This document shows, piece after piece, positions 1 through 64,000 of a stretch of DNA of 64,000 nucleotides. The DNA is taken from the NCBI GenBank assembly GCA_043821285.1, contig JBDRCZ010000019.1, positions 2,234 to 66,233 of the forward strand, given 5' to 3'. Every line of letters starts with the position of its first letter. Position 1 is the first letter of the stretch. Below the pieces are notes generated by a model. It was not told the origin of the DNA, did not search any database, and worked only from the letters and a program-made list of their open reading frames with translations. The stretch is from Candidatus Omnitrophota bacterium (lineage in GTDB: Bacteria > Omnitrophota > Gorgyraeia > B26-G9 > JBDRCZ01). Position numbers and translations under genes: made by a program.

Positions 1-527
1 TCCGCTAATATATTCGAAATCGCTAAAGTCATGTTCGATTTTTTTACCATGCGCTCCAGGAGAAAATCGGCAAGATATAATATCATTCTGTTGCGATAAC
101 GGCCAAGTTCATGTTCAAGCATGGCGCGGTAGTCATCAGCGTAATCAAATACCTTGAAACAGTTACAACAGTTCATCAATGGGTATTGAGGAATATTATA
201 CAGAAATAAAACATCAATATTACATTGTGTTACAATCTCCTGCACCTTCTTACGAGAACAAATGGTATAATAACCTTTTTTTACCAACTTGTTTAAAGGG
301 AATGTTCTGTTCCATACAGCTGGATTAACTTCCACATCAATAAGCCGAAGTTTTTCTGGAAGAGCCGCCTCAATTTCCTGATAATTTGTTTCGATTAAAT
401 TTGCCGATGGCGGAGGCTGAAGAACATAAACCATATGTCCCATTTTTGCTAAACGGGTAAACAACTGCTGGTATCTGCTCCAATTAATCGCTTTCCAGCG
501 GGCCATATAAGGGAATAGAAAATTCAT
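1..527 (-). CDS. Glycosyltransferase (GT4-like), N-terminal part only. The gene starts at an ATG whose A overlaps the stop of the next gene (ATGA) and runs off the left edge.
   Basis: My own translation of the minus strand from ~527 gives MNFLFPYMARWKAINWSRYQQLFTRLAKMGHMVYVLQPPPSANL... with no stop before position 1. This is a GT-B N-terminal style sequence. It is absent from the ORF track because no stop lies in the window. Confidence 0.4.
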   Translation of the reverse strand, partial: MNFLFPYMARWKAINWSRYQQLFTRLAKMGHMVYVLQPPPSANLIETNYQEIEAALPEKLRLIDVEVNPAVWNRTFPLNKLVKKGYYTICSRKKVQEIVTQCNIDVLFLYNIPQYPLMNCCNCFKVFDYADDYRAMLEHELGRYRNRMILYLADFLLERMVKKSNMTLAISNILA

Positions 528-1438
528 TGCTTAATCCATCCCTTGTCTAATACATCTATATACCTGGCAACCCTGATATCCGTTTCTTTTTGCTTTAGGA
601 AATCTAATAATTCTGAAAATCTTTTCATTCTAACAACATCATATGGATCTAGATAAATATTGATATAAGCAGATGAATCAATTGCCATATTAACCAAAAG
701 TTTAAATAAATGAATATATTCTTTTTCTGTCCGGTGTATCATTTTATAAAATAATTTTGGGGAATTAAAAGAATGCCAGGTATCAAAGACTGTAAACGGA
801 TGCCGGGGACAAGTGCTTAAAGGAAATTCTACTATTCCATTATCAGCTAAAAACGGCATTCCTTTTGATTTTGTATTTGTAAGGCATGTAGAAGATGAAT
901 ATTTATACCCTATTTCGTTAAGTAACTTATATATGTCCGGGGTAAATAAATTTTTAAAATGCGGAATACGGCATCCTACCGGCTGATATTTAAGAATACT
1001 CTTACAAACATTATGACACTTTTCGATTTCTTCCTTTTTTTCATCATACGATATTTCTTTAAATTTACGCCCCGGGGTTAGCTCGTCATTATCCGGATGT
1101 GAATACGTGTGATTTACGATTTCATGTCCATATTCTAAAATCATTTTATGTTCCTCAGGAAATTTTTCTATCCAATATCCGACACAGGCAAAACTCGTTG
1201 TTATGTCAAATCTCTTTAGGATTTTCAAAACATCTGGAATTGCTTCTACATCTTTAGAATAATCACAATCAAACGAGATGGTCAGTACCGAACATGTTCC
1301 ATTCCAGAATCGCTTACGATATTTGCTATCCCCTAAACAATTCCGCAAAAACCATGCCGGAAATAACAGGGTTACTCCCGCGATAACAATAATATTATCA
1401 TTGTGGTTAAGAATATATTCAATTATCTTCTTTTTCAT
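524..1438 (-). CDS. Polysaccharide deacetylase family protein (CE4/NodB-like, divergent)
   Basis: ORF track 304 aa. Motifs ISFDCDYSKD (a degenerate TFDDG) and HEIVNHTYSHP (the HxxxH metal site) are typical of the NodB homology domain. Confidence 0.55.
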   Translation of the reverse strand: MKKKIIEYILNHNDNIIVIAGVTLLFPAWFLRNCLGDSKYRKRFWNGTCSVLTISFDCDYSKDVEAIPDVLKILKRFDITTSFACVGYWIEKFPEEHKMILEYGHEIVNHTYSHPDNDELTPGRKFKEISYDEKKEEIEKCHNVCKSILKYQPVGCRIPHFKNLFTPDIYKLLNEIGYKYSSSTCLTNTKSKGMPFLADNGIVEFPLSTCPRHPFTVFDTWHSFNSPKLFYKMIHRTEKEYIHLFKLLVNMAIDSSAYINIYLDPYDVVRMKRFSELLDFLKQKETDIRVARYIDVLDKGWIKQ

Positions 1439-2582
1439 CGTGTTTTAACTTATAACATACATCAATAATCTTCGCGGCATTATTTTTCCAAAGATGATTT
1501 TTAAAAACATTATTTCTGGCATTTTCTCTGATTCTCTTATTTAATTCATCATCGTCCAGAATCCTTTCTATACACGCGGCCAAAGCAAATACATTTTGCG
1601 GCTCAAACAAAAGTCCATTCTTATCATCATCAATTACGTCTTCTAAAGGGCCAAGCCTTGGAGCAACAACCGGCTTACCCATTGCCATATATTCGAAAAT
1701 CTTCATTGGTGAGCCGTAATTATTAGAATTTGGCATAACACAAACATCCATACTTGCAATATACTTTGGAAGTTCTTCATATTCTACTTTTCCGGCAAAA
1801 ATTAATTTGCTCATTATTTTCAGATCCGTTTTAATCTCTTCCAGCCTTACTTTCATCGGACCGTCTCCCACCAAAAAGAGACATAGATTGTTTCTTTTTT
1901 TTTCAATATTTTTCACTGCTTCTAACAGCAGCTCTAACCCATGCCACGGATAAAATCCTCCCACAAAACCGATTATATTTCTGCCGCTTAATCCGCATTT
2001 ATCCTTTATTTCATTTGCACTAAAATTAAAGCTAAAAATTTTTTCGTCCACCGCATTGGGGGTTAGATATATTTTTCCATCTGATATACCAAGTGCGATT
2101 AATTGTTTTTTTAAAAAACTTGAAACGACAAAAATTGCATCAGCATTTTCAAAAGATTTTCTCTCAATATAACGCACAAAAGGCAGTAATACCTTTGTCC
2201 GTCTTCTCACCAGCGGCGTATAAGAGGTATAATTGACTTCAAGCATATATGGGATATTAAATCTTTTCGCTAAATATGTGCCCGCCCAGGAAAAAAAAGC
2301 AAAACGTTCATAGACAAAGTCGTATTTATTTAAAGAAAATTTTTGTCTTATCTTTCTGAAAGCAAGAAAATTATAAAAAATTTCCATAAGTTCAAAAACA
2401 TATTCCGGTAAATTCTTGGATAACCAGTCGAACCTTTTTCTTAATGCCCCCTTCCCTTCAGTCATAACCGGACAATCCATATCTACCGTATGTCCCATTC
2501 TTCTTAATGCTTCAACAATCCCGCGGATATGTATGCCCTCAACCCCCTTTCCTTGCGTTCTATGAATATATAATATTTTCAT
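1419..2582 (-). CDS. Glycosyltransferase family 4 (GT-B, group 1)
   Basis: 387 aa. C-terminal EYMAMGKPVVAPRLGPLEDVI matches the GT4 E-x7-E donor-binding motif. The 20-nt overlap with the downstream gene indicates an operon. Confidence 0.8.
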   Translation of the reverse strand: MKILYIHRTQGKGVEGIHIRGIVEALRRMGHTVDMDCPVMTEGKGALRKRFDWLSKNLPEYVFELMEIFYNFLAFRKIRQKFSLNKYDFVYERFAFFSWAGTYLAKRFNIPYMLEVNYTSYTPLVRRRTKVLLPFVRYIERKSFENADAIFVVSSFLKKQLIALGISDGKIYLTPNAVDEKIFSFNFSANEIKDKCGLSGRNIIGFVGGFYPWHGLELLLEAVKNIEKKRNNLCLFLVGDGPMKVRLEEIKTDLKIMSKLIFAGKVEYEELPKYIASMDVCVMPNSNNYGSPMKIFEYMAMGKPVVAPRLGPLEDVIDDDKNGLLFEPQNVFALAACIERILDDDELNKRIRENARNNVFKNHLWKNNAAKIIDVCYKLKHDEKEDN

Positions 2583-2583
2583 T

Positions 2584-3267
2584 TTATTTTATCAACTCGC
2601 TCACTTTTACAAATTCAAAGCCGCGTTTTTGCAAATTATCAATTATTGACGGAAGCGCGGCAACGGTCCCGCGATTGTTATCATGAAACAAAAGAATGTC
2701 TCCCGGTTCAATTTCTTGAGCATTTATTTCGGAAATTATATCCTCAGCATTTTTATGCATAAAATCATTAGTCTCTATAGAATACATAATAAATGTATAT
2801 CCCTTTTTAACCGCAAATAGCAATGCCGGTAAACTTAGCTCGCAATACGGGGAACGAAAAAGTTTAATTCTGTTTTTATAAAACTCTTCTATTTTAATTT
2901 GTGTTTTTTCAATCTCCGAGATAAAGTTCTCTATCCGCATCTGCCGGATATGACTATGGGTATAAAGATGATTGCCAATTGCATGTCCTTGTTCAACGAT
3001 ACATTTTACAAGTTCAGGAAATTTTTCCAACTCCTCCCCAAGCAGAAAAAAGGTCGCTTTTACATCATATCTTTTTAATATCTCCAGCGTTTTTTCTGTA
3101 AATTCAGCATTTGGCCCGTCATCAAATGTCAAGGCAATTCTTTTGGCGGATAATCGCCCCTGCCAGATTATATATTTAGGGGGTACAACGTAGCCGATTA
3201 ATGCCTTTATTATCCGCTTTATCCTCGTGTAAATCCGCAGCTTCCTGAATAGTTTTTGCATTAGCAA
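2584..3267 (-). CDS. Polysaccharide deacetylase (CE4, NodB domain)
   Basis: 227 aa. Canonical TFDDGPN, HAIGNHLYTHSH and LLFHD motifs. Confidence 0.8.
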   Translation of the reverse strand: MLMQKLFRKLRIYTRIKRIIKALIGYVVPPKYIIWQGRLSAKRIALTFDDGPNAEFTEKTLEILKRYDVKATFFLLGEELEKFPELVKCIVEQGHAIGNHLYTHSHIRQMRIENFISEIEKTQIKIEEFYKNRIKLFRSPYCELSLPALLFAVKKGYTFIMYSIETNDFMHKNAEDIISEINAQEIEPGDILLFHDNNRGTVAALPSIIDNLQKRGFEFVKVSELIK

Positions 3268-3325
3268 CTTGAACTTAGTGGGTTAAATGCTCAATTATTA
3301 CTCCACCTATGCCACTTAGTTAAAC

Positions 3326-4243
3326 CTACTGTTTTCTAAAGGCTAAATTTAGCCAAGGCAAAAATGCCTCACGCGGCATATTATTATGACTCGAATTTAG
3401 CACGCCGGCGCCTCTTGCCATAAATGCGATGATTTTAGAAAATAGGTCATTTTTTTTATTTTCCAGAAACTTCTCTACCTGATCGTATCCCTCAATATTA
3501 GTAATATATGTAAAACTATCCAAATATTTCCTTATCTGCCAATAGGTTATACCTACCGTACAAAATTTCGCATGAAAGATATTTGTCATAATCCTTGGAA
3601 AGTAATTTATAAACCATTTCTTCGAGTGAAGCTCTATGGGATAGAGACCATTAGAGGTTTCCAGAATAAACAGGATACCGCCTTTTTTTAAAACCCGAGA
3701 GAGCTCGGTAATATACTTTCCCCGGTTAACATCTTTTATATATTCAAAAACCGATACACAAGTAACAATATCAAATGTTTCATCTATATATTTTAACTTG
3801 CTGCAATCTTTACAATACATTAAACGAATTTTATCTTCTAATCCATATTTTTTTATACGAATGTTTCCTATGTCTATGGCTATAGCGTCGGGATCAACCC
3901 CAACCACCTTAGCCCCTTCTAAAGCCAATGCAACAGCCGTGGCCGCAGTATTGCATCCAAACTCTAAAACATATTTATTCCTTAAGGAATCATTTCCCAT
4001 TTTTAATACACTTGTCATAAAAGGAATAGAATTTATCTGATGAATGTTTACATAATTCAGCATCTTAATTGCTGTTTTCTTAAAATTGACATCGTTTTTA
4101 TTATATCCATACCCTTGCTGATATGCCTTTAGCATTCTGTGATCATATTCATCCATGACCGGCTGCCATCGTTCTAAAGCAGAACCATCTGCATTAACAT
4201 CCTGGGCATTAGCACTTTTTATTATTTTTCTATCGATGTTCAT
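3326..4243 (-). CDS. Class I SAM-dependent methyltransferase
   Basis: 305 aa. Motif I VLEFGCNTAATAVALALEGAKVVGVDPD and a post-I acidic residue. Confidence 0.7.
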   Translation of the reverse strand: MNIDRKIIKSANAQDVNADGSALERWQPVMDEYDHRMLKAYQQGYGYNKNDVNFKKTAIKMLNYVNIHQINSIPFMTSVLKMGNDSLRNKYVLEFGCNTAATAVALALEGAKVVGVDPDAIAIDIGNIRIKKYGLEDKIRLMYCKDCSKLKYIDETFDIVTCVSVFEYIKDVNRGKYITELSRVLKKGGILFILETSNGLYPIELHSKKWFINYFPRIMTNIFHAKFCTVGITYWQIRKYLDSFTYITNIEGYDQVEKFLENKKNDLFSKIIAFMARGAGVLNSSHNNMPREAFLPWLNLAFRKQ

Positions 4244-4307
4244 TTTCTGTTTTCATTAGTGGAGAAATCTCTTTTTTAGCCACGTTCAATCAGTGTTTAT
4301 CCGTAGC

Positions 4308-6422
4308 TTAATCTTTTGATAATTGTCGCCAGATCCTATCCATTAGCTGCATGTTTTGTAATCCTTCTTCTCCGCTTACCGGCGCTTCTTTGTCTTTAAC
4401 AATACTCTGATAAAATTCACGGATTAAAATCTCCGTACCTTCATAATAAGTAAATGTCTTTCTTAAAGCCTGGAAGGTGTTTTTAAATGTACTTGAAACA
4501 ATTGTCTTGGCCTGGGAAAAATTCATTAGGGTGCGGGATATGGCTTTGGGAATACCTTTAACTGCTCCCTGTTTTATTACGGTTTTATTTAAAAAATCCA
4601 GAAATAGCGTCATCTTTGTACCGTAAATGTTTAAGGTTTGATAGCGTGGATTAACTGCTAACGACAGACTCACCATTCCCATAGACTTCTTTGTTTCGAC
4701 AAACACCCGCAGTTCATCACTATCCATTGCCTTGACCACTCCACTATGCCTGCCCGTGGCATAAATTTTTTCGGGGTAACCGATAATATCTGTTAACACA
4801 CAAAGCGCATGCGGAGCCAAGTTCTGATAAAGCCCGCCGGGCATTTTAAACGTCCAGTGATCCTTTGCCCCGGGCCGCATATAACGGCTGTTAGGATTTT
4901 CTCCGAGATTAAAACCGTACCAGCTCTCCACATAGACAATATTGCCAACAAGATGTTTGGCAATTAAATCCCGCGCTTCGATCATTACCGGGTCATACAA
5001 ATGATTATGCCCGACGCACAATTTAATTTTTTGTTCTTCTGCCGCCTGAACCATTTCTTCTGCATCCTGGGCATTTACCGCCATCGGTTTTTCCACATAG
5101 ACGTGGCATCTGTTTTTGAGCGCATAAAGCGTATGCGCTTTATGCAGATGCGGGGGAGTGAGGATATGCACGACATTTGGCCGCTCACTCGTAATCAATT
5201 CTTCGATTGTAGAATGAACGTTTTTTATGTTAAATTTATCCGCAATAAACGCCGCGTTTTTTGCATCCGGGTCGCAGACCCCGACAATCTCCACTCCTTC
5301 TATTCGTTTAAGAATAGGGATATGGGTTAAGGCAATCTGTCCGCAGCCGACAATCGCTGCTTTCTCGGGTTTACTTATGCGAAACTGCCTGTCTCTCACC
5401 CGGGGGCCAATTTTGCGCTTCGGCATTAAATTGTTATTATGCCACTGCATTGTCCGCTTTAATGCCTCGCTCCACTTTACCTCTGGTAACCAGCCCAATT
5501 TATCTTTTAATTTATCATTAAGGTAAATAAATTCATGGCTGCATAAAAACATAAATTTTCTGGCAAAAGGATTATTCTTCTTAAGCAGTTTAAACAAAAT
5601 ACCCAGCATTTCTGAAAAAGCAAGCATGACAAAATAAGGCACATAATATATCGCTAACCTTGGCAGCACCATACTTTTTACCCGTTCCAGGTAATCCTTT
5701 TGCGTAAATTCCGGATTATCAACCACATTAAAGACATGGCCATTGGCTTCGTCTTTCTCCACTGCTAATACGATTGCCTCGGCAAGGTTTTTCACATATA
5801 CTGCCGGCAGCCGGTTATTCCCATTGCCAACAACCATAAACCGGTTAAACCCTAACGCATATCCCATGCGGGGGATATAGAGTTTGCCGTATTCGCCGTA
5901 AATTAACCCCGGCCGGATAATTACCGTGGAGAATTTAGTATGGTTATGAAATTTGGCAATAATATCTTCGGCAATAATTTTGGACCTTGTATAATAATCC
6001 GCATCTTTTTCTTGGACAATAGGGGTATCTTCGGTTATTGGGCCTGATTTATTTGTATCGTGAACAAGTATGGTACTTATATAAATGAATTTTTTGCCGC
6101 CGGCCTTATGGAATTCATCAAGCAAATACTCTGTAGATTTTGCATTAACGTTAAGGTAATCCTCCCATGCCCCGCTCATCGCTGCTGCAGCATGAATAAC
6201 CGCGTCCATACCGGAAACCGCCTGGCTAAAACTTGCCGGATCACTTAAATCACCAAAGCATAATTCTACCCCGGCATTTTGCAAATGCCCGTGATCGGCA
6301 GTCTTTCGCACTAATGCCCGTACCTGGTATCCGGCATCAGTGAGTTTTTCTACTAAATGCCGGCCTAAAAAACCCGCGGCCCCGGTAACAAGTATCTTTG
6401 TATTTTTATTTGTCCTTTCCAT
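4308..6422 (-). CDS. Bifunctional fusion: N-terminal NAD-dependent sugar epimerase/dehydratase (SDR-extended) joined to a C-terminal Gfo/Idh/MocA-family oxidoreductase
   Basis: The ORF track runs to 6500, but the likely true start is the internal MERTNKN, preceded by AAAGGA. The N-terminus has ILVTGAAGFLGRHLVEKL (a GxxGxxG Rossmann motif). After ~residue 370 a second Rossmann motif AAIVGCGQIALTHIPIL and YVEKPMA (the Gfo/Idh/MocA EKP motif) appear. Confidence 0.7.
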   Translation of the reverse strand: MERTNKNTKILVTGAAGFLGRHLVEKLTDAGYQVRALVRKTADHGHLQNAGVELCFGDLSDPASFSQAVSGMDAVIHAAAAMSGAWEDYLNVNAKSTEYLLDEFHKAGGKKFIYISTILVHDTNKSGPITEDTPIVQEKDADYYTRSKIIAEDIIAKFHNHTKFSTVIIRPGLIYGEYGKLYIPRMGYALGFNRFMVVGNGNNRLPAVYVKNLAEAIVLAVEKDEANGHVFNVVDNPEFTQKDYLERVKSMVLPRLAIYYVPYFVMLAFSEMLGILFKLLKKNNPFARKFMFLCSHEFIYLNDKLKDKLGWLPEVKWSEALKRTMQWHNNNLMPKRKIGPRVRDRQFRISKPEKAAIVGCGQIALTHIPILKRIEGVEIVGVCDPDAKNAAFIADKFNIKNVHSTIEELITSERPNVVHILTPPHLHKAHTLYALKNRCHVYVEKPMAVNAQDAEEMVQAAEEQKIKLCVGHNHLYDPVMIEARDLIAKHLVGNIVYVESWYGFNLGENPNSRYMRPGAKDHWTFKMPGGLYQNLAPHALCVLTDIIGYPEKIYATGRHSGVVKAMDSDELRVFVETKKSMGMVSLSLAVNPRYQTLNIYGTKMTLFLDFLNKTVIKQGAVKGIPKAISRTLMNFSQAKTIVSSTFKNTFQALRKTFTYYEGTEILIREFYQSIVKDKEAPVSGEEGLQNMQLMDRIWRQLSKD

Positions 6423-6708
6423 TTTTTGTCCTTTCAATGTTATAGGTTCTCTCAAATAATAAACCACAGAGAGCATAATGCTCACTTTTAAGGTAAACAA
6501 TGGCCTTTTGGCCGTTCATCAACATAAATAATATTTATTTTCCCGCCAAGACGCCAATTTTTACACGGATAAAAAACCGGCTTTTTAATAATCCATTTGT
6601 TTGACCTCATTCCACCACAAGGCATTGGCGGATCTTCGATTTTTATCAGTGTTTAATCCGTGTCAATCCGTGGCTTTGTCTTTTTATTTTATTTGTAAGA
6701 CTACCATT

Positions 6709-7908
6709 TCACAGCACTACTTTCCTAATCTCCGCTTTGAGCCGGTCTATACAATCCTGCCAGGAATTATTTTTTACTCTTGCACGTAAGTCTTCTCTGT
6801 TCCACTGTCTGCTTTTTGCCTCCTTTACAGCCTCTGCCAACTGGTCTGGATTTTTTGGGTCAACTAAAAATCCGTATTTTTTGTCATTAACTATCTCCGG
6901 TATACCGCCAACATTCGATGCCACAATTGGCACCCCGCAGGCTAATGCCTCCATTAACACGTTCGGCCAGCCCTCGCTTAAACTCGGCAGGCAAAACAGG
7001 TCCGCAGCATTCATCCATATGGGCAAGGCAGTATTTTCTATGCTGCCGACAAAACTTATCCGGTCACTAAGCTCATACCCTTTTACCATGTTTTTAAGTT
7101 TATTTTCCAGCTTGCCATGGCCAATTATTATTAAATTAATATTATTTATACTATTCTTACATAAAATATCTATTGCCTTAATCAAATATTCCACGCCTTT
7201 GATCCTACGCAGGTACCCGGCAAAAAGGATAAAAAAACTGTTTTGATTTATGCCAAGCTTTTTCCGGCAATCCTGCCGCTCCTGTATATTAAAAATTTCC
7301 GTGTCCACACCTAAGGTAATTGTCATAATCTTATGCGGCTCAACACCCAATTTGATTATTTTATTCTTCAAATCACCGCACACCGGAAAAATCGTAGTAC
7401 ATTTATTTAAGGTATATTGGATAATCTTTTTTCTTATATATCCCCGCGGTAAAATATTTATATCCGAACCGCGCGGCCGGATAATTACCGGAAGATTATA
7501 TTTCTTCCCCAATAAAACCGCGGCATACCCCTCCGGATATGTCCAGAAAGAAATAATCGCATTAAAGTTAAATTCTTTCCGTAGTTCGATCATTAACTGC
7601 CTTAAGCTAAAATAACAGAAAAAACCAAAAAGCCCGCGGCCAACCTTAGGAATAACCAGATAGCGCCGGTAGAAAACTTCGATATGGCCGTCCTGCCTTT
7701 TTTCTGCGACATTGTATGGCTGTTTATCAATTACCCGTTTAAACGGATATGTGGCAATTGTTGCGACAACTTTTATCTCAAAATCCTCGGATATCCCCTC
7801 AACCTGTCTTTTAATATCTATGCCTAAATTCTCATCTAAATTATTAGGGTAGGCATTAGTCAAAACAAGTATTTTTTTCTTTTCGTTAGGACAAATATAA
7901 CTGCTCAT
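6709..7908 (-). CDS. Glycosyltransferase family 4
   Basis: 399 aa. SEGWPNVLMEALACGVPIVASNVGGIPEIV is a GT4 signature. Confidence 0.8.
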   Translation of the reverse strand: MSSYICPNEKKKILVLTNAYPNNLDENLGIDIKRQVEGISEDFEIKVVATIATYPFKRVIDKQPYNVAEKRQDGHIEVFYRRYLVIPKVGRGLFGFFCYFSLRQLMIELRKEFNFNAIISFWTYPEGYAAVLLGKKYNLPVIIRPRGSDINILPRGYIRKKIIQYTLNKCTTIFPVCGDLKNKIIKLGVEPHKIMTITLGVDTEIFNIQERQDCRKKLGINQNSFFILFAGYLRRIKGVEYLIKAIDILCKNSINNINLIIIGHGKLENKLKNMVKGYELSDRISFVGSIENTALPIWMNAADLFCLPSLSEGWPNVLMEALACGVPIVASNVGGIPEIVNDKKYGFLVDPKNPDQLAEAVKEAKSRQWNREDLRARVKNNSWQDCIDRLKAEIRKVVL

Positions 7909-8986
7909 ACTCCTGCACCATTATCTCCAGATTAAAATGTTCCCTGACTCGCTGACAAGCACATTCTCCCATTTTTTTCTGCAATTTTTTATCGGTCAAT
8001 ATGGTAATTATTTTTTCTGCCATTTGCTTTGGCTCTTTGGGCGTAACTAAATACCCGGTTTTTTCATCCGGCACAACCTCACAATTTCCGCCAACCGCCG
8101 TAGCCACTACCGGAATACTTGCCGCCATGGCTTCAATTAAAGCTAAGGGCAGTCCCTCACTAAGCGAGGATAAGACAAACAGGTCAAATATTTGTAAGAC
8201 CTTATCCACATCATCTCTTGCACCTAAAAACATTATGTTTTTCCTCACTTCTATGTCACGGGAAAAATCCTCTAATTTCTTTCTTAATGGTCCGTCCCCG
8301 ACAATTATTAGGATAACATTTTTTAATTTATCTAACACCAAAGAAAAGGACTTAATCAAAGTTAAATGATCTTTTACCTCTACCAGCCTCCCGACTGTCC
8401 CGATAACACGTGTATCTTCATCAATCCCCAGCTCTTTTTTTAATGTCTTTTGCATATCCTGCCGGCTGAATCTGCCAACATCAATACCGTTTAATATTGT
8501 TTTAATCTTTTGCCGATTAATATTTTCCTCTTTAACCATAAACCCCGCCACATTCGCTGAATCACAAACAATATAATCCGTAGCATAAGACAAAATTTTC
8601 TCCAGTATTTTCCTTCTTTTTAAGTCATCCACGTTACTGTGCTCGGTATGTATTAACCTTATTTCTTGCACCATGTTTTTGGCAACTGCCGCATACAGCC
8701 AAGGGGCATAGTTATGGGTATGGACAATATCAATTTGATTTTCCTGAAACAGCCTTTTTAATTTCCACGGCAGGAAAAAATCAAGGCCATTTCTTTTTTT
8801 AATTATATGCACGGGGATCCCGGCCTTGGTAAATTCCGGTATCAGCTTGCCATCTTCCCTGAGAGTGCAGACACGGGAGGAAAACCGCTGACGGTCAAGG
8901 GCATTCAGCATATTTAAAACAAGCATCTCCAGCCCGCCGATATCTAAAGAATTAGTTACATGCATTATATTTATTTTCTTGTTCAT
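7886..8986 (-). CDS. Glycosyltransferase family 4
   Basis: 366 aa. SEGLPLALIEAMAASIPVVATAVGGNCEVV. It overlaps the upstream GT4 gene by 23 nt. Confidence 0.8.
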   Translation of the reverse strand: MNKKINIMHVTNSLDIGGLEMLVLNMLNALDRQRFSSRVCTLREDGKLIPEFTKAGIPVHIIKKRNGLDFFLPWKLKRLFQENQIDIVHTHNYAPWLYAAVAKNMVQEIRLIHTEHSNVDDLKRRKILEKILSYATDYIVCDSANVAGFMVKEENINRQKIKTILNGIDVGRFSRQDMQKTLKKELGIDEDTRVIGTVGRLVEVKDHLTLIKSFSLVLDKLKNVILIIVGDGPLRKKLEDFSRDIEVRKNIMFLGARDDVDKVLQIFDLFVLSSLSEGLPLALIEAMAASIPVVATAVGGNCEVVPDEKTGYLVTPKEPKQMAEKIITILTDKKLQKKMGECACQRVREHFNLEIMVQEYEQLYLS

Positions 8987-9120
8987 TATAAAAAAATTCC
9001 TTTAGCTCGACTATCATTATTTCAAGATTACCGGGTATTATGCCAAACTGATGAGGTTATGCAGTACCGGAAATTTTTTATCCATTTGAACACGAAAGTT
9101 ATCAAACTTTCCCGCCCAAA
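8987..9120 (-). promoter_or_regulatory. Copy A of a reused promoter/5'-leader module. It carries an extended -10 TGGCATAAT (about 9037-9045) and ends in AAGGAATTTTTTTATAATG at the GT4 start.
   Basis: Read on the minus strand the module is ...TTGATAACTTTCGTGTTCAAATGGATAAAAAATTTCCGGTACTGCATAACCTCATCAGTTTGGCATAATACCCGGTAATC...CTAAAGGAATTTTTTTATAATG. Related copies sit before the genes starting at 27790 and 33000, and on the plus strand at 31590-31700. Confidence 0.5.
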
Positions 9121-9314
9121 TGCCACCCGGCAAAGCCTGACCGCAGCGAATAGGCAATTTATTAGCTTCCGGTGCTTCGCACCATCGTCAATTCATCTCT
9201 ATGCCAAAAGCACAGAAATAAATTGGCATTTTCTTAAAAAATCACTTTCGCTTCCAACCACCACAAAGTGTTGGCGGATCTTCGATGTGCCGGGAAATGC
9301 TTTGAATTTCCCAC

Positions 9315-9354
9315 GTATAAATCTTCCCTGTCGTTAAGACAGGGAAGATTTATA
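9315..9354. terminator. Perfect 18-bp inverted repeat GTATAAATCTTCCCTGTC-gttaa-GACAGGGAAGATTTATAC overlapping the stop codon of the 9334-10203 methyltransferase
   Basis: Seen directly in the sequence. The last six codons and the stop sit inside the hairpin. There is no clear U-tract on the minus strand, so this could be a terminator or a stability element. Confidence 0.4.
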
Positions 9355-10203
9355 CAATGTAATTATCGTGCACCAGCAAAATTTTTTCAAAAAAGTTAGT
9401 TTCCCCAAAATGAACCGGTCAAACCGACAAAGCATATCAAAACTTTGCCCAAACATTTTCTCATTTTTAATAAGCGTCTTCCAAAAAAATGCCAAAAGCG
9501 CAAACAAAAAAAACCGCTCCTGTTCCATCCGGGAAAAACTGTTTTTTAGTTCCTCAAGATCAGCACCGCACAGGGGGTGTTCATCGCTGGTGCGGTCTTT
9601 TGGGGTTAAAAATCTATACAAATTGATAAACGGGTTCATACCTAATGGTTCGATAAACACCGCCTTGCCGTTCTTTTTTAAAACACGGCAAAGTTCATCT
9701 CTTATTTTCTTAATATCAAGGTGATGTACTATTGCCCTTCCAAACACCCCGTCAAATTCCGCATCATTAAACTCTAATTTTTCTGCATCCATCAAAATTG
9801 CCTCTGCCCGATCCATTATTTTTTCTTGTTCGATAAACCGCTTAATCGTCTTTACCGCTTCCTGTGATATATCAATTGCGACCACCCTTGCCCCAGATCT
9901 AATAAAGTAGTGCATAATCTCGGTGTTAGACCCGCATCCCAGATACAAAATTTTTTTATTTTGGACATTATCCATTTTCTCATAGGCCTTTTTTAACAAC
10001 AGTCTTCTCAATTTTTCGTCATAAAATTTTGCCTGCGCAGACCTTACTGCCTTTCCGCCAAAATAGCGGTCATGAAAGAGCCTTTCGCTTTTCTTTCTCT
10101 TCTCAACATTATTTCCGTTTTTCATTTTTATCCAATCATAATAAAAAGATTCCTTCGGAATCTTTTTATCCGTTTGAAAACCATAGGTTTTCAAACTTTC
10201 CAT
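9334..10203 (-). CDS. Class I SAM-dependent methyltransferase
   Basis: 289 aa. Motif I ILYLGCGSNTEIMHYFIRSGARVVAIDIS. Confidence 0.65.
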   Translation of the reverse strand: MESLKTYGFQTDKKIPKESFYYDWIKMKNGNNVEKRKKSERLFHDRYFGGKAVRSAQAKFYDEKLRRLLLKKAYEKMDNVQNKKILYLGCGSNTEIMHYFIRSGARVVAIDISQEAVKTIKRFIEQEKIMDRAEAILMDAEKLEFNDAEFDGVFGRAIVHHLDIKKIRDELCRVLKKNGKAVFIEPLGMNPFINLYRFLTPKDRTSDEHPLCGADLEELKNSFSRMEQERFFLFALLAFFWKTLIKNEKMFGQSFDMLCRFDRFILGKLTFLKKFCWCTIITLYKSSLS

Positions 10204-10214
10204 CCAAAGATAAA

Positions 10215-11546
10215 CTACCCTCTATCTTGCTGCCGGGAATAATCAAGTTTAAAAAAACACAATCTTTTTAAACTTACGGTCAGCGCAACTAATATAAAGG
10301 GTAAAAACTGATATGACCGTGTGAGAAATAAGGCAATAATCATAACCCCTACCAGGCTAGCAAATAATGACGCTGCCCAGGGGGAGAGATTTTTTAGCGC
10401 TTCATTCTTTTTCTGTAATCCCTCAATAAATAAAAGATCAGAGAATGTCTTTAAAAAAATCAAAACGTACAGGATAAATCCCACAACACCGGTCTCAGCA
10501 ATTATCAGAATAAACGAATTATGCGCAGTCAATTTTCTTGTAAGATTTGCCTCTGGTGAAATATACTCCAGGACATTGTCCTCGAACTGGGCAATTCCCA
10601 CTCCCCGGTACGGATGTTCTTTTGCCATGGCAATTCCTGCCTTCCAAAGCTCAATTCTCAATTGTGCTGACCGGTCTAACTGAGAAGTATCTGTTGCCCG
10701 CATCGTCATCATGCGTTCCCTGAATTCTGAACTGCAAAATAAAAGACCAAACAATAATAATAAAACTATAGGCCCGGTAATTATTTTTTTCCGGCTTTTT
10801 ATTACCAGCATCATTAAAACGGCCCCTAATCCCAAAAATCCAGATCTGGAATATGTCAAATATACTGCCCAGATATGTAATAAAAATGCACTAATAAAAA
10901 TTAACTTATAAACAATTTTCTGTGTGCTGGCAGCAAAATTCAAAATAAACGGCAAAGACAAAACGAATACCATGGCTAAATTATTAGGATCGCTTAAACT
11001 GCCATAATATAATATTCGATCTAGCCCATCTTCATATTCGACATTCCCGCCAGAAATATGATATTGAAATATACCATATATTGCCAGATATGTCGTCAAC
11101 GTAACCAGCATCAAAATATAACCGGTAAACTGTTTTTCTGTTTTTATCAGACTAATCACTAAAAAATACATTATAACTACCGGCAAAAAAAATACGGAAA
11201 AATTACGATATGACTCTATAAAAACCGCGCCGCTGAAAACCAAGGCGATCGCGAACAATATAAACAATAGATTTTGTCCTTCCCGCGGGGCCTTTATTTT
11301 TTGCCTAAGATCCGGGTGTAAAACTGAAGATAAAATGAGAAAGAACGCAAAAAATTTAGCTAAAGGAAATGTCTCCAGCCCCGGGAACATCTCTAATTCT
11401 TGCGGTTGTACAATCAAAAGGAACAAGAAAAAAAGTAAACCATAAAATGGACGTCTTAAAGTTAAAATTATAATAATAATTGCAACAAAAAATGCAAACA
11501 TTCCCCGGAGAGAAAACACAAATGCTAAATCCATATCTATCCTCAA
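10215..11546 (-). CDS. Polytopic membrane protein of the O-antigen polymerase/ligase (Wzy_C) superfamily
   Basis: 443 aa with about 10-12 hydrophobic helices. A large loop carries the YSRSGFLGLG...H motif region typical of Wzy/WaaL-type proteins. Confidence 0.5.
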   Translation of the reverse strand: MRIDMDLAFVFSLRGMFAFFVAIIIIILTLRRPFYGLLFFLFLLIVQPQELEMFPGLETFPLAKFFAFFLILSSVLHPDLRQKIKAPREGQNLLFILFAIALVFSGAVFIESYRNFSVFFLPVVIMYFLVISLIKTEKQFTGYILMLVTLTTYLAIYGIFQYHISGGNVEYEDGLDRILYYGSLSDPNNLAMVFVLSLPFILNFAASTQKIVYKLIFISAFLLHIWAVYLTYSRSGFLGLGAVLMMLVIKSRKKIITGPIVLLLLFGLLFCSSEFRERMMTMRATDTSQLDRSAQLRIELWKAGIAMAKEHPYRGVGIAQFEDNVLEYISPEANLTRKLTAHNSFILIIAETGVVGFILYVLIFLKTFSDLLFIEGLQKKNEALKNLSPWAASLFASLVGVMIIALFLTRSYQFLPFILVALTVSLKRLCFFKLDYSRQQDRG

Positions 11547-11552
11547 TTATCC

Positions 11553-13052
11553 TTATCTTACTGCCTTTTTTTGATTATTAATACCTCGATATACCCACCT
11601 GGCAAAAATTGTATTTTTAATTTCTTTCAATTTATTAATTTCTCCACTTTTATAGAAATGCACAAGCTGTAATGCCCAGGGAAAAAGAGCAACCAGCAAC
11701 AGTTTTATTGCCATGCCAAGAATAGAGAAATCCGGGACAAACAGCCGGCAAATAAGATACCACAATACCGCCAAAACAGTTAATTTGACAATGCGCCCAT
11801 ACTCATAATCAATCGGGTAATATCTCTGGGAAACCTTCAAGGTTATCAAAACTAATACAAGATATGAGAGAAAATTTACCAAAGCTGCCCCGTGCATATT
11901 AAAAACAGGAACGAGCAGCCAATTAAGCAGCAGGTGTAAGACTGCCACACATACCAAAATAATGGCAATACTGTTTGTTTTCTTTTGCAGGTATATCCCA
12001 ATCTGACAGATAAAAAACACGCCGTAACAGATCGTGCCTGATAAAATGAACGGGACAATCTTATAAGCGCTAAAAAATGCCGGCGTTGTCATTAAGGCAA
12101 TTACTTCTTTGATAAAAACCGCGAGAATTAAACCGCTAAATACAAGGACAAAACAAAAATAAGTCAGTACCCGGGCATAAATGTCTCTGGCATTGTCTTT
12201 TTTCATTATGGAAAATCTGTATGGCCCGTAGCCGGCCATAAACGGCTGGATAATCAAAAAACGCAAAATTATCCCAAATCTAAATCCCAGCGAATAAATG
12301 CCGACCGTGGCTAAATCGGTGTAACGGTTCAAAAATATCCGGTCAACAGAATTGAGGACATACATCCCGCAGGAAACAATAATCAACGGCATCCCGTATT
12401 GCATAATACTGCGCAGTTTTTCCAGAGAAAAAGCAAACCGGCAATAATGAAAGGTAACGGCTGTTAAAAAAAGCCAGCTAAACGCGGTCGCCACCAGATT
12501 GCTGATAATAACACCGGTTATCCCCATTTTTAAATAAATCACTAAATATATTGTACAGGTTAGCGCAACAATCAGCCGGCCAACAGATACCCCGACAAAA
12601 AGCACTGATCGCTCTTTTGCCCGGATAAAAGCAAACGGTATCTCAATCGTTGTTTCCAAAAACATCAGCACAAAAACTAATTTAAAAAGTTTGGCATATT
12701 CCGGCGTATTAAAAAATAAATTTGAAAATTTGTCTGAGAATAAAGACAAAATAAACATTGCCACAAACACAAACAATAAACTCGCCAAAGATACTGTGCT
12801 AATCACCTGTTTTTTTTCTTTTTCATTATCATATTCAAAATAATAGCGCAGGGCCGCGGAACTAAGCCCCATCCCCAGAAATATCCCACACATCGTGGAA
12901 ACAATTGACAAAATTTCAATTACTCCATAATCACTAGGCAAAAGGCAACGCGTATACAAAGGAATAAGTAAAAAACCTACCGCGTTTCTCATAATATTAC
13001 CCACGCCATATATTATCGAATGTGTCAATAATTTTCTAAATTCCTTAAACAT
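11553..13052 (-). CDS. Oligosaccharide flippase (Wzx, MOP/polysaccharide biosynthesis protein family)
   Basis: 499 aa with about 12-14 TM segments and Wzx-like organisation. It starts MFKEFRKLLTHSIIYGVGNIMRNAVGFLLIPLYTR. Confidence 0.7.
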   Translation of the reverse strand: MFKEFRKLLTHSIIYGVGNIMRNAVGFLLIPLYTRCLLPSDYGVIEILSIVSTMCGIFLGMGLSSAALRYYFEYDNEKEKKQVISTVSLASLLFVFVAMFILSLFSDKFSNLFFNTPEYAKLFKLVFVLMFLETTIEIPFAFIRAKERSVLFVGVSVGRLIVALTCTIYLVIYLKMGITGVIISNLVATAFSWLFLTAVTFHYCRFAFSLEKLRSIMQYGMPLIIVSCGMYVLNSVDRIFLNRYTDLATVGIYSLGFRFGIILRFLIIQPFMAGYGPYRFSIMKKDNARDIYARVLTYFCFVLVFSGLILAVFIKEVIALMTTPAFFSAYKIVPFILSGTICYGVFFICQIGIYLQKKTNSIAIILVCVAVLHLLLNWLLVPVFNMHGAALVNFLSYLVLVLITLKVSQRYYPIDYEYGRIVKLTVLAVLWYLICRLFVPDFSILGMAIKLLLVALFPWALQLVHFYKSGEINKLKEIKNTIFARWVYRGINNQKKAVR

Positions 13053-13088
13053 CCAGCACCACCGGTCGGGTCAGTTATAAACATGTTC

Positions 13089-14123
13089 CTACTTGCCAAT
13101 AAATTGCGGGAAAATTACCCGTGATTTAAAAGACGGTAAATTATCATGCATAGAAATATGTATTCTATTCAATGCAAAAATATCCAGATTAGATATCTTG
13201 TTTAAATCTCCCATGTTTGTAACGGCAAAATCATATCCAATATCTCTTAGCATGTTTTTTATTTCTTTATTAAAAGACCTTTCATCGCCATTGGGATAAG
13301 AAAAAACATTAATTTTCTTATTAATCTTTTCTTCAATCATATCTTTTGACATAGACATTTCGTAATGAAGTTCCGAATAATCAGCGGTCTTGGTCAAAAT
13401 TTTATGGTTCACCGTATGCGCCCCAAATTCAATCCGGCTATTTTGCAGCATCTCAGTTATCTCCTGCCATGTTACAAAAAGATCCTTTTCTAAATTTTTA
13501 TCTATTACAACTCTTAATTCTTCTTCTGTTTCCTTTACCGCCTTCTTCAACTCTACGTCACTCATGCCTTTTGCGGCTTTAGTAAAATCCTGAATTAGTA
13601 GCTTCTTTGCCTGAAGGTTTTTTAAATTATAAATCTGATCACCTAAACATTTAACTTTTATTTGTTCTTTCTGTGTCTTTTTTATGATATAACTAATCTT
13701 ATCCCACCACGGCAGTTCATCTTTGCCAATATACCCTGTCGTCAAAAAAACTGTCGCCGGTAAATTAAGCTTTCTCAAAATAGGATAGATAACTTCAAAA
13801 ATATCTTTATATCCATCATCAAAAGTTATGATTAAAGGATTCTTGATTTTTTCACCATCTCTATTAAGCATCTGCCTTAATCCCGCAAAAGATATGACAG
13901 AAAAATTATCTTTTATAAAATTCATCTGTCTCTCAAAATTATAACTATCCGCATCAATCAGCCGTTCATCTAAAAAAAACTTGTCTTTTTGTATGTCTAA
14001 CACTCGATGGTATGACAAAATGCGCAGCGTGTTATTATTCATCATTTTTTGTGCCATCAAAAAAACATGGTTATACCCTGAATATTTCAAAATTTTTGCA
14101 AAAAAATCTCTTTTTCTTAACAT
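13089..14123 (-). CDS. Polysaccharide deacetylase (CE4)
   Basis: 344 aa. ITFDDGYKD, HTVNHKIL and the surrounding NodB motifs. Confidence 0.75.
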   Translation of the reverse strand: MLRKRDFFAKILKYSGYNHVFLMAQKMMNNNTLRILSYHRVLDIQKDKFFLDERLIDADSYNFERQMNFIKDNFSVISFAGLRQMLNRDGEKIKNPLIITFDDGYKDIFEVIYPILRKLNLPATVFLTTGYIGKDELPWWDKISYIIKKTQKEQIKVKCLGDQIYNLKNLQAKKLLIQDFTKAAKGMSDVELKKAVKETEEELRVVIDKNLEKDLFVTWQEITEMLQNSRIEFGAHTVNHKILTKTADYSELHYEMSMSKDMIEEKINKKINVFSYPNGDERSFNKEIKNMLRDIGYDFAVTNMGDLNKISNLDIFALNRIHISMHDNLPSFKSRVIFPQFIGK

Positions 14124-14171
14124 AAAAAACTCCCGTGTCCACTTTTAAAATAAACAACCAGCTCCTTCTCC

Positions 14172-15347
14172 CTAAGGAAGATAATCCCATATCTTATTCG
14201 TCAACACACAACACTTGGCACATTTTGGAAACAGTTTTTCTCTTTTTAAGATTTTTCTAAAATTTCTGTATTTTGTACTATTCCATATTTTACTAAAAGC
14301 AAGTTCATTAACATTTCCCATCAAAGTATCTATTGAGCAAGGATAAACATTGCCAAAAGGATCAATCCGGCTGGAATACCAGGGATAGAAACATTTTGAC
14401 ACATAAGCATATGAATGATTTGTAAAATATTTCTCCAGCTCATCATTTTTTTCTAAAGCCGGATTAAAAGTGACGTTTATATTATTTTGACGCGCTTTCT
14501 CTTTGCATTCTTTTATCTGTCGGCGCAAAATTTCCGTGTCAACCTTTGTTATATTATCTGATAAAATCTGACTCTCCGGCTTTAAGTGCCCAACCGCGAC
14601 CAATTGATTGGTTTTACTCACCTGTTCTTCATCCGTAAAAAAGACGTATAGAAAATCTAAAAAATGAATATCCAATTTTACCGCCACGTCCACCATTTGA
14701 GAGAGATAATTCTGATTAAGCGCTGAAATCACACAGTTTGCCCATATCTTGGGATATTTACGGCTGTATTTATTTTTTTGTTCATTAATATTTGCGATAC
14801 CTTCGCAAATTTTTGCAAAAGACCTATCCCACCCTCTTATTTCATTATGTACTTCCTCCGGACCATCAATAGAAAAAACCAGCATATCTACCTCAGCTTT
14901 AATCAGCTGCTCGGCAATATCTCTGGTGATCAGCGAACCATTATTTGTTATGCTGCAATAAACTCCTCTTTCTTTGACATATTTAATGATTTCCATAATA
15001 TCTTTTCTCAGGAAAGGTTCTCCGCCGGTTAATGAAACCTTTTTTACTCCCATTTTGCTTAAATCATCAATTATTTTTATTATTTGACTGGTGGTAAGTT
15101 CTTTTTGTCCGGCCCCATACACATCTAATTGCGTACCCGTATCTTTTATTTGATTTTGCCTTTTCCAATTCTCCAGGGGGCACATTTGACACCTTAGATT
15201 ACATAAGTAAGTCAATTCCATATCAACACGCTGGGGGGGGAATGCAAAACCCAATAAAAATCTATAAGGCACCCAGTAATAAGGAATGTCGGCGATTTCT
15301 CTTGTCAGCCCGAATTTTCTTGCTGCCTTTTTAATTATTTTTTTCAT
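14172..15347 (-). CDS. Radical SAM enzyme with a C-terminal SPASM/twitch Cys-rich domain
   Basis: CNLRCQMCP (the CxxxCxxC 4Fe-4S-SAM cluster). A C-terminal CFYPWYSSRIDPFGNVYPCS...PKCAKCC auxiliary-cluster region. The ORF track extends to 15410, but the start is probably the internal MKKIIKKAARKF. Confidence 0.75.
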   Translation of the reverse strand: MKKIIKKAARKFGLTREIADIPYYWVPYRFLLGFAFPPQRVDMELTYLCNLRCQMCPLENWKRQNQIKDTGTQLDVYGAGQKELTTSQIIKIIDDLSKMGVKKVSLTGGEPFLRKDIMEIIKYVKERGVYCSITNNGSLITRDIAEQLIKAEVDMLVFSIDGPEEVHNEIRGWDRSFAKICEGIANINEQKNKYSRKYPKIWANCVISALNQNYLSQMVDVAVKLDIHFLDFLYVFFTDEEQVSKTNQLVAVGHLKPESQILSDNITKVDTEILRRQIKECKEKARQNNINVTFNPALEKNDELEKYFTNHSYAYVSKCFYPWYSSRIDPFGNVYPCSIDTLMGNVNELAFSKIWNSTKYRNFRKILKREKLFPKCAKCCVLTNKIWDYLP

Positions 15348-16419
15348 CGCTGCCCTCCGATAAAATCTTCGTTCTTTTTTCACAAAAAGGGGTGTCTCCC
15401 TTTTCAACATAGTAATTTAATAATTTATTCCAATAATGTTTCTTTCTGATGCCTAAAATCTCTTCATCTACTTGTTGTGCAGCATTTTTGATTAAAAACA
15501 ATGGCAAAAATGCCTTTAGCATTTTAGGCTCAATTCTCATTATCCTGGCATATTTATCAAAAAAACCGTTTACGAGTTTTGAAACCCAGTTTTCCTTAAA
15601 AAAAATAAAATCAAAAGACTTTAGAATATTATCCTCTGTTGTCTGATTATCATTTGCCAGCCTAAAACTGCAAAAAAACATAAACAAATCCCAAAACGCC
15701 AAATCGTTTTTTTGCATATCCGCCCAATCCAGAACACTAATACTACCATCAGAATAGACATGAATATTCTCTGAAAAAAAATCTCCATGGCTGCAACAGA
15801 TCGGAATCTTTTCATTAACCAATCCTAATAAATTTTCTCTGACGTTAAGTAAAAAATGCTCCAGCCAAGGAGTAACTACAACCTTTTTCGAATACTGCTC
15901 AATTATAAAAAAATATTCCTTTTGTATATATTCCTTGGTAAGTTCTACCTCATCTAGTTTAGTCTCTTGTTGAAATCGGCATAACCACTCCACACAACGG
16001 TCGATATCTTTTTTTAACTCATTTCGCCCAAATATATTAGTCTTATTTATCTCTACTGACATTTTACGTCCGCTAACAAAACGTAATATTAAAACCGTAT
16101 TTATATCAATCTTAATACACCCTAGCGGCAAAGGGATACAATTTTTTAAATGCTCAGTTGTTATTATCTCCCGCACATATTTAATATTACAAAATTCCTG
16201 CTCCAGAATACGTGTCTGTCCGGCATCCTGACTCCATTTAGCAAACGCACACGGTTTCTTCCCGTCAAAAACCCAAATGAGTGAACGTATCCATTTATTG
16301 TTGTTTATAAAAAAGGAAAGACGGTCCGGTCTTGGGCGATCATAAAACATTTTATCCCAGTTGGCTAATATGTATTCCTCAAGCTGAGTTACCATTTTTT
16401 TCTCCTTTTCTAGCCACAA
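15331..16419 (-). CDS. Phosphotransferase of the APH/choline-kinase protein-kinase-like family
   Basis: 362 aa. CCSHGDFFSENIHVYSDGSISVLDWADM matches the HGD...N catalytic loop and DW (a DFG-like element) of aminoglycoside/choline kinases. Confidence 0.6.
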   Translation of the reverse strand: MWLEKEKKMVTQLEEYILANWDKMFYDRPRPDRLSFFINNNKWIRSLIWVFDGKKPCAFAKWSQDAGQTRILEQEFCNIKYVREIITTEHLKNCIPLPLGCIKIDINTVLILRFVSGRKMSVEINKTNIFGRNELKKDIDRCVEWLCRFQQETKLDEVELTKEYIQKEYFFIIEQYSKKVVVTPWLEHFLLNVRENLLGLVNEKIPICCSHGDFFSENIHVYSDGSISVLDWADMQKNDLAFWDLFMFFCSFRLANDNQTTEDNILKSFDFIFFKENWVSKLVNGFFDKYARIMRIEPKMLKAFLPLFLIKNAAQQVDEEILGIRKKHYWNKLLNYYVEKGDTPFCEKRTKILSEGSDEKNN

Positions 16420-16903
16420 TACTCAAATCAGGTAAAAATTGCCTGATGAGATAAAAACCGATTCTCATCCTAAACAAAAATTTAAGCATTCTAATCTTTC
16501 TCGAATCGTCACTCTGAACATTTAAATAAAAATGAAACGGTAAAAAGTCATCTAAAGATACAATGTATCTTGGCTCCTTATTGTTTGGCAAACATCCATA
16601 AATATCTATCGTAACAAATCCTGCTTGTTCAAGTATTTTTTTGTATGCCGCAAACGATAGACCTTTACGATTCTTACTATCAATCAGTAAATATCCGCCA
16701 AATTTTAATAGCCGGCTTGCGTTATTGATTAAGGTCTGAAGATTTAAATTGGAAAAATTTTTCTGTTCTCTATTTAAGATAACGATATCGTATCTAAAAT
16801 TTTGATCAAACTTATCATTCGAATCTAACCTTAAGATAGCTGATTTGCTAGCTATCGGCAAAAGCCACTGCAATTTTCTCTCAATTAAGGATAAACGTAT
16901 CAT
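16379..16903 (-). CDS. Small methyltransferase-like protein (post-motif-I part of a class I MTase fold). Function unknown.
   Basis: 174 aa. YDIVILN and LLKFGGYLLID resemble MTase motifs II and III. No GxGxG motif I is present. Confidence 0.3.
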   Translation of the reverse strand: MIRLSLIERKLQWLLPIASKSAILRLDSNDKFDQNFRYDIVILNREQKNFSNLNLQTLINNASRLLKFGGYLLIDSKNRKGLSFAAYKKILEQAGFVTIDIYGCLPNNKEPRYIVSLDDFLPFHFYLNVQSDDSRKIRMLKFLFRMRIGFYLIRQFLPDLSIVARKGEKNGNSA

Positions 16904-18042
16904 CTTATCTGCCCTCCAGACTTCAAAAACCCCCTAACGCTAACGCTGATATTTCTTAATTGATTTAAAAAGTAATAAATGTTTTCTTTATATGTCCATC
17001 TTCTCCTGATTCTGATTGCATAGATTTTTTTATCGGTTGCCGCCCATGCTGTTTTATGGCGCCCTTCGCCCTTAAGAAAATCATATTTTGCAATGCCTTT
17101 ATTTATATAATGCTCAATACACAACGCCCGCAAGATATTTCCTACAGCAATGTTGCCGTTAAAATCCATGTCAAAACCTGATTGATAAAAATATACATTG
17201 TTTTTATAAATAAAATCGTAAGATACCGCCAGAATATTACCATTAAATTCTAAATAACACAGCCGCAACCTATCCCGCTCAAATAATATCTTTATCATTT
17301 TCCTGTGAAAATCCGTAAATTTACTGCTGGCAAAACAACCCTTTTGTCCGGCAGAAAACCATCTTTTTTGATGCAGGGCAATAAGCTTATCAAATATGCA
17401 GCTTAGCTCCTCATATTTTTTCACCTCTTTAAAACTAACCTGTCCTCTTTGTTCTAATTTTTTTCTGTCGCGGTTAATTTTATATCTAAAATTCGAACTT
17501 AATCTTTTCAGCATCTTCCCCCATGAATCAGGCAAATCTATGTAATAGGCACTACCGTCAGGAGCTACCGAATAGCACAGTTTACTGCTTTTGAGTCTAT
17601 CTAAAAGTATCGCCGTGCTTATGTTTTCATCTGATAACTCTTTTAGTACGATCTCCTCCCAGAACTTATTTTCGCTGATATAGTTAATCAGCTTATCGAT
17701 AACTTCGCTTTCTCTGTTTTTTTTAGCGATAATATTCAGATACTCCGAACATATTTCATCCTGCTCATCTTCGCCGCTGGCCAAAAATTCTATTCTTTCA
17801 TATGGCAGCATATTAAAATGTCTTACCTTTCTGCGCAAAAAAGGGGCAATGCCAACAAGTTCCTTTTTATCCCAGAAAGTCAAAATTTCAAGCCCTCTCC
17901 CATCCTGAAAAACTTCCCACCATAAATTAATCCACTCCCAGGTCAAAAAAATAGTATTACTTTGGCTATTTTCAAGCAGTAAATCCCAATTCTGTTTTAT
18001 TTGCTCTAAGCCTTTTATGTTATTAATCACTTTTATCTTCAT
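16900..18042 (-). CDS. FemAB/CelD(BioF2)-like GNAT-fold acyl/aminoacyl transferase
   Basis: 380 aa. It is a paralog of the 21273-22388 product (shared N-terminal pattern W..L...S....F.T.EW...WW). The architecture matches Acetyltransf_6/FemAB. Confidence 0.55.
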   Translation of the reverse strand: MKIKVINNIKGLEQIKQNWDLLLENSQSNTIFLTWEWINLWWEVFQDGRGLEILTFWDKKELVGIAPFLRRKVRHFNMLPYERIEFLASGEDEQDEICSEYLNIIAKKNRESEVIDKLINYISENKFWEEIVLKELSDENISTAILLDRLKSSKLCYSVAPDGSAYYIDLPDSWGKMLKRLSSNFRYKINRDRKKLEQRGQVSFKEVKKYEELSCIFDKLIALHQKRWFSAGQKGCFASSKFTDFHRKMIKILFERDRLRLCYLEFNGNILAVSYDFIYKNNVYFYQSGFDMDFNGNIAVGNILRALCIEHYINKGIAKYDFLKGEGRHKTAWAATDKKIYAIRIRRRWTYKENIYYFLNQLRNISVSVRGFLKSGGQIR

Positions 18043-19154
18043 TAGTTACAACTCTGCCTGCCCCAGACCGTTCCTTCCATAAGCAACCGTGCGGTTCTGC
18101 TGATTAATGCGCTTATTAAAGTAAATTTATCATTATCCATTGTGTAATTAATCTTTGTTTCAATAATACCTGAAGGGTGAACTATGGTAATATTTTCTAA
18201 CGGCTTCTTTATCTCTATATTGAACGCGTCAGCCACGGTGCCGTTGAGGCAAAGTAAACATCCGGTATTTATCGCTCCGGTAATTGCATATGCTTTATGG
18301 ATACGGCCATTGCTGAATATCCTTGCCTGGATATCTGCATTTTGATTATCCGCTTCACTAATTATAGAAATTTTTGGTATTATTGTCTTGTGGAATCTAC
18401 GGCTTAACATTTCTGTAACTCTATTTTTTAATTTATTCAATTTACTCATAAATTCTATATTTTTTTCCAAATCTTGCGGGACATCCCCCCCATCAATACC
18501 TAAATCTTCTGCCTTTACAAAAGCATAAACATTTCCCGCATCTATTATTGTCGCCCGGAAATGGTGTTTACCACAGGTAAGATCTTCACTTACTTTTCCG
18601 GTAGGAAACAATTTACCCGTAATCATTCCGCCCGGCTGCATAAATTCCAACCTAATTTCCGGCCCGGTACCCGGCACGCCATCAATGTGAAAACTACCAT
18701 CTGTCGCAGGCAGTCCATTTGATAAAGGCACTGTCGAAATAATAAATTTATTTGTATTTGTGTTTAACATTCTAACTACTGCTGATTTTCCCGAAACACT
18801 CACATATTTGTGATAAACTGCATATATGGCCGCTCCGGCAGCAAGATTACCGCACATTGCGTTATAGTCAATTGTATTATCCTCTATAGCCACCTGTCCA
18901 AATGTGTATTCAATATCCACATCATCTCTTGGTGAAAGGCTGATAATTGCGAGTTTACTTGTTAAAGGGTCCGCTCCACCTAACCCGTCTATTTGCCGCG
19001 GATCCGGACTGCCAAAAACAGATAAGATAATCTTATTTCTTTCCTGTGCATTTTCCGGGAGGTCTTGTTTAAGGATAAAGATACCTTTACTTGTACCACC
19101 CCTGATGATAGAACAGGGTATTTTTTTATCTTCATAACTTACCTGCTTTAACAT
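18042..19154 (-). CDS. PrpF/AcnD-accessory (DUF453) family isomerase
   Basis: 370 aa. The N-terminus KIPCSIIRGGTSKGIFIL matches the PrpF signature (IPxxxMRGGTSKG). Confidence 0.65.
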   Translation of the reverse strand: MLKQVSYEDKKIPCSIIRGGTSKGIFILKQDLPENAQERNKIILSVFGSPDPRQIDGLGGADPLTSKLAIISLSPRDDVDIEYTFGQVAIEDNTIDYNAMCGNLAAGAAIYAVYHKYVSVSGKSAVVRMLNTNTNKFIISTVPLSNGLPATDGSFHIDGVPGTGPEIRLEFMQPGGMITGKLFPTGKVSEDLTCGKHHFRATIIDAGNVYAFVKAEDLGIDGGDVPQDLEKNIEFMSKLNKLKNRVTEMLSRRFHKTIIPKISIISEADNQNADIQARIFSNGRIHKAYAITGAINTGCLLCLNGTVADAFNIEIKKPLENITIVHPSGIIETKINYTMDNDKFTLISALISRTARLLMEGTVWGRQSCN

Positions 19155-20458
19155 TGTTTTCTCCGTAACATAAGTTTCAATAAAAAATTTAGTCTATTTA
19201 AAATTGCCAACTTCATTTTCAAATACCACAACTTAATAAAAGGGGTTAAGTCATCAAAAGACAAAACCGCGAAAGTTTTCTTTCCGGCGAATATCTTTAA
19301 CCAATTACCTAATGTCAACTTTCTCTTTTTTATCAAATGCCGTGCCATATCAAACTCTTTATCCAGGTATATCCAGGTAACGTTTTCTTTAAATAACGGC
19401 ATTTTAGTTTTACGATCATAAGCCCCCAGCATATCTAAATAACAAATATATGGGAGATTTACACCCGCAGCAGAAGCAAGTCCGACAGTCTGTACTGGTC
19501 TAGCATTTATTTCAATCAGTTTATACCTATTATCTATAGCATCTAATTTGAATTCGACACCAGCAATACCTTTATAATGCAATGACCTAAGCAGGCGATT
19601 AGCCAATTCTTTAACCACAGGTATATTCTCACTTTTAGTTAAACAACAATATCCAAAACCCATTGGATATTGTCTTAGTTTTTTTCTTATACAATATGCT
19701 AATAATTCGGACGTTCGGTTATAATAACATAAAAATGTTATATTACGCTCTACTTCCCCCTGAATTACATTCTGAACCATAATATTACGGTCAAGTTTTG
19801 ATATTTCTTTATATCGCTTGATTAATTCATCCCTGTCTTTAACCATAACGGCCTTACCCCATTTCAGTTCTGTCTCGATCAAAGGCTTCCGCCAAGAATG
19901 TGCAATAATCGGTTTTATTACCGATGGATAATCAATATTTTTCCCCAGATCAATAACATCTGCATAATGTTGCGGAAAAAAGGTCTCGGGGATATCGACT
20001 TGCGCCAAAACAGCAATTTCGTATTGCCTTTTTTTATTTAAAATATTACTGATAACCTCTCTTTCCGGCAAAGGAATTTCATAAAATTTCCTTAAGACCT
20101 CCTGATACTTATTAATAAACCCTAAACATTCATCACTCGCAGGAAACATCACGCCTTTTTTTTTACACCTCTTTCCATAATTGATGATGAATGATAATAA
20201 CTCTTCCTCTTTATCCAGATTGGGACATTCCATGTGCATACAATACCTGGAAGATAACCCAAAGTCTAACTTATTTGGATGAAACCTAATAACCGGGACA
20301 CCTTCCCTGCCCAAATCACGTGATAGGCTTAAAGCGATAATATTAATCTCCGGATACTTTGGATTAGACCGCGGATCGTGCGAGAGTATAAAAACCGGCG
20401 ATTTATTTGCACTATTTAACAAATCATATTTATTATTTATCGTAGCCGTTTTTTTCAT
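19148..20458 (-). CDS. ATP-grasp domain ligase
   Basis: 436 aa. GIAGVEFKLDAIDNRYKLIEINARP is the ATP-grasp catalytic loop (E-x-N). Confidence 0.65.
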   Translation of the reverse strand: MKKTATINNKYDLLNSANKSPVFILSHDPRSNPKYPEINIIALSLSRDLGREGVPVIRFHPNKLDFGLSSRYCMHMECPNLDKEEELLSFIINYGKRCKKKGVMFPASDECLGFINKYQEVLRKFYEIPLPEREVISNILNKKRQYEIAVLAQVDIPETFFPQHYADVIDLGKNIDYPSVIKPIIAHSWRKPLIETELKWGKAVMVKDRDELIKRYKEISKLDRNIMVQNVIQGEVERNITFLCYYNRTSELLAYCIRKKLRQYPMGFGYCCLTKSENIPVVKELANRLLRSLHYKGIAGVEFKLDAIDNRYKLIEINARPVQTVGLASAAGVNLPYICYLDMLGAYDRKTKMPLFKENVTWIYLDKEFDMARHLIKKRKLTLGNWLKIFAGKKTFAVLSFDDLTPFIKLWYLKMKLAILNRLNFLLKLMLRRKQC

Positions 20459-20515
20459 ATCAGGTTGCTATTTTTAATCTTATTTTTTGTCTTTAAATTT
20501 ACGTAAAATTTTAAT

Positions 20516-21193
20516 TCAATAATCAAAATTCTTCATTAATCTTTCAGGATGAAAATTAAATATTTTAATTCCTAAGAATCTTAAATAAAAAATACACCCG
20601 ATTTTCCTGAATCCTATTTTTGTATATATCTTTTGTGAAACATGATTTGACGGAACAATGTGGCACATAATAAATGCTCTGCCTTGAGCCTTTAGCATTT
20701 TCATCGATTCATTTATCATATACAGTGCAATTTTTTTACCACGGTAATCCGGATGAATAAATGTATCATAAATAAACACTAAATTGGGGGGAACTGATAT
20801 ATTCATTAGGTACTCTTTAAAATATGTTTTGTGCAATGCTATTTTCAAAAAACCTATAATTTTATTATTATGCGTAACATTCAAAAAATAATGATTATTT
20901 TGCCGGGCAGTCCTTATCTCCTTTGTTTCTTCACAATAGAAAATCCCATTGTGTAAATTATCTTTTTCCCATTTTAATGTCTCTTCTATAGAGTGATAAT
21001 TAATATCTACAGTGATATTGGGAATTATCTCTACAGATGATTCTGATAACTTCCTGACATACCAGTAAGACGTATGCCATCCAAAAAGCACCTTCCTTGT
21101 TTTTTTAAATACTCTATATAACAAAACACCAAGTCCGCCGGTTTTGTAAGCACGTACTATCTTTTCTTTAATGTTTAGATCTTTATCGTTCAT
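20516..21193 (-). CDS. GNAT family N-acetyltransferase
   Basis: 225 aa. FIHPDYRGKKIALYMINESMKMLKAQG is the GNAT motif A (R/Q-x-x-G-x-G/A). Confidence 0.55.
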   Translation of the reverse strand: MNDKDLNIKEKIVRAYKTGGLGVLLYRVFKKTRKVLFGWHTSYWYVRKLSESSVEIIPNITVDINYHSIEETLKWEKDNLHNGIFYCEETKEIRTARQNNHYFLNVTHNNKIIGFLKIALHKTYFKEYLMNISVPPNLVFIYDTFIHPDYRGKKIALYMINESMKMLKAQGRAFIMCHIVPSNHVSQKIYTKIGFRKIGCIFYLRFLGIKIFNFHPERLMKNFDY

Positions 21194-21272
21194 TTATATA
21201 TATACCATAATCGTCACTTGCGTTGACTTAAAATATCATTCATCTGTGCTGTTCTAATTTCAATCTGTTTTG

Positions 21273-22388
21273 TTACCTCAGTTCCCCCCGCCGGTATCGC
21301 ATTAACTTTTGTTTTTTAATATTAGTGATAACCTTGTATTCCAAAAAAGCTAATATTTTGCCATAACCACTGTTGCCAAAAAAATAACAGTAACAATGTT
21401 TCCTTACTAAAGATGTCCATCGCAGCTTATAGCGGTCCTTGTCGCCTAATAAATCATATTCATTAGCATTATTATCAAAACTATTTTTTATCACAAAAGT
21501 ATCAAGTAATACGCTCGGAGATAAACGGTAATATTTCTCATCAAAACCTGTCTTGAGCGAATAAATATTTTTTTTATAACGCAAACTGAATTCAAAAGCA
21601 ATCGGCCGGCCATTAATCTTTAATATCCAAATGTTCAAATACCCTTTCGATGACATGGCCTCAGCCAATAATCTATAAAAATTCAAGTCATTTGAATTGC
21701 TGGCAATCGCCGTATTTTTTTTGTATTTCCAGGTTTTCTCTGATACAGACATTAAATCTTTCATGCCTTCCGAAACATTATCTTTTACATACAGTATAAT
21801 TTCGTACCTGCCATAACGCCCTACTATATTCCTAACATGCCTCATGCTTTTTCGGAATGTTCTTGAGCGGGTCATTAGATAATCGTCCCAGTTTCTATCT
21901 ATTGAAATATAAGGGGATAAGATGCTTTGTTTTCTCTTGAATTTAAAATTATCTTCCTGCAGAGCTTCGAGCAAAAACTTGTCGGTTAAACACTCCTCCG
22001 GGATATAATCAAAAAAAATCATATCAAATTTAGCATTTGAATTTATGATATATTGCAATAAATGCCGGACGGCTTCATTTCCTTTCTTAATTATCACAAA
22101 TCCCACCCTGTTTGAATGGTCATTGCATATCAGGGTAATTGCCCTTACGGGAAGACCCCGGAATTTTATCATTTTTTTCATCAATGGGGCAATCGCGATA
22201 ATTTCACCACCCTGCTTAACGAGGATAATAAACATTTCATTTTTATCACCATAACACTTCCACCAGCAGGAAAACCATTCAAAGGTCATGAACGGTATGT
22301 CCATATCGCTCTGCGCCAGTAAATCATTCCATACTGATTCAAACTTAAGAAATTTATCAAATTTATCGATAACTTCTATCTGCATCAT
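21273..22388 (-). CDS. FemAB/CelD-like GNAT-fold transferase (paralog of 16900-18042)
   Basis: 371 aa, similar in length and N-terminal motifs to the 16900-18042 product. Confidence 0.55.
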   Translation of the reverse strand: MMQIEVIDKFDKFLKFESVWNDLLAQSDMDIPFMTFEWFSCWWKCYGDKNEMFIILVKQGGEIIAIAPLMKKMIKFRGLPVRAITLICNDHSNRVGFVIIKKGNEAVRHLLQYIINSNAKFDMIFFDYIPEECLTDKFLLEALQEDNFKFKRKQSILSPYISIDRNWDDYLMTRSRTFRKSMRHVRNIVGRYGRYEIILYVKDNVSEGMKDLMSVSEKTWKYKKNTAIASNSNDLNFYRLLAEAMSSKGYLNIWILKINGRPIAFEFSLRYKKNIYSLKTGFDEKYYRLSPSVLLDTFVIKNSFDNNANEYDLLGDKDRYKLRWTSLVRKHCYCYFFGNSGYGKILAFLEYKVITNIKKQKLMRYRRGELR

Positions 22389-22397
22389 AATATCAAT

Positions 22398-23567
22398 TCA
22401 CCCGGATATGTATTTTCTTTTGTATCTTTTTGTATAGTCAACTATTTTTCGCTTTATTGCCTGGGGTATCGTCGGATTTCTTTGTGCGCCTAGGATACAC
22501 TGCTGGCAAATTTTTACTTGTTTATTTTTTATGGCCCTAAGAAAATCACGATGCCTCTTATTTTCCCATATTTTGCTAATCGACATCTCGCAGATATTTC
22601 CTAGATGATAATTTTGAAAAAATAAGCATGGCAAAACATTGCCGCTGGGGTCAATCGTAATATGATACCTTGAAATATAGCAGCGCTCATGCTGACAAGA
22701 GCCTTTAACCAAATCTTGTACACGAAAACAGTCAATATTATCTGTATCCAAATATATTTTCTCTCTATATTTCCTTTCTAATTCATCTATTTTTGTTTTT
22801 AAATAACGCGCCTGTTTTTCATTGAGAAGTAAACTATCATTTTGTCTTTGATAATACGGATTTGCTACAATATCTGCCACTTTTGACTGCTGGATAAGTT
22901 CCGGAGAAAATTCACCGTAATATTCAAAATGTAACTGATCCGCTCCCAAATCAATGGCATACGGTAAAAGCTCGTCAAACTTATCAATATTCAAGTTAGA
23001 CACGGTGCAATAAATACTAATTGAAGGATACGCACGCTTCCCTTTTATCCTAACCATCTCTTTTAATCCCTGCGTAGCTCTTTCAAAAATACCTTTTACT
23101 CCCCGGATATTATCATGTCTTTCTCCTACTGCATCAATGGAAACTCCGATATTATCCGCACCGGTTTCGACCAATTCTTTAGCTATTTCTTTAGTCAATA
23201 AATTACCATTGCTTGTAATATCGCAACTAATGCCTTTGCACTTGATATATTTTGCCAGGGGAAATAGTATTTCTTTTTTTAATAAGACATCTCCGCCAAA
23301 AAGATAAATCAGACCAATTTTAAGTTCCGCAAGCATGTCCACCGCTTTCTTCCATTCGGTTAAATCCATTTCTCGATAATCATACGGCCTCTTCCACATC
23401 TGACACATCTTACAGCGGGAGGAACACCGATAAGTTAAAAAAAATAATGCCTCACGAGGCTTAATCTGATAATAAGCAGCCTCTCTCTTGCCTAACCAGA
23501 TGATAAAATCAAAAAAATCTCTGATTACATTAGTCGTAAGTTTGAACCCGTTAAATATCTTTTTCAT
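22398..23567 (-). CDS. Radical SAM enzyme with SPASM-type C-terminal Cys cluster
   Basis: CSSRCKMCQMW (CxxxCxxC) and a C-terminal CQQC. The ORF track extends to 23804, but the upstream 79 codons run through a repeat element. The start is taken at MKKIFNGF. Confidence 0.75.
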   Translation of the reverse strand: MKKIFNGFKLTTNVIRDFFDFIIWLGKREAAYYQIKPREALFFLTYRCSSRCKMCQMWKRPYDYREMDLTEWKKAVDMLAELKIGLIYLFGGDVLLKKEILFPLAKYIKCKGISCDITSNGNLLTKEIAKELVETGADNIGVSIDAVGERHDNIRGVKGIFERATQGLKEMVRIKGKRAYPSISIYCTVSNLNIDKFDELLPYAIDLGADQLHFEYYGEFSPELIQQSKVADIVANPYYQRQNDSLLLNEKQARYLKTKIDELERKYREKIYLDTDNIDCFRVQDLVKGSCQHERCYISRYHITIDPSGNVLPCLFFQNYHLGNICEMSISKIWENKRHRDFLRAIKNKQVKICQQCILGAQRNPTIPQAIKRKIVDYTKRYKRKYISG

Positions 23568-23625
23568 AATTATGTTAAACGCCCCGCCACAGACTCTTTG
23601 GCAGGGGAGCATAACCCCTACATTT

Positions 23626-23777
23626 AAACCTGAGTATTCCCTGTAGCAAGCTATAGGGTAAAAAGTTTTTGTTTTTTGCGAAATTGTCGAAGATCCGCCG
23701 TGGCGGGGCGAAGACAATTTCGCTTGCAGTTGTCGGAGGCAACTGACCGGAAAATGATTGCATTTTTCGTGTATGAA
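23626..23777. repeat. Copy 1 of a ~150-bp structured intergenic repeat. It is the inverted partner of 58778-58930.
   Basis: It is about 90% identical to the reverse complement of 58778-58930. It contains hairpins GAAAATGattgCATTTTC, CAGTTGtcggaggCAACTG and a long one, GCGAAATTGTCGAAGATCCGCC-gtgg-CGGGGCGAAGACAATTTCGC. Confidence 0.7.
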
Positions 23778-23813
23778 CCCCCCTTGATAGCAGAGTGGCT
23801 GCATTTAACATTC

Positions 23814-24587
23814 TCAATAAATTCCAATTTTATTTAAACTTTTTTTAAACGGCAAAAACACATTTTCTCTCAATCTTCTCTTTAACCCATTTTTGTACCG
23901 GCTTAAAATATTTGACGGTTCTTCTTCCTCTGAAATCGGATAGGAATAATTACAAACAATAGCCTTAAACTTATCTTTTAGGCAACCGATAAAATCCGCA
24001 AATTCTTCTCTGGTTTCAGAAACGTAATCCGGTGAATATGCTATGTAAATATATTCCGGGATAGTGCGGCAATTATATGACAAAAAATCTTTTATACTTT
24101 TTTGCCGCTGTTGTTTTGTTTTATTCTTTAAAGCAAAAAAATCCCAGTCAATATCCAGATGTTCACCTTCTTCAAGTTCTATGGCCGGTGAATACAATAT
24201 TTCTGTGTATTTCAACGGATAGTTTTTTGCCGGCGAGAAAAACGTTTTTATCCGATAAGGAACCGCCGTCAAATCCGAGGTATATTTTACATGCGTCATA
24301 TCCTTATCCCGTCCGCCATAATGGTCATGTAACCACTTTATTTCTTTTATTATTCCATCCCGCACGGCAAGACTGATAAAATTACCGCAGTCGACTGTTT
24401 TTAATTCCGGCAAAATATACACAACTTCTCTGCTTTTGTTAACAAGCAGATGATGCATGTCACAGTGTGTATCCAAATGCAATATCTTAATGTTTTGAAA
24501 ACCTAATTTGCGCCAGAGGAAAAGTAATTCATGGTGATGCTCAACAATATAAATTACGGGTTTAATCTTCATCTTAGCAGTCATCAC
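23814..24587 (-). CDS. Hypothetical protein with His-rich motifs (VEHHHELL, HLDTHCDMHH); possibly a metal-dependent hydrolase
   Basis: 257-aa ORF. I recognise no confident family. Confidence 0.35.
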   Translation of the reverse strand: MMTAKMKIKPVIYIVEHHHELLFLWRKLGFQNIKILHLDTHCDMHHLLVNKSREVVYILPELKTVDCGNFISLAVRDGIIKEIKWLHDHYGGRDKDMTHVKYTSDLTAVPYRIKTFFSPAKNYPLKYTEILYSPAIELEEGEHLDIDWDFFALKNKTKQQRQKSIKDFLSYNCRTIPEYIYIAYSPDYVSETREEFADFIGCLKDKFKAIVCNYSYPISEEEEPSNILSRYKNGLKRRLRENVFLPFKKSLNKIGIY

Positions 24588-24617
24588 CTTTTAAGTTTTC
24601 CAGCACATCGCAAGTTA

Positions 24618-26033
24618 TCAACTCTCCAATCTCCTAAAATCATCATTAACCCTTTCAATATCATCCTCTTCGAGGCAACTTCCGCTCTGTACTTCCACGA
24701 TTTTCAATATTTTGTCTTTTGGATTTTCCAGCCGGTGAAGTTGCTTAGCGGAGACAAAAATGCTTTCATTACTATGTATGAAACTTACCTTTTTACCACA
24801 GGTTACCCTGGCTACCCCTTCAACAACAACCCAGTGTTCACTGCGAAATTTATGCCGCTGCAGGCTCAGACGTTTATGCGGCATTACCTCGATAAGCTTA
24901 ACCTTAAAACCCCGGCCGTGACTAATTACCAAATAATTCCCCCACGGCCGCTTTACTTTCAAGTGAGAAAAATGTTCAGATCCGCCGCTTTTTTTTACCA
25001 GTTCAACCATCTTTTTTACGTCTTCAGTTTTATCTTTATTACAGATTAAAATCGCATCATTTGTATCAACAATAATCAAATCCCGCAAGGCAATGGTTGA
25101 AATCAGCTTATTATCTCCAAAAACCGTAACATTCTTACTGCCTAAATCTATACAATTTGCCTGAATTAGATTACCCTGGCTATTTTTCTGATATAGTTCA
25201 TCAATGGCCAGCCAGGAACCTAAATCACTCCAGCCAATATTACCGGCGGTCACGATAACAGAAGAATTTGATTTTTCCAGTACTCCGTAATCTATAGATA
25301 TCGGAGAAAGTTTTGTCCACTTATGCTCAAATATATTTTTTTGGTCCAGTGTTTCTATACACCCATACAAGTCTGGCAAAAATTTTCTGATTTCTGCTAA
25401 AATTATCCCGGCCTTCCAGATAAACATGCCACTATTCCAGAAATATCTACCGGTCTTTAAAAACTTTCGCGCAAGCTGCGGATCCGGTTTTTCTTTAAAC
25501 TCACCTACCTGATAAGTGTTTTTTAACCCGGCGATCTTATCTCCTTTTTTAATATAACCATATCCAGTAGAAGGTGACTTTGGCTTTATACCCAAAGTCA
25601 CTAAAAAATTATTTCCTGCTGCCCGCAGTGCACTTTTTACAAGTTTTGTGAATTTACCGGTCATTTTCACGGCATGATCTGAAGGCAATACTATGATTAT
25701 TGCCTCGGGATTATCCCTGGCAATTATCTTTGCCGAAAGAGCAATCGCGCCGGCAGTATTTTTTCCTGAAGGCTCAAATATGATATTATCCTTGGAAATC
25801 CCAAAAACAGAAATCTGTTCTTCTAACTCAAATTTGTGCAGCCTATTTGCTACAATATATATCTTTGATAAATTAACTATAGATAAAATCCGTTTTATCG
25901 TCTGCTGGAGTAATGACTGATTATTGTACAGCTTTAAAAATTGTTTCGGCTCAAGTTCCCGGCTAAGCGGCCAAAACCTGCTGCCTACCCCCCCGGCTAA
26001 TATTACCGCGTATATGTGTTTTTTATTAATCAT
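24618..26033 (-). CDS. manC: Mannose-1-phosphate guanylyltransferase / mannose-6-phosphate isomerase (bifunctional type II PMI-GMP)
   Basis: 471 aa. The N-terminus AVILAGGVGSRFWPLSRELEPKQFL is a nucleotidyl-transferase motif. The C-terminus has a cupin domain with RPWGNYLVI...HKRLSLQRHKFRSEHWVVVEGVA. Confidence 0.85.
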   Translation of the reverse strand: MINKKHIYAVILAGGVGSRFWPLSRELEPKQFLKLYNNQSLLQQTIKRILSIVNLSKIYIVANRLHKFELEEQISVFGISKDNIIFEPSGKNTAGAIALSAKIIARDNPEAIIIVLPSDHAVKMTGKFTKLVKSALRAAGNNFLVTLGIKPKSPSTGYGYIKKGDKIAGLKNTYQVGEFKEKPDPQLARKFLKTGRYFWNSGMFIWKAGIILAEIRKFLPDLYGCIETLDQKNIFEHKWTKLSPISIDYGVLEKSNSSVIVTAGNIGWSDLGSWLAIDELYQKNSQGNLIQANCIDLGSKNVTVFGDNKLISTIALRDLIIVDTNDAILICNKDKTEDVKKMVELVKKSGGSEHFSHLKVKRPWGNYLVISHGRGFKVKLIEVMPHKRLSLQRHKFRSEHWVVVEGVARVTCGKKVSFIHSNESIFVSAKQLHRLENPKDKILKIVEVQSGSCLEEDDIERVNDDFRRLES

Positions 26034-26494
26034 ATCCAGCTCTCATGAATCTTCCCGGTTGTGCCAAAACTATCCGCATGTTTTTCTAATCAACCACAGA
26101 CTTTCACAGATTATTATTTTTTTAGCTACGGATTTACACGGATGTAGCACGGATTTTTTAAATAAAAAATTTTCTTCTGCTTGATCATCTCTCCTCCACA
26201 ATGCATTGGCGGATCTTTGATGTAGCAAAAAAACTACAGGGCATTATGCCAAGCTGATAAGGCAATGCAACACCGGAATTTTTTTATCTATTCGTAAAAA
26301 TTGGTGTCCTTCGATAGAATTTATCCTGAGAACAATCGAAGGACTCAGGACTTTTCTTAACACTGAGCGAAGTCGAAGTGTGTTATTCGTGGTGTAAATG
26401 TTTTTACCCTCGTATGTTATCCGTGTTCAATCAGTGTCAATCCGTGGCTTTATTGTTTTAAGGCCAAGTATCTATACCATCCGTGCGATTTTTT

Positions 26495-27790
26495 TTAAAG
26501 TTTAACTATTTTTTTATCACTTATGTTTTTCAAGGCATTACGGGTGTCAAAAATAAGCGGGGAATTTTCGATAATAAAGCTATAATCAAATAAACTGTGA
26601 TCCGTCACGATAACCGCACAATCTGTCTTTCTTAAGAGTGCGGCACTAAGTTTTGTGTTTTTAAAACACAAGCTGTTAAATTCAATTTCCGGGACATGGG
26701 GATCACTATAAAAAACATCGGCACCTTTTTTAATCAGCTGTTCAATGATTTCTAAGGCCGGGGATTCCCGGTAATCAGAAACGTCTTTTTTATAGGCCAC
26801 TCCTAAAATTAAAATCTTTGCCTTCTTTAAACTTTTTTCCCGGTCATTTAATATATCAATAATCCTCCCGACCACATGTTCCGGCATTGAACGGTTAATC
26901 TCCGCGGCCAGATCAATAAATCTTGCTTCAAATCCAAACATCCGTGCTTTCCATGATAAATATTGGGGATCTATCGGTATACAGTGGCCGCCAAGACCAG
27001 GACCAGGATAAAATTTCATAAACCCAAACGGCTTGGTTGCCGCAGCATCAATGACTTCCCAGACATTAATCCCCATCTTATGGCACATCAGGGCAATTTC
27101 ATTGACCAGTCCAATGTTTACACTGCGGAAAGTATTTTCCAGCAGTTTCACCGCCTCGGCCACACGGGTAGACTCTACAGGGATAACCGCGTCAACACTC
27201 TGTTCATAAAATAACGTGGCAATCTTTGTACACTTTTTTGTGATCCCTCCGACAACCTTCGGGATATTTTTTGTGGTATATTTTTTGTTTGAAGGGTCAA
27301 CCCGTTCCGGAGAAAATGCCAGCCAAAAATCCGTCCCGGCCTTTAAGCCGCTTTTTTCAAATATCGGCAGCATCACCTCTTCGGTTGTCCCCGGATAGGT
27401 TGTACTTTCCAATATAACCAACTGCCCTTTTGACAAATATTTTGCAATTTTCTCCGTGGCATAAACGATGTAAGATATATCCGGCTCCTTAGTCTTACGC
27501 AATGGTGTAGGCACGCAGATATTAATCGTGTCTACCCTTTTCAAAGCATGATAATCTGTGGTCGCAGAAAGTCTGCCATCAGCAATAATACTTTTCAACA
27601 GTGAACTCTCAACATCATCGATATATGATTTCCCTTTATTAATGGCATCAACTTTCCACCTTTGCAGGTCAATTGCGATAACCTTAAATCCGGCCAAGGC
27701 AAATTCAACTGCTAACGGTAATCCAACATAGCCCATTCCAATTACCGCGCATGTTGCCTTTTTTGTTTTAATCTTCTCTATTATGTCCAT
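26495..27790 (-). CDS. Nucleotide-sugar 6-dehydrogenase (UDP-GlcNAc/UDP-ManNAc dehydrogenase family, WbpA/WecC-like)
   Basis: 431 aa. N-terminal NAD fold CAVIGMGYVGLPLAVEFA, a catalytic-Cys region GGHCIPIDP, and a UDPG_MGDP_dh C-terminal domain. Confidence 0.85.
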   Translation of the reverse strand: MDIIEKIKTKKATCAVIGMGYVGLPLAVEFALAGFKVIAIDLQRWKVDAINKGKSYIDDVESSLLKSIIADGRLSATTDYHALKRVDTINICVPTPLRKTKEPDISYIVYATEKIAKYLSKGQLVILESTTYPGTTEEVMLPIFEKSGLKAGTDFWLAFSPERVDPSNKKYTTKNIPKVVGGITKKCTKIATLFYEQSVDAVIPVESTRVAEAVKLLENTFRSVNIGLVNEIALMCHKMGINVWEVIDAAATKPFGFMKFYPGPGLGGHCIPIDPQYLSWKARMFGFEARFIDLAAEINRSMPEHVVGRIIDILNDREKSLKKAKILILGVAYKKDVSDYRESPALEIIEQLIKKGADVFYSDPHVPEIEFNSLCFKNTKLSAALLRKTDCAVIVTDHSLFDYSFIIENSPLIFDTRNALKNISDKKIVKL

Positions 27791-27965
27791 TATTTCATCC
27801 TTTCATTAATAAAAAAATTCCTTCCCGCCGATTATTTCAGTAAACAAGACCATAGGATATTGCACCGGCTCTATGATGTCCCTGATCACCAGAATTTTTT
27901 TATCCATTTGAAAACCTGCGGTTTTCAGACTTTAAATGACCCGCCAAAAAACATGGCGGGGAATT
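27791..27965 (-). promoter_or_regulatory. Copy C of the promoter/leader module, including the palindrome TTGAAAACCtgcgGGTTTTCAG and ending in AAGGAATTTTTTTATTAATG at the dehydrogenase start
   Basis: Direct sequence comparison with 8987-9120 and 33001-33165. Confidence 0.5.
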
Positions 27966-28018
27966 TAACAATGTCCATTCCCCCCGGTAAACACATAGGG
28001 AACAGGCACGTTTAAAGC

Positions 28019-28825
28019 TCATAAATAGCGATAAATGTAATCCGGTACCGGATGCTCGACCTGTGTTAAAATAAACCCTAACACCTTTACCTTTGCCTGT
28101 TCAAGTAATGACCTGGCCTGTTTGACCATCCCGCGCTGAGTTCGGTGCAATTGTACAACTAAAATTGCCCCATCCGCCAGTTGGCCGATTATTCCCGGGT
28201 CAGTAAGCGGTATAATTGGCGGAGTATCAATAATCACATAGTCGAATTTCGTTCTAATTTCTGTTAGTAACTTTTTCATTTTAGCACTAGAAAGCAATTC
28301 CGCAGGATTATACGGCGGGATACCTTTTGTCAGAATTTTTAAACTAGTAAATGCCGTTTTTACCAATGCCTCTTCAATCGGAACATTTTCACATAATACC
28401 TCTGAAAGTCCTTTTGTAGAATTTATCCCTAACAGTTTCTCAATCCGGCCTTTCCTGATATCCGCGTCAATAAGCAAGACATTACGGTTATTCGGATCAA
28501 CTGCCAAGGCCATTGCTAAATTCAAGGCAGTTACAGATTTTCCCTCATTGTGAATGGAAGATGTAACAACAATCATCTTTGGCGGATTTGCTGAGTTTAT
28601 TGATTGAATGTTTGTCCGCAAAACGCGGTATTGCTCGGTAACCGGTGAATTTTTATCATGATAAACAATAACATGTGGATCAACACTGCTGTCTTTAATC
28701 ATATCACCAACCACAAACACTGTTTTTTCATTCAATCCCCCGCGCAAAATATTCAGACGTTCTTTTGTTGTCTTCCTTACCCCATCGCCTTTCTTCCCCA
28801 TTATTTTCTCCTTAAATAATGACAT
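28019..28825 (-). CDS. Tyrosine-protein kinase (BY-kinase, CpsD/EpsB-type cytoplasmic ATPase domain)
   Basis: 268 aa. Walker A VTSSIHNEGKSVTALNLA, Walker A' VLLIDADIRKG and Walker B YVIIDTPP. Confidence 0.8.
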   Translation of the reverse strand: MSLFKEKIMGKKGDGVRKTTKERLNILRGGLNEKTVFVVGDMIKDSSVDPHVIVYHDKNSPVTEQYRVLRTNIQSINSANPPKMIVVTSSIHNEGKSVTALNLAMALAVDPNNRNVLLIDADIRKGRIEKLLGINSTKGLSEVLCENVPIEEALVKTAFTSLKILTKGIPPYNPAELLSSAKMKKLLTEIRTKFDYVIIDTPPIIPLTDPGIIGQLADGAILVVQLHRTQRGMVKQARSLLEQAKVKVLGFILTQVEHPVPDYIYRYL

Positions 28826-29061
28826 AATTTATGGCGCTGCCAAGCGACATAAATTATCTGTCATAATTTAATCCGCCAGCTTGTTAGGCGAATATTAAAA
28901 TGTTCCTTAAATGACCCGCAGTTCTGTCAAATACTTAACCACAGAGGTCACAGAGAGACTTGAGAACAAAACACTTATACCTGCCTGCCGGCAGGCAGGT
29001 GTGGTTTCTTTCATTTTATTTTTGACGTTACCTGGCCCGCCATGGTTTTAGCGGGGGAACT

Positions 29062-30342
29062 TTAACTCATCAACGAAGTAACAATTCCTATTATAATCAA
29101 GCAAACAATAATAATTACGGCAACAATAATTGCTTTTTTCTGCTTTATTGCTTCTTTATTTACCTCTTCTATGGTGCTAATTTTCGAAATTGCTCCTAAT
29201 ATTGGTAATTCGAGTACGGTCTTTGCATCCTCTACCGATTTAAAAGAGTGGTCTGTATATTCCCGGCCAAAAACACATCCTACCCCTAAAAATCCACCCA
29301 AGACAAAACCCAAAAAAGAAATTATTAATTTATTAGGCTTTTTCGGCCTTAGCGGTATCCGGGCCGGATCAATTATCTTAAAACGTGTACCTTCACGGGA
29401 AGATTCTAAGCGCTGAGTAATCTTCGCCGTTTCCAGCCGCTCAAGCAGCATATCATATATCTTCTCATTAACCGAAGTATCCCGTGCTTCTGATGTCCCG
29501 AGTTTGTCAAGCATCATCAACGCATATAAATTTTCAGTGGCATTAGGGTCATCCCTGCTTAATGCGCTGATCACCCCTTCTTTTTCATAACGTTGTTTTA
29601 GCTTTTTAATTTCTTCGTGGATATTTCCATACAACGGACTGGCTTTAGAGATATTAGGTTCAGTAATAATTTCACTATTTAATTCTTCTTCTAAGATTTT
29701 GACCTTTTTACGTAAATCCGCTACCTGAGGATGTTCTTCAGTGACATCAGATAATAAATTATCCAGCTGTTCCTTATAACCGGCAAGTTCCGCTTCTTTT
29801 ATTTTGTGTCGATATACATTCAACTGGTCCTCAATGAACTTTATCGCGACATCCGCTTCTTTACCCTGAGATTTTAAGTGTTCTTCGATGAAAATATCTG
29901 TAATATTTCTTACGATCTGCTGCACGACCTGAGGGATTTTCCCCTGATAACTGATGAGAATAATTTCTGGTCCCCGCATTCTTACGGAAATATTTTTTTT
30001 TAAATCCAGAATAAGCCCTTCATATTCTAGAGGATTTTTTATCCCTTTATCCAGCTTTAGACGCTCGACCAGTTTAACCAACCGGTTCCAGCCTAAAATT
30101 TCTTCCTTGAGAGTCTGGTATCGTTGGATCACACTTGTTGAAACGGCAATCCCGCTGATCAAAGGATTTATAACCTTTTCCTCCTCAACCAAAATAACAG
30201 CATTTGATTCATATATTTTGGGCATAAAAAAACTTGCCGCGCTAAATAGCACAAATGTCACATACCATGGCACAAATAAAAACCACTTCTGCCTGAACAG
30301 AACACGGACATAATCTAAAATCGTCAAAGTATGTGTATCCAC
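29062..30342 (-). CDS. Polysaccharide co-polymerase / chain-length determinant (Wzz/GumC/EpsA-type PCP). GTG start.
   Basis: 426 aa. An N-terminal TM (FLFVPWYVTFVLFSAASFF), a long coiled-coil periplasmic region and a C-terminal TM with a G-rich stretch. Together with the adjacent BY-kinase this forms a split PCP2b arrangement. AAGGAGG sits 5 nt before the GTG. Confidence 0.7.
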   Translation of the reverse strand: MDTHTLTILDYVRVLFRQKWFLFVPWYVTFVLFSAASFFMPKIYESNAVILVEEEKVINPLISGIAVSTSVIQRYQTLKEEILGWNRLVKLVERLKLDKGIKNPLEYEGLILDLKKNISVRMRGPEIILISYQGKIPQVVQQIVRNITDIFIEEHLKSQGKEADVAIKFIEDQLNVYRHKIKEAELAGYKEQLDNLLSDVTEEHPQVADLRKKVKILEEELNSEIITEPNISKASPLYGNIHEEIKKLKQRYEKEGVISALSRDDPNATENLYALMMLDKLGTSEARDTSVNEKIYDMLLERLETAKITQRLESSREGTRFKIIDPARIPLRPKKPNKLIISFLGFVLGGFLGVGCVFGREYTDHSFKSVEDAKTVLELPILGAISKISTIEEVNKEAIKQKKAIIVAVIIIVCLIIIGIVTSLMS

Positions 30343-30423
30343 CTTACCTCCTTAAATGAGCAGACAATTTACAGAGTATAAGCTCTGTAAATTGCAGGAC
30401 TACGTCCGTCTGCGAATTTAACA

Positions 30424-31158
30424 TTAACGCTTACCTATTGACTCAATTACTGCTGCTTTATAAAATGGATTTACAATCTGGTCCAAAACCACTCCTAATT
30501 TTCCAAACATGGTAAATGGCACATAAACAATATCACCGGATTCAAGTTGTATATTTTGCGATAAATCTCCTTCATATAGCAAGGCTAATAAATTAATCTT
30601 TTTCACTTTTACCTTTTTTTCGTTGGGTGCCGGGGTAATAATACGGGTTTTGCGCATTGAGGCCAAATGTGTCGTTAATCCCGCAGCAAGCACTGCTTCT
30701 CTCACGGTCAAAATATTCCCTCTCATTGGATACTCACCGGGTCTGGCCACCGCGCCAATAACATAAATCTTTTTACTGTTAAATTCCGCAATGGAAAGGA
30801 TAACTTCAGGTTGTTTAACAAACTTTGTCAATTCTTCCAGGAGTTTTTCCTTAATTTGTTTTGTTGTTAAATCTCCAACTTTTATATCTCCGACAAATAC
30901 ATATTGAATAGTCCCATCATGTCTAACTCTAAATCTGCCGCTTAGTTCTGAATGCCGCTGTACTTGTATATCGAGAACATCTCCTATGCCAAGAATATAA
31001 TCTTCTAATATATATACTTCTGATGCATTATATTCATTATCAACTCTAATGCCAATTTCATCTTCTTGCTCTTTATCATCTAAAGCAAAAACATTCGTAC
31101 AGGAACAAAACGCAGATATAATTATTATCACCAACATTGTTATTTTTCTAAAAAACAT
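30424..31158 (-). CDS. Polysaccharide export protein (Wza/OPX family; Poly_export + SLBB)
   Basis: 244 aa. An N-terminal signal peptide with a cysteine (lipobox-like FCSC), and YILGIGDVLDIQV / GDIKVGDLT polysaccharide-export and SLBB motifs. RBS AAGGAGGG. Confidence 0.75.
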   Translation of the reverse strand: MFFRKITMLVIIIISAFCSCTNVFALDDKEQEDEIGIRVDNEYNASEVYILEDYILGIGDVLDIQVQRHSELSGRFRVRHDGTIQYVFVGDIKVGDLTTKQIKEKLLEELTKFVKQPEVILSIAEFNSKKIYVIGAVARPGEYPMRGNILTVREAVLAAGLTTHLASMRKTRIITPAPNEKKVKVKKINLLALLYEGDLSQNIQLESGDIVYVPFTMFGKLGVVLDQIVNPFYKAAVIESIGKR

Positions 31159-31354
31159 TTTGCCCTCCTTAGTTTAAGAACGGTTCTGTCAAAAATATCT
31201 GCACATTTTTTAAAGCACTCACAGAGCATAAGCACCCATAGGACACAAGCAGCCACTGATTACTCAGATTAAATTGATTTTATTCTTTTAAATCCTGCTC
31301 TAAATCTGTGGTTGCATTTAATTCTTTCATAGGATTTTTGACACTACCTAAGAA

Positions 31355-31546
31355 CTAGTACAATGTTTCATGAAACGACCGGATAGATTCAAGCTCTTCC
31401 TGTGTATAGACACGCCAACCGCGATAATCTCTTTTTGGCCTGCTTATTTTACCAGATTTCTCCCATCGCATAATCGTTTTGGTCGTTACCCCAAGGGTCC
31501 GGGCAATATCAGTAATTGTCATTCTGCCATTATCTACCACTTTCAA
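31355..31546 (-). CDS. Small MerR/excisionase(AlpA)-type helix-turn-helix DNA-binding protein, probably TTG-initiated
   Basis: 63 aa. MTITDIARTLGVTTKTIMRWEKSGKISRPKRDYRGWRVYTQEELESI matches the MerR-type HTH. AGGAGG precedes the TTG. Confidence 0.55.
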   Translation of the reverse strand: MKVVDNGRMTITDIARTLGVTTKTIMRWEKSGKISRPKRDYRGWRVYTQEELESIRSFHETLY

Positions 31547-31589
31547 ACCTCCTCGTTAAATGATTGGTTCTGTCAAAAGTATCCGCATA

Positions 31590-31700
31590 TTTTGCAAAGC
31601 AACCGCAGGTTTTCAATATATAAAAAAATTTCTCATACTGCATAACCTCATCACCTTGGAATAATACCATGCAGTCTTGCAGCAGGAATAATAAAGGTGA
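31590..31700 (+). promoter_or_regulatory. Copy F of the promoter module oriented on the plus strand (TTGGAATAATACC extended -10 near 31665). It points into an ORF-less AT-rich region.
   Basis: CATACTGCATAACCTCATCACCTTGGAATAATACC matches the minus-strand reading of copy A (GGTACTGCATAACCTCATCAGTTTGGCATAATACC). Confidence 0.4.
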
Positions 31701-32085
31701 AAGAGGATTTTTATTCGGTACAGACTTTTCATGAAATACCCATACTGTCTTATACATCTATGCACTAAAAAATAAGCAGCAATATAGCGCGTATTTATGC
31801 TGCCGGTTAAAGCATATTAGATATATTAGCATATACTGTGCCAAAATATCTAAGACAGTCCAGATAAATAAAAAAATCAGTTTTCTATATTTATAACTGA
31901 TTAATCATCAATAAGTTATAATTTATTATTTTATTTTATTTTCGAGCAATTTTTTTAAAGAATATTTTTGTAAAATTCAAAAATGTCCATATAAAACAAC
32001 ATTATTTGTAAAAAAATAAATATTTTATATCCTAACTCATTTTATTTTAAATAGTTCTAAATAATGTCTAAAAATATAATCACCA

Positions 32086-32122
32086 TAAAAATACCCTGCA
32101 GCACGCTACAGGGTTATTTTTA
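32086..32122. terminator. Bidirectional intrinsic terminator AAAAATA-CCCTGCAGCACGCTACAGGG-TTATTTTTA
   Basis: A GC-rich 8-bp stem flanked by an A-tract and a T-tract. It can terminate rnpB (minus) and any plus-strand transcript from 31.7 kb. Confidence 0.65.
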
Positions 32123-32228
32123 TGCTGGAAAACGCAAGTATTTTCCAATTATCCGCCTTACTGAATGCAAACACATTTTTTTATCGCGAAGCGGATAAAT
32201 GATTATTTTTGCGTAGCAAAAATAAAAA

Positions 32229-32593
32229 GAGCAAACCGATAAGCCGAGTTCTGTATTCCAGCAAATTGCTGAAACGATGGTCATCTATCTATCACTAGTG
32301 TTACCACTAGTTTTAAGCAACCATACCCGCCCTGCTGCCTCATAAAAGGCAATGAACGAGCCGTTCAATACAGGGACCTATTTGGTCTTGCTCTACGTAG
32401 AGATTGCCACGTTTCACCCCCCATTATCCGCTATAATTATAGCGAAGTAACCAAATGGAGACTCGTCTCTGTTGCTCTAATCCTCTTGCCACGATTTAAT
32501 GGCAAGGACGGGCGTTACCCGCTACGCTGCTCTATAGAGCTCGGACTTTCCTCCCCGTGGTAAAATACCACGGAGCGACCATCTGGTCTGCTC
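32229..32593 (-). ncRNA. rnpB: RNase P RNA (bacterial type A)
   Basis: The minus strand reads 5'-GAGCAGACCAGAUGGUCGCUCCGUGGUAUUUUACCACGGGGAGGAAAGUCCGAGCUC... (the universally conserved P4 GGAAAGUCCG). It ends ...ACAGAACUCGGCUUAUCGGUUUGCUC-3' (the conserved P4 3' strand ACAGAAnCCGGCUUA). P1 pairing between the ends and a P3 hairpin CCGUGGuauuuuaCCACGG are present. Confidence 0.85.
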
Positions 32594-33000
32594 TTTTTAG
32601 TTGCTTTATCTATTGCTTGTGCAGCTAATTTATCCGCAAGACTATTTTTTTCACGTTTAACATGTTTTAATTCCAGCCGTTCAAACCGGATAAGCAGCTT
32701 TTTTACTCTATTATAAAGCGGTCTTATATTTTTACTTTTTATTTTATACTCGCCGCTAACTTGTTTAACTATCAATTCACTGTCTGAATAAACAATGATA
32801 TGCGCGTATCTTAAATTAGCTGCTTCTTCTAACGCACAGATCAGCGCGGTATATTCTGCAACATTATTTGTTGCAGTGCCAATATAACGGGATATTTCCT
32901 TATAAAAATCATTTTGATCTTTAAAAACCACCCCGATACCTGCGGGGCCAGGATTTCCCTGCGATGCCCCATCAACATTAATTACCAGATTACTCCGCAA
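32515..33000 (-). CDS. rnhA: Ribonuclease HI (RNase H type 1). TTG start. Its C-terminal ~26 codons overlap the 5' end of rnpB.
   Basis: 161 aa. VDGASQGNPGPAGIG, NNVAEYTALICALE, YSDSELIV and REKNSLADKLA match the RNase H1 D-E-D-D catalytic motifs. Confidence 0.75.
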   Translation of the reverse strand: MRSNLVINVDGASQGNPGPAGIGVVFKDQNDFYKEISRYIGTATNNVAEYTALICALEEAANLRYAHIIVYSDSELIVKQVSGEYKIKSKNIRPLYNRVKKLLIRFERLELKHVKREKNSLADKLAAQAIDKATKKSRPDGRSVVFYHGEESPSSIEQRSG

Positions 33001-33165
33001 AATCTTTGTTCCTTAATAAAAAAATTCCTTATCATCGATTATCCCGGCATGCAAGACCTCAGGGTATTGCGCCGGCTGTATAATCTTTTGTATCACCGGA
33101 ATTTTTTATACATTTAAAAACCATAGGTTTTTAAGCTTTCCCGCAATAATGTCACCCTGCAGCAA
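33001..33165 (-). promoter_or_regulatory. Copy D of the promoter/leader module before rnhA (palindrome AAAAACCataGGTTTTT, ...AAGGAATTTTTTTATTAAGGAAC)
   Basis: Sequence comparison with copies A and C. Confidence 0.45.
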
Positions 33166-33186
33166 AACTACCGGGAATAGGCAAGT

Positions 33187-33906
33187 TTAACCTTCTTCCT
33201 TCACATACAAGATCCGTGCACACCGTTCACACAAGATCAGATTGTTATTCATTTTAATTTCATTTATGACCTGAGGCGGTGTAATCATAAAACAACCACA
33301 GCACATACTATCTTTTACCTCTACAATCCCAAGACTGTCATTCTTCCCGTTGATAATTCGCTCGTATCTTGCTAATATTTCTTTATCAACTTTTGTACTT
33401 ATTTGTGCTCTTTGCAAATTAAGCTGATTTATTTTATCATCAAGCTCCCGCATCGCGATTTCAATGGCAGCAATTTTTTGTTTTGTTAAATCTTCATCTT
33501 CCTTTAATTCATTTTTTTCCTTATCTATTTCTTTTTTTGTTGAATCAATTTTCTCAAGCAGCTTAATAACTTCTTCTTCCAATAACGAGTTATCTGCCTT
33601 CGTCTTATTAATTTCAAGCTGTAATGCTGAATATTCTTTATTTGTCTTTACCTGATAAAGTTGTAACTGCTGTTTTTTTACTGATTCTTCTTTAGTTTGA
33701 AGCTCAAGCTCTTTCGCTTTGCGTTCAAGTTGTGTTTTTTTATAGTTCTCTTCTTTTGTTCTAAAGGAGGTAAGTCTGTGTTCAATACTGTTTTTTAACT
33801 CAGTGATTAGATCTGGTTTTTCGTTTTTTTCTGCAACTAAGGCAGCAGCTTCAGAATCAATCTCTTGCATTTCCATCAACAACTTAAGCTGCTCATTTAT
33901 ATTCAT
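33187..33906 (-). CDS. Coiled-coil protein with a C-terminal C4 zinc ribbon (COG1579-type)
   Basis: 239 aa. A long heptad-rich region is followed by CCGCFMITPPQ...CERCARILY. Confidence 0.55.
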   Translation of the reverse strand: MNINEQLKLLMEMQEIDSEAAALVAEKNEKPDLITELKNSIEHRLTSFRTKEENYKKTQLERKAKELELQTKEESVKKQQLQLYQVKTNKEYSALQLEINKTKADNSLLEEEVIKLLEKIDSTKKEIDKEKNELKEDEDLTKQKIAAIEIAMRELDDKINQLNLQRAQISTKVDKEILARYERIINGKNDSLGIVEVKDSMCCGCFMITPPQVINEIKMNNNLILCERCARILYVKEEG

Positions 33907-33979
33907 TTTTCGATTCTCGTCCTTATATTAATAATCTGCACTGAACCATTTGCTACTAGCTATGTGCCACATGCCAACA

Positions 33980-34056
33980 TGGTGGGCGCAATAGGACTCG
34001 AACCTATGACCTCTCGGATGTGAACCGAACGCTCTAACCAACTGAGCTATGCGCCC
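33980..34056 (-). tRNA. tRNA-Val (anticodon CAC), CCA encoded
   Basis: The reverse complement GGGCGCATAGCTCAGTTGGTTAGAGCGTTCGGTTCACATCCGAGAGGTCATAGGTTCGAGTCCTATTGCGCCCACCA folds as a cloverleaf. Anticodon loop is TTCACAT. Confidence 0.85.
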
Positions 34057-34129
34057 GAATTGACAAATGTCCTGTGGCCAATAGCAAATAGTTAACTATT
34101 TTCTACCGGCTATTTACCACATGCCAACT

Positions 34130-34205
34130 TGGTGGGCCCACAAGGACTCGAACCTTGGACCAAGAGATTATGAGTCTCCTGCTCTGCCAACTGAGCTATG
34201 GGCCC
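34130..34205 (-). tRNA. tRNA with anticodon CAT: elongator tRNA-Met or lysidine-modified tRNA-Ile2 (not initiator type). CCA encoded.
   Basis: The reverse complement GGGCCCATAGCTCAGTTGGCAGAGCAGGAGACTCATAATCTCTTGGTCCAAGGTTCGAGTCCTTGTGGGCCCACCA. It has a G1-C72 pair and no three-GC anticodon stem, so it is not an initiator. Confidence 0.8.
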
Positions 34206-34241
34206 GGTTTTAAAACAGTTGCGTTTTTAATTTTGGAATTT

Positions 34242-34270
34242 AATATACCATTTTAAACTTTTTTTGTCAA
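34242..34270 (-). promoter_or_regulatory. Sigma70-like promoter for the tRNA-Met/tRNA-Val unit (TTGACA-17-TATATT)
   Basis: The minus strand reads TTGACAaaaaaagtttaaaatggTATATT about 35 nt upstream of the tRNA 5' end. Confidence 0.45.
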
Positions 34271-34406
34271 TTCATAATTCCTACAGACAAGATAATTTTT
34301 ATAACAGTATATTGAGATCAGAAATTGTTTCGTGCTTAGAGCTTCACCTGCCTGCCACCGGTAATAATCTTGTCATTATCTACCGCGTTAGGTGCGGCCA
34401 AATTTT

Positions 34407-35726
34407 TCAGAAAACTAAACCGTCGCAAAACTGATAAATTATCAATAAGGAAATCGCCATAGAAAAGACGATTTTTTGTAAAGGGTTCAATATAAATATT
34501 TCTTTTTTTTGATAATAAAAATAAATTCCAAGCAGCAGCCAAAATAAAAATGAAACCTGTAAGATATAAAAACTATAACTTAATAAGTTATGCACGAAAA
34601 ATGAAACAATTGCACAAAATACGCCAAGAATAACGAAATTATTTCTAATATATTTTATTGTAGATAAAATATGTCCGGTTATTAGGATAAAGACAATAAA
34701 TGGGAAAATACCGTTTTCCGCAAAAATCTGTAAAAAGCTATTATGGACAAATTTTGTTTCATTGGCTTGCGGATATTTATATTCCGGATAAATAATGCCA
34801 AAATTTCCCCCGCCGACACCAAAGATAAAATTGTCTCGAATCATGTTTATTGCCGACTTCCAATAATACAATCTATTAAAAAAAGAATTACTAATATTCG
34901 AATCCGTTGTGGTTTTTAACCGCAATAATGCAACTACCGCAATAATGAGCAGTAAGCATATTAAAAAACAACCGATAAAAACAAATACTTTGCGTTTTTG
35001 TCTCTTGGCTATTTTTAATTTGTGCGCTATAATAAAAAATACCAGCAGCCCGATTAAAAAACCTATTAATGCCCCAATAGATTTTGTAAAAAACAACATC
35101 ACTAACCCCGTAAAAAATAATATAATAAAAATTATTATCTTTTTTATCTGTGTAATGTTTCCGACCATTATGCCAAAACAAACCAAAAGCATCATGCTTA
35201 TATATCCGGCAAAAAGGTTTGGCGAGGGAAAAAATGAAACGATACGTCTGGTTTGCATAATTTCTTTTAGATAGGGGTGTTTAATCAATGAAATATTATT
35301 TTGGACAATATATTCCTGCAGTACACTATATCCCCAAAAGTATTGATACCCGCCGCGCAGTAGTGTTATGACCAAAGATAATAAGATAATAACCCGGCAA
35401 GCGTTGGCATCTTTTTCATCAAACTGCAGGGTTATCATGAAAATAGAATAACACACCAATAAATCAATTAAAAAATTGATCGTGCGATAAGTATTTACGG
35501 AAACTGTAAGACTAACAATTACCGAGCTAAAAAACAAAATTAATAACGCAGTTAAAACTCTATTAAATTTTATTTCTTTGCTCCGCCAGATAAAAAATAT
35601 CACAAAGATAAACCAGAGTAATTTATAATAGCTTGCCGTAACCGGATAAACACTATCCGCAATAAATGAGCGGGCAAAAACAAATAAAAATAAAATAATA
35701 ATTGTCGGCTTAAGATTTTTTAGCAC
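34407..35726 (-). CDS. O-antigen ligase family (Wzy_C) polytopic membrane protein
   Basis: 439 aa and highly hydrophobic. A loop with HNSFLQIFAENGIF resembles the O-antigen ligase conserved H/N-S motif. Confidence 0.55.
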   Translation of the reverse strand: MLKNLKPTIIILFLFVFARSFIADSVYPVTASYYKLLWFIFVIFFIWRSKEIKFNRVLTALLILFFSSVIVSLTVSVNTYRTINFLIDLLVCYSIFMITLQFDEKDANACRVIILLSLVITLLRGGYQYFWGYSVLQEYIVQNNISLIKHPYLKEIMQTRRIVSFFPSPNLFAGYISMMLLVCFGIMVGNITQIKKIIIFIILFFTGLVMLFFTKSIGALIGFLIGLLVFFIIAHKLKIAKRQKRKVFVFIGCFLICLLLIIAVVALLRLKTTTDSNISNSFFNRLYYWKSAINMIRDNFIFGVGGGNFGIIYPEYKYPQANETKFVHNSFLQIFAENGIFPFIVFILITGHILSTIKYIRNNFVILGVFCAIVSFFVHNLLSYSFYILQVSFLFWLLLGIYFYYQKKEIFILNPLQKIVFSMAISLLIIYQFCDGLVF

Positions 35727-36738
35727 ACTTAATTTTTTCCCTGAGGGTTTTTCTCTTATTATAGGCGCTTTTAAAATATTTTAAATTTTTAATCGTATCC
35801 CTGATCAAATACGGCTCAAACAATAAAACATATCCCCAAAGTTTTAGCTCATAGCATATTATAAATGGCAAAGTTAACAAAAAATCTGGCAAAGTATCAT
35901 TTTTAATCATCGCCATATAACGGTTTTTTACGAGATGCGTTTTAAGCTCGCGGGGAAGCCAGCTGAAATTATATTTTTCAAGAAATTTAAATTTAGGTTT
36001 TTTGCTCTTTGCCGTGCCACCTCTTACGTGATAGGCAACCGCCCCTGGTACATAATAGGCCTTCCAGCCCAAGAGATTTGCCCGCCAGCTCAAATCCAGG
36101 TCTTCGTAAAAAATCTGAAAATCTTCGTCAAAATACTCGCCGTTTAATTTTATATCTTCCAGCATTTCACGTTTAAAAAGAACTGCCACTGCCGCTGCAC
36201 CAAAAATATATTCGGCTTTATTATATCGGCCTATGTCTATCGTCCCATAGCCGCGCTCTACCGGTTTGCGCGATTTGCCGAGGAAAAGTCCGGTAGTATC
36301 AATCGTCTTTTTATCCTGCCGCAAGACTTTCCCGCAGGCCATACCAGCTTTAGGATACAATGTAAGCGCTTCTACTAACTTCGTGATGAACAAAGGTTCA
36401 AGTTCCACATCATCATTCAGGCACAGGATTAACTCTCCTTTTGTCAAATTTATCCCAATATTCTGAGATTTTGCAAATAGCAGATTTTCATTATTCATCA
36501 CTAATTTTACATGGGGAAAGTTTACCCTGACAGATTCCCATAGATTACCATCTATGCTATTTGTCACTAAAATGACTTCCAGGGGGGTGTATGTTTGTTG
36601 GCTTAAAGAACGCAGGCAGTTAAGATAATCGTCATTACTGCCACAGGTTGGAATAATAACCGCAACTGAATTTTCCGGTGATTTATTCATGGCAAATAGG
36701 CAATTACCTCTACCGGGACTTTCACCCTGTTCGGGCAC
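35710..36738 (-). CDS. Glycosyltransferase family 2
   Basis: 342 aa. VIIPTCGSNDDYLNCLRSLSQQTY (GT-A N-terminus), LCLNDDVE (DxD) and a C-terminal TM-associated region. Confidence 0.8.
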   Translation of the reverse strand: MPEQGESPGRGNCLFAMNKSPENSVAVIIPTCGSNDDYLNCLRSLSQQTYTPLEVILVTNSIDGNLWESVRVNFPHVKLVMNNENLLFAKSQNIGINLTKGELILCLNDDVELEPLFITKLVEALTLYPKAGMACGKVLRQDKKTIDTTGLFLGKSRKPVERGYGTIDIGRYNKAEYIFGAAAVAVLFKREMLEDIKLNGEYFDEDFQIFYEDLDLSWRANLLGWKAYYVPGAVAYHVRGGTAKSKKPKFKFLEKYNFSWLPRELKTHLVKNRYMAMIKNDTLPDFLLTLPFIICYELKLWGYVLLFEPYLIRDTIKNLKYFKSAYNKRKTLREKIKCAKKS

Positions 36739-36783
36739 AGAGCTTGCTCGGCTGTACTTTCGTGTTCTCTATGCTAAAATTTT

Positions 36784-37119
36784 TCACTTAACCTGCGCAA
36801 TGTATTTCATTTTCAGTTCATATAACATTTCATCAACTAATTTTTCTTCTTCGGCTAATAAATTTCCTTTGGTTTTCTCCTTAAGTAAATCAATTGTATC
36901 AATGATATATTTTGCCTGAATAATATCTTTCTCTTTTTGTCCTGTCGCCGGATTTTCCATTTCTCCTAAAAACATTAATGCCTGCATCCCCAGACTGCTA
37001 ATAAATAAAGAAAAATTCGCCGCCGGCGCCTCTCCGGCATGCCGAGGAGCATCAGCCGGCTCTTTTTTTTCTTCCTCTACCTTATTTTTCCACGACTCAT
37101 CTATTTTTTTATCCATCAC
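36784..37119 (-). CDS. Small conserved hypothetical protein (DUF1844-like)
   Basis: 111 aa. An acidic N-terminus, then FSLFISSLGMQALMFLGE...NPATG...KTKGNL, a pattern I recall for DUF1844. Confidence 0.4.
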   Translation of the reverse strand: MMDKKIDESWKNKVEEEKKEPADAPRHAGEAPAANFSLFISSLGMQALMFLGEMENPATGQKEKDIIQAKYIIDTIDLLKEKTKGNLLAEEEKLVDEMLYELKMKYIAQVK

Positions 37120-37909
37120 CCCATACCCCTTTCCATGGTTTATCTCTTAGCTGCCGTTTAATCTCCGGCATTGCACTTTCCGCAGCTATCTCACCTCTTT
37201 TTATTATTTCCCGGGCATGATTAAATGACATTTGGTCAAACTCTTGCAGGTTCGGGCTTATCGTAATATCTGCCTGGCTGCTTTCGTAGCGATCTAACTC
37301 CTGTCCTTGAATTTCAAGGGCTTGAAAAATAACCTGGGCAACATTCGTAATCCGGCCCTTCATAATATAAAAACCAATATCTACGGCAATAATAAAATCC
37401 GCCTCTAAGTTTTTTGCGATTTCAACCGGTACGGGACGCTTATACCCTCCATCGACTAACAAACGCCCACCGATTCTTACCGGATTAAATATTCCCACAA
37501 TCGAACAGCTTGCTCTTATTGCCTTAGATAATTGTCCTGACTGAAAAATTACTTCTTCTCCCTTTTCGATATCCAGCGCAACTACTGCCAGCGGAATTTT
37601 AAGATCTTTAAAATCTTTATCGTGCAGGGATTTTCTGATAACCTGTTCTAATCTTTCACCTTTATTTATTCCCATAACCGGCACGGTCAAATCTAACAAA
37701 TCCTGCCATTTAAGCTTGTTTGCCTTTTTTTCAACCTCAACCAATGGTAAATCTAGGGCATAACTTGCTCCAATGAGACTACCGATACTTGTACCCACAA
37801 TAAGGTCAATGATAATATTTTCACGTTTTAAAATCTTGATTACCCCAATATGGGCCAGACCTCTGGCGGCACCACCTCCTAATACTAATGCTATTTTCTT
37901 TTTAGACAT
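37109..37909 (-). CDS. Patatin-like phospholipase
   Basis: 266 aa. GGGAARGLAHIGV (oxyanion hole GGxxRG), GTSIGS (GxSxG nucleophile) and a DGG catalytic Asp. Confidence 0.8.
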   Translation of the reverse strand: MSKKKIALVLGGGAARGLAHIGVIKILKRENIIIDLIVGTSIGSLIGASYALDLPLVEVEKKANKLKWQDLLDLTVPVMGINKGERLEQVIRKSLHDKDFKDLKIPLAVVALDIEKGEEVIFQSGQLSKAIRASCSIVGIFNPVRIGGRLLVDGGYKRPVPVEIAKNLEADFIIAVDIGFYIMKGRITNVAQVIFQALEIQGQELDRYESSQADITISPNLQEFDQMSFNHAREIIKRGEIAAESAMPEIKRQLRDKPWKGVWGDG

Positions 37910-37938
37910 ATTCTCATCTTTTTGTCTTGTTGGGAAAA

Positions 37939-38745
37939 TTAGGATACAATAATCCCGGCATATCCAACAACACTGGTATAATCTCCGGAGGTATCACCGC
38001 TTGTTTGATATTTTATTAACTTAGCGGATTTTGCTCCTAATTTCTTACAACAAACAAGCATCACGATGATTGGCGCCCATCCGCACATGGTAATATTATA
38101 TTGTTGGATATTATTTAAAAGCCTTTGTTCGTCTAACTGTAAAATTGCATCTATTGCCAGCTGATCTTTATATCTGGCCTGAGCGTCTGACTCATAGTGT
38201 GTGAAATCTGAACTTGCAAGTATCACGACATCTTTTCCATAATCTTTAATCGCCCCGGCAATGTGTTCTCCACACATCTCGTATTCGTTTATTTGTGCCG
38301 TAGACAAAACTACGGGAACAAAATCAAAATCTTTGGCAATATACTGCAGGAATGGTAATTGAACCTCAATCGAGTGTTCGTACGCATGTGCCTGTTCATC
38401 AACCTTAAATTTAGGATATCGGTCAATCAAAGCTGTTGCCAGCTTATTATTTATCTTTACCTTCCCCAAAGGAGTACTCCAAGTTCCACAATTTATAATG
38501 CTAAAACCATATCCCGCGCCGGTATGGTTAGGTCCAAGTAAAATGTAAGTTTTCCCCGGGGACAAGGCCGCATATACACTCCCGGCAACAGTCCCCGAAT
38601 AAATATAACCCGCATGGGGAACGACCGCTCCTAAAATATCTCTCTTTTCTGACTGTTTCGGGATCAACGTTTCCAACTGTCGCGCTAATGCTGATTTTGT
38701 GCCTGGATAAAACTGCCCGGATACGACCGGTTCCCGATCACGCAT
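37939..38745 (-). CDS. MEMO1-family protein (AmmeMemoRadiSam system protein B type)
   Basis: 268 aa. GAVVPHAGYIYSG and DFTHYE are hallmark Memo motifs. Confidence 0.75.
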   Translation of the reverse strand: MRDREPVVSGQFYPGTKSALARQLETLIPKQSEKRDILGAVVPHAGYIYSGTVAGSVYAALSPGKTYILLGPNHTGAGYGFSIINCGTWSTPLGKVKINNKLATALIDRYPKFKVDEQAHAYEHSIEVQLPFLQYIAKDFDFVPVVLSTAQINEYEMCGEHIAGAIKDYGKDVVILASSDFTHYESDAQARYKDQLAIDAILQLDEQRLLNNIQQYNITMCGWAPIIVMLVCCKKLGAKSAKLIKYQTSGDTSGDYTSVVGYAGIIVS

Positions 38746-38846
38746 AACTACCCTGCCTTTTTTATTAATTAAAGAAATCCTATCTGCTTTTGATATTTAA
38801 TGCCTGCCGCTGGACACTGCCCAGGCAATCCTCCCTGCTGAATTTA

Positions 38847-39767
38847 TCACAATCTAAATAGCTGCTCAAGATAACTTAACCCGATTTTAACCTGTTCTGC
38901 GGTAACAGGCGGATGCGGTTCTAATACCTTTAAGTGATCTGGTTTCAAATATGGTTTCAAAAGGTTAAAATCAAAGTTCCCCATCAAAGGCGCAAGATGA
39001 TCGCCCATGCAATTTTTTACATCATGCAGGTGAAATCCGGCAATTCGATGTCCTAATTCATCAAGATATTGCTTGTGCATACAAAATCCAAGATTTTCAA
39101 ATACTTGTGCATGTCCGGTATCATGCCAATAAAAAAGTTCGTTTTCTTTAAAATAATCTATCAGTTTTGCGGCTTCCTCAAGACTGGGAATTTCGGAAAA
39201 ATATACTCTATTTTCAAAACATAATTTTATATTCAGGCATTGCGCAAATTTGACCAGTTCTTCAAGACTCTTTAGTAACATCGTAAAATGTCTTCCGGAT
39301 TTTTTAGCGCGCATTTTCTGCACTTTATCTTTTAATGCTATATATTTTAAACTGTCTTTTTCTCCCGCATCACAAAAAGCCGCCAGTCGGCGCGTAAAAT
39401 CCCCAATTTTGACTCTACCCGTATGTAAAATTACCGCCTGGGCACCGGTATTTACCGCGGTCTCAATTGTTTGTTTGGTAAAAAAAACCGCTTTTTTCCG
39501 CTCATCTTCTTGTAATGCCGCAAGGGAAAAATAATCTGGTGAAACAAAACCACGGTAATTTACGACCTCCGGTACGGGACAAAAATTATGAACACTCGTA
39601 ACCCTTATCTGCTGATCCCGAACAGACTGAATGATTTCCTCAACATCCTTTCGTATATGCATAAAACTAAGCTCGATGATATTAATTCCTATTGTTTTAA
39701 TCTCTTCGATTATTTGCCTGGCGGATAGACATTGCCGCACATTCCACGATGTTGATAAGCTAAACAT
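38847..39767 (-). CDS. Sugar phosphate isomerase/epimerase (xylose-isomerase-like TIM barrel, AP endonuclease 2 fold)
   Basis: About 306 aa from MFSLSTSWN (the ORF track extends to 39824). It shows the alternating beta/alpha pattern with conserved E/H/D (ILHTG, CFEN, HDTGH, HLHD). Confidence 0.5.
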   Translation of the reverse strand: MFSLSTSWNVRQCLSARQIIEEIKTIGINIIELSFMHIRKDVEEIIQSVRDQQIRVTSVHNFCPVPEVVNYRGFVSPDYFSLAALQEDERKKAVFFTKQTIETAVNTGAQAVILHTGRVKIGDFTRRLAAFCDAGEKDSLKYIALKDKVQKMRAKKSGRHFTMLLKSLEELVKFAQCLNIKLCFENRVYFSEIPSLEEAAKLIDYFKENELFYWHDTGHAQVFENLGFCMHKQYLDELGHRIAGFHLHDVKNCMGDHLAPLMGNFDFNLLKPYLKPDHLKVLEPHPPVTAEQVKIGLSYLEQLFRL

Positions 39768-39780
39768 TATACTAACCTCT

Positions 39781-42474
39781 CTATTGTTTAACCGGAGCAG
39801 TAACCACCACTGCTGCCTTTGCAAGCTTTAAATAGTCAAGTGCCTCTTTAATATCACTGCGCGTAACAGAATTTATTTTGTTTTCATATTCAAGATAATC
39901 GTTAAAACCAATCCCATATAATTCATTTAATGCAAAATCCAAAGATAAAGCACGGCAGCTCTGGAGTCCTTGCCAATGCATTCCGATAAGATAATTTTTA
40001 GCAATATTTATTTCCTGATCAGTAATCTGCTCAACCGTTAAATTCTCAATCTCCCAATCGACAATTTCAATGACCATATTTAATAATTGCGGCTGGGTCG
40101 CAATATATAGCAGATAATACCCTTGCTCCGGTCCAAATATATTTTGGCCGCCAAGGGTATAAGACATGCCGGCCTGCATTCTAATCTTTTCATACAGCCT
40201 CCCGCCGGTGCTGTCTAAAATTGAGCTTATTAACTCTAAGGCATAACGGAGTTTGTCGGGAAGCGCCACGGTATGAAAACCGTATAAAATTACCGCCTGT
40301 TGTTTATCTTCACGTAAATTAAAAATATAGCGTTTATTTTGAATTTGCGGTTCGCTAATTGACTCTAACGGGGGTTGCGATTTAGCGGGTAAATGCCCGA
40401 ATTTCCTTTTTAGCTTAAGCACAATTTCCGCGGTATCAAAATCACCAACCGCCGATATAACCATGTTCTTGGTACAGAGATAATTGTTGTAAAAATCATG
40501 TAAATCCCCTACCGTAAAATTAGAAACCGATTTCAAACTGCCAATGGGTAAAAAACGATATGGATATTTTTGATAAAGAACTCTTTTTAATACCGATGAG
40601 GTGTAAGAAAAAATATCATCGTCAATGGATTCAATCTCGGCCAAAAGTGTTTTTTTGGCCAGTTTAAATTCGTCTGCGGGGAAAATCGGATTTGTTACAA
40701 TTTCTGATAAAATATCTATGGCTAATTCAAGATCGCAACTTAAAGCATCAATCGTTACCCCGAAACTGTTATGTCCACTAAAATTATTTATCCGCATCCC
40801 ATAAGATTCCGCAAGTTCTGCAAGTTTAGCTTGGGAATATTTTTTTGTTCCTTTAGTCAACATCAATGAAAAAAGATTAGACCGGCCATTTGTTTTTTCA
40901 TCTTCAGATCTTAACCCTCCTTCAATCGCCAAACAAAGGCTTACCATGGGTAATTTTTCTTTCTCCTTGAGGATTACTCTTATCCCATTATCTAAGTTTA
41001 TTTTAGTTGCCGCCTTATCAATAATATGCTCCTTTTGATTATCAGATACGTTTACCTTTTCATCCTCTGTTTTCCGTTTTAAAACCACAGTTGTTGAATT
41101 ATCTACATTTAAATATTTTTTTGCAACCCGTTTTAAATCCGCGATGCTTACCTGATTAATTTTATTTAAATATTTACGTGAAAAGTCATAATCTCCTGTT
41201 AAATAATAGCTTAAGGCCAGGTCACGTGCCTGGCCTGATAAATCCTCCAACCGATCAACATAATCCTTGAAAAGCTGCATTTTTGCCCGGGATAACTGCG
41301 TTTGAGAAATATTTCCCTTTTTTGCCCGGTTAATCTGCTCCCAAATAGCCTGCTTTACCTTTTCTTCGTTAATATCGGTATTAACGACACAAGTGATTCC
41401 AAAACTGCCCGGATCACGTGGTGTAAAATTAAAACAACTAATCGAACGTACTAATCCGGCTTTATAAACATTCTGATATAAAAGCGAACTTTTGCCTTCG
41501 CCTAAAATTATCGCTAAAACGTCTAAAGCAAACAGATCATTATCCGTGATACTTACGCTATGAAAGCCAATAATTAAATGCGGTTGGGCGAGGTTATAGT
41601 TTAGCACATTAGTTCTTTGAACCAACTGTTCCGGTTCAATATAAAATTTATCCTGAACATATAAACTTTGAGAAAAACTACCGAATTCCTGTGAAATTTT
41701 TTTTAAAGCTGATTCCGAATCAATATCACCGGCAACCGCAATGATCATATTATTCGGCTGGTATTTTTTTTTATAATAATTTTCTAGGTCGTTAAGGGTT
41801 ATTTTCTCAAAAATATCCTCGCAGCCAATTATCGGAAAACGGTAGGGATGTCTGGTATATAGATCCTGCAAAAAAACACGTGATAAATATTTATCCGGGT
41901 CATCTAAACACATTTTCATTTCACTCTGAATTACCGCTTTTTCTTTATTAAACTCTTCTTCGCGAAATAATGGATTCTGGACTTGATCGGCAAGTATTTC
42001 AATCGCCGTATCAAAGTTTTCGGCCCGTAGACAAATTATGTAACCCGTGCTGTCAAATGATGTATAGCCATTATAGAAGCCACCGGCATTTTTTATCTGC
42101 TGTTCGATTTCCCGCGCAGTTTTGTTCGTGGTATCTTTAAACATCATATGCTCAAGCAGATGAGATATTCCACTACCCCAATAATCCGTTTCGCGCGCAC
42201 TTCCGGTTTTTACCAACAAAAAAACTGCCACCAGCGAAACACTGTGGTCTTCGGAAATTAAAATCTGCAGACTATTCCTCAAGGTTTCTTTATCGATCGA
42301 TAAGGCTGGAGTACCAAAGGTAAGATTTTCAGCATAGCTGACCGCAGAAAATGTAAGGTAAATACATATTGCAAAAATATAATATTTTACGAGGATATTT
42401 TTCGTATGCATTACAATTAAAAAGGCAGCAGTGACAATACAATAAGAAATTTGCTTAAGGCTAAAGTTTAGCAA
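39781..42474 (-). CDS. Two-unit M16 family zinc metallopeptidase (pitrilysin/insulinase-like), with an N-terminal TM/signal
   Basis: 897 aa. HLLEHMMFKDT (the inverted zincin HxxEH motif) plus E downstream. A second inactive-type M16 half begins near residue 480. Confidence 0.8.
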   Translation of the reverse strand: MLNFSLKQISYCIVTAAFLIVMHTKNILVKYYIFAICIYLTFSAVSYAENLTFGTPALSIDKETLRNSLQILISEDHSVSLVAVFLLVKTGSARETDYWGSGISHLLEHMMFKDTTNKTAREIEQQIKNAGGFYNGYTSFDSTGYIICLRAENFDTAIEILADQVQNPLFREEEFNKEKAVIQSEMKMCLDDPDKYLSRVFLQDLYTRHPYRFPIIGCEDIFEKITLNDLENYYKKKYQPNNMIIAVAGDIDSESALKKISQEFGSFSQSLYVQDKFYIEPEQLVQRTNVLNYNLAQPHLIIGFHSVSITDNDLFALDVLAIILGEGKSSLLYQNVYKAGLVRSISCFNFTPRDPGSFGITCVVNTDINEEKVKQAIWEQINRAKKGNISQTQLSRAKMQLFKDYVDRLEDLSGQARDLALSYYLTGDYDFSRKYLNKINQVSIADLKRVAKKYLNVDNSTTVVLKRKTEDEKVNVSDNQKEHIIDKAATKINLDNGIRVILKEKEKLPMVSLCLAIEGGLRSEDEKTNGRSNLFSLMLTKGTKKYSQAKLAELAESYGMRINNFSGHNSFGVTIDALSCDLELAIDILSEIVTNPIFPADEFKLAKKTLLAEIESIDDDIFSYTSSVLKRVLYQKYPYRFLPIGSLKSVSNFTVGDLHDFYNNYLCTKNMVISAVGDFDTAEIVLKLKRKFGHLPAKSQPPLESISEPQIQNKRYIFNLREDKQQAVILYGFHTVALPDKLRYALELISSILDSTGGRLYEKIRMQAGMSYTLGGQNIFGPEQGYYLLYIATQPQLLNMVIEIVDWEIENLTVEQITDQEINIAKNYLIGMHWQGLQSCRALSLDFALNELYGIGFNDYLEYENKINSVTRSDIKEALDYLKLAKAAVVVTAPVKQ

Positions 42475-42602
42475 TTCATAATTTTGCTTTTCAGATAATT
42501 AATCAAAAATCCGCCAGTATATTATGGTGGACTGGCGCCCTCCATAAAAATTGGCGGACAGTGATTAATTCACCCGCCCTGTATTTTGGCGGGTCATTAA
42601 AG

Positions 42603-42776
42603 TTAATATTTTCTGCTTTTTGAGCTTTTTCTTTTTCTTCGTTTTATTTCGCTTGGTTTTTCGTAATGTTTGCGTGCTTTAAGTTCTTTTAAAATTCCTG
42701 ACTTTTCTATCTTTTTTTTAAATCGGCGCAGGGCTTTTTCCAGTGGTTCTCCTGCTTCAACTTTTATCCTATCCAT
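42603..42776 (-). CDS. rpsU: 30S ribosomal protein S21 (not in the ORF track)
   Basis: The minus-strand translation is MDRIKVEAGEPLEKALRRFKKKIEKSGILKELKARKHYEKPSEIKRRKRKSSKSRKY. This is the S21 pattern (cf. E. coli [29 protein letters not shown]...FYEKPT..RKR). RBS AGGGAG. Confidence 0.85.
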   Translation of the reverse strand: MDRIKVEAGEPLEKALRRFKKKIEKSGILKELKARKHYEKPSEIKRRKRKSSKSRKY

Positions 42777-43104
42777 TTTGTTGTCACTCCCTCTGTTTAT
42801 AGATTAAATGTGTAGACAATACCCGTAGCACAAACTACGTATATTCTATGACAATGTCCGTCTGCGAATTAAATCCCTGTCCGCCAAATCCGCCGCTTAT
42901 ACCTTGGCAGATTTTCAGCTTTCTGAGGACAAAACTATCTGTTCAGCGGATGTTTAGTTTATTTTAATGACCCGCCATGGTTTTTGGCGGGGAATTTACC
43001 CACCGTCGTATTAGCGGCGGGAGATTATGTTTATGCTTTTACTATGGTGTATATTAATTAACTGCAAGAAAATTACGAAAAATAATTCTTATAAGAACCA
43101 CCTT

Positions 43105-43133
43105 GATTTTAGCAAGATCAAACAGTTTTGTCA
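43105..43133 (-). promoter_or_regulatory. Near-consensus sigma70 promoter TTGACA-17-TAAAAT on the minus strand, about 320 nt upstream of rpsU
   Basis: The minus strand reads TTGACAaaactgtttgatcttgcTAAAAT. The long leader contains CCCGCC/GGCGGG hairpins. Confidence 0.45.
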
Positions 43134-43317
43134 AGATAATCTTCTAATCGGATAATTACACTTGAAAAATACGGATTATCCCGCCGACTATTATTTGTAA
43201 ACATTTGCCGCTCATCAGCAGCTATTACTACTGAAAAAAGTTTTAATTTCCAATCACCGTCCCCCGTCGCCACAGAAAAAAACAGAGCATTTTCCCTATG
43301 CGTGGGATCTCTATGAA

Positions 43318-43971
43318 CTACGTCTGTGGAGATTCCACTTCAAAAGAAATTACGAGATTAAAAGTAAGTTCTTCACGGTCAATTTTTTCGGGGATTGCCG
43401 GGAATGGTGTCGCCGCTTCAATGCTTCTTATTGCCGCCTTTTGTAAAAACTGATCTGAAGCTGAATTCTCTTCGATTATCTGTACACAATGTAACTGGCC
43501 TTTTTTCGTAATCGTAAACGTAAGAAAGATATCTCCGCGCTTGAATTGTGCCGGATAGATAACATTGCGGCGGATTTTTTCACGAATATTGGAATAATAA
43601 TCCAAATAAATTTTAGATTCTTTCAGACTTTGCGCTTGCCTTTTGTAAAATTCGTTTGTCTCATCTCTGATATTAACCTTTTTTGTTCCGGGGACCGAGC
43701 GTTTGTAAACTGAGACGGTATGCTTTTTTGTGGTGATCGCGGTAGATTTTTCTTTTTTTGGTAAATATATCGGCTCGGACGGCAACGCTGTCTTTTCTGC
43801 TGGCAATGATAGCTTATCCTGAGAAGAAATAAGATATGTTACTTCAATATCCGCTATTTTAGCTTTTGGAAAAAAATATTTGCTGCAGAACGCTCTGGGT
43901 AAAAACAAGGTTGCATGTAAACACATCGAAATTAGCAGTGCCGCTTGAAATGTCTTATTTTGTTCAATCAT
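43318..43971 (-). CDS. TonB-family energy transducer (C-terminal TonB domain protein)
   Basis: 217 aa. An N-terminal TM (ALLISMCLHATLFL), a Pro/Lys-rich linker, and a C-terminal YPAQFKRGDIFLTFTITKKGQLHCVQII...F motif typical of TonB_C. Confidence 0.6.
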   Translation of the reverse strand: MIEQNKTFQAALLISMCLHATLFLPRAFCSKYFFPKAKIADIEVTYLISSQDKLSLPAEKTALPSEPIYLPKKEKSTAITTKKHTVSVYKRSVPGTKKVNIRDETNEFYKRQAQSLKESKIYLDYYSNIREKIRRNVIYPAQFKRGDIFLTFTITKKGQLHCVQIIEENSASDQFLQKAAIRSIEAATPFPAIPEKIDREELTFNLVISFEVESPQT

Positions 43972-44019
43972 TTATTATTCACAATTTTCAATTACGTTCT
44001 ATTTTTTAGAACAGATGGT

Positions 44020-44090
44020 AAATATCCGGAAAATGCGGTGCATTTTCCGTGCATGAATATCCTCAAGAGCAAGTTCTTGAGGATATTCAT
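44020..44090 (-). terminator. Tandem hairpins just after the HD-GYP gene stop: a perfect 38-nt palindrome ATGAATATCCTCAAGAGC|GCTCTTGAGGATATTCAT (44053-44090), plus CGGAAAATGCggtGCATTTTCCG (44025-44048)
   Basis: Seen directly in the sequence. The second hairpin resembles hairpin 1 of the ~150-bp repeat element. Confidence 0.55.
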
Positions 44091-45629
44091 TTAGTCTTCC
44101 TTTTGCACCTCGGTAATAAGTTCTGGATTTTTATCTAACACCCTTAAAAATGCTTCGACAACTTTAGGATCAAACTGTGTGCCGCTGCATTTCTTAACTT
44201 CCGACATTGCCATATCCTTAGTAAAACCTGTTTCGCGATACGGACGGACGGTTACCATTGCGTCAAAACTATCGGCAACACTAATTATCCGTGCACCAAC
44301 TTTTATCTCTTCACCTTTAAGACCAGTGGGATACCCTTGCCCGTCATATCTTTCATGATGCTGCTTTACAAATTCAATAACATCACCTAAAAAAACCAAC
44401 GGGCTTAAAATTTCTGCGCTCTTTCCTGGGTGTAATTTTATCTCCGCCCACTCTCCGGGAGTTAATTTGTCGTTTTTGGTCAAGATATAATCATGCACGC
44501 CAATCTTCCCTAAATCATGCAGCTGACATGCCAGTCGGATATTTTCTGTATCTTTTTCACCTAGTCCCATCTCCTTGGCAATCTCAACAGCATACCTGGT
44601 CACGTGTTCTGAATGATTACGCGTATAATGATCTTTGGCATCAATCGCTGAAGTCAATGCCTTGACGGTCCGAATATAAGTTTCCGTAAGCGAAGTATAT
44701 AACCGGGCGTTTTCAACCGCAATTGCCGCTTCATTCGTCAACCCTTTGATAAATCCAAAATCTTCTTTAGTAAACGGTTCTCCGGACCTTTTATTATTAA
44801 CGTTAATCACGCCAATAACGTCATTCTTTACGGTTAAAGGGACGCTAATAAAAGAATGGGTATAGTATTGCTCTTTATTGGTTGGAGTAAATCTTGTCTC
44901 TTGCGCAAGATCTTCGACTAATATCCCTTCGCTATTTTCAATAATCCAGCCGGAAATTGACTCTCCTATTTTAATTCTGGTATTACGAATAATGTCCTCG
45001 GTTAACCCCCGGGCCGCCTGAATGGATAATTCCTGCCGGTTTAGATCAAGCAATAAAATCGCGCATTTTTCAATATCTAAAACCGTACAAATTCTATCCA
45101 CGATCGTTTTTAAAACTTCATCCAATTTTATACTGGATAAAATATCGCGGCTGATACTAAAAAGAAGCGATAACTCTTTAGTTCGCTCCTTAACCTTTTC
45201 TTCTAATTTGACATTTTGTTCTTCTAATTCCTTCATCAGTCTTTTATTCATAAACGATAAATTCTGCAAGTCAACCGCTCTTTTTATCACTAAAGAAATC
45301 TCTTCAATATTAAAAGGCTTGGTAATATAATCATAAGCACCTTCTCTTATTGCCGATTGGATAGTTTCGAAAGAAGGGTAACCGGTCATGATGATAACAA
45401 TTGTGTCTGAATTAGCAGATTTTACTTCCTGCAACACCTGTATTCCATTAATATCCGGCATTTTAAAATCTACCATAACAACATTGTAATTATCTTCTTT
45501 AAACGTTTTCAAACCGTCACGTCCGGAGTTAGCATAGTTAACAATATAGCCCCGGTCTTGTAATAAATCTCTCAAAAATTCACACATCACTAATTCATCA
45601 TCAATAATCAGAATCTTTGCCGCTGACAT
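44091..45629 (-). CDS. Response regulator with receiver + GAF + HD-GYP (c-di-GMP phosphodiesterase-type) domains
   Basis: 512 aa. Receiver ILIIDDE...VMVDFKMPD. A GAF region. HDLGKIGV and HHERYDGQGYP are the HD and GYP motifs. Confidence 0.8.
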   Translation of the reverse strand: MSAAKILIIDDELVMCEFLRDLLQDRGYIVNYANSGRDGLKTFKEDNYNVVMVDFKMPDINGIQVLQEVKSANSDTIVIIMTGYPSFETIQSAIREGAYDYITKPFNIEEISLVIKRAVDLQNLSFMNKRLMKELEEQNVKLEEKVKERTKELSLLFSISRDILSSIKLDEVLKTIVDRICTVLDIEKCAILLLDLNRQELSIQAARGLTEDIIRNTRIKIGESISGWIIENSEGILVEDLAQETRFTPTNKEQYYTHSFISVPLTVKNDVIGVINVNNKRSGEPFTKEDFGFIKGLTNEAAIAVENARLYTSLTETYIRTVKALTSAIDAKDHYTRNHSEHVTRYAVEIAKEMGLGEKDTENIRLACQLHDLGKIGVHDYILTKNDKLTPGEWAEIKLHPGKSAEILSPLVFLGDVIEFVKQHHERYDGQGYPTGLKGEEIKVGARIISVADSFDAMVTVRPYRETGFTKDMAMSEVKKCSGTQFDPKVVEAFLRVLDKNPELITEVQKED

Positions 45630-45793
45630 TTATAATCTCCCAATCTCTATTAGACAAAATCAAGCATAATAAAAAAATTTTTCTCGTATAGATTACCCTA
45701 TGAAAACCGTAAGGTTTTCAAGCTTTCTCCTTATTATATAAAAATTCTTTTTTCCTTTTGGCCTACATTTTCTTTATTAAAAGAAAATGTCAG

Positions 45794-45824
45794 GTAAACT
45801 TATTGCCGCAGGCAATAAGTTTAC
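45794..45824 (-). terminator. Intrinsic terminator GTAAACTTATTGCC-gca-GGCAATAAGTTTAC followed by a U-rich tract (minus strand) at the end of the CheY-like gene
   Basis: A 14-bp perfect stem. Downstream on the minus strand is CTGACATTTTCTTTT. Confidence 0.6.
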
Positions 45825-46189
45825 TGTTTATTTCTAATTTTGTTAACAATAGCAATAACTTCTGTTACATTAAATGGTTTATGTATACAAGTTACCGCCC
45901 CATTGGTCATTGACTCTTCAAGGGCATGTATCGGCATACTATCCATCATAACCACCGCAGTATTCGGAGTAAGCTGCCTTAACATTTTAAGTGTTTTTAC
46001 CCCATCCATAACCGGCATGTGCACGTCGACAAAAGCAATCGGGAAAAATTTTTCTTTTACAATACGTTCTGCCTCTTTGCCATTATTAACTGTCGTTACC
46101 TTATATCCCTCATCCTGTAAGATATCAATAAATAAATTACGCATTATCTCTTCATCATCTACTACGAGAATTTCTAAACATTTATCCAT
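45821..46189 (-). CDS. Single-domain CheY-like response regulator receiver
   Basis: 122 aa. ILVVDDEEIMRNLFIDIL, FVDVHMP (the phospho-Asp) and a conserved K near the C-terminus. Confidence 0.8.
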   Translation of the reverse strand: MDKCLEILVVDDEEIMRNLFIDILQDEGYKVTTVNNGKEAERIVKEKFFPIAFVDVHMPVMDGVKTLKMLRQLTPNTAVVMMDSMPIHALEESMTNGAVTCIHKPFNVTEVIAIVNKIRNKQ

Positions 46190-46223
46190 TTTTTTCTCCT
46201 CTGTTTTTTGCTATACAGCAAAA

Positions 46224-46616
46224 TCATGATCCCTCCTGTTTGCTCTGTTCTACGGCCTTTTTCATCGCTTCTCTTATCTCATTTATATCAAACGGTTTAT
46301 GAATGCTAGTAACCGCGCCTTCATGTTCTGCCATTTTAAGGAGAAGGTCGGGATAGCTATCCATCATGACAATTGCTGTCTTCGGGCTGATCCGTTTTAA
46401 AGCCGAGAGAGTCTGTACGCCATCCCTTACCGGCATATGTATGTCTATAAAAGCAGCATTGAAAAATGTTCTTTTGGCTATGTCTTCTGCTTCCTTTCCA
46501 TCAGCTGCCGTAACAACATTATATCCTTCTTCTTGCAGTATATCTGTAAAAAGACTGCGCATTACCTCTTCATCATCGACGACTAATATGTTGATATCCT
46601 GCTTTGCTTGTTCCAT
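46224..46616 (-). CDS. Single-domain CheY-like response regulator receiver (paralog of 45821-46189)
   Basis: Start taken at the internal MEQAKQDINILVVDDEEVMRSLF (the ORF track extends to 46655). About 50% identical to its neighbour. Confidence 0.8.
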   Translation of the reverse strand: MEQAKQDINILVVDDEEVMRSLFTDILQEEGYNVVTAADGKEAEDIAKRTFFNAAFIDIHMPVRDGVQTLSALKRISPKTAIVMMDSYPDLLLKMAEHEGAVTSIHKPFDINEIREAMKKAVEQSKQEGS

Positions 46617-46670
46617 AAAAAAATTAAATATGAAAACACGATTTTTTTCATACAATATATCAACAATCAG

Positions 46671-48305
46671 CTATATCTTTGCCGGAGGTAAAAAAATTAT
46701 AAACTTCGTTCCTTTTCCTTCTTCACTCACCACCTCGATTGCGCCCTGATGATCTTTAATAATCTGGTAACTCACCGCCAGTCCTAATCCTGTTCCTTTA
46801 TCTTTTGTCTTGGTTGTGTAAAATGGTTCGAAAATACGGGGAATATCTTTTTCAGGAATTCCCATTCCGGTATCACTGAATTCAATCTTTATTCCCCATG
46901 GTGATTGTTGAATACCTTCATATCGCATGTTCTCCGTCACAATTGTCAAATCACCGCCATCAGGCATAGCCTGCTGGGCATTTAAAATGATGTTCGTAAA
47001 TACCTGTTGCAGCTGGTTTGTTATCCCCATGGTCTTGGATAAATCCGGATCAAGACTGGTTACCAGATTTATATTTTTCAGTTTTAATTGATGTCCAATA
47101 ATCGAAATCGTCTCTTCGATTGCATGGTTAATATCCAGCACTTCCTGCTTAGCAAATATTGGTTTGCGGGAAAATTTAAGCAGGCTTTCGACGATTTTTT
47201 TACAACGGGTTGACTCTCTTTCAATCGATTCGATATATCTATTGCATGCCTTAAATTCTTCTACGCCAAAGTTGGGCCGTTTAAATTTTTCCAGCATAAA
47301 CTGAGAATATCCCAGAATCCCACCCAAAGGATTATTCAGTTCATGGGCGACCCCGGCTCCCAACTGCCCAACCGCAGCCATCTTTGCTGATTGGACAAGT
47401 TGCGCCTGTGCCTCTTTCAATTCTTTAGTGCGTTCCTCAACCTTTTGTTCCAATGTCCGGCTGTAATTTTCTATTTCATTCCGCGACCTTTTGAGTTCGG
47501 CTGTCATCTGATTAAAAGATTTTGCCAGTATACCGATTTCATCTTTCGCGTGCACATTTACCTGATAAGTTAAATCTCCTGCGGTAATCTTTTGTGTTCC
47601 CAGAACTAATTGACGAATAGGTCCAATGATTATCCCGACGAGAAAAAACGTTATGATGATCCCGATTATAATCACGATTGCTGTTAGTAAAATAATCTGA
47701 ATGGTTATGTTTTTTATTTCATTATTTATATGTGCCAAAGAAATTCCGATCTGGGCAAAACCGATTAACTCTTCTTTTACCGTGGTTACCTCTTCAAACC
47801 CCATAAGTTCTATTTCTTCACGACCCAAAAAAATCTGCTTGGTCTTAATCAAAGACATAATATTATACATCGGTTCATTATCCTCGGAAATAAACGGTGT
47901 TAATATTGGTTTAGACATATTTTCTGCATTTTTAATATCTGCGTCCGGCAGCTCAATTGCCCGATTATCTATAGGATTTCCGGATAAAGCCAAAATTTCT
48001 TTTTCGCGGCTTTGTATCAGACAATAGACCACATCCTCTTCTTCTAATAAACCTTCGACCAACATAACCAGCGGTTGTTTATTTGCGGTCAAAACTCCGT
48101 ACTCGCTGTTAACCGCAATATTTTTTACTAAAAATTCCCCTTTATTCAATAAATCTTTTTTGCGATGCCTTATTTCGTTTTTAATATAGTAATAACTTAA
48201 CGTCGCAGACGTTAAGATAATAATTCCCGAGATTGCTAATATGAATTTTGTCGGTAATGCCAGCTTAGCTATTTTCGAACCAGCCATTAATATACTCCTC
48301 TCCAT
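46671..48305 (-). CDS. Sensor histidine kinase: periplasmic sensor domain + HAMP + HisKA + HATPase_c
   Basis: 544 aa. Two TMs flank a ~170-aa periplasmic domain. HELNNPLGGILGYSQ is the H-box. N/G1/G2 boxes GDLTIVTENM...DTGMGIP...GTGLGLAV. Confidence 0.8.
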   Translation of the reverse strand: MERSILMAGSKIAKLALPTKFILAISGIIILTSATLSYYYIKNEIRHRKKDLLNKGEFLVKNIAVNSEYGVLTANKQPLVMLVEGLLEEEDVVYCLIQSREKEILALSGNPIDNRAIELPDADIKNAENMSKPILTPFISEDNEPMYNIMSLIKTKQIFLGREEIELMGFEEVTTVKEELIGFAQIGISLAHINNEIKNITIQIILLTAIVIIIGIIITFFLVGIIIGPIRQLVLGTQKITAGDLTYQVNVHAKDEIGILAKSFNQMTAELKRSRNEIENYSRTLEQKVEERTKELKEAQAQLVQSAKMAAVGQLGAGVAHELNNPLGGILGYSQFMLEKFKRPNFGVEEFKACNRYIESIERESTRCKKIVESLLKFSRKPIFAKQEVLDINHAIEETISIIGHQLKLKNINLVTSLDPDLSKTMGITNQLQQVFTNIILNAQQAMPDGGDLTIVTENMRYEGIQQSPWGIKIEFSDTGMGIPEKDIPRIFEPFYTTKTKDKGTGLGLAVSYQIIKDHQGAIEVVSEEGKGTKFIIFLPPAKI

Positions 48306-48336
48306 AAATTAGTGCCAAAGGCACTAATTTATGGTA

Positions 48337-49299
48337 TCATTCAAAAATATCCCGTGCCGCTTTTAATATCTGTTCAGGAATTTCTATCCCGATCTGTTTT
48401 GCGGTTCTACGATTAACCGATAAGTATAATTTTCTCGGGAGAGTAACCGGTAATTCCCGGGGCATTTTTCCTGACAATACCGCGGCAGCTAATTCACCCG
48501 ACTGTCTGCCAATATCTTCCAGATCATAGCTTATGCTAAATAATGCGCCGGCTTTAACATAACCCGCAGAAAGTCCCATAAAAGGTTTTCTGTGCCGTAA
48601 AGTGGTCAGAATAATGAATTGGGTAGCCTGCAGGGTAAAAATAGTACCATCCGCCACTCCCCATAAAACATCTATTTCTTTTAGCAACTCTTCTAACGCC
48701 TCGGGAACGTTTTTTTCGGAGTAAACCTTTTTTGCAACTAACACCAGCCCCATTTCCTGGACGGTCTTTGCTGCCTCATCGATTAAAAATTCCGTTTCCT
48801 TGGGATTGTAAAGTACGCCAATTTTCTGGGCATTTGGTATAACCTGTTTAATGTTTGTAAACTGGTCTTTTACAGAAAGATCCATCGCGGCGCCAGTAAG
48901 ATTATTTCCTGAAGACTCAAGTGAATCGACAAATCTTAACATCACCGGATTAAGCACTAAAGAAAAAACCACCGGGATATCGGTTGTACTATTTTTTGCA
49001 ATCTCGGTTGCCAATGACCCCAGGGCTAAAATTAAATCCGGTTTTTTTTCGATGATTTTTTTTGCGGCGCGATAATTTTCTGCTTCTGTACCGGCAAAAT
49101 CTAAGGTGATATATTGCGGCTTAATACCTTTTTGTTTAAATACGTTAGTAAACCCCTCCAATGCAATATTAAACGGCGTAACGTTACGGCTTTTAAAAAC
49201 AGCAATTATCGGCTGACCCTCGGCTTGAACAAAGTGAATTGCTCCAATAAAAATAATGAACGTAAATATAAAAAAACACCTGATATTTTTTTCTGACAT
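48337..49299 (-). CDS. Periplasmic substrate-binding protein of the ABC_sub_bind (COG2984/PF04392) family, with no ABC permease or ATPase partner nearby
   Basis: 320 aa with a signal peptide. ILALGSLATEIAKNSTTDIPVVFSLVLNP is shared with the two paralogs at 56503-57483 and 57749-58675. Confidence 0.7.
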   Translation of the reverse strand: MSEKNIRCFFIFTFIIFIGAIHFVQAEGQPIIAVFKSRNVTPFNIALEGFTNVFKQKGIKPQYITLDFAGTEAENYRAAKKIIEKKPDLILALGSLATEIAKNSTTDIPVVFSLVLNPVMLRFVDSLESSGNNLTGAAMDLSVKDQFTNIKQVIPNAQKIGVLYNPKETEFLIDEAAKTVQEMGLVLVAKKVYSEKNVPEALEELLKEIDVLWGVADGTIFTLQATQFIILTTLRHRKPFMGLSAGYVKAGALFSISYDLEDIGRQSGELAAAVLSGKMPRELPVTLPRKLYLSVNRRTAKQIGIEIPEQILKAARDIFE

Positions 49300-49405
49300 G
49301 AAATTTACCTTCTTTTTGTCACTTGCTATTTATTATAAACAATTGACCGGTTCATTTTCAACGAAAATCAGACTGGTTTATATTTTATCAGTAATTACCA
49401 TATAG

Positions 49406-50791
49406 TTATAGTTTTTTTCGTCGTGACCATAATTTATAGGCCGGTATCCCACTTGCGACCAATGCGATGCCGAACAGCGACTCTTGTGGTTTTTGCCCAA
49501 AGACAATAATCACGATAAGAATATTAGACAAAATAAAAATAATCGGGACAAAAGGATATCCCCAGCATTTAAATGGCCTCGGCATATCCGGTGCCTTGTA
49601 TCTTAATATAATTAAAGACACACCCACGAGCACGGAAAACATCGCAATAACAAATGAGGTAAAAATTAAAAGTTGTTCAAATGTTCCTGAAAAAATAAGC
49701 ACGGTAACACAAATCGCCTGTAAGAGTAGTGCCCAATGCGGCGTTATATATTTAGGGTGTAGGTGTGCTATTTTATCAAAAAAAATCTTATCTTTGGCCA
49801 TAGCAAAATAAATTCTTGCGCCGGTCATGATCATTACATTTAAACAACCAAGTATGGAAATTAAAATTAGGATATTAATCGGAACGGCCATCTTGCGTCC
49901 AAAAAGACTTATTGCTGCCAATGCCCCGATATCCAGTACATTCTTCATCTCTTCTAAAGGCAGTGCATAAAGGTAAACACAATTAACTAATAAATAAAGA
50001 CCAATGGTTATAAGTGTACCCAGCAAAAGCGCCAATGGCACGTTCCGCTGGGGGTTCTTAATTTCACTCGCAATATACGTTGCCCCGTTCCAGCCGGAAT
50101 AAGTAAAGATAACAAACATCAGACTCACGGCAAAAGGCCCAATAACAGAATAACCCGCAGTGTAATGCCAAAAATTTTCGTAATTGACCATGGTCCCTTT
50201 TCCAATGGCAAAGGCAAAAATAGATATCAGCAATAACGGCAGTATTTTTAAAACTGTCAATACATTCTCGATAAAACTACCCCACTTAATCCCAATATAA
50301 TTAATATATGTCAAACAATAAACCACCAGTAATCCCGCAAGTTGTCCTTTGTTAATTGAAAAAGAAAAAACATTTCCAATATTTACCGTAAAGATTACAA
50401 AAGAACTGCCTAACCATGGGGAAAAATTGGCCAAATATTTGGCAAAGGCAATACTCGATAAAGCAATCGATGCAGAAAATGACGCGAAAAGGGCTGTCCA
50501 GCCGACAAGGAATCCGATAATCGGTGAATATGCCCGTTTTAAATAAACGTATTCGCCGCCTGAATGCGGCATGGAAGCCGCCAGTTCCGCATAGGTTAGT
50601 GCCCCGGTAAAAGCAAAAATTCCGCCAACTACCCAAGTCAATAAAATAAGAAATCCCGAATCCAGACTTGCGGCTTGAAACCCTGTTGAGGTAAATATTC
50701 CCGTACCAATTATGTTTCCGACCACGACCATAATTGCACCAAATAACCCGATTTTTCTTGCAAATGTTTTTGTGCTGCTCATTCTATTCAT
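49406..50791 (-). CDS. Amino acid/polyamine/organocation (APC) family permease
   Basis: 461 aa with 12 TMs. An N-terminal GIFTSTG-like signature (GTGIFTSTGFQAAS). Confidence 0.8.
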   Translation of the reverse strand: MNRMSSTKTFARKIGLFGAIMVVVGNIIGTGIFTSTGFQAASLDSGFLILLTWVVGGIFAFTGALTYAELAASMPHSGGEYVYLKRAYSPIIGFLVGWTALFASFSASIALSSIAFAKYLANFSPWLGSSFVIFTVNIGNVFSFSINKGQLAGLLVVYCLTYINYIGIKWGSFIENVLTVLKILPLLLISIFAFAIGKGTMVNYENFWHYTAGYSVIGPFAVSLMFVIFTYSGWNGATYIASEIKNPQRNVPLALLLGTLITIGLYLLVNCVYLYALPLEEMKNVLDIGALAAISLFGRKMAVPINILILISILGCLNVMIMTGARIYFAMAKDKIFFDKIAHLHPKYITPHWALLLQAICVTVLIFSGTFEQLLIFTSFVIAMFSVLVGVSLIILRYKAPDMPRPFKCWGYPFVPIIFILSNILIVIIVFGQKPQESLFGIALVASGIPAYKLWSRRKKL

Positions 50792-50807
50792 TCGCCCCTT
50801 TCTTCTC

Positions 50808-53800
50808 TTATAATTCCTCTATTAACTTTTCAATCTGTTGTAACGTTGCTTGCGCCCTTATTCCGTAAATAGAATTCAATTCCAAAGCATCGTTTAAAAT
50901 TTTACGCGCTTCGAGAACTGAGGTTCTGGCACTGGTATAATCTTTAAGTTCTTTTTCAACCCATGCCTTTAAATAATAGCAATCGCCTAAATCTACATAC
51001 AGTTTATATTCATCAGGAGTAATGCGATAGATCTTTTTATAATATTCTATTGCCGTGTTAAAATCTTTTAGCGCATCTTTATTTTGCCCGATTTCTTTTT
51101 TTAATCTTCCCCAGTGATAATAAAGATACCCCAGCGCATCATATCCCGCTACTGAAGTTTCTAAGGTTATCGAATTTGCCAGTTTTACTTTTGCTAACCC
51201 CATATATTTTTCTGCTTCTTTATAGCGGGCATTGACAAACATTAATATAGCATAATTTAAATAAGCACGTCCGAGTTCAATATCATTATAATAAAAATCC
51301 GGCCTTTTTCGATCTGCATCTTTCAAATAGGAAATTGCCTGCTGAAAGCTGGACTTGGCTTCATAAAAATTGCTGTTTTTTATGTATAAATTCCCCCGCT
51401 GTGAATATAAAAAACCTAAGACCAGATATGCAATGTATGGATTTTTATCTATCCCCAGCGCTTCTTTGGCAATATCTATTGCTCCTTCGGTCACTTCAAT
51501 CTTACCGGCTACTTCTTGAAAATAAAGTTTAAGCGTCTGATGTATTTTATGATAATACTCAACTTTTCGCTTATTTTTTAATAAACCGATGTACGAACCG
51601 TAATAAGCCGACATTAGTGGACTCATATCTATTGCTTTTTTCATATATTGAATAGCTAAGGCAATATCGCCCGTATGCTGATAAAATACCGACATTTGCG
51701 CCGGAACCACGGAAAAATAGGGAAAATCTTCCGATGCCTTTTTTAGTGTTTTAACCGCATCTTCTAATTTATTGTTATGGAAATAGGTTAAGGCAAGATA
51801 AAGGTATTGTGCAATATCAGGTTCATTTTTTAATTTCTGTTTGTATATTCTGATTAATTCCAAATGGTTGCCTTGGGGAAAAAGATATTGTGAAACGGCG
51901 CGGTTTATTCTTAAAAATTTTTCATAAACGCCATTATTATAAAACGAGCCAAGATTATATGTCGTATCATATAAAATCAGCAGTCCTTGGATATTTAAAA
52001 CTTTAAACACCTTATCAATGTTTTTGTACACTTCTTGCGAATCAATATACATTAAAACATTCTGTACGCTGACAAGATCGTATGGCGGCCGGAAATTTTC
52101 CGGTAAATTAACCGGCAAATCAGTCAGGATATTTTGTTCTTTAAAGATGATGTGTTCCTTAAAAAAATTCACGTCTTTTATACTATATCCGTTATCCACT
52201 TTTATAAAATATTTCATAATTTTCTGCTTTATTTCTTCGGGAACGCGCAAAAAGGCATCTTCAGGAAAAGTCATTTTTTCCGCAATCTCCACGACCCGCT
52301 GATCATAATCCGTCGCTAAAATATAAAAATCCTTAATCCCCAGCTCAAGCAGTGCCATGGCAAAGGTTAGTGGTTCCTGTCCGGTCGAGCAGGCAAATAC
52401 TTTTAGTTTTAATGGTCGATTTTGCGCTTTTGCTTTTGCCGCCAGTGGTGGTATATACCTCAGGAATTCTTTAACCTCAGTCCAGTTACGGTAAAAATAG
52501 GTACTGCTTAAAGTATAAAACTTTACCGATAAGGAAAAAAGCAATTGATCATCTACTTTATCCAACTGACCAATGCCATTTGACAGTAAATAATTATTCA
52601 GGTTTTCACTCAATTGATATTTATCTTTATCACTTAACTCGATAAAAAATACCGTCTTATACCGCCTTTTGATTTTTTCGGCTAATTGATCATAGGTATT
52701 ATTGTTTAATTTATGATCTTTAAGAACGGTAATATATTCGGCTATTGCCGTATTGATCATTTTTGCCGGTAACAGGCGATCATCCACATGTTCCAATAAA
52801 TTAGCTATGTTATTTAGCACGTTAAAATCATTAATTAAAAAATACCAGTCATAAATTTTGCTCCCATCCTGTTTATATCTGACAAACGGCTTATTTAGAA
52901 ACTTTATTAATTTTTCTTTTGACAGCTCAAAATCTGTTATAAATTCTGTATCGCCTAATACCGCGGGGGCGGTGTAATTATCTAAAGGAGCGGTGATATC
53001 AAACAAAAGATTATAAGGATTTTTTATGGAAACATTTCCCGATACGGCAATCATTCTCTTCGCGGGATTGCTGCCCAAGCGGGCAAGAATACTAACTACA
53101 TTCTTATCGTGCATTAGATCTTTGACCAGCGCATTATCAAAATATACCTTTTCTGCAAATTTGTCCGAGCTCGTAAACAAATGCCGCTTTTGATTAGCCT
53201 GATTGGGTTGGATATCTTTTGCACTTAAGGTATGTGTTAACCAGCTAATTATCTTTTCCTCGACTTCATGCCGGACATCGGAAAGAAATAATCTTGTCCC
53301 GTGTCCCTTTTGATTATATATTTTTAATTCTTTAACCCCTTGATAATTCTCATAAAGATGTTTGCCGGATGCATAGTTTTGTTCTGTTTCATCTAAAAAT
53401 ACTAACAGGCTAATATCTTTTTTAGCTATATTTTTTATCTCGTTTTTAACTTCGACTCCCAGATAATTAAATGCCGGAGACATCAATACCATGCTGCATA
53501 TATTATTAGATACAGCCGCAAGTTGTATCGCAACATTACACCCAAGGCTCGCACCAATAAGCCCAACCCTCTCCAGATCAACGCCCGGCTGCTGCAATAA
53601 AAAATCTCTGGCCGCAGTTGCATCCTTTATCATGTCTTGATATGCGGCATATTTAAATTTTTGCCAATTAATATCCTTGCCTTTTTGCACGTTACTTTGG
53701 CCATGTCCGCGCAGGTCAATTGCCAGCACAACATATCCTTCCTGCTGTAATTTTTGCGCAAAGGCATGCCAATCCTCTTTGCTCCCCTGCCACATATGAA

Positions 53801-54017
53801 AAAGCATCACTGCCGGCCTGCTGTTTGTATCCTGATGAAAATATAAAGTGCCTTTGATAATCACGCTATCACTGGTAGAAAACTCCACGGTTTTTACCGG
53901 ATATTCCATAGAAAATGCCAATCTGGCATTAAAAATAACCAATAACAAAAATATAAATACTACCTGATTAAAATTTTTCACCTTCTCTACTCCTGGCAAT
54001 CGCCCTGAATTCGTCAA
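50808..54017 (-). CDS. Tripartite protein: N-terminal signal/anchor + alpha/beta-hydrolase (dienelactone-hydrolase-like), a central CheR-type SAM methyltransferase, and C-terminal TPR repeats
   Basis: 1069 aa from a TTG. An alternative GTG start at ~53978 has an AGGAG RBS. GASLGCNVA is the GxSxG. KVFACSTGQEPLTFAMAL...ATDYDQRVVEIAEK...YDLVSVQNVLMYID aligns to CheR motifs (xxxACSTGEEPYSxAM...ASDID...FCRNVMIYFD). The C-terminal ~400 aa are TPR-like. Confidence 0.65.
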   Translation of the reverse strand: MTNSGRLPGVEKVKNFNQVVFIFLLLVIFNARLAFSMEYPVKTVEFSTSDSVIIKGTLYFHQDTNSRPAVMLFHMWQGSKEDWHAFAQKLQQEGYVVLAIDLRGHGQSNVQKGKDINWQKFKYAAYQDMIKDATAARDFLLQQPGVDLERVGLIGASLGCNVAIQLAAVSNNICSMVLMSPAFNYLGVEVKNEIKNIAKKDISLLVFLDETEQNYASGKHLYENYQGVKELKIYNQKGHGTRLFLSDVRHEVEEKIISWLTHTLSAKDIQPNQANQKRHLFTSSDKFAEKVYFDNALVKDLMHDKNVVSILARLGSNPAKRMIAVSGNVSIKNPYNLLFDITAPLDNYTAPAVLGDTEFITDFELSKEKLIKFLNKPFVRYKQDGSKIYDWYFLINDFNVLNNIANLLEHVDDRLLPAKMINTAIAEYITVLKDHKLNNNTYDQLAEKIKRRYKTVFFIELSDKDKYQLSENLNNYLLSNGIGQLDKVDDQLLFSLSVKFYTLSSTYFYRNWTEVKEFLRYIPPLAAKAKAQNRPLKLKVFACSTGQEPLTFAMALLELGIKDFYILATDYDQRVVEIAEKMTFPEDAFLRVPEEIKQKIMKYFIKVDNGYSIKDVNFFKEHIIFKEQNILTDLPVNLPENFRPPYDLVSVQNVLMYIDSQEVYKNIDKVFKVLNIQGLLILYDTTYNLGSFYNNGVYEKFLRINRAVSQYLFPQGNHLELIRIYKQKLKNEPDIAQYLYLALTYFHNNKLEDAVKTLKKASEDFPYFSVVPAQMSVFYQHTGDIALAIQYMKKAIDMSPLMSAYYGSYIGLLKNKRKVEYYHKIHQTLKLYFQEVAGKIEVTEGAIDIAKEALGIDKNPYIAYLVLGFLYSQRGNLYIKNSNFYEAKSSFQQAISYLKDADRKRPDFYYNDIELGRAYLNYAILMFVNARYKEAEKYMGLAKVKLANSITLETSVAGYDALGYLYYHWGRLKKEIGQNKDALKDFNTAIEYYKKIYRITPDEYKLYVDLGDCYYLKAWVEKELKDYTSARTSVLEARKILNDALELNSIYGIRAQATLQQIEKLIEEL

Positions 54018-54663
54018 TGTTTTTTTTAAGATTCCTGTCTAATTGTATTGCTCTCCTAAAATCTTTTCCCGCCTTTTTCTTTTCTCTCTGTAAAACATAG
54101 ATCCTGCCCCGGGTAAAATAACTGAATGCATGATCTCTATTCAGTTTAATTGCACCGGATATATCCCGCATTGCTTCATCTAATTTATTTAACTCCATAA
54201 GAATAAGCGCCCGGTTGTTTAAAGAAAAAAAGTTTTCCGGTTCTAACTCGATGGCAATATTGGCATTTTCTAATGCCTTTTCTAATTCATGCAGATTATA
54301 AAATACCCAGGCAAGATTATTATGAACAATATGATCAAGGCGGTTAATCTCTAATGCGCGGTATAAATCTTTTAGCGCCTGGTCATATTTTTCAAGTTCC
54401 GTGTACAAAAAAGAACGTGCAATATATGCACGTATTAACTTCTCTCCGCTATTGTTCTGACCGCGTTCGGATTCAATTATTTTCGTGTTCGCGGCGATCT
54501 TTTGCTCAATATTCGAAATGTTTGGCAGATATTTCCAATTTTTAAAATTTGCGGCAAAAATAACATCCGCTAAGACAAAAACCAAATATACAAATACAAA
54601 TAAACCAATTAATAAATTCCCCTGCCCATTCTCTTCTTCAATTATGTTGCTAATTCCGTTCAC
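53968..54663 (-). CDS. TPR-repeat protein with an N-terminal membrane anchor
   Basis: 231 aa. TM LLIGLFVFVYLVFVL, then several 34-aa TPR-like repeats (ALKDLYRALEINRLD..., ALENANIAIELEPENFF...). Confidence 0.6.
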   Translation of the reverse strand: MNGISNIIEEENGQGNLLIGLFVFVYLVFVLADVIFAANFKNWKYLPNISNIEQKIAANTKIIESERGQNNSGEKLIRAYIARSFLYTELEKYDQALKDLYRALEINRLDHIVHNNLAWVFYNLHELEKALENANIAIELEPENFFSLNNRALILMELNKLDEAMRDISGAIKLNRDHAFSYFTRGRIYVLQREKKKAGKDFRRAIQLDRNLKKNIDEFRAIARSREGEKF

Positions 54664-54689
54664 CCCCTTAAATATGCGAGTTGCGCTGT

Positions 54690-56465
54690 TTAGCCGGCAA
54701 TTTCCGATTCCTGTTTATTATTATCTTCCGCTTCTTCTTTTAATTTAAACCGCTTTACTAAATTTGCCAAACTTGCCGCCATTTTTGATAATTCTTCGGA
54801 TGAAGAAGTCATTTCTTCCATCGATGAGGTTTGCTGCTGGGTTGAAGTTGAAGTTTCCTGCGCTGCGGACGAGCTCTCCTGGGCAATTGCCGCCAATTCC
54901 TCAATTGCCTTAACTACCCCTTGGGTAACCTTAAGTTGTTCCTGGGCTGCGGTTGAAATATCCGTAACCATTACCGCGGTCTTTTCTACGGTAGTAATAA
55001 TCTCACTGAGCGCTTTTCCGGCCCGATTAACCACTTCTCTTCCACTGGTAACTTCTTTTGAGCCCACCTCGATTGTCCCCACTGCCTTACCAATCTCCGT
55101 CTGTATCCCTTTGATTAATCCGCCAATTTTAGTTGTTGCATCCGCTGACCCCTCCGCTAATTTTCTGATCTCCTCCGCGACCACGGCAAAACCGCGGCCG
55201 GTCTCGCCGGCGCGTGCCGCTTCAATCGCGGCATTTAATGCCAAAAGATTGGTCTGGTCAGCAATCTTCGTAATTACTTCCGTAATTTCACCAATTTGCA
55301 GAGAACGTTCATTTAAGGCACGGATTAAATTCGTGGCAATCGTTACAACTTCCGCAATTTTATCCATCTTTCCGACTGTTTCTTCCGTTGCCTCACCTCC
55401 GACTTGCGCCCGGTCCCTGGCTTGCTGTGAGGCCTCGGCTGCATGCTGAGCATTTTCTGTCACTTGCCGTACCGACCCAGACATTTCATCCATAAGCTTA
55501 GATATTTCCCCCATACGTATTGCCTGGGTCGTAACCCCTTTAGATATCTGCTGGATGGTTGAAGAAATTTCCAATGTTGATGCATTCATGTGCTGGGTAA
55601 ATGAAGACATCTCTTGCGCCGAGGAATTTACTTTCTCTGCCGTGTTTCTAATCTGGCCAACAATATGGTGGGTACTTCGAATAAGCGTGTTAAACCCATC
55701 CGCTAACTGCCCAATCTCATCTTTTAATTGAATATTTACCTGTTGGGTTAGGTCTCCTTCTGCCGCGTTCTGAGCTCCTAACAGTAATAATTTAATTGGA
55801 TAAATTAATCTTTTTACCCCGGCAATAGTTACTACCGTACTAATCAGAATGATTATAAGGGTTAACATTATCGTAGTATTAGTGATGCGTTTGGTTAACA
55901 AATCCGTATTTTTAAGAGAGATGCCCACGCGGGCAACCCCGATCTTGCCTTTGCTTGTTTCTTTCAATTCCTTATCTTCCGAAAACAACCCCATTTCCAA
56001 CTCCGAAAATCCTCCGCCAATTGAATACACTGGCACGGTAATATCATATAAAGATTCCCTGTTTTTATTTTCATATACCTCAACAACCGGTTCAGTCGCG
56101 GTTATTGCTTTTGCATTTATTTTACCACCCAATCCCAGTTCTTCCATGCCGCTTTCACTACTTGCTAAAACATTACCTTCTAAATCTTGAGTTATGGCGT
56201 AAACCACGTCATCCTCTTTCATCACCCCATCAATAAGCTTAGAAAGCATTTCGCGGTTGGCAATCAATACGCCATATTCACTGTTATAGGCTAAATTTTT
56301 CGCTAAAGAAAGCCCGCGTTTTCGCAGATCCTCATATGCCTGTTGATTTACATATCTTATAAAATAAAAACTCAAGCTGCTGGCAACAATAATAATTAGT
56401 AAGGCAATTGAAATTACGGCCTTAAGCTGTAATCCGATCCTAAATGTTTTATGAGAAATATCCAT
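54690..56465 (-). CDS. Methyl-accepting chemotaxis protein (periplasmic sensor + HAMP + MCP signalling domain)
   Basis: 591 aa. The highly conserved MCP hairpin tip [31 protein letters not shown]. The N-terminal sensor is homologous to that of the kinase at 46671-48305. Confidence 0.85.
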
Positions 56466-56502
56466 ATATAACCTCCTGCATCAATACGTTTAATTATTAT
56501 AG

Positions 56503-57483
56503 CTACTTAAAAATTTCATCTGCTTTTGATAATACTTTCGCCGGGATTTTTATCCCCATAATATCAGCAACTCGTACATTTATAGCCAGGTCCGGGTCCG
56601 TTGGTAAATCTACCGGAATATCCCCGGGCGCCTCTCCTTTTAACACCCGTATAATCATCTCCCCGGTTTTTCGGCCGATATTTTTATAATTACAGTACAC
56701 GCCCATTAATGCCCCGGCTTTTACAAAACTCGGAGAAAATCCGATAAATGGGATCTTATTGCGTAAACTAAATAGCAGGATAAACTGGATAGACTGAGAA
56801 GTAAAGACCGTTGTATCTACCGTTCCCCAGAGAACATCAATCTTTCCATTAAGCGATTCTATGGTTTTAGGCACATCAGCTTTGGAAGAAACCGGCAGCG
56901 CAACCAATTCTAATCCAAGTTTTTCTGCAGCTTCTTTTGCTTCCTTAACCACTCCTGCGGTTTTATCCCGGTCATAGACAACTCCAATTCTTCGTGCCGT
57001 GGGAATAATTGATTTTATCACCGTAAACTGTGTCTCAACGGAAATATTAATACTAACCCCGGTTACATTGTTACCTGGACGTGTCATGCTATTAACTAAA
57101 CCTTCCTCAAGCGGATTAATCACCAGGGAAAATACTACCGGGATATCAGAGATTTCATTTTTAACGATAATACTTGCCTTTGAGCCAAGGGTTAATATTA
57201 AATCGCTTTTTTTATCTTTAATTTTTCGGGCCATCGCCTGTCCCTGCGGCGTACTATCTTCGAAATTATAATAGGTAAAATTAGGCGTGTATCTATTTTT
57301 TTTCAATATCTCGCCAATCCCTTCCACAATACTCTGATAAGCATTAAGTTCCCGATCGATAAAAACAGGTATGTCCACTTCCGCCGCGGCAAGCGGATTT
57401 ATCATGGATAGTAAAAAACAGAGGGAAAATATAAATAACCGTACACTTTTTTTTCTCAGGTTATTTATCTTCAATAAAACCAT
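56503..57483 (-). CDS. ABC_sub_bind (COG2984) family periplasmic binding protein, paralog 2, adjacent to the MCP
   Basis: Start taken at the internal MVLLKINNLRKK with a signal peptide (the ORF track extends to 57657). ILTLGSKASIIVKNEISDIPVVFSLVINP. Confidence 0.65.
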   Translation of the reverse strand: MVLLKINNLRKKSVRLFIFSLCFLLSMINPLAAAEVDIPVFIDRELNAYQSIVEGIGEILKKNRYTPNFTYYNFEDSTPQGQAMARKIKDKKSDLILTLGSKASIIVKNEISDIPVVFSLVINPLEEGLVNSMTRPGNNVTGVSINISVETQFTVIKSIIPTARRIGVVYDRDKTAGVVKEAKEAAEKLGLELVALPVSSKADVPKTIESLNGKIDVLWGTVDTTVFTSQSIQFILLFSLRNKIPFIGFSPSFVKAGALMGVYCNYKNIGRKTGEMIIRVLKGEAPGDIPVDLPTDPDLAINVRVADIMGIKIPAKVLSKADEIFK

Positions 57484-57748
57484 GGTAACCTCATGCGATA
57501 TAATTACCTGCCGCTTTAAAATCCGCAGACATAGCCCTTGGATGTCAGAAAAACCTTTGTGCTGTACATCGTCTCCGTTTGCTGGCTCGGTTTTTAAATA
57601 ATTGCCGCTTATTAGATAATTACTGCCAAATATATTAAGCACAATCGAGTTTCCCACTTTTTCTTCTCCTGTTTTTCTCTTTTATTTGTAAAAACACTGT
57701 TTTACCCGCACACGAAAAAGTCATTGTGTAAACCCGCGGCGCTGCACT

Positions 57749-58675
57749 TTACTCGACAATTTCCGCCTTATCGATAATTGCCTGAGGTATCAATAAATTT
57801 ATTTTCTCCGCAACCTTTAAATTTAAAACTAAATTAACCGTTTGTGGAGACTGGATGCCAATATCAGCCGGTGTCTTTTCCCCGCTTAAAATTTTATTAG
57901 CAATATCTGCGGCCTGTCTGCCTAAATCTTGACAATCAACATCCAAACTGAATAATCCCCCTTTTTTTACAAAGGTTTTAGCCGGACATAGTAACGGTAT
58001 CTCATTACTTAAACTAAAAAACAGCAATCCTTGAAATACCGTGCTATTTACAACAACCGGGTCGGGAATTACCCAAAAGGCATCGATCTTGTCTTGCAAA
58101 TATTTAATCGTTTTAGAAATCTCTGATTTCGACTCCATCTTTACATCAACAATAGTTAGATCTAAAGCCAGCGCTTCTTTTTTAGCTTCCTTAATTATCT
58201 CGGTAGTTCTTTGCGGATCGTATATCACCCCTACTCTTTTAACCTGCGGGGCGATGTTTTTTAAATGTATCAGTTGATATTTAGGTGCTACGTCTAACCT
58301 CACCCCACAGATATTGTCGCCAACTAAACCATACCGGACAGGATTCACGACCATGCTAAAAACAATCGGGATATTTGAGATATTCAGTTTAGCCAGCTGG
58401 GCGGCTTTGCTGCCAAGGGCAAAAATTAGGCGGGGAGACTGAAACCGGATTCGCTCGATGATATTTTTTCCTTTATTTAAATCTCCGTGCAGCCAATATT
58501 CGGTCGTCCGCCCCTCATAAGCATCATTAAATCCTTTAAGCACCAACGGATAAATACTATAATCCTCACCAACAATAACCGCAACATCCGCGGCATCGGC
58601 TTTAATACACCATACCCCCATTAATACCCATACTAAAAATAAACCGACAATTACTGCCCGCTTTTCTTTTCTCAT
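57749..58675 (-). CDS. ABC_sub_bind (COG2984) family periplasmic binding protein, paralog 3
   Basis: Start taken at MRKEKRAVIVGLFLVWVLMG (the ORF track N-terminal extension to 58801 reads through a repeat element). IFALGSKAAQLAKLNISNIPIVFSMVVNP. Confidence 0.65.
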   Translation of the reverse strand: MRKEKRAVIVGLFLVWVLMGVWCIKADAADVAVIVGEDYSIYPLVLKGFNDAYEGRTTEYWLHGDLNKGKNIIERIRFQSPRLIFALGSKAAQLAKLNISNIPIVFSMVVNPVRYGLVGDNICGVRLDVAPKYQLIHLKNIAPQVKRVGVIYDPQRTTEIIKEAKKEALALDLTIVDVKMESKSEISKTIKYLQDKIDAFWVIPDPVVVNSTVFQGLLFFSLSNEIPLLCPAKTFVKKGGLFSLDVDCQDLGRQAADIANKILSGEKTPADIGIQSPQTVNLVLNLKVAEKINLLIPQAIIDKAEIVE

Positions 58676-58777
58676 CTTCACTCCTTTGCACCATTCCGAT
58701 ATTCCATCATCGTCGAAAAACCTTTGCTTCTCATCAAAACGATAATGAATCTCCCGCTCAGCAAGAGAAGGGGTATC

Positions 58778-58930
58778 TTCATACATGGAAAATGCAATCA
58801 TTTTCCGGTCATCCGCCTAGGCGGATGCAAGCGAAATTGTCTTCGCTTCCGCCACGGCGGATCTTCGACAATTTCGCAAAAAACAAAAACCTTTTACCCT
58901 CTAGCTTGCTACCGGGAATACTCAAGTTTA
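58778..58930. repeat. Copy 2 (inverted) of the ~150-bp structured repeat
   Basis: The reverse complement of 23626-23777 at about 90% identity. Its middle hairpin is replaced by a different self-complementary sequence, CATCCGCCtaGGCGGATG. Confidence 0.7.
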
Positions 58931-58967
58931 TCCACGCACAAAACATGTTCTGTATCCGGGATGTTTT

Positions 58968-60926
58968 CTAAAAGGTATAAGTAAAATTAGCCGTAATCCT
59001 TCTTGTTATATCAGCAGTATCTATCGGATAATCATCATACTTATTATCAAAAAGATTCCAAACGGACAATGCTACTTCCGCATTATTATTTAACAGTCTA
59101 AGTTTATAACCCAGGCGCACATTAACAATAAGATAATCGTCTGCTTTCCCTCCGCCGATTGTTCTGCCTTGAAGGGGAGGATTTGCAGAATTGTACCAGG
59201 CATATTCTAACCAGTTTGTAGAACCTCGATAATGGAGAGAAACATTTGCTGAAATTCTATTTGCAAACTGCGCTCTTAGTTGAGCATTAAACATATGTTC
59301 TGGAGTCATCAACAAAAAGTCGCGATCACTAACATCATCCTCCCACATCTTATAATAGGTATAATTAAATACACCACTCAACCAGTCAGTAACCGGATAC
59401 TTTAACTCTATTTCTGCCCCATACTGCATCAGGTTTTCTGCATTTACATAGTCTATTATTTGCGGCGGACCTAAAAATATAGTTCTTTTGGCAATATAAT
59501 CAGCGACCTTAGTATAGAATAGATTAGTCTCTATACTCAATTTTTCAACCCATCCTCGGTAACCAATTTCCAAGGTCTCTGCTTTTTCAGGTTCAAGGGT
59601 TTCATATCCTGTGAGAATATAGGTGCCAGGGATCACATAACTTACATAGCTCTCAACAAAATCAGGATTGCGAAAGGCACTTGAACTGGTAAAACGAAAA
59701 TGATGCTTCTCATTAGGAGAATAAAGAAAGGCTAAGCGGTGAGAATTGGTATCTCCAGTATTGGGGTGGAAATCAAACCGCAGTCCGGTATCAATACTAA
59801 AATTATCAGTAAGTTTATAAACATTATCCGCATATACGCCACTCATGTCGTGTCTGCGTTTACCGCAAAGAACGCTAAGAACTTTAACCTGGCTAACATT
59901 AGCTCCCCACACAAAGATATCGTTCCCAAAAGGCTCAAAAGAATGCTGGAATTCTGCACCCTGCAATTTCATTTGCGACGCAGCGTTCCTCGCCACTCCT
60001 TTAGAGTTACCACTATCCCAATGGTCCTTAAAAGACCAAAAAACACGAGAAATTATATTAGGGTCACGAGAGGTATATGATACTGCGGTAAAGTAATAGT
60101 CAGAATCTGCATAGTCTATCGCACCGGTGCTTTCAGAAAACCCATAACACTCTCGTAGATCCATATAGCTTCCCACAAGATTAACCTTAGAGTTATCATC
60201 AATAATATAATCAACACTGGCATTTGTTCGGGGATATTTGCCTACCGGGTTATCTAAGTAAGCAATAGAACCGGAAAAATTATCCCGATAATCTAACCCC
60301 AAAGAAAGCCGGTAATCTATTTTATTCTCTATTGAGCTTCCATGCAGGTAATTGCCGACAATTGTATTATCTTCTCCGACTGTTAAAGAAACTAACGTCC
60401 CCGGTATATCCTTAAGTTTTTTGGTAATTATATTCACTAATCCGAGCATCGCATTAGCGCCATAAAGAGAAGAACCAGGTCCTCGTAATACCTCTATCCT
60501 TTCAATTTCTTCTAAGGCTATTGGTAACGGATAGTACGCCGGGCGATTATACATATCCCATTGCCAAAGTACTCCGTCAATTAAAAGTAATGTTTTATTT
60601 CCTGGTAATTTTTCAAAACCTCTTATGCCGCCGGCAATCATATAATTAGCTGCGGTGTAGCCTATATGCACGCCTGGGGTCATAATAAATGCTTCACCAA
60701 GTTGTGTTGCCCCTAATTGCTTAATGTCTTCACTGGTTATAACTGATATTGCTGAAGGAGCCTCGACGATCTTCTGTTCCCTTTTTGCGGCAGTAACAAT
60801 TATGTCTTCTCCGTAAATGAGCTCCAACTCCTCAATTTCTATTTCTTGGGCAGCGATTCTTAAAGAAAAAAAAGACAAAATCATCACCAGAGAAAAAACT
60901 ATCTGATAAGACGCTACTTTAGTCAT
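58968..60926 (-). CDS. TonB-dependent outer-membrane receptor
   Basis: 652 aa. A signal peptide, a plug domain with IVTAAKREQKIVEAPSAISVI, and a beta-barrel ending in the terminal aromatic ...NFTYTF. Confidence 0.8.
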   Translation of the reverse strand: MTKVASYQIVFSLVMILSFFSLRIAAQEIEIEELELIYGEDIIVTAAKREQKIVEAPSAISVITSEDIKQLGATQLGEAFIMTPGVHIGYTAANYMIAGGIRGFEKLPGNKTLLLIDGVLWQWDMYNRPAYYPLPIALEEIERIEVLRGPGSSLYGANAMLGLVNIITKKLKDIPGTLVSLTVGEDNTIVGNYLHGSSIENKIDYRLSLGLDYRDNFSGSIAYLDNPVGKYPRTNASVDYIIDDNSKVNLVGSYMDLRECYGFSESTGAIDYADSDYYFTAVSYTSRDPNIISRVFWSFKDHWDSGNSKGVARNAASQMKLQGAEFQHSFEPFGNDIFVWGANVSQVKVLSVLCGKRRHDMSGVYADNVYKLTDNFSIDTGLRFDFHPNTGDTNSHRLAFLYSPNEKHHFRFTSSSAFRNPDFVESYVSYVIPGTYILTGYETLEPEKAETLEIGYRGWVEKLSIETNLFYTKVADYIAKRTIFLGPPQIIDYVNAENLMQYGAEIELKYPVTDWLSGVFNYTYYKMWEDDVSDRDFLLMTPEHMFNAQLRAQFANRISANVSLHYRGSTNWLEYAWYNSANPPLQGRTIGGGKADDYLIVNVRLGYKLRLLNNNAEVALSVWNLFDNKYDDYPIDTADITRRITANFTYTF

Positions 60927-60985
60927 TCTTGTCTCCTGGCAAATATAACCGCATTGTCATATTTGCCGGTAAAATTATCTGAAGC

Positions 60986-62839
60986 TCAAAATTTATAGCT
61001 TGCACTTACTGTTACTCGCCGGCCGATTTCATCGGCTGAGACCAGTCCAAGGTTTGCACCCTCACGGTGTCGCTCCTCAAATAGATTATAGACGGCAATA
61101 GCAAACTCCAGGTTATCTTTGAACAGGTAGGCCACGCGGGTATCTACCGTGGTATAAGCATCAATCCTCACGGGCACGGTTACCGGAAAAATCGATGAAC
61201 CGACGTCATAAAATTTATCTGCGTAATGGATACCCATATTTGCTGACCACCGATCAAACCTGGCGTTAAAACCAAAATTAAGCATATGCGCTGGAGAAAC
61301 ATCCAAATCATCATAGTCTTCTCTATGAATATTTTGATAGGTATAACTAACAAAGCCCGTCAGCCAATGAATAAGTAAAATATCAACCCCTAATTCTGCG
61401 CCCTGTTGATAGGCACTAGCCGCATTGGCATAACTTAATCCGGCGGGTTTAATTATATCTTGATAATCATTATAAAAAAGCGTTGCGTTTAGTTTGACTC
61501 TCTGGAACAAATAAGTATCATAAGCTAACTCATACGTGGTAATCTTTTCTTTTGTTAAAGAAATATTCCCCAGGGAAATAGCGCCCGGCATAATTGCCCC
61601 TTCACTATAAAACTGCAGTAAAGAAGGTATATAATAACCATTAGCAATCGTGAAACGCATGGTCTGGTCACTGCTCAGACCATAGATAATACTTCCCCGG
61701 CCTAAACCAATAAAATCCAACTCCGAAACATATTCTAACCGACCGCCTAACGTAAACATGAGCTGGTCATTGAAGCGATATTCATTTTCCGCGTTAACCG
61801 CGAAATCCTTTAAATCACATTTCTCCTTAACATTTGTATCATTGTTTATTGTCGTCAGATAAACATGCTTCAGATAACCGCCAAAAGTCGTAATATTATT
61901 ATCCCATCTTACGATTTTCAAGACTTCAAACTCATAATTATTATCATCGTAATTAATCGTCTGTGAACTTAAGTAACAATCTTTACAATGACTGTTATAG
62001 AAAAACCGCGCCCACAAATCAGCGGTTTCATAATGCGCGCTAAGATATGTGTTTTCCGGATCACAAATACCGCCAACTACTCTATCGGTATCACCATAAC
62101 GTCCGCTTAAAGATATCGCTGTTTCCTCATCAATATGATAAATCGTTTTCAAGCCATAGTAATCAGTATTAGCATCCCGGTCATCTATGCCTGGCTGCCA
62201 GCGTTTTGCCTCACGATGACCAACAGAAATACTATAATCCCAGTTCTCATGACTACCGCCGTGCAGAAAATTACCGGTTTTCGTATCATATTCACCCATA
62301 GTTATTTTTGTTTCCGTTCCATTTATCTGGTTAGGTGTTTTCGTAACAATATTAATAACCCCGCTAAAGGCATTTCCGCCATAGAATATCGCGCCAGGTC
62401 CTTTAATAATTTCAATGCGTTCTATCTCTTCCAACCCAATCGGCACGGCATCCCAGAAAATTACATTCGCATGGTAAATAAAGATGTTACTGCCATCTAA
62501 GGTAACTAAGACGTGTTGGCTATCAGGAAAACCACGAATACCCACAAAATGGTCCCCTGCTCTAAGCTCTCTCACCTCGATGCCACTTACCTGTCGTAAA
62601 ACATCGGCAATACCTACTGCCCCGGAAGCGATTATTTCATCCGCGGTAATTACCGCGATACTGGATGCAGCCTCACTAATTGGTTGTTCTCTCTTTGCCG
62701 AGGAAAATACGAGCACTTCTCCGCCATAGATCTTTTCTAATTCGGCAATTTCTATTTCTTGCGCAAAAACTCCCCTGGTTAAAAGGACTAACCCCAAGAA
62801 AAAAAGACCGGTTATTCGATATCTTTCTACCTTACTCAT
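60986..62839 (-). CDS. TonB-dependent outer-membrane receptor (paralog)
   Basis: 617 aa. A plug motif region (REQPISEAASSIAVIT) and a C-terminal ...SASYKF. Confidence 0.8.
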   Translation of the reverse strand: MSKVERYRITGLFFLGLVLLTRGVFAQEIEIAELEKIYGGEVLVFSSAKREQPISEAASSIAVITADEIIASGAVGIADVLRQVSGIEVRELRAGDHFVGIRGFPDSQHVLVTLDGSNIFIYHANVIFWDAVPIGLEEIERIEIIKGPGAIFYGGNAFSGVINIVTKTPNQINGTETKITMGEYDTKTGNFLHGGSHENWDYSISVGHREAKRWQPGIDDRDANTDYYGLKTIYHIDEETAISLSGRYGDTDRVVGGICDPENTYLSAHYETADLWARFFYNSHCKDCYLSSQTINYDDNNYEFEVLKIVRWDNNITTFGGYLKHVYLTTINNDTNVKEKCDLKDFAVNAENEYRFNDQLMFTLGGRLEYVSELDFIGLGRGSIIYGLSSDQTMRFTIANGYYIPSLLQFYSEGAIMPGAISLGNISLTKEKITTYELAYDTYLFQRVKLNATLFYNDYQDIIKPAGLSYANAASAYQQGAELGVDILLIHWLTGFVSYTYQNIHREDYDDLDVSPAHMLNFGFNARFDRWSANMGIHYADKFYDVGSSIFPVTVPVRIDAYTTVDTRVAYLFKDNLEFAIAVYNLFEERHREGANLGLVSADEIGRRVTVSASYKF

Positions 62840-63048
62840 TTTTAGCCTCCCATTTTCTTGATATCAAAATTCAATCCGTAAGTTTAGCTAAATAAATGCC
62901 TCGACAACATGTTGCGCGGCATTTTATCCGTTTTTAGCAGCAATATCCCTAATTTTAATTATACAAATATTTTTTCTTTTGTCAACATTATAGTTACAAT
63001 AATTTTATAGTTGATTTCTGATTATATTAGATTTATAATCAAAGCATT

Positions 63049-64000
63049 ATGAAAAAAACCATTTTAACCCTGCTCATAATAATTCTAATCATTCTAATTT
63101 TAGCCCCCTTTTTGGGATATTTGTACATCAACAAAATCCTGCTGCCTAAAAGAATAAAACCGCAATTAATAAAAATCATCCGCGAAACAACCGATGCTAA
63201 TGCCACAATCGATGAAATGTTTCTAACTCCTGCCGGTAATATAATTTTTAAAAATTTTAGGCTCTCTGCGCTTGACTCTGATAAACAAATATTTTTATTT
63301 GGGCAGCTTTTGCTAAAAACGGATTACAAAAGACTATTATTAGTAATTACCCGCAAACACCCGGCTATTTTGCTTAATGCCGGTCTATCCGGGCTAAGAA
63401 TTAATGCCGAGGATTTAGAAGTTAGCGGAGAACTCAATCTCACCGCTAAAATTTCTCCTAACTTTGCTGATTGGACTTCTTCAGATTATGAAGGAATACT
63501 GACTTTAAGTGAATTTGCGATTAAAAATATTCCGAAAATAAATTCGCTTAAAAATATTGGCGGCAAAATTAGTTTTAATAAAAATAAGATTTTATCTGAA
63601 GACCTCCGCGGATTTATTGCCGGTATTATTCCGCTGACCTTAGATATTTCCGTAGAAGACTATTTAAAAGATCCGAACATAACCCTGCAATTAAACACCT
63701 TAGACCTGAACATAGCCTGCAACCTATTAAAAACCCAAAACAATATCCTGCTCAATAAATTAACCGCCCGTTTAGGTGCGAGCATGTTAACTATCCATGG
63801 CACAATTAAAAACATCACTTCGCCAGAGGTTTATCTCACCGCTAATTTAGACGCAAATTTAAATACGCTCAGCGCCCTGCCCCTGGGGCAAGATTACTTA
63901 CAAAATATAAACTTAAGCGGCCAAGTCAAAGCCGAGGGAACGCTCTCCGGCCCCCTAAGTAACCTTGACCAGTTAAAACTTTCTCTCTTATTTTCGTCTT
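63049..64000 (+). CDS. AsmA-family (AsmA/TamB-like) outer-membrane biogenesis protein. N-terminal 317 codons; it continues past the window.
   Basis: My translation from the ATG at 63049: MKKTILTLLIIILIILILAPFLGYLYINKILLPKRIKPQLIKII..., an N-terminal TM followed by repetitive beta-rich segments typical of AsmA-like proteins. No stop lies in the window, so it is absent from the ORF track. Confidence 0.5.
   Translation, partial: MKKTILTLLIIILIILILAPFLGYLYINKILLPKRIKPQLIKIIRETTDANATIDEMFLTPAGNIIFKNFRLSALDSDKQIFLFGQLLLKTDYKRLLLVITRKHPAILLNAGLSGLRINAEDLEVSGELNLTAKISPNFADWTSSDYEGILTLSEFAIKNIPKINSLKNIGGKISFNKNKILSEDLRGFIAGIIPLTLDISVEDYLKDPNITLQLNTLDLNIACNLLKTQNNILLNKLTARLGASMLTIHGTIKNITSPEVYLTANLDANLNTLSALPLGQDYLQNINLSGQVKAEGTLSGPLSNLDQLKLSLLFSS

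Follow-up and report, generated by a model that had tools for sequence, protein, structure and literature searches.

A CheR-like methyltransferase fused to a carboxylesterase and a TPR superhelix represents a putatively exported clade of uncultured bacterial phyla

The window analysed here, a 64-kb stretch of DNA from a Candidatus Omnitrophota bacterium, contains a gene for a protein in which a leader is followed by an α/β-hydrolase, a spacer, a clade-specific module, a CheR-like two-domain methyltransferase and a TPR superhelix (Table 1). All elements named in a preliminary description of this DNA were recovered at their positions, and the motifs ACSTGQEPLTFAMAL, ATDYDQ, NVLMYID, GASLGCNVA and FIFLLLVIFNARLAFS were each found in the translation. 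A longer frame with a TTG start (50808..54017, minus strand) is also present. Between the two starts proposed earlier, TTG 54017 and a GTG at about 53978, the GTG, whose codon lies at 53981, is the likely one, favoured by an AGGAG 8 nt upstream and by the match to the NCBI model P0001 (1057 aa, 100% identity). Given that the protein P0002 from an independent Omnitrophota MAG aligns collinearly from its leader to its C-terminus at 53% identity, the gene is not an assembly artefact.

The start of this gene overlaps by 14 nt the stop of a gene for a one-TM TPR protein (TM-TPR), which is spaced by 26 nt from the gene of a methyl-accepting chemotaxis protein (MCP); Pfam matches and the hydrophobic segment identify both neighbours as they had been described. 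No terminator lies between the three tightly packed, co-directional genes, which are probably co-transcribed. The MCP carries four heptad-spaced consensus methylation sites at residues 525–555, on the cytoplasmic side, and has no C-terminal pentapeptide. On the downstream side lies the gene of a LAT-like permease, whose best NCBIfam models, TIGR00909 and TIGR00911 (LAT), both score below cutoff; a promoter-like site (11/12) comes after it. A scan of all ORFs of 110 aa or longer across the window found no CheA, CheW, CheB, CheD, CheC or CheZ domain and no second CheR, in agreement with the earlier remark that the core Che genes are missing nearby. Two single-domain receivers are present, both within a histidine-kinase operon. 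TonB receptors and polysaccharide synthesis are also encoded in the window, an envelope repertoire typical of an ordinary free-living cell.

Table 1. Coordinates of the CheR-hydrolase gene, its domains and the neighbouring genes in the window
Feature	Residues	Position	Strand	Details and basis
Whole gene	1-1057	50808..53981	-	1057-aa precursor; ORF, GTG start, NCBI model match
Signal-peptide-like leader	1-24	53910..53981	-	MKNFNQ / VVFIFLLLVIF / NARLAFS; predicted cleavage between AFS and ME
α/β-Hydrolase (carboxylesterase-type)	25-253	53223..53909	-	Pfam, solved-esterase matches, fold search
Inter-domain spacer	254-318	53028..53222	-	Low-confidence helices, pLDDT 30-50
Clade-specific small α+β module	about 319-405	52767..53027	-	Common to about 35 representative clusters
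CheR N-terminal-like helical subdomain	about 406-492	52506..52766	-	Foldseek, hhalign; without canonical α2 arginine
CheR SAM-dependent methyltransferase domain	about 493-700	51882..52505	-	PF01739, 5FTW, invariant columns
C-terminal TPR superhelix	706-1056	50814..51866	-	17 helices, about 8 repeats
APC-superfamily LAT-like amino-acid permease		49406..50791	-	16 nt downstream of CheR-hydrolase gene; AA_permease_2 209 bits
One-TM TPR protein		53968..54663	-	Pfam TPR_1, TPR_2; one hydrophobic segment
sCache_4-HAMP-MCPsignal methyl-accepting chemotaxis protein		54690..56465	-	Pfam, 160 bits

Sequence and fold comparisons agree on the CheR type of the central domain. PF01739 matches residues 505–682 with 86.1 bits (cutoff 27, E 2.8e-24; Pfam positions throughout are counted from the TTG start), and the solved Bacillus CheR 5FTW is matched with E 3.5e-17. 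The AF2 model (pLDDT 87.6) retrieves CheR structures as all of its top Foldseek matches (1af7 and 1bc5; about 290 columns, E about 1e-12), and hhalign against canonical CheRs gives Prob 99.8% and E 3.5e-30, with the alignment running from canonical α2 onward. Two residues of CheR, R98 and Y235, have been named as catalytic (PMC3447774). Alignment to 5FTW located their equivalents in the present protein, the methyltransferase residues of which comprise Arg498 (TTYFYR), C531–E536 of motif I, Asp558 and Tyr645 (NVLMYID). Among 28 clade members at about 30% identity, 15 columns are invariant, including the T..F.R motif, CSTGEE, the acidic residue of ASD, PPYD and N..LY, and these columns hold the R98 and Y235 equivalents. 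Every SAM-pocket and catalytic residue is retained, and as judged from both sequence and fold the domain is a genuine CheR homolog with intact catalytic residues.

The protein shares with CheR (PF01739 plus PF03705; 1AF7, 1BC5, 5FTW) the two-subdomain fold, the SAM motifs and the catalytic residues, but adds to it an export leader, the clade module, a fused esterase and a long TPR array. A Pfam scan did not detect PF03705 in the protein, and the NCBIfam CheR model reaches 33.6 bits, far below its cutoff of 435. Furthermore, the column of the canonical α2 arginine, which we take to be needed for receptor docking, is occupied by N, A, T, V or I in 28/28 aligned clade members. In relatives, the counterpart of the clade module is the 'NYYLATLVGE...DFYFY' region. 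The module lies outside the CheR-aligning region in both Foldseek and hhalign; it has no Pfam match and belongs to no known family. Its modelled pLDDT is mostly 84–96, dipping to 62–74 at fragment residues 41–60. The module occurs together with CheR in Omnitrophota, Auribacterota and Elusimicrobia (about 35 clusters at 50% identity), and the clade is confined to these three uncultured phyla.

The hydrolase matches Hydrolase_4 (52 bits), Abhydrolase_1 (48) and DLH (45) in Pfam at about residues 36–218, and its sequence also matches solved esterases. Its model (pLDDT >90) resembles PET46, TTL lipase, feruloyl esterase and DLH in Foldseek (TMt 0.64–0.76), the nearest structures being broad-specificity carboxylesterases. 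It displays Ser145 in GASLG, His227 in GHGT and an acidic residue near 197–200, and the triad elements are kept in 9/9 CheR-associated hydrolases. The active-site Trp64, which sits in an HMW oxyanion motif, is present in the same 9/9 versus 0/39 stand-alone relatives. In a crude NJ tree, the hydrolase of the window falls apart from the other CheR-associated hydrolases. The spacer that follows the hydrolase is moderately conserved with P0002 in an alignment, and residues 254–318 have no Pfam match. At the C-terminus, several Pfam TPR families cover residues 707–1041, and the superhelix, with a pLDDT mostly of 93–98, matches 8-repeat consensus TPR proteins and the OGT TPR domain in Foldseek. O-GlcNAc transferase likewise carries a long TPR superhelix on a group-transfer enzyme, feeding it protein substrates; however, its catalytic domain is unrelated, its TPR lies at the opposite end, and it is eukaryotic and cytoplasmic, leaving an architectural analogy only.

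A hydrophobicity scan revealed that the leader is the sole hydrophobic segment of the protein; thus, all domains reside on the same side of the membrane, and the protein is not membrane-spanning. The leader consists of a basic n-region, an 11-residue h-region and an AFS-M site, and the leaders of P0002 and P0003 are of the same type but unrelated in sequence. Leader-like N-termini were found in 24/30 clade members versus 1/29 ordinary CheR or CheR-TPR proteins, and in 26/30 stand-alone hydrolase relatives. Hydrolases fused C-terminally lack a separate leader, which fits a single compartment for both enzymes. From these simple features, the whole protein is predicted to be Sec-exported.

We compared the neighbourhoods of 16 other family loci with those of 144 ordinary-CheR loci. 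An MCP was found at 0/16 family loci versus 105/144 controls (p = 7e-9), and a homologous exported hydrolase, fused or adjacent, at 6/16 versus 0/144 (Fisher p = 4e-7), p-values that overstate independence because several loci come from related organisms. CheB was found at 1/16 family loci versus 117/144 controls, the single case being L006, where CheB and two receivers are encoded about 1 kb upstream of the family gene. The window protein and P0002 carry the hydrolase as an N-terminal fusion; it is fused C-terminally in L011, L087 and P0034 (the Elusimicrobia arrangement) and encoded by an adjacent gene in L009, L012, L013 and L095. A LAT-like permease gene adjoins the CheR-like gene in 6/16 family loci (L009, L011, L013, L087, L091 and L095) versus 0/144 controls, often with gaps of at most 16 nt or overlapping. 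The permease of the window is only 29–33% identical to those of the other loci, and the divergence from L013 is about 33–35% for all three components. Hydrolase and permease partners are present in only about 40% of family loci and missing from the long-form Auribacterota members. Comparative genomics shows that methyltransferase, esterase and permease are functionally coupled. The two independent fusions in opposite orders, together with the adjacent-gene arrangements, strongly support the earlier idea that esterase and methyltransferase work together, and we agree that fusion of such a hydrolase to a CheR-type domain is unusual. No TM-TPR homolog was found in the 16 family or 144 control loci, and no secretion-system genes are conserved beside family members. 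By gene-order comparison, the TM-TPR and MCP are adjacent, yet not conserved partners of the family.

These comparisons bear on the preliminary interpretation, in which a membrane-tethered, cytoplasm-facing protein, with the TM-TPR as part of the module, would methylate the adjacent orphan MCP through CheR and demethylate it through the hydrolase in the role of CheB. FrzF is one CheR-TPR fusion of alternative chemosensory pathways. WspC is another, in which CheR is likewise followed by C-terminal TPRs and the catalytic residues are kept; described CheR-TPRs are 320–690 aa long, usually with about 2 repeats, and are encoded in che clusters together with multidomain response regulators (PMC3447774). 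With some 8 repeats and a leader, the present protein differs from them, and its clade lies outside chemosensory gene clusters. The precedent of such fusions, the tight gene array without an intervening terminator, the consensus methylation sites of the MCP, the absence of any further CheR or CheB from the window and the CheB of L006 all fit a self-contained adaptation module. Yet the n-region, h-region and cleavage site suit a cleaved N-in signal peptide that places the protein outside, and the retrieved ordinary CheR-TPR proteins have no leader. Furthermore, the α2 arginine is missing throughout the clade, the MCP has no pentapeptide, and the conserved partners are a hydrolase and a permease instead of Che proteins. 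Given the 0/16 MCP count, the architecture at the family level occurs away from MCPs, and we consider an adaptation module quite unlikely. The CheR identity, the unusual hydrolase fusion and the cooperation of the two enzymes are supported, whereas service to the adjacent MCP is not; the fallback offered in the same description, that the methyltransferase has some other substrate, fits better. Since the genes are probably co-transcribed, a lineage-specific link between this gene and the MCP may still exist.

We know of no route for SAM into the bacterial periplasm, which makes an active exported SAM enzyme itself problematic. No periplasmic SAM supply would be needed if the exported CheR-like domain were a sensor of SAM/SAH-type ligands instead of an enzyme, with the esterase and permease scavenging an amino-acid-derived nutrient outside the cytoplasm and taking it up, and the TPRs serving as scaffold. 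A precedent is CheWS of Treponema denticola, in which CheW is joined to a CheR-like sensor of SAM and the receptor-binding regions are not conserved; it is found only in spirochetes and sits in the cytoplasm, anchored to the chemotaxis array (PMC10653840). Like the present protein, it is a fusion with a non-canonical CheR-like domain that does not serve receptor methylation. Adjacency of the permease fits uptake, and the broad-specificity relatives of the esterase are likewise compatible with scavenging. However, the strictly conserved residues of the CheWS domain form a different set (PMC10653840), whereas here there is no CheW and, beyond the SAM pocket, the catalytic Arg and Tyr are invariant across 28 members at about 30% identity. 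In addition, the TPR superhelix, at 350 residues, suggests a macromolecular partner and not a small-molecule pathway. We regard a sensor as unlikely.

SAM would also be at hand if the protein were a secreted effector that methylates and de-esterifies targets inside a host or prey cell. TPR domains are common in effectors, and some members of these uncultured phyla, to which the clade is restricted, may be host-associated. The export signal, the large size and the requirement for a cytoplasm-like cofactor agree with such a role, but no conserved secretion-system genes adjoin the family, the conserved inner-membrane permease would be left unexplained, and the envelope repertoire of the window is that of an ordinary free-living cell. 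An effector is in our view very improbable.

We favour, with a probability of roughly 0.55, the reading that a carboxyl-methyltransferase and an esterase act as a pair outside the cytoplasm, coupled to a permease, and that the protein belongs to an undescribed Sec-exported clade of the CheR superfamily and is not a chemoreceptor-adaptation enzyme. In this putative model, of which we infer the location, the substrate and the direction of transport, the signal peptide would bring all 1057 residues to the outer side of the inner membrane. There, the CheR-like domain would turn a carboxylate of some envelope component into a methyl ester; this target is most probably a protein, which the clade-specific module and the TPR superhelix with its 8 repeats would hold in place. 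The serine carboxylesterase of the same chain would work on this target or on the reaction product, in the simplest case by cleaving off the methyl ester, so that the two enzymes might form a writer/eraser pair chemically analogous to CheR/CheB. The LAT-like APC permease is proposed as the third conserved component, and speculatively it may move an amino-acid-like small molecule such as SAM/SAH, methionine/homocysteine or the released product. The logic of a SAM-dependent carboxyl methyltransferase coupled to a serine esterase is shared with CheR/CheB, LCMT-1/PME-1 and BioC/BioH. PME-1 and BioH are α/β-hydrolases, as is the domain described here, whereas CheB differs in fold (PF01339) and carries a receiver domain. 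To our knowledge, none of these pairs is exported, fused to TPRs in one chain or linked to an APC permease. The clade points to an extracytoplasmic system of methylation that has so far gone undescribed.

The window contains an ORF at 50808..54017 on the minus strand, whose likely start is the GTG at 53981, preceded 8 nt upstream by AGGAG and yielding a product of 1057 aa. The TTG at 54017 was dropped in favor of this GTG, given its ribosome-binding site and the agreement with the NCBI model of the target (P0001); the ATG at 53909 was rejected because it has no ribosome-binding site and would lose the leader, which is conserved in homologs. The product is named by NCBI 'MAG: alpha/beta fold hydrolase [Candidatus Omnitrophota bacterium]'. 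A protein from a second Omnitrophota MAG (P0002) shares 53% identity with the target and is collinear with it from the leader to the C-terminus, and the architecture of the target is therefore no assembly artefact. Pfam assigns to it Hydrolase_4, Abhydrolase_1 and DLH, the SAM-binding CheR family PF01739 and many TPR families, and its only hydrophobic segment lies at the extreme N-terminus. Residues ~319-405 form a small α+β module (the clade module), which is modelled confidently; the CheR alignment does not extend to it, and Pfam gave no match for it. The C-terminal part is modelled as a TPR superhelix of ~8 repeats and 17 helices (pLDDT mostly 93-98), the fold of which matches an 8-repeat CTPR and the TPR of OGT.

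The central part of the target matches PF01739 with 86.1 bits against a cutoff of 27 (E 2.8e-24), and its best sequence match among solved structures is the Bacillus CheR 5FTW (E 3.5e-17). An AF2 model of residues 300-705, computed from a 28-sequence family alignment, has a pLDDT of 87.6. Its top ten Foldseek matches are CheR throughout, over ~290 columns covering the N-terminal helical subdomain and the methyltransferase; against 1af7 and 1bc5 (269-274 residues), 292-297 columns were aligned with TMt of 0.64-0.71. The model thereby indicates the two-subdomain CheR fold, with an N-terminal helical subdomain and an α/β methyltransferase bearing a β-subdomain; Pfam did not detect PF03705 in the target. 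Aligning the clade profile with canonical CheRs by hhalign gave a probability of 99.8% (E 3.5e-30) and covered canonical columns 25-263. The catalytic residues named for CheR are R98, in Salmonella numbering, and Y235 (PMC3447774). Via the 1BC5 alignment they correspond to R498 (TTYFYR) and Y645 (NVLMYID), both invariant in 28/28 clade members. Only 15 columns are invariant among these 28 relatives at ~30% identity, and they include CSTGEE, ASD, PPYD and N..LY together with R498 and Y645. At the domain level the target is a member of the CheR superfamily, and its central part is a real CheR homolog that is apparently active. The preliminary description had assigned the central domain to the CheR family, which is borne out by PF01739 above its cutoff, the CheR fold and the kept catalytic Arg and Tyr; Pfam and an ORF scan likewise confirmed the elements it had described, namely the ORF, its hydrolase, CheR and TPR parts, the neighbours and the absence of Che genes.

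The canonical α2 arginine, which we take to be Salmonella R53, needed for docking on the receptor methylation helix, aligns with a column that is Arg in 8/14 canonical sequences and in none of the 28 clade members (N in 12, A in 10, T in 3, V in 2 and I in 1). The NCBIfam equivalog NF007902 scores 33.6 bits on the target against a cutoff of 435.

In the hydrolase domain, the Pfam matches exceed their cutoffs and esterase folds are matched with TMt up to 0.76, the nearest being PET46, TTL lipase, feruloyl esterase and DLH. The nucleophile elbow GASLG (S145), GHGT (H227) and an Asp or Glu at 197-200 are kept in 9/9 CheR-associated hydrolases. Sequence and model together place the domain among the serine hydrolases of the α/β-hydrolase fold. 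The HxW oxyanion motif has Trp in all nine CheR-associated hydrolases against 0/39 stand-alone relatives, all 39 of which have H-x-L/M/F/Y (Leu in 30); the position of Trp64 is a candidate specificity determinant. The CheB catalytic domain PF01339 was found neither in the target nor in the window's ORFs of at least 110 aa, and the esterase differs in fold from the CheB methylesterase; any likeness between them is functional only.

The leader of the target comprises an MK.. n-region, an 11-residue h-region (VVFIFLLLVIF) and an A-F-S|M site, and the corresponding predicted cleavage sites are AAA|Y in P0002 and SMA|A in another clade protein, P0003. Judged by a basic n-region, an h-region of 7-15 residues and small residues at -3 and -1, these three leaders appear to fit cleavable Sec signals rather than transmembrane anchors. 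With a fixed criterion, leaders were recognized in 24/30 clade members and 26/30 stand-alone hydrolase relatives against 1/29 ordinary CheR or CheR-TPR proteins; a looser criterion, which flagged 12/30 ordinary CheRs, was set aside for these counts in favor of the stricter one. Nearly all full-length clade members start with a basic n-region, then a hydrophobic run and after it the conserved motif NYY(L/I)ATL(V/I)GE. From these sequence features the clade is predicted to be exported.

The extent of the clade emerged when residues 1-700 were compared exhaustively with 1.84 billion representatives; this query yielded ~35 clusters with the clade module and CheR (770-1043 aa), besides many stand-alone hydrolases of ~245 aa aligning from residue 5 on. 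An N-terminal hydrolase occurs in the query's own cluster only, and a C-terminal one in a single other representative, P0034. A word-indexed full-length homolog search returned only P0001 and P0002, TPR words having probably filled its candidate list; its profile version gave one weak match, and a metagenome scan with the target-P0002 alignment gave none. In species-representative genomes, the clade occurs in Candidatus Omnitrophota, Candidatus Auribacterota, Elusimicrobia and one unclassified MAG. Long-form members, mostly from Auribacterota (two in the table, and P0038, P0041, P0042, P0043 and P0069), share a conserved N-terminal domain (~170 aa), which follows the leader and precedes the clade module; it has the motif EIQAVTL...FLKQ...FLYC.TIRGP.IL and no Pfam match. 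The long-form Auribacterota loci are without hydrolase and permease, which this domain might functionally replace.

We compared 16 family loci besides the window (L001, L006-L014, L086-L088, L090, L091 and L095; L089 duplicates L009) with 144 ordinary-CheR loci from the same scans, searching all of them with the window's own proteins. An MCP neighbour was found in 0/16 family loci against 105/144 ordinary-CheR loci (Fisher p 7e-9) and a CheB neighbour in 1/16 against 117/144, whereas homologs of the hydrolase domain and of the permease were each found in 6/16 family loci against 0/144 (Fisher p 4e-7 for either), p-values that overstate independence, given that several loci come from related organisms. 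Some family contigs are also short. Each of the two partners occurs in only ~40% of the family loci. When all ORFs were clustered against one another without bias, no further recurrent partner emerged. The arrangements are listed in the table. As the fusions run in opposite orders, methyltransferase and hydrolase were joined at least twice. Between the window and L013, identity is 33% for the CheR-like part, 35% for the hydrolase and 33% for the permease, so by sequence the window would fit a deep-branching lineage that inherited all three parts together; in a crude NJ tree, the associated hydrolases are not all united. Comparative genomics shows that methyltransferase, esterase and permease are coupled to one another and decoupled from che genes. 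The cooperation of esterase and methyltransferase envisaged in the preliminary description holds, through fusions in opposite orders and adjacent genes.

Features of the window and of loci carrying family members (L, contigs or loci; P, proteins)
Feature	Locus	Position	Strand	Detail
Trp64 codon	window	53790-53792	-	H-x-W also in L009, L011, L012, L013, L087, L095, P0002, P0034
N-terminal hydrolase fusion	window, P0002			permease 16 nt downstream in window
C-terminal hydrolase fusion	L011, L087, P0034			single ORF, ~1035-1043 aa
CheR-like gene, permease, convergent exported hydrolase	L009, L013, L095			in this order
CheR-like gene, hydrolase	L012			hydrolase directly after
CheR-like gene, permease	L091			permease directly after
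Receiver, small exported protein, receiver, CheB, XerD-like recombinase	L006	5430-9115		Auribacterota; clade member follows
Long-form member	L006	9209-12316
Long-form member	L007	9311-12274
Small exported ORF	L013	9390-9800		directly upstream of clade gene
Small exported ORF	L090	604-1005		directly upstream of clade gene
Small exported ORF	L095	4721-5122		directly upstream of clade gene
Clade member, epimerase, glycosyltransferase, PilM/N/O cluster	L001	341-5726, 9036-13216		contig of P0003
One-TM TPR protein	window	53968-54663	-
Both sensor modules	window	43318-62839	-
MCP	window	54690-56465	-	first sensor module
Histidine kinase	window	46671-48305	-	second sensor module; then two receivers, RR-GAF-HD-GYP
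Polysaccharide locus	window	1-36738	-
Radical-SAM/SPASM enzymes	window	14172-15410, 22398-23804
RNase P RNA	window	32224-32594	-	class A, 198 bits
RNase H-like ORF	window	32515-33000
Two tRNA genes	window	33983-34056, 34133-34205	-

Some family loci have further features of their own. In L006, the CheB (PF01339, 193 bits; its receiver part not detected) and two receivers lie ~1 kb upstream of the clade member; a chemosensory link was discarded here, this being the sole case in 16 loci, with a recombinase gene in between. The small exported ORF of L013, L090 and L095, three related Omnitrophota contigs, encodes 133-136 aa and looks RlpA/DPBB-like (...ASWY...) by sequence alone. The clade member of L001 is flanked by an NAD-dependent epimerase and a GT2 glycosyltransferase, with a type IV pilus PilM/N/O cluster a few kb away, and an epimerase also adjoins the clade member in L086; a link of this sublineage to envelope glycan or pilus biogenesis is possible.

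Along the minus strand of the window, two TonB-dependent receptors, two PF04392 solute-binding proteins, an sCache_4-HAMP MCP and a one-TM TPR protein precede the target, which is followed by the APC permease, a PF04392 protein, an sCache_4-HAMP histidine kinase, two receivers, an RR-GAF-HD-GYP protein and TonB. No CheA, CheW, CheB, CheD, CheC or CheZ domain was found in any ORF of at least 110 aa in the 64-kb window. The MCP is an ordinary receptor amenable to methylation, with four heptad-spaced consensus methylation sites at residues 525-555 of its cytoplasmic domain and no pentapeptide. The gaps between the MCP, TPR, target and permease genes have no terminator-like site and a promoter-like site (11/12) follows the permease, so co-transcription of the target with the MCP is likely here, and a lineage-specific link between them may exist. 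As the substrate, however, the MCP is improbable, because its cytoplasmic sites are in the wrong compartment for a predicted exported enzyme and the α2 arginine is absent. The module dedicated to the MCP that had initially been proposed is not upheld, with an MCP in 0/16 other family loci and the arginine missing in 28/28 clade members. The one-TM TPR protein was dropped as a conserved partner, having a homolog in no family locus. Its start codon and topology are uncertain; with an acidic N-tail and a basic stretch following its TM, it would by the positive-inside rule have its TPRs in the cytoplasm, on the side of the MCP and opposite the exported protein. The nearby RR-GAF-HD-GYP gene belongs to a separate histidine kinase operon with a promoter-like site in front.

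PF04392 genes precede both the MCP and the downstream kinase, whose sensor domains are paralogs, so that the target and the permease are placed between two paralogous modules of this kind. Both modules are bracketed by two TonB-dependent receptors and the TonB gene, an arrangement that resembles binding-protein-assisted sensing coupled to uptake across the outer membrane. Elsewhere the window holds a large polysaccharide biosynthesis and export locus with GT4 and GT2 glycosyltransferases, two Wzy-like genes, a flippase, Wza/Wzz/tyrosine-kinase-like genes, three polysaccharide deacetylases, two class I methyltransferases, two radical-SAM/SPASM enzymes, an ATP-grasp enzyme, a PrpF-like isomerase and two FemAB-like acetyltransferases, a gene set that suggests an amino-acid- or peptide-decorated glycan. 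The 5' end of the RNase P RNA overlaps the last ~80 nt of the RNase H-like ORF.

ACF-pathway CheR-TPR proteins have a short C-terminal TPR, often of 2 repeats, measure 320-690 aa and are encoded in che clusters that also contain multidomain response regulators (PMC3447774). The target likewise has a C-terminal TPR, but with ~8 repeats in a protein of 1057 aa, and its clade lies outside che clusters. By every test that could be run, the target is neither a chemoreceptor adaptation enzyme nor an ACF-type CheR-TPR, given its predicted compartment, the α2 column, the gene context, the NCBIfam score, the TPR length and the protein size. Compared with the CheR/CheB pair, the chemistry may be alike, whereas the target has an unrelated esterase fold, a different predicted compartment and a transporter partner.

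In the reading that we prefer, the whole chain would be exported, and the CheR-like domain would methyl-esterify a carboxylate on a substrate in the cell envelope, which the clade module and the 8-repeat TPR superhelix would hold. The carboxylesterase would then reverse or process that methyl ester. More speculatively, the LAT-like permease could carry SAM, SAH or a related compound of amino-acid type; no SAM or SAH riboswitch was found near the operon. A further-reaching form of this reading, at a probability of only about 15%, is a system of extracytoplasmic, SAM-dependent and reversible carboxyl-methylation, in which an exported CheR-type writer and an exported α/β-hydrolase eraser would act on envelope proteins while a dedicated LAT-type permease would swap cytoplasmic SAM for periplasmic SAH. 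The targets of writer and eraser could conceivably be periplasmic sensor domains or binding proteins encoded nearby. We know of no route that supplies SAM to the periplasm, and this is the main difficulty of the enzymatic reading. For that reason we keep alive the alternative that the CheR-like fold would sense a ligand, on the model of Treponema CheWS (PMC10653840), although the invariant catalytic Arg and Tyr speak against it. If true, reversible methylation by the exported enzyme would be the first bacterial protein-methylation machinery outside the cytoplasm, and the permease the first bacterial SAM carrier of the APC family.

The literature searched describes no CheR that is exported or fused to a hydrolase. 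The present name of the target, only 'alpha/beta fold hydrolase', calls for correction, and its relatives would pass as chemotaxis CheR, labels that could mislead chemotaxis inference in MAGs of Omnitrophota, Elusimicrobia and Auribacterota. To our knowledge, CheR has been treated as strictly cytoplasmic and dedicated to chemoreceptor adaptation. The conserved clade described here has lost the receptor-docking residue, stands outside a chemotaxis gene context and is linked both to a transporter and, by two independent gene fusions, to an esterase. It raises the question of whether and how SAM-dependent methylation works outside the bacterial cytoplasm, and, catalytically intact-looking and predicted to be exported, it would bring the chemistry of CheR into the cell envelope.
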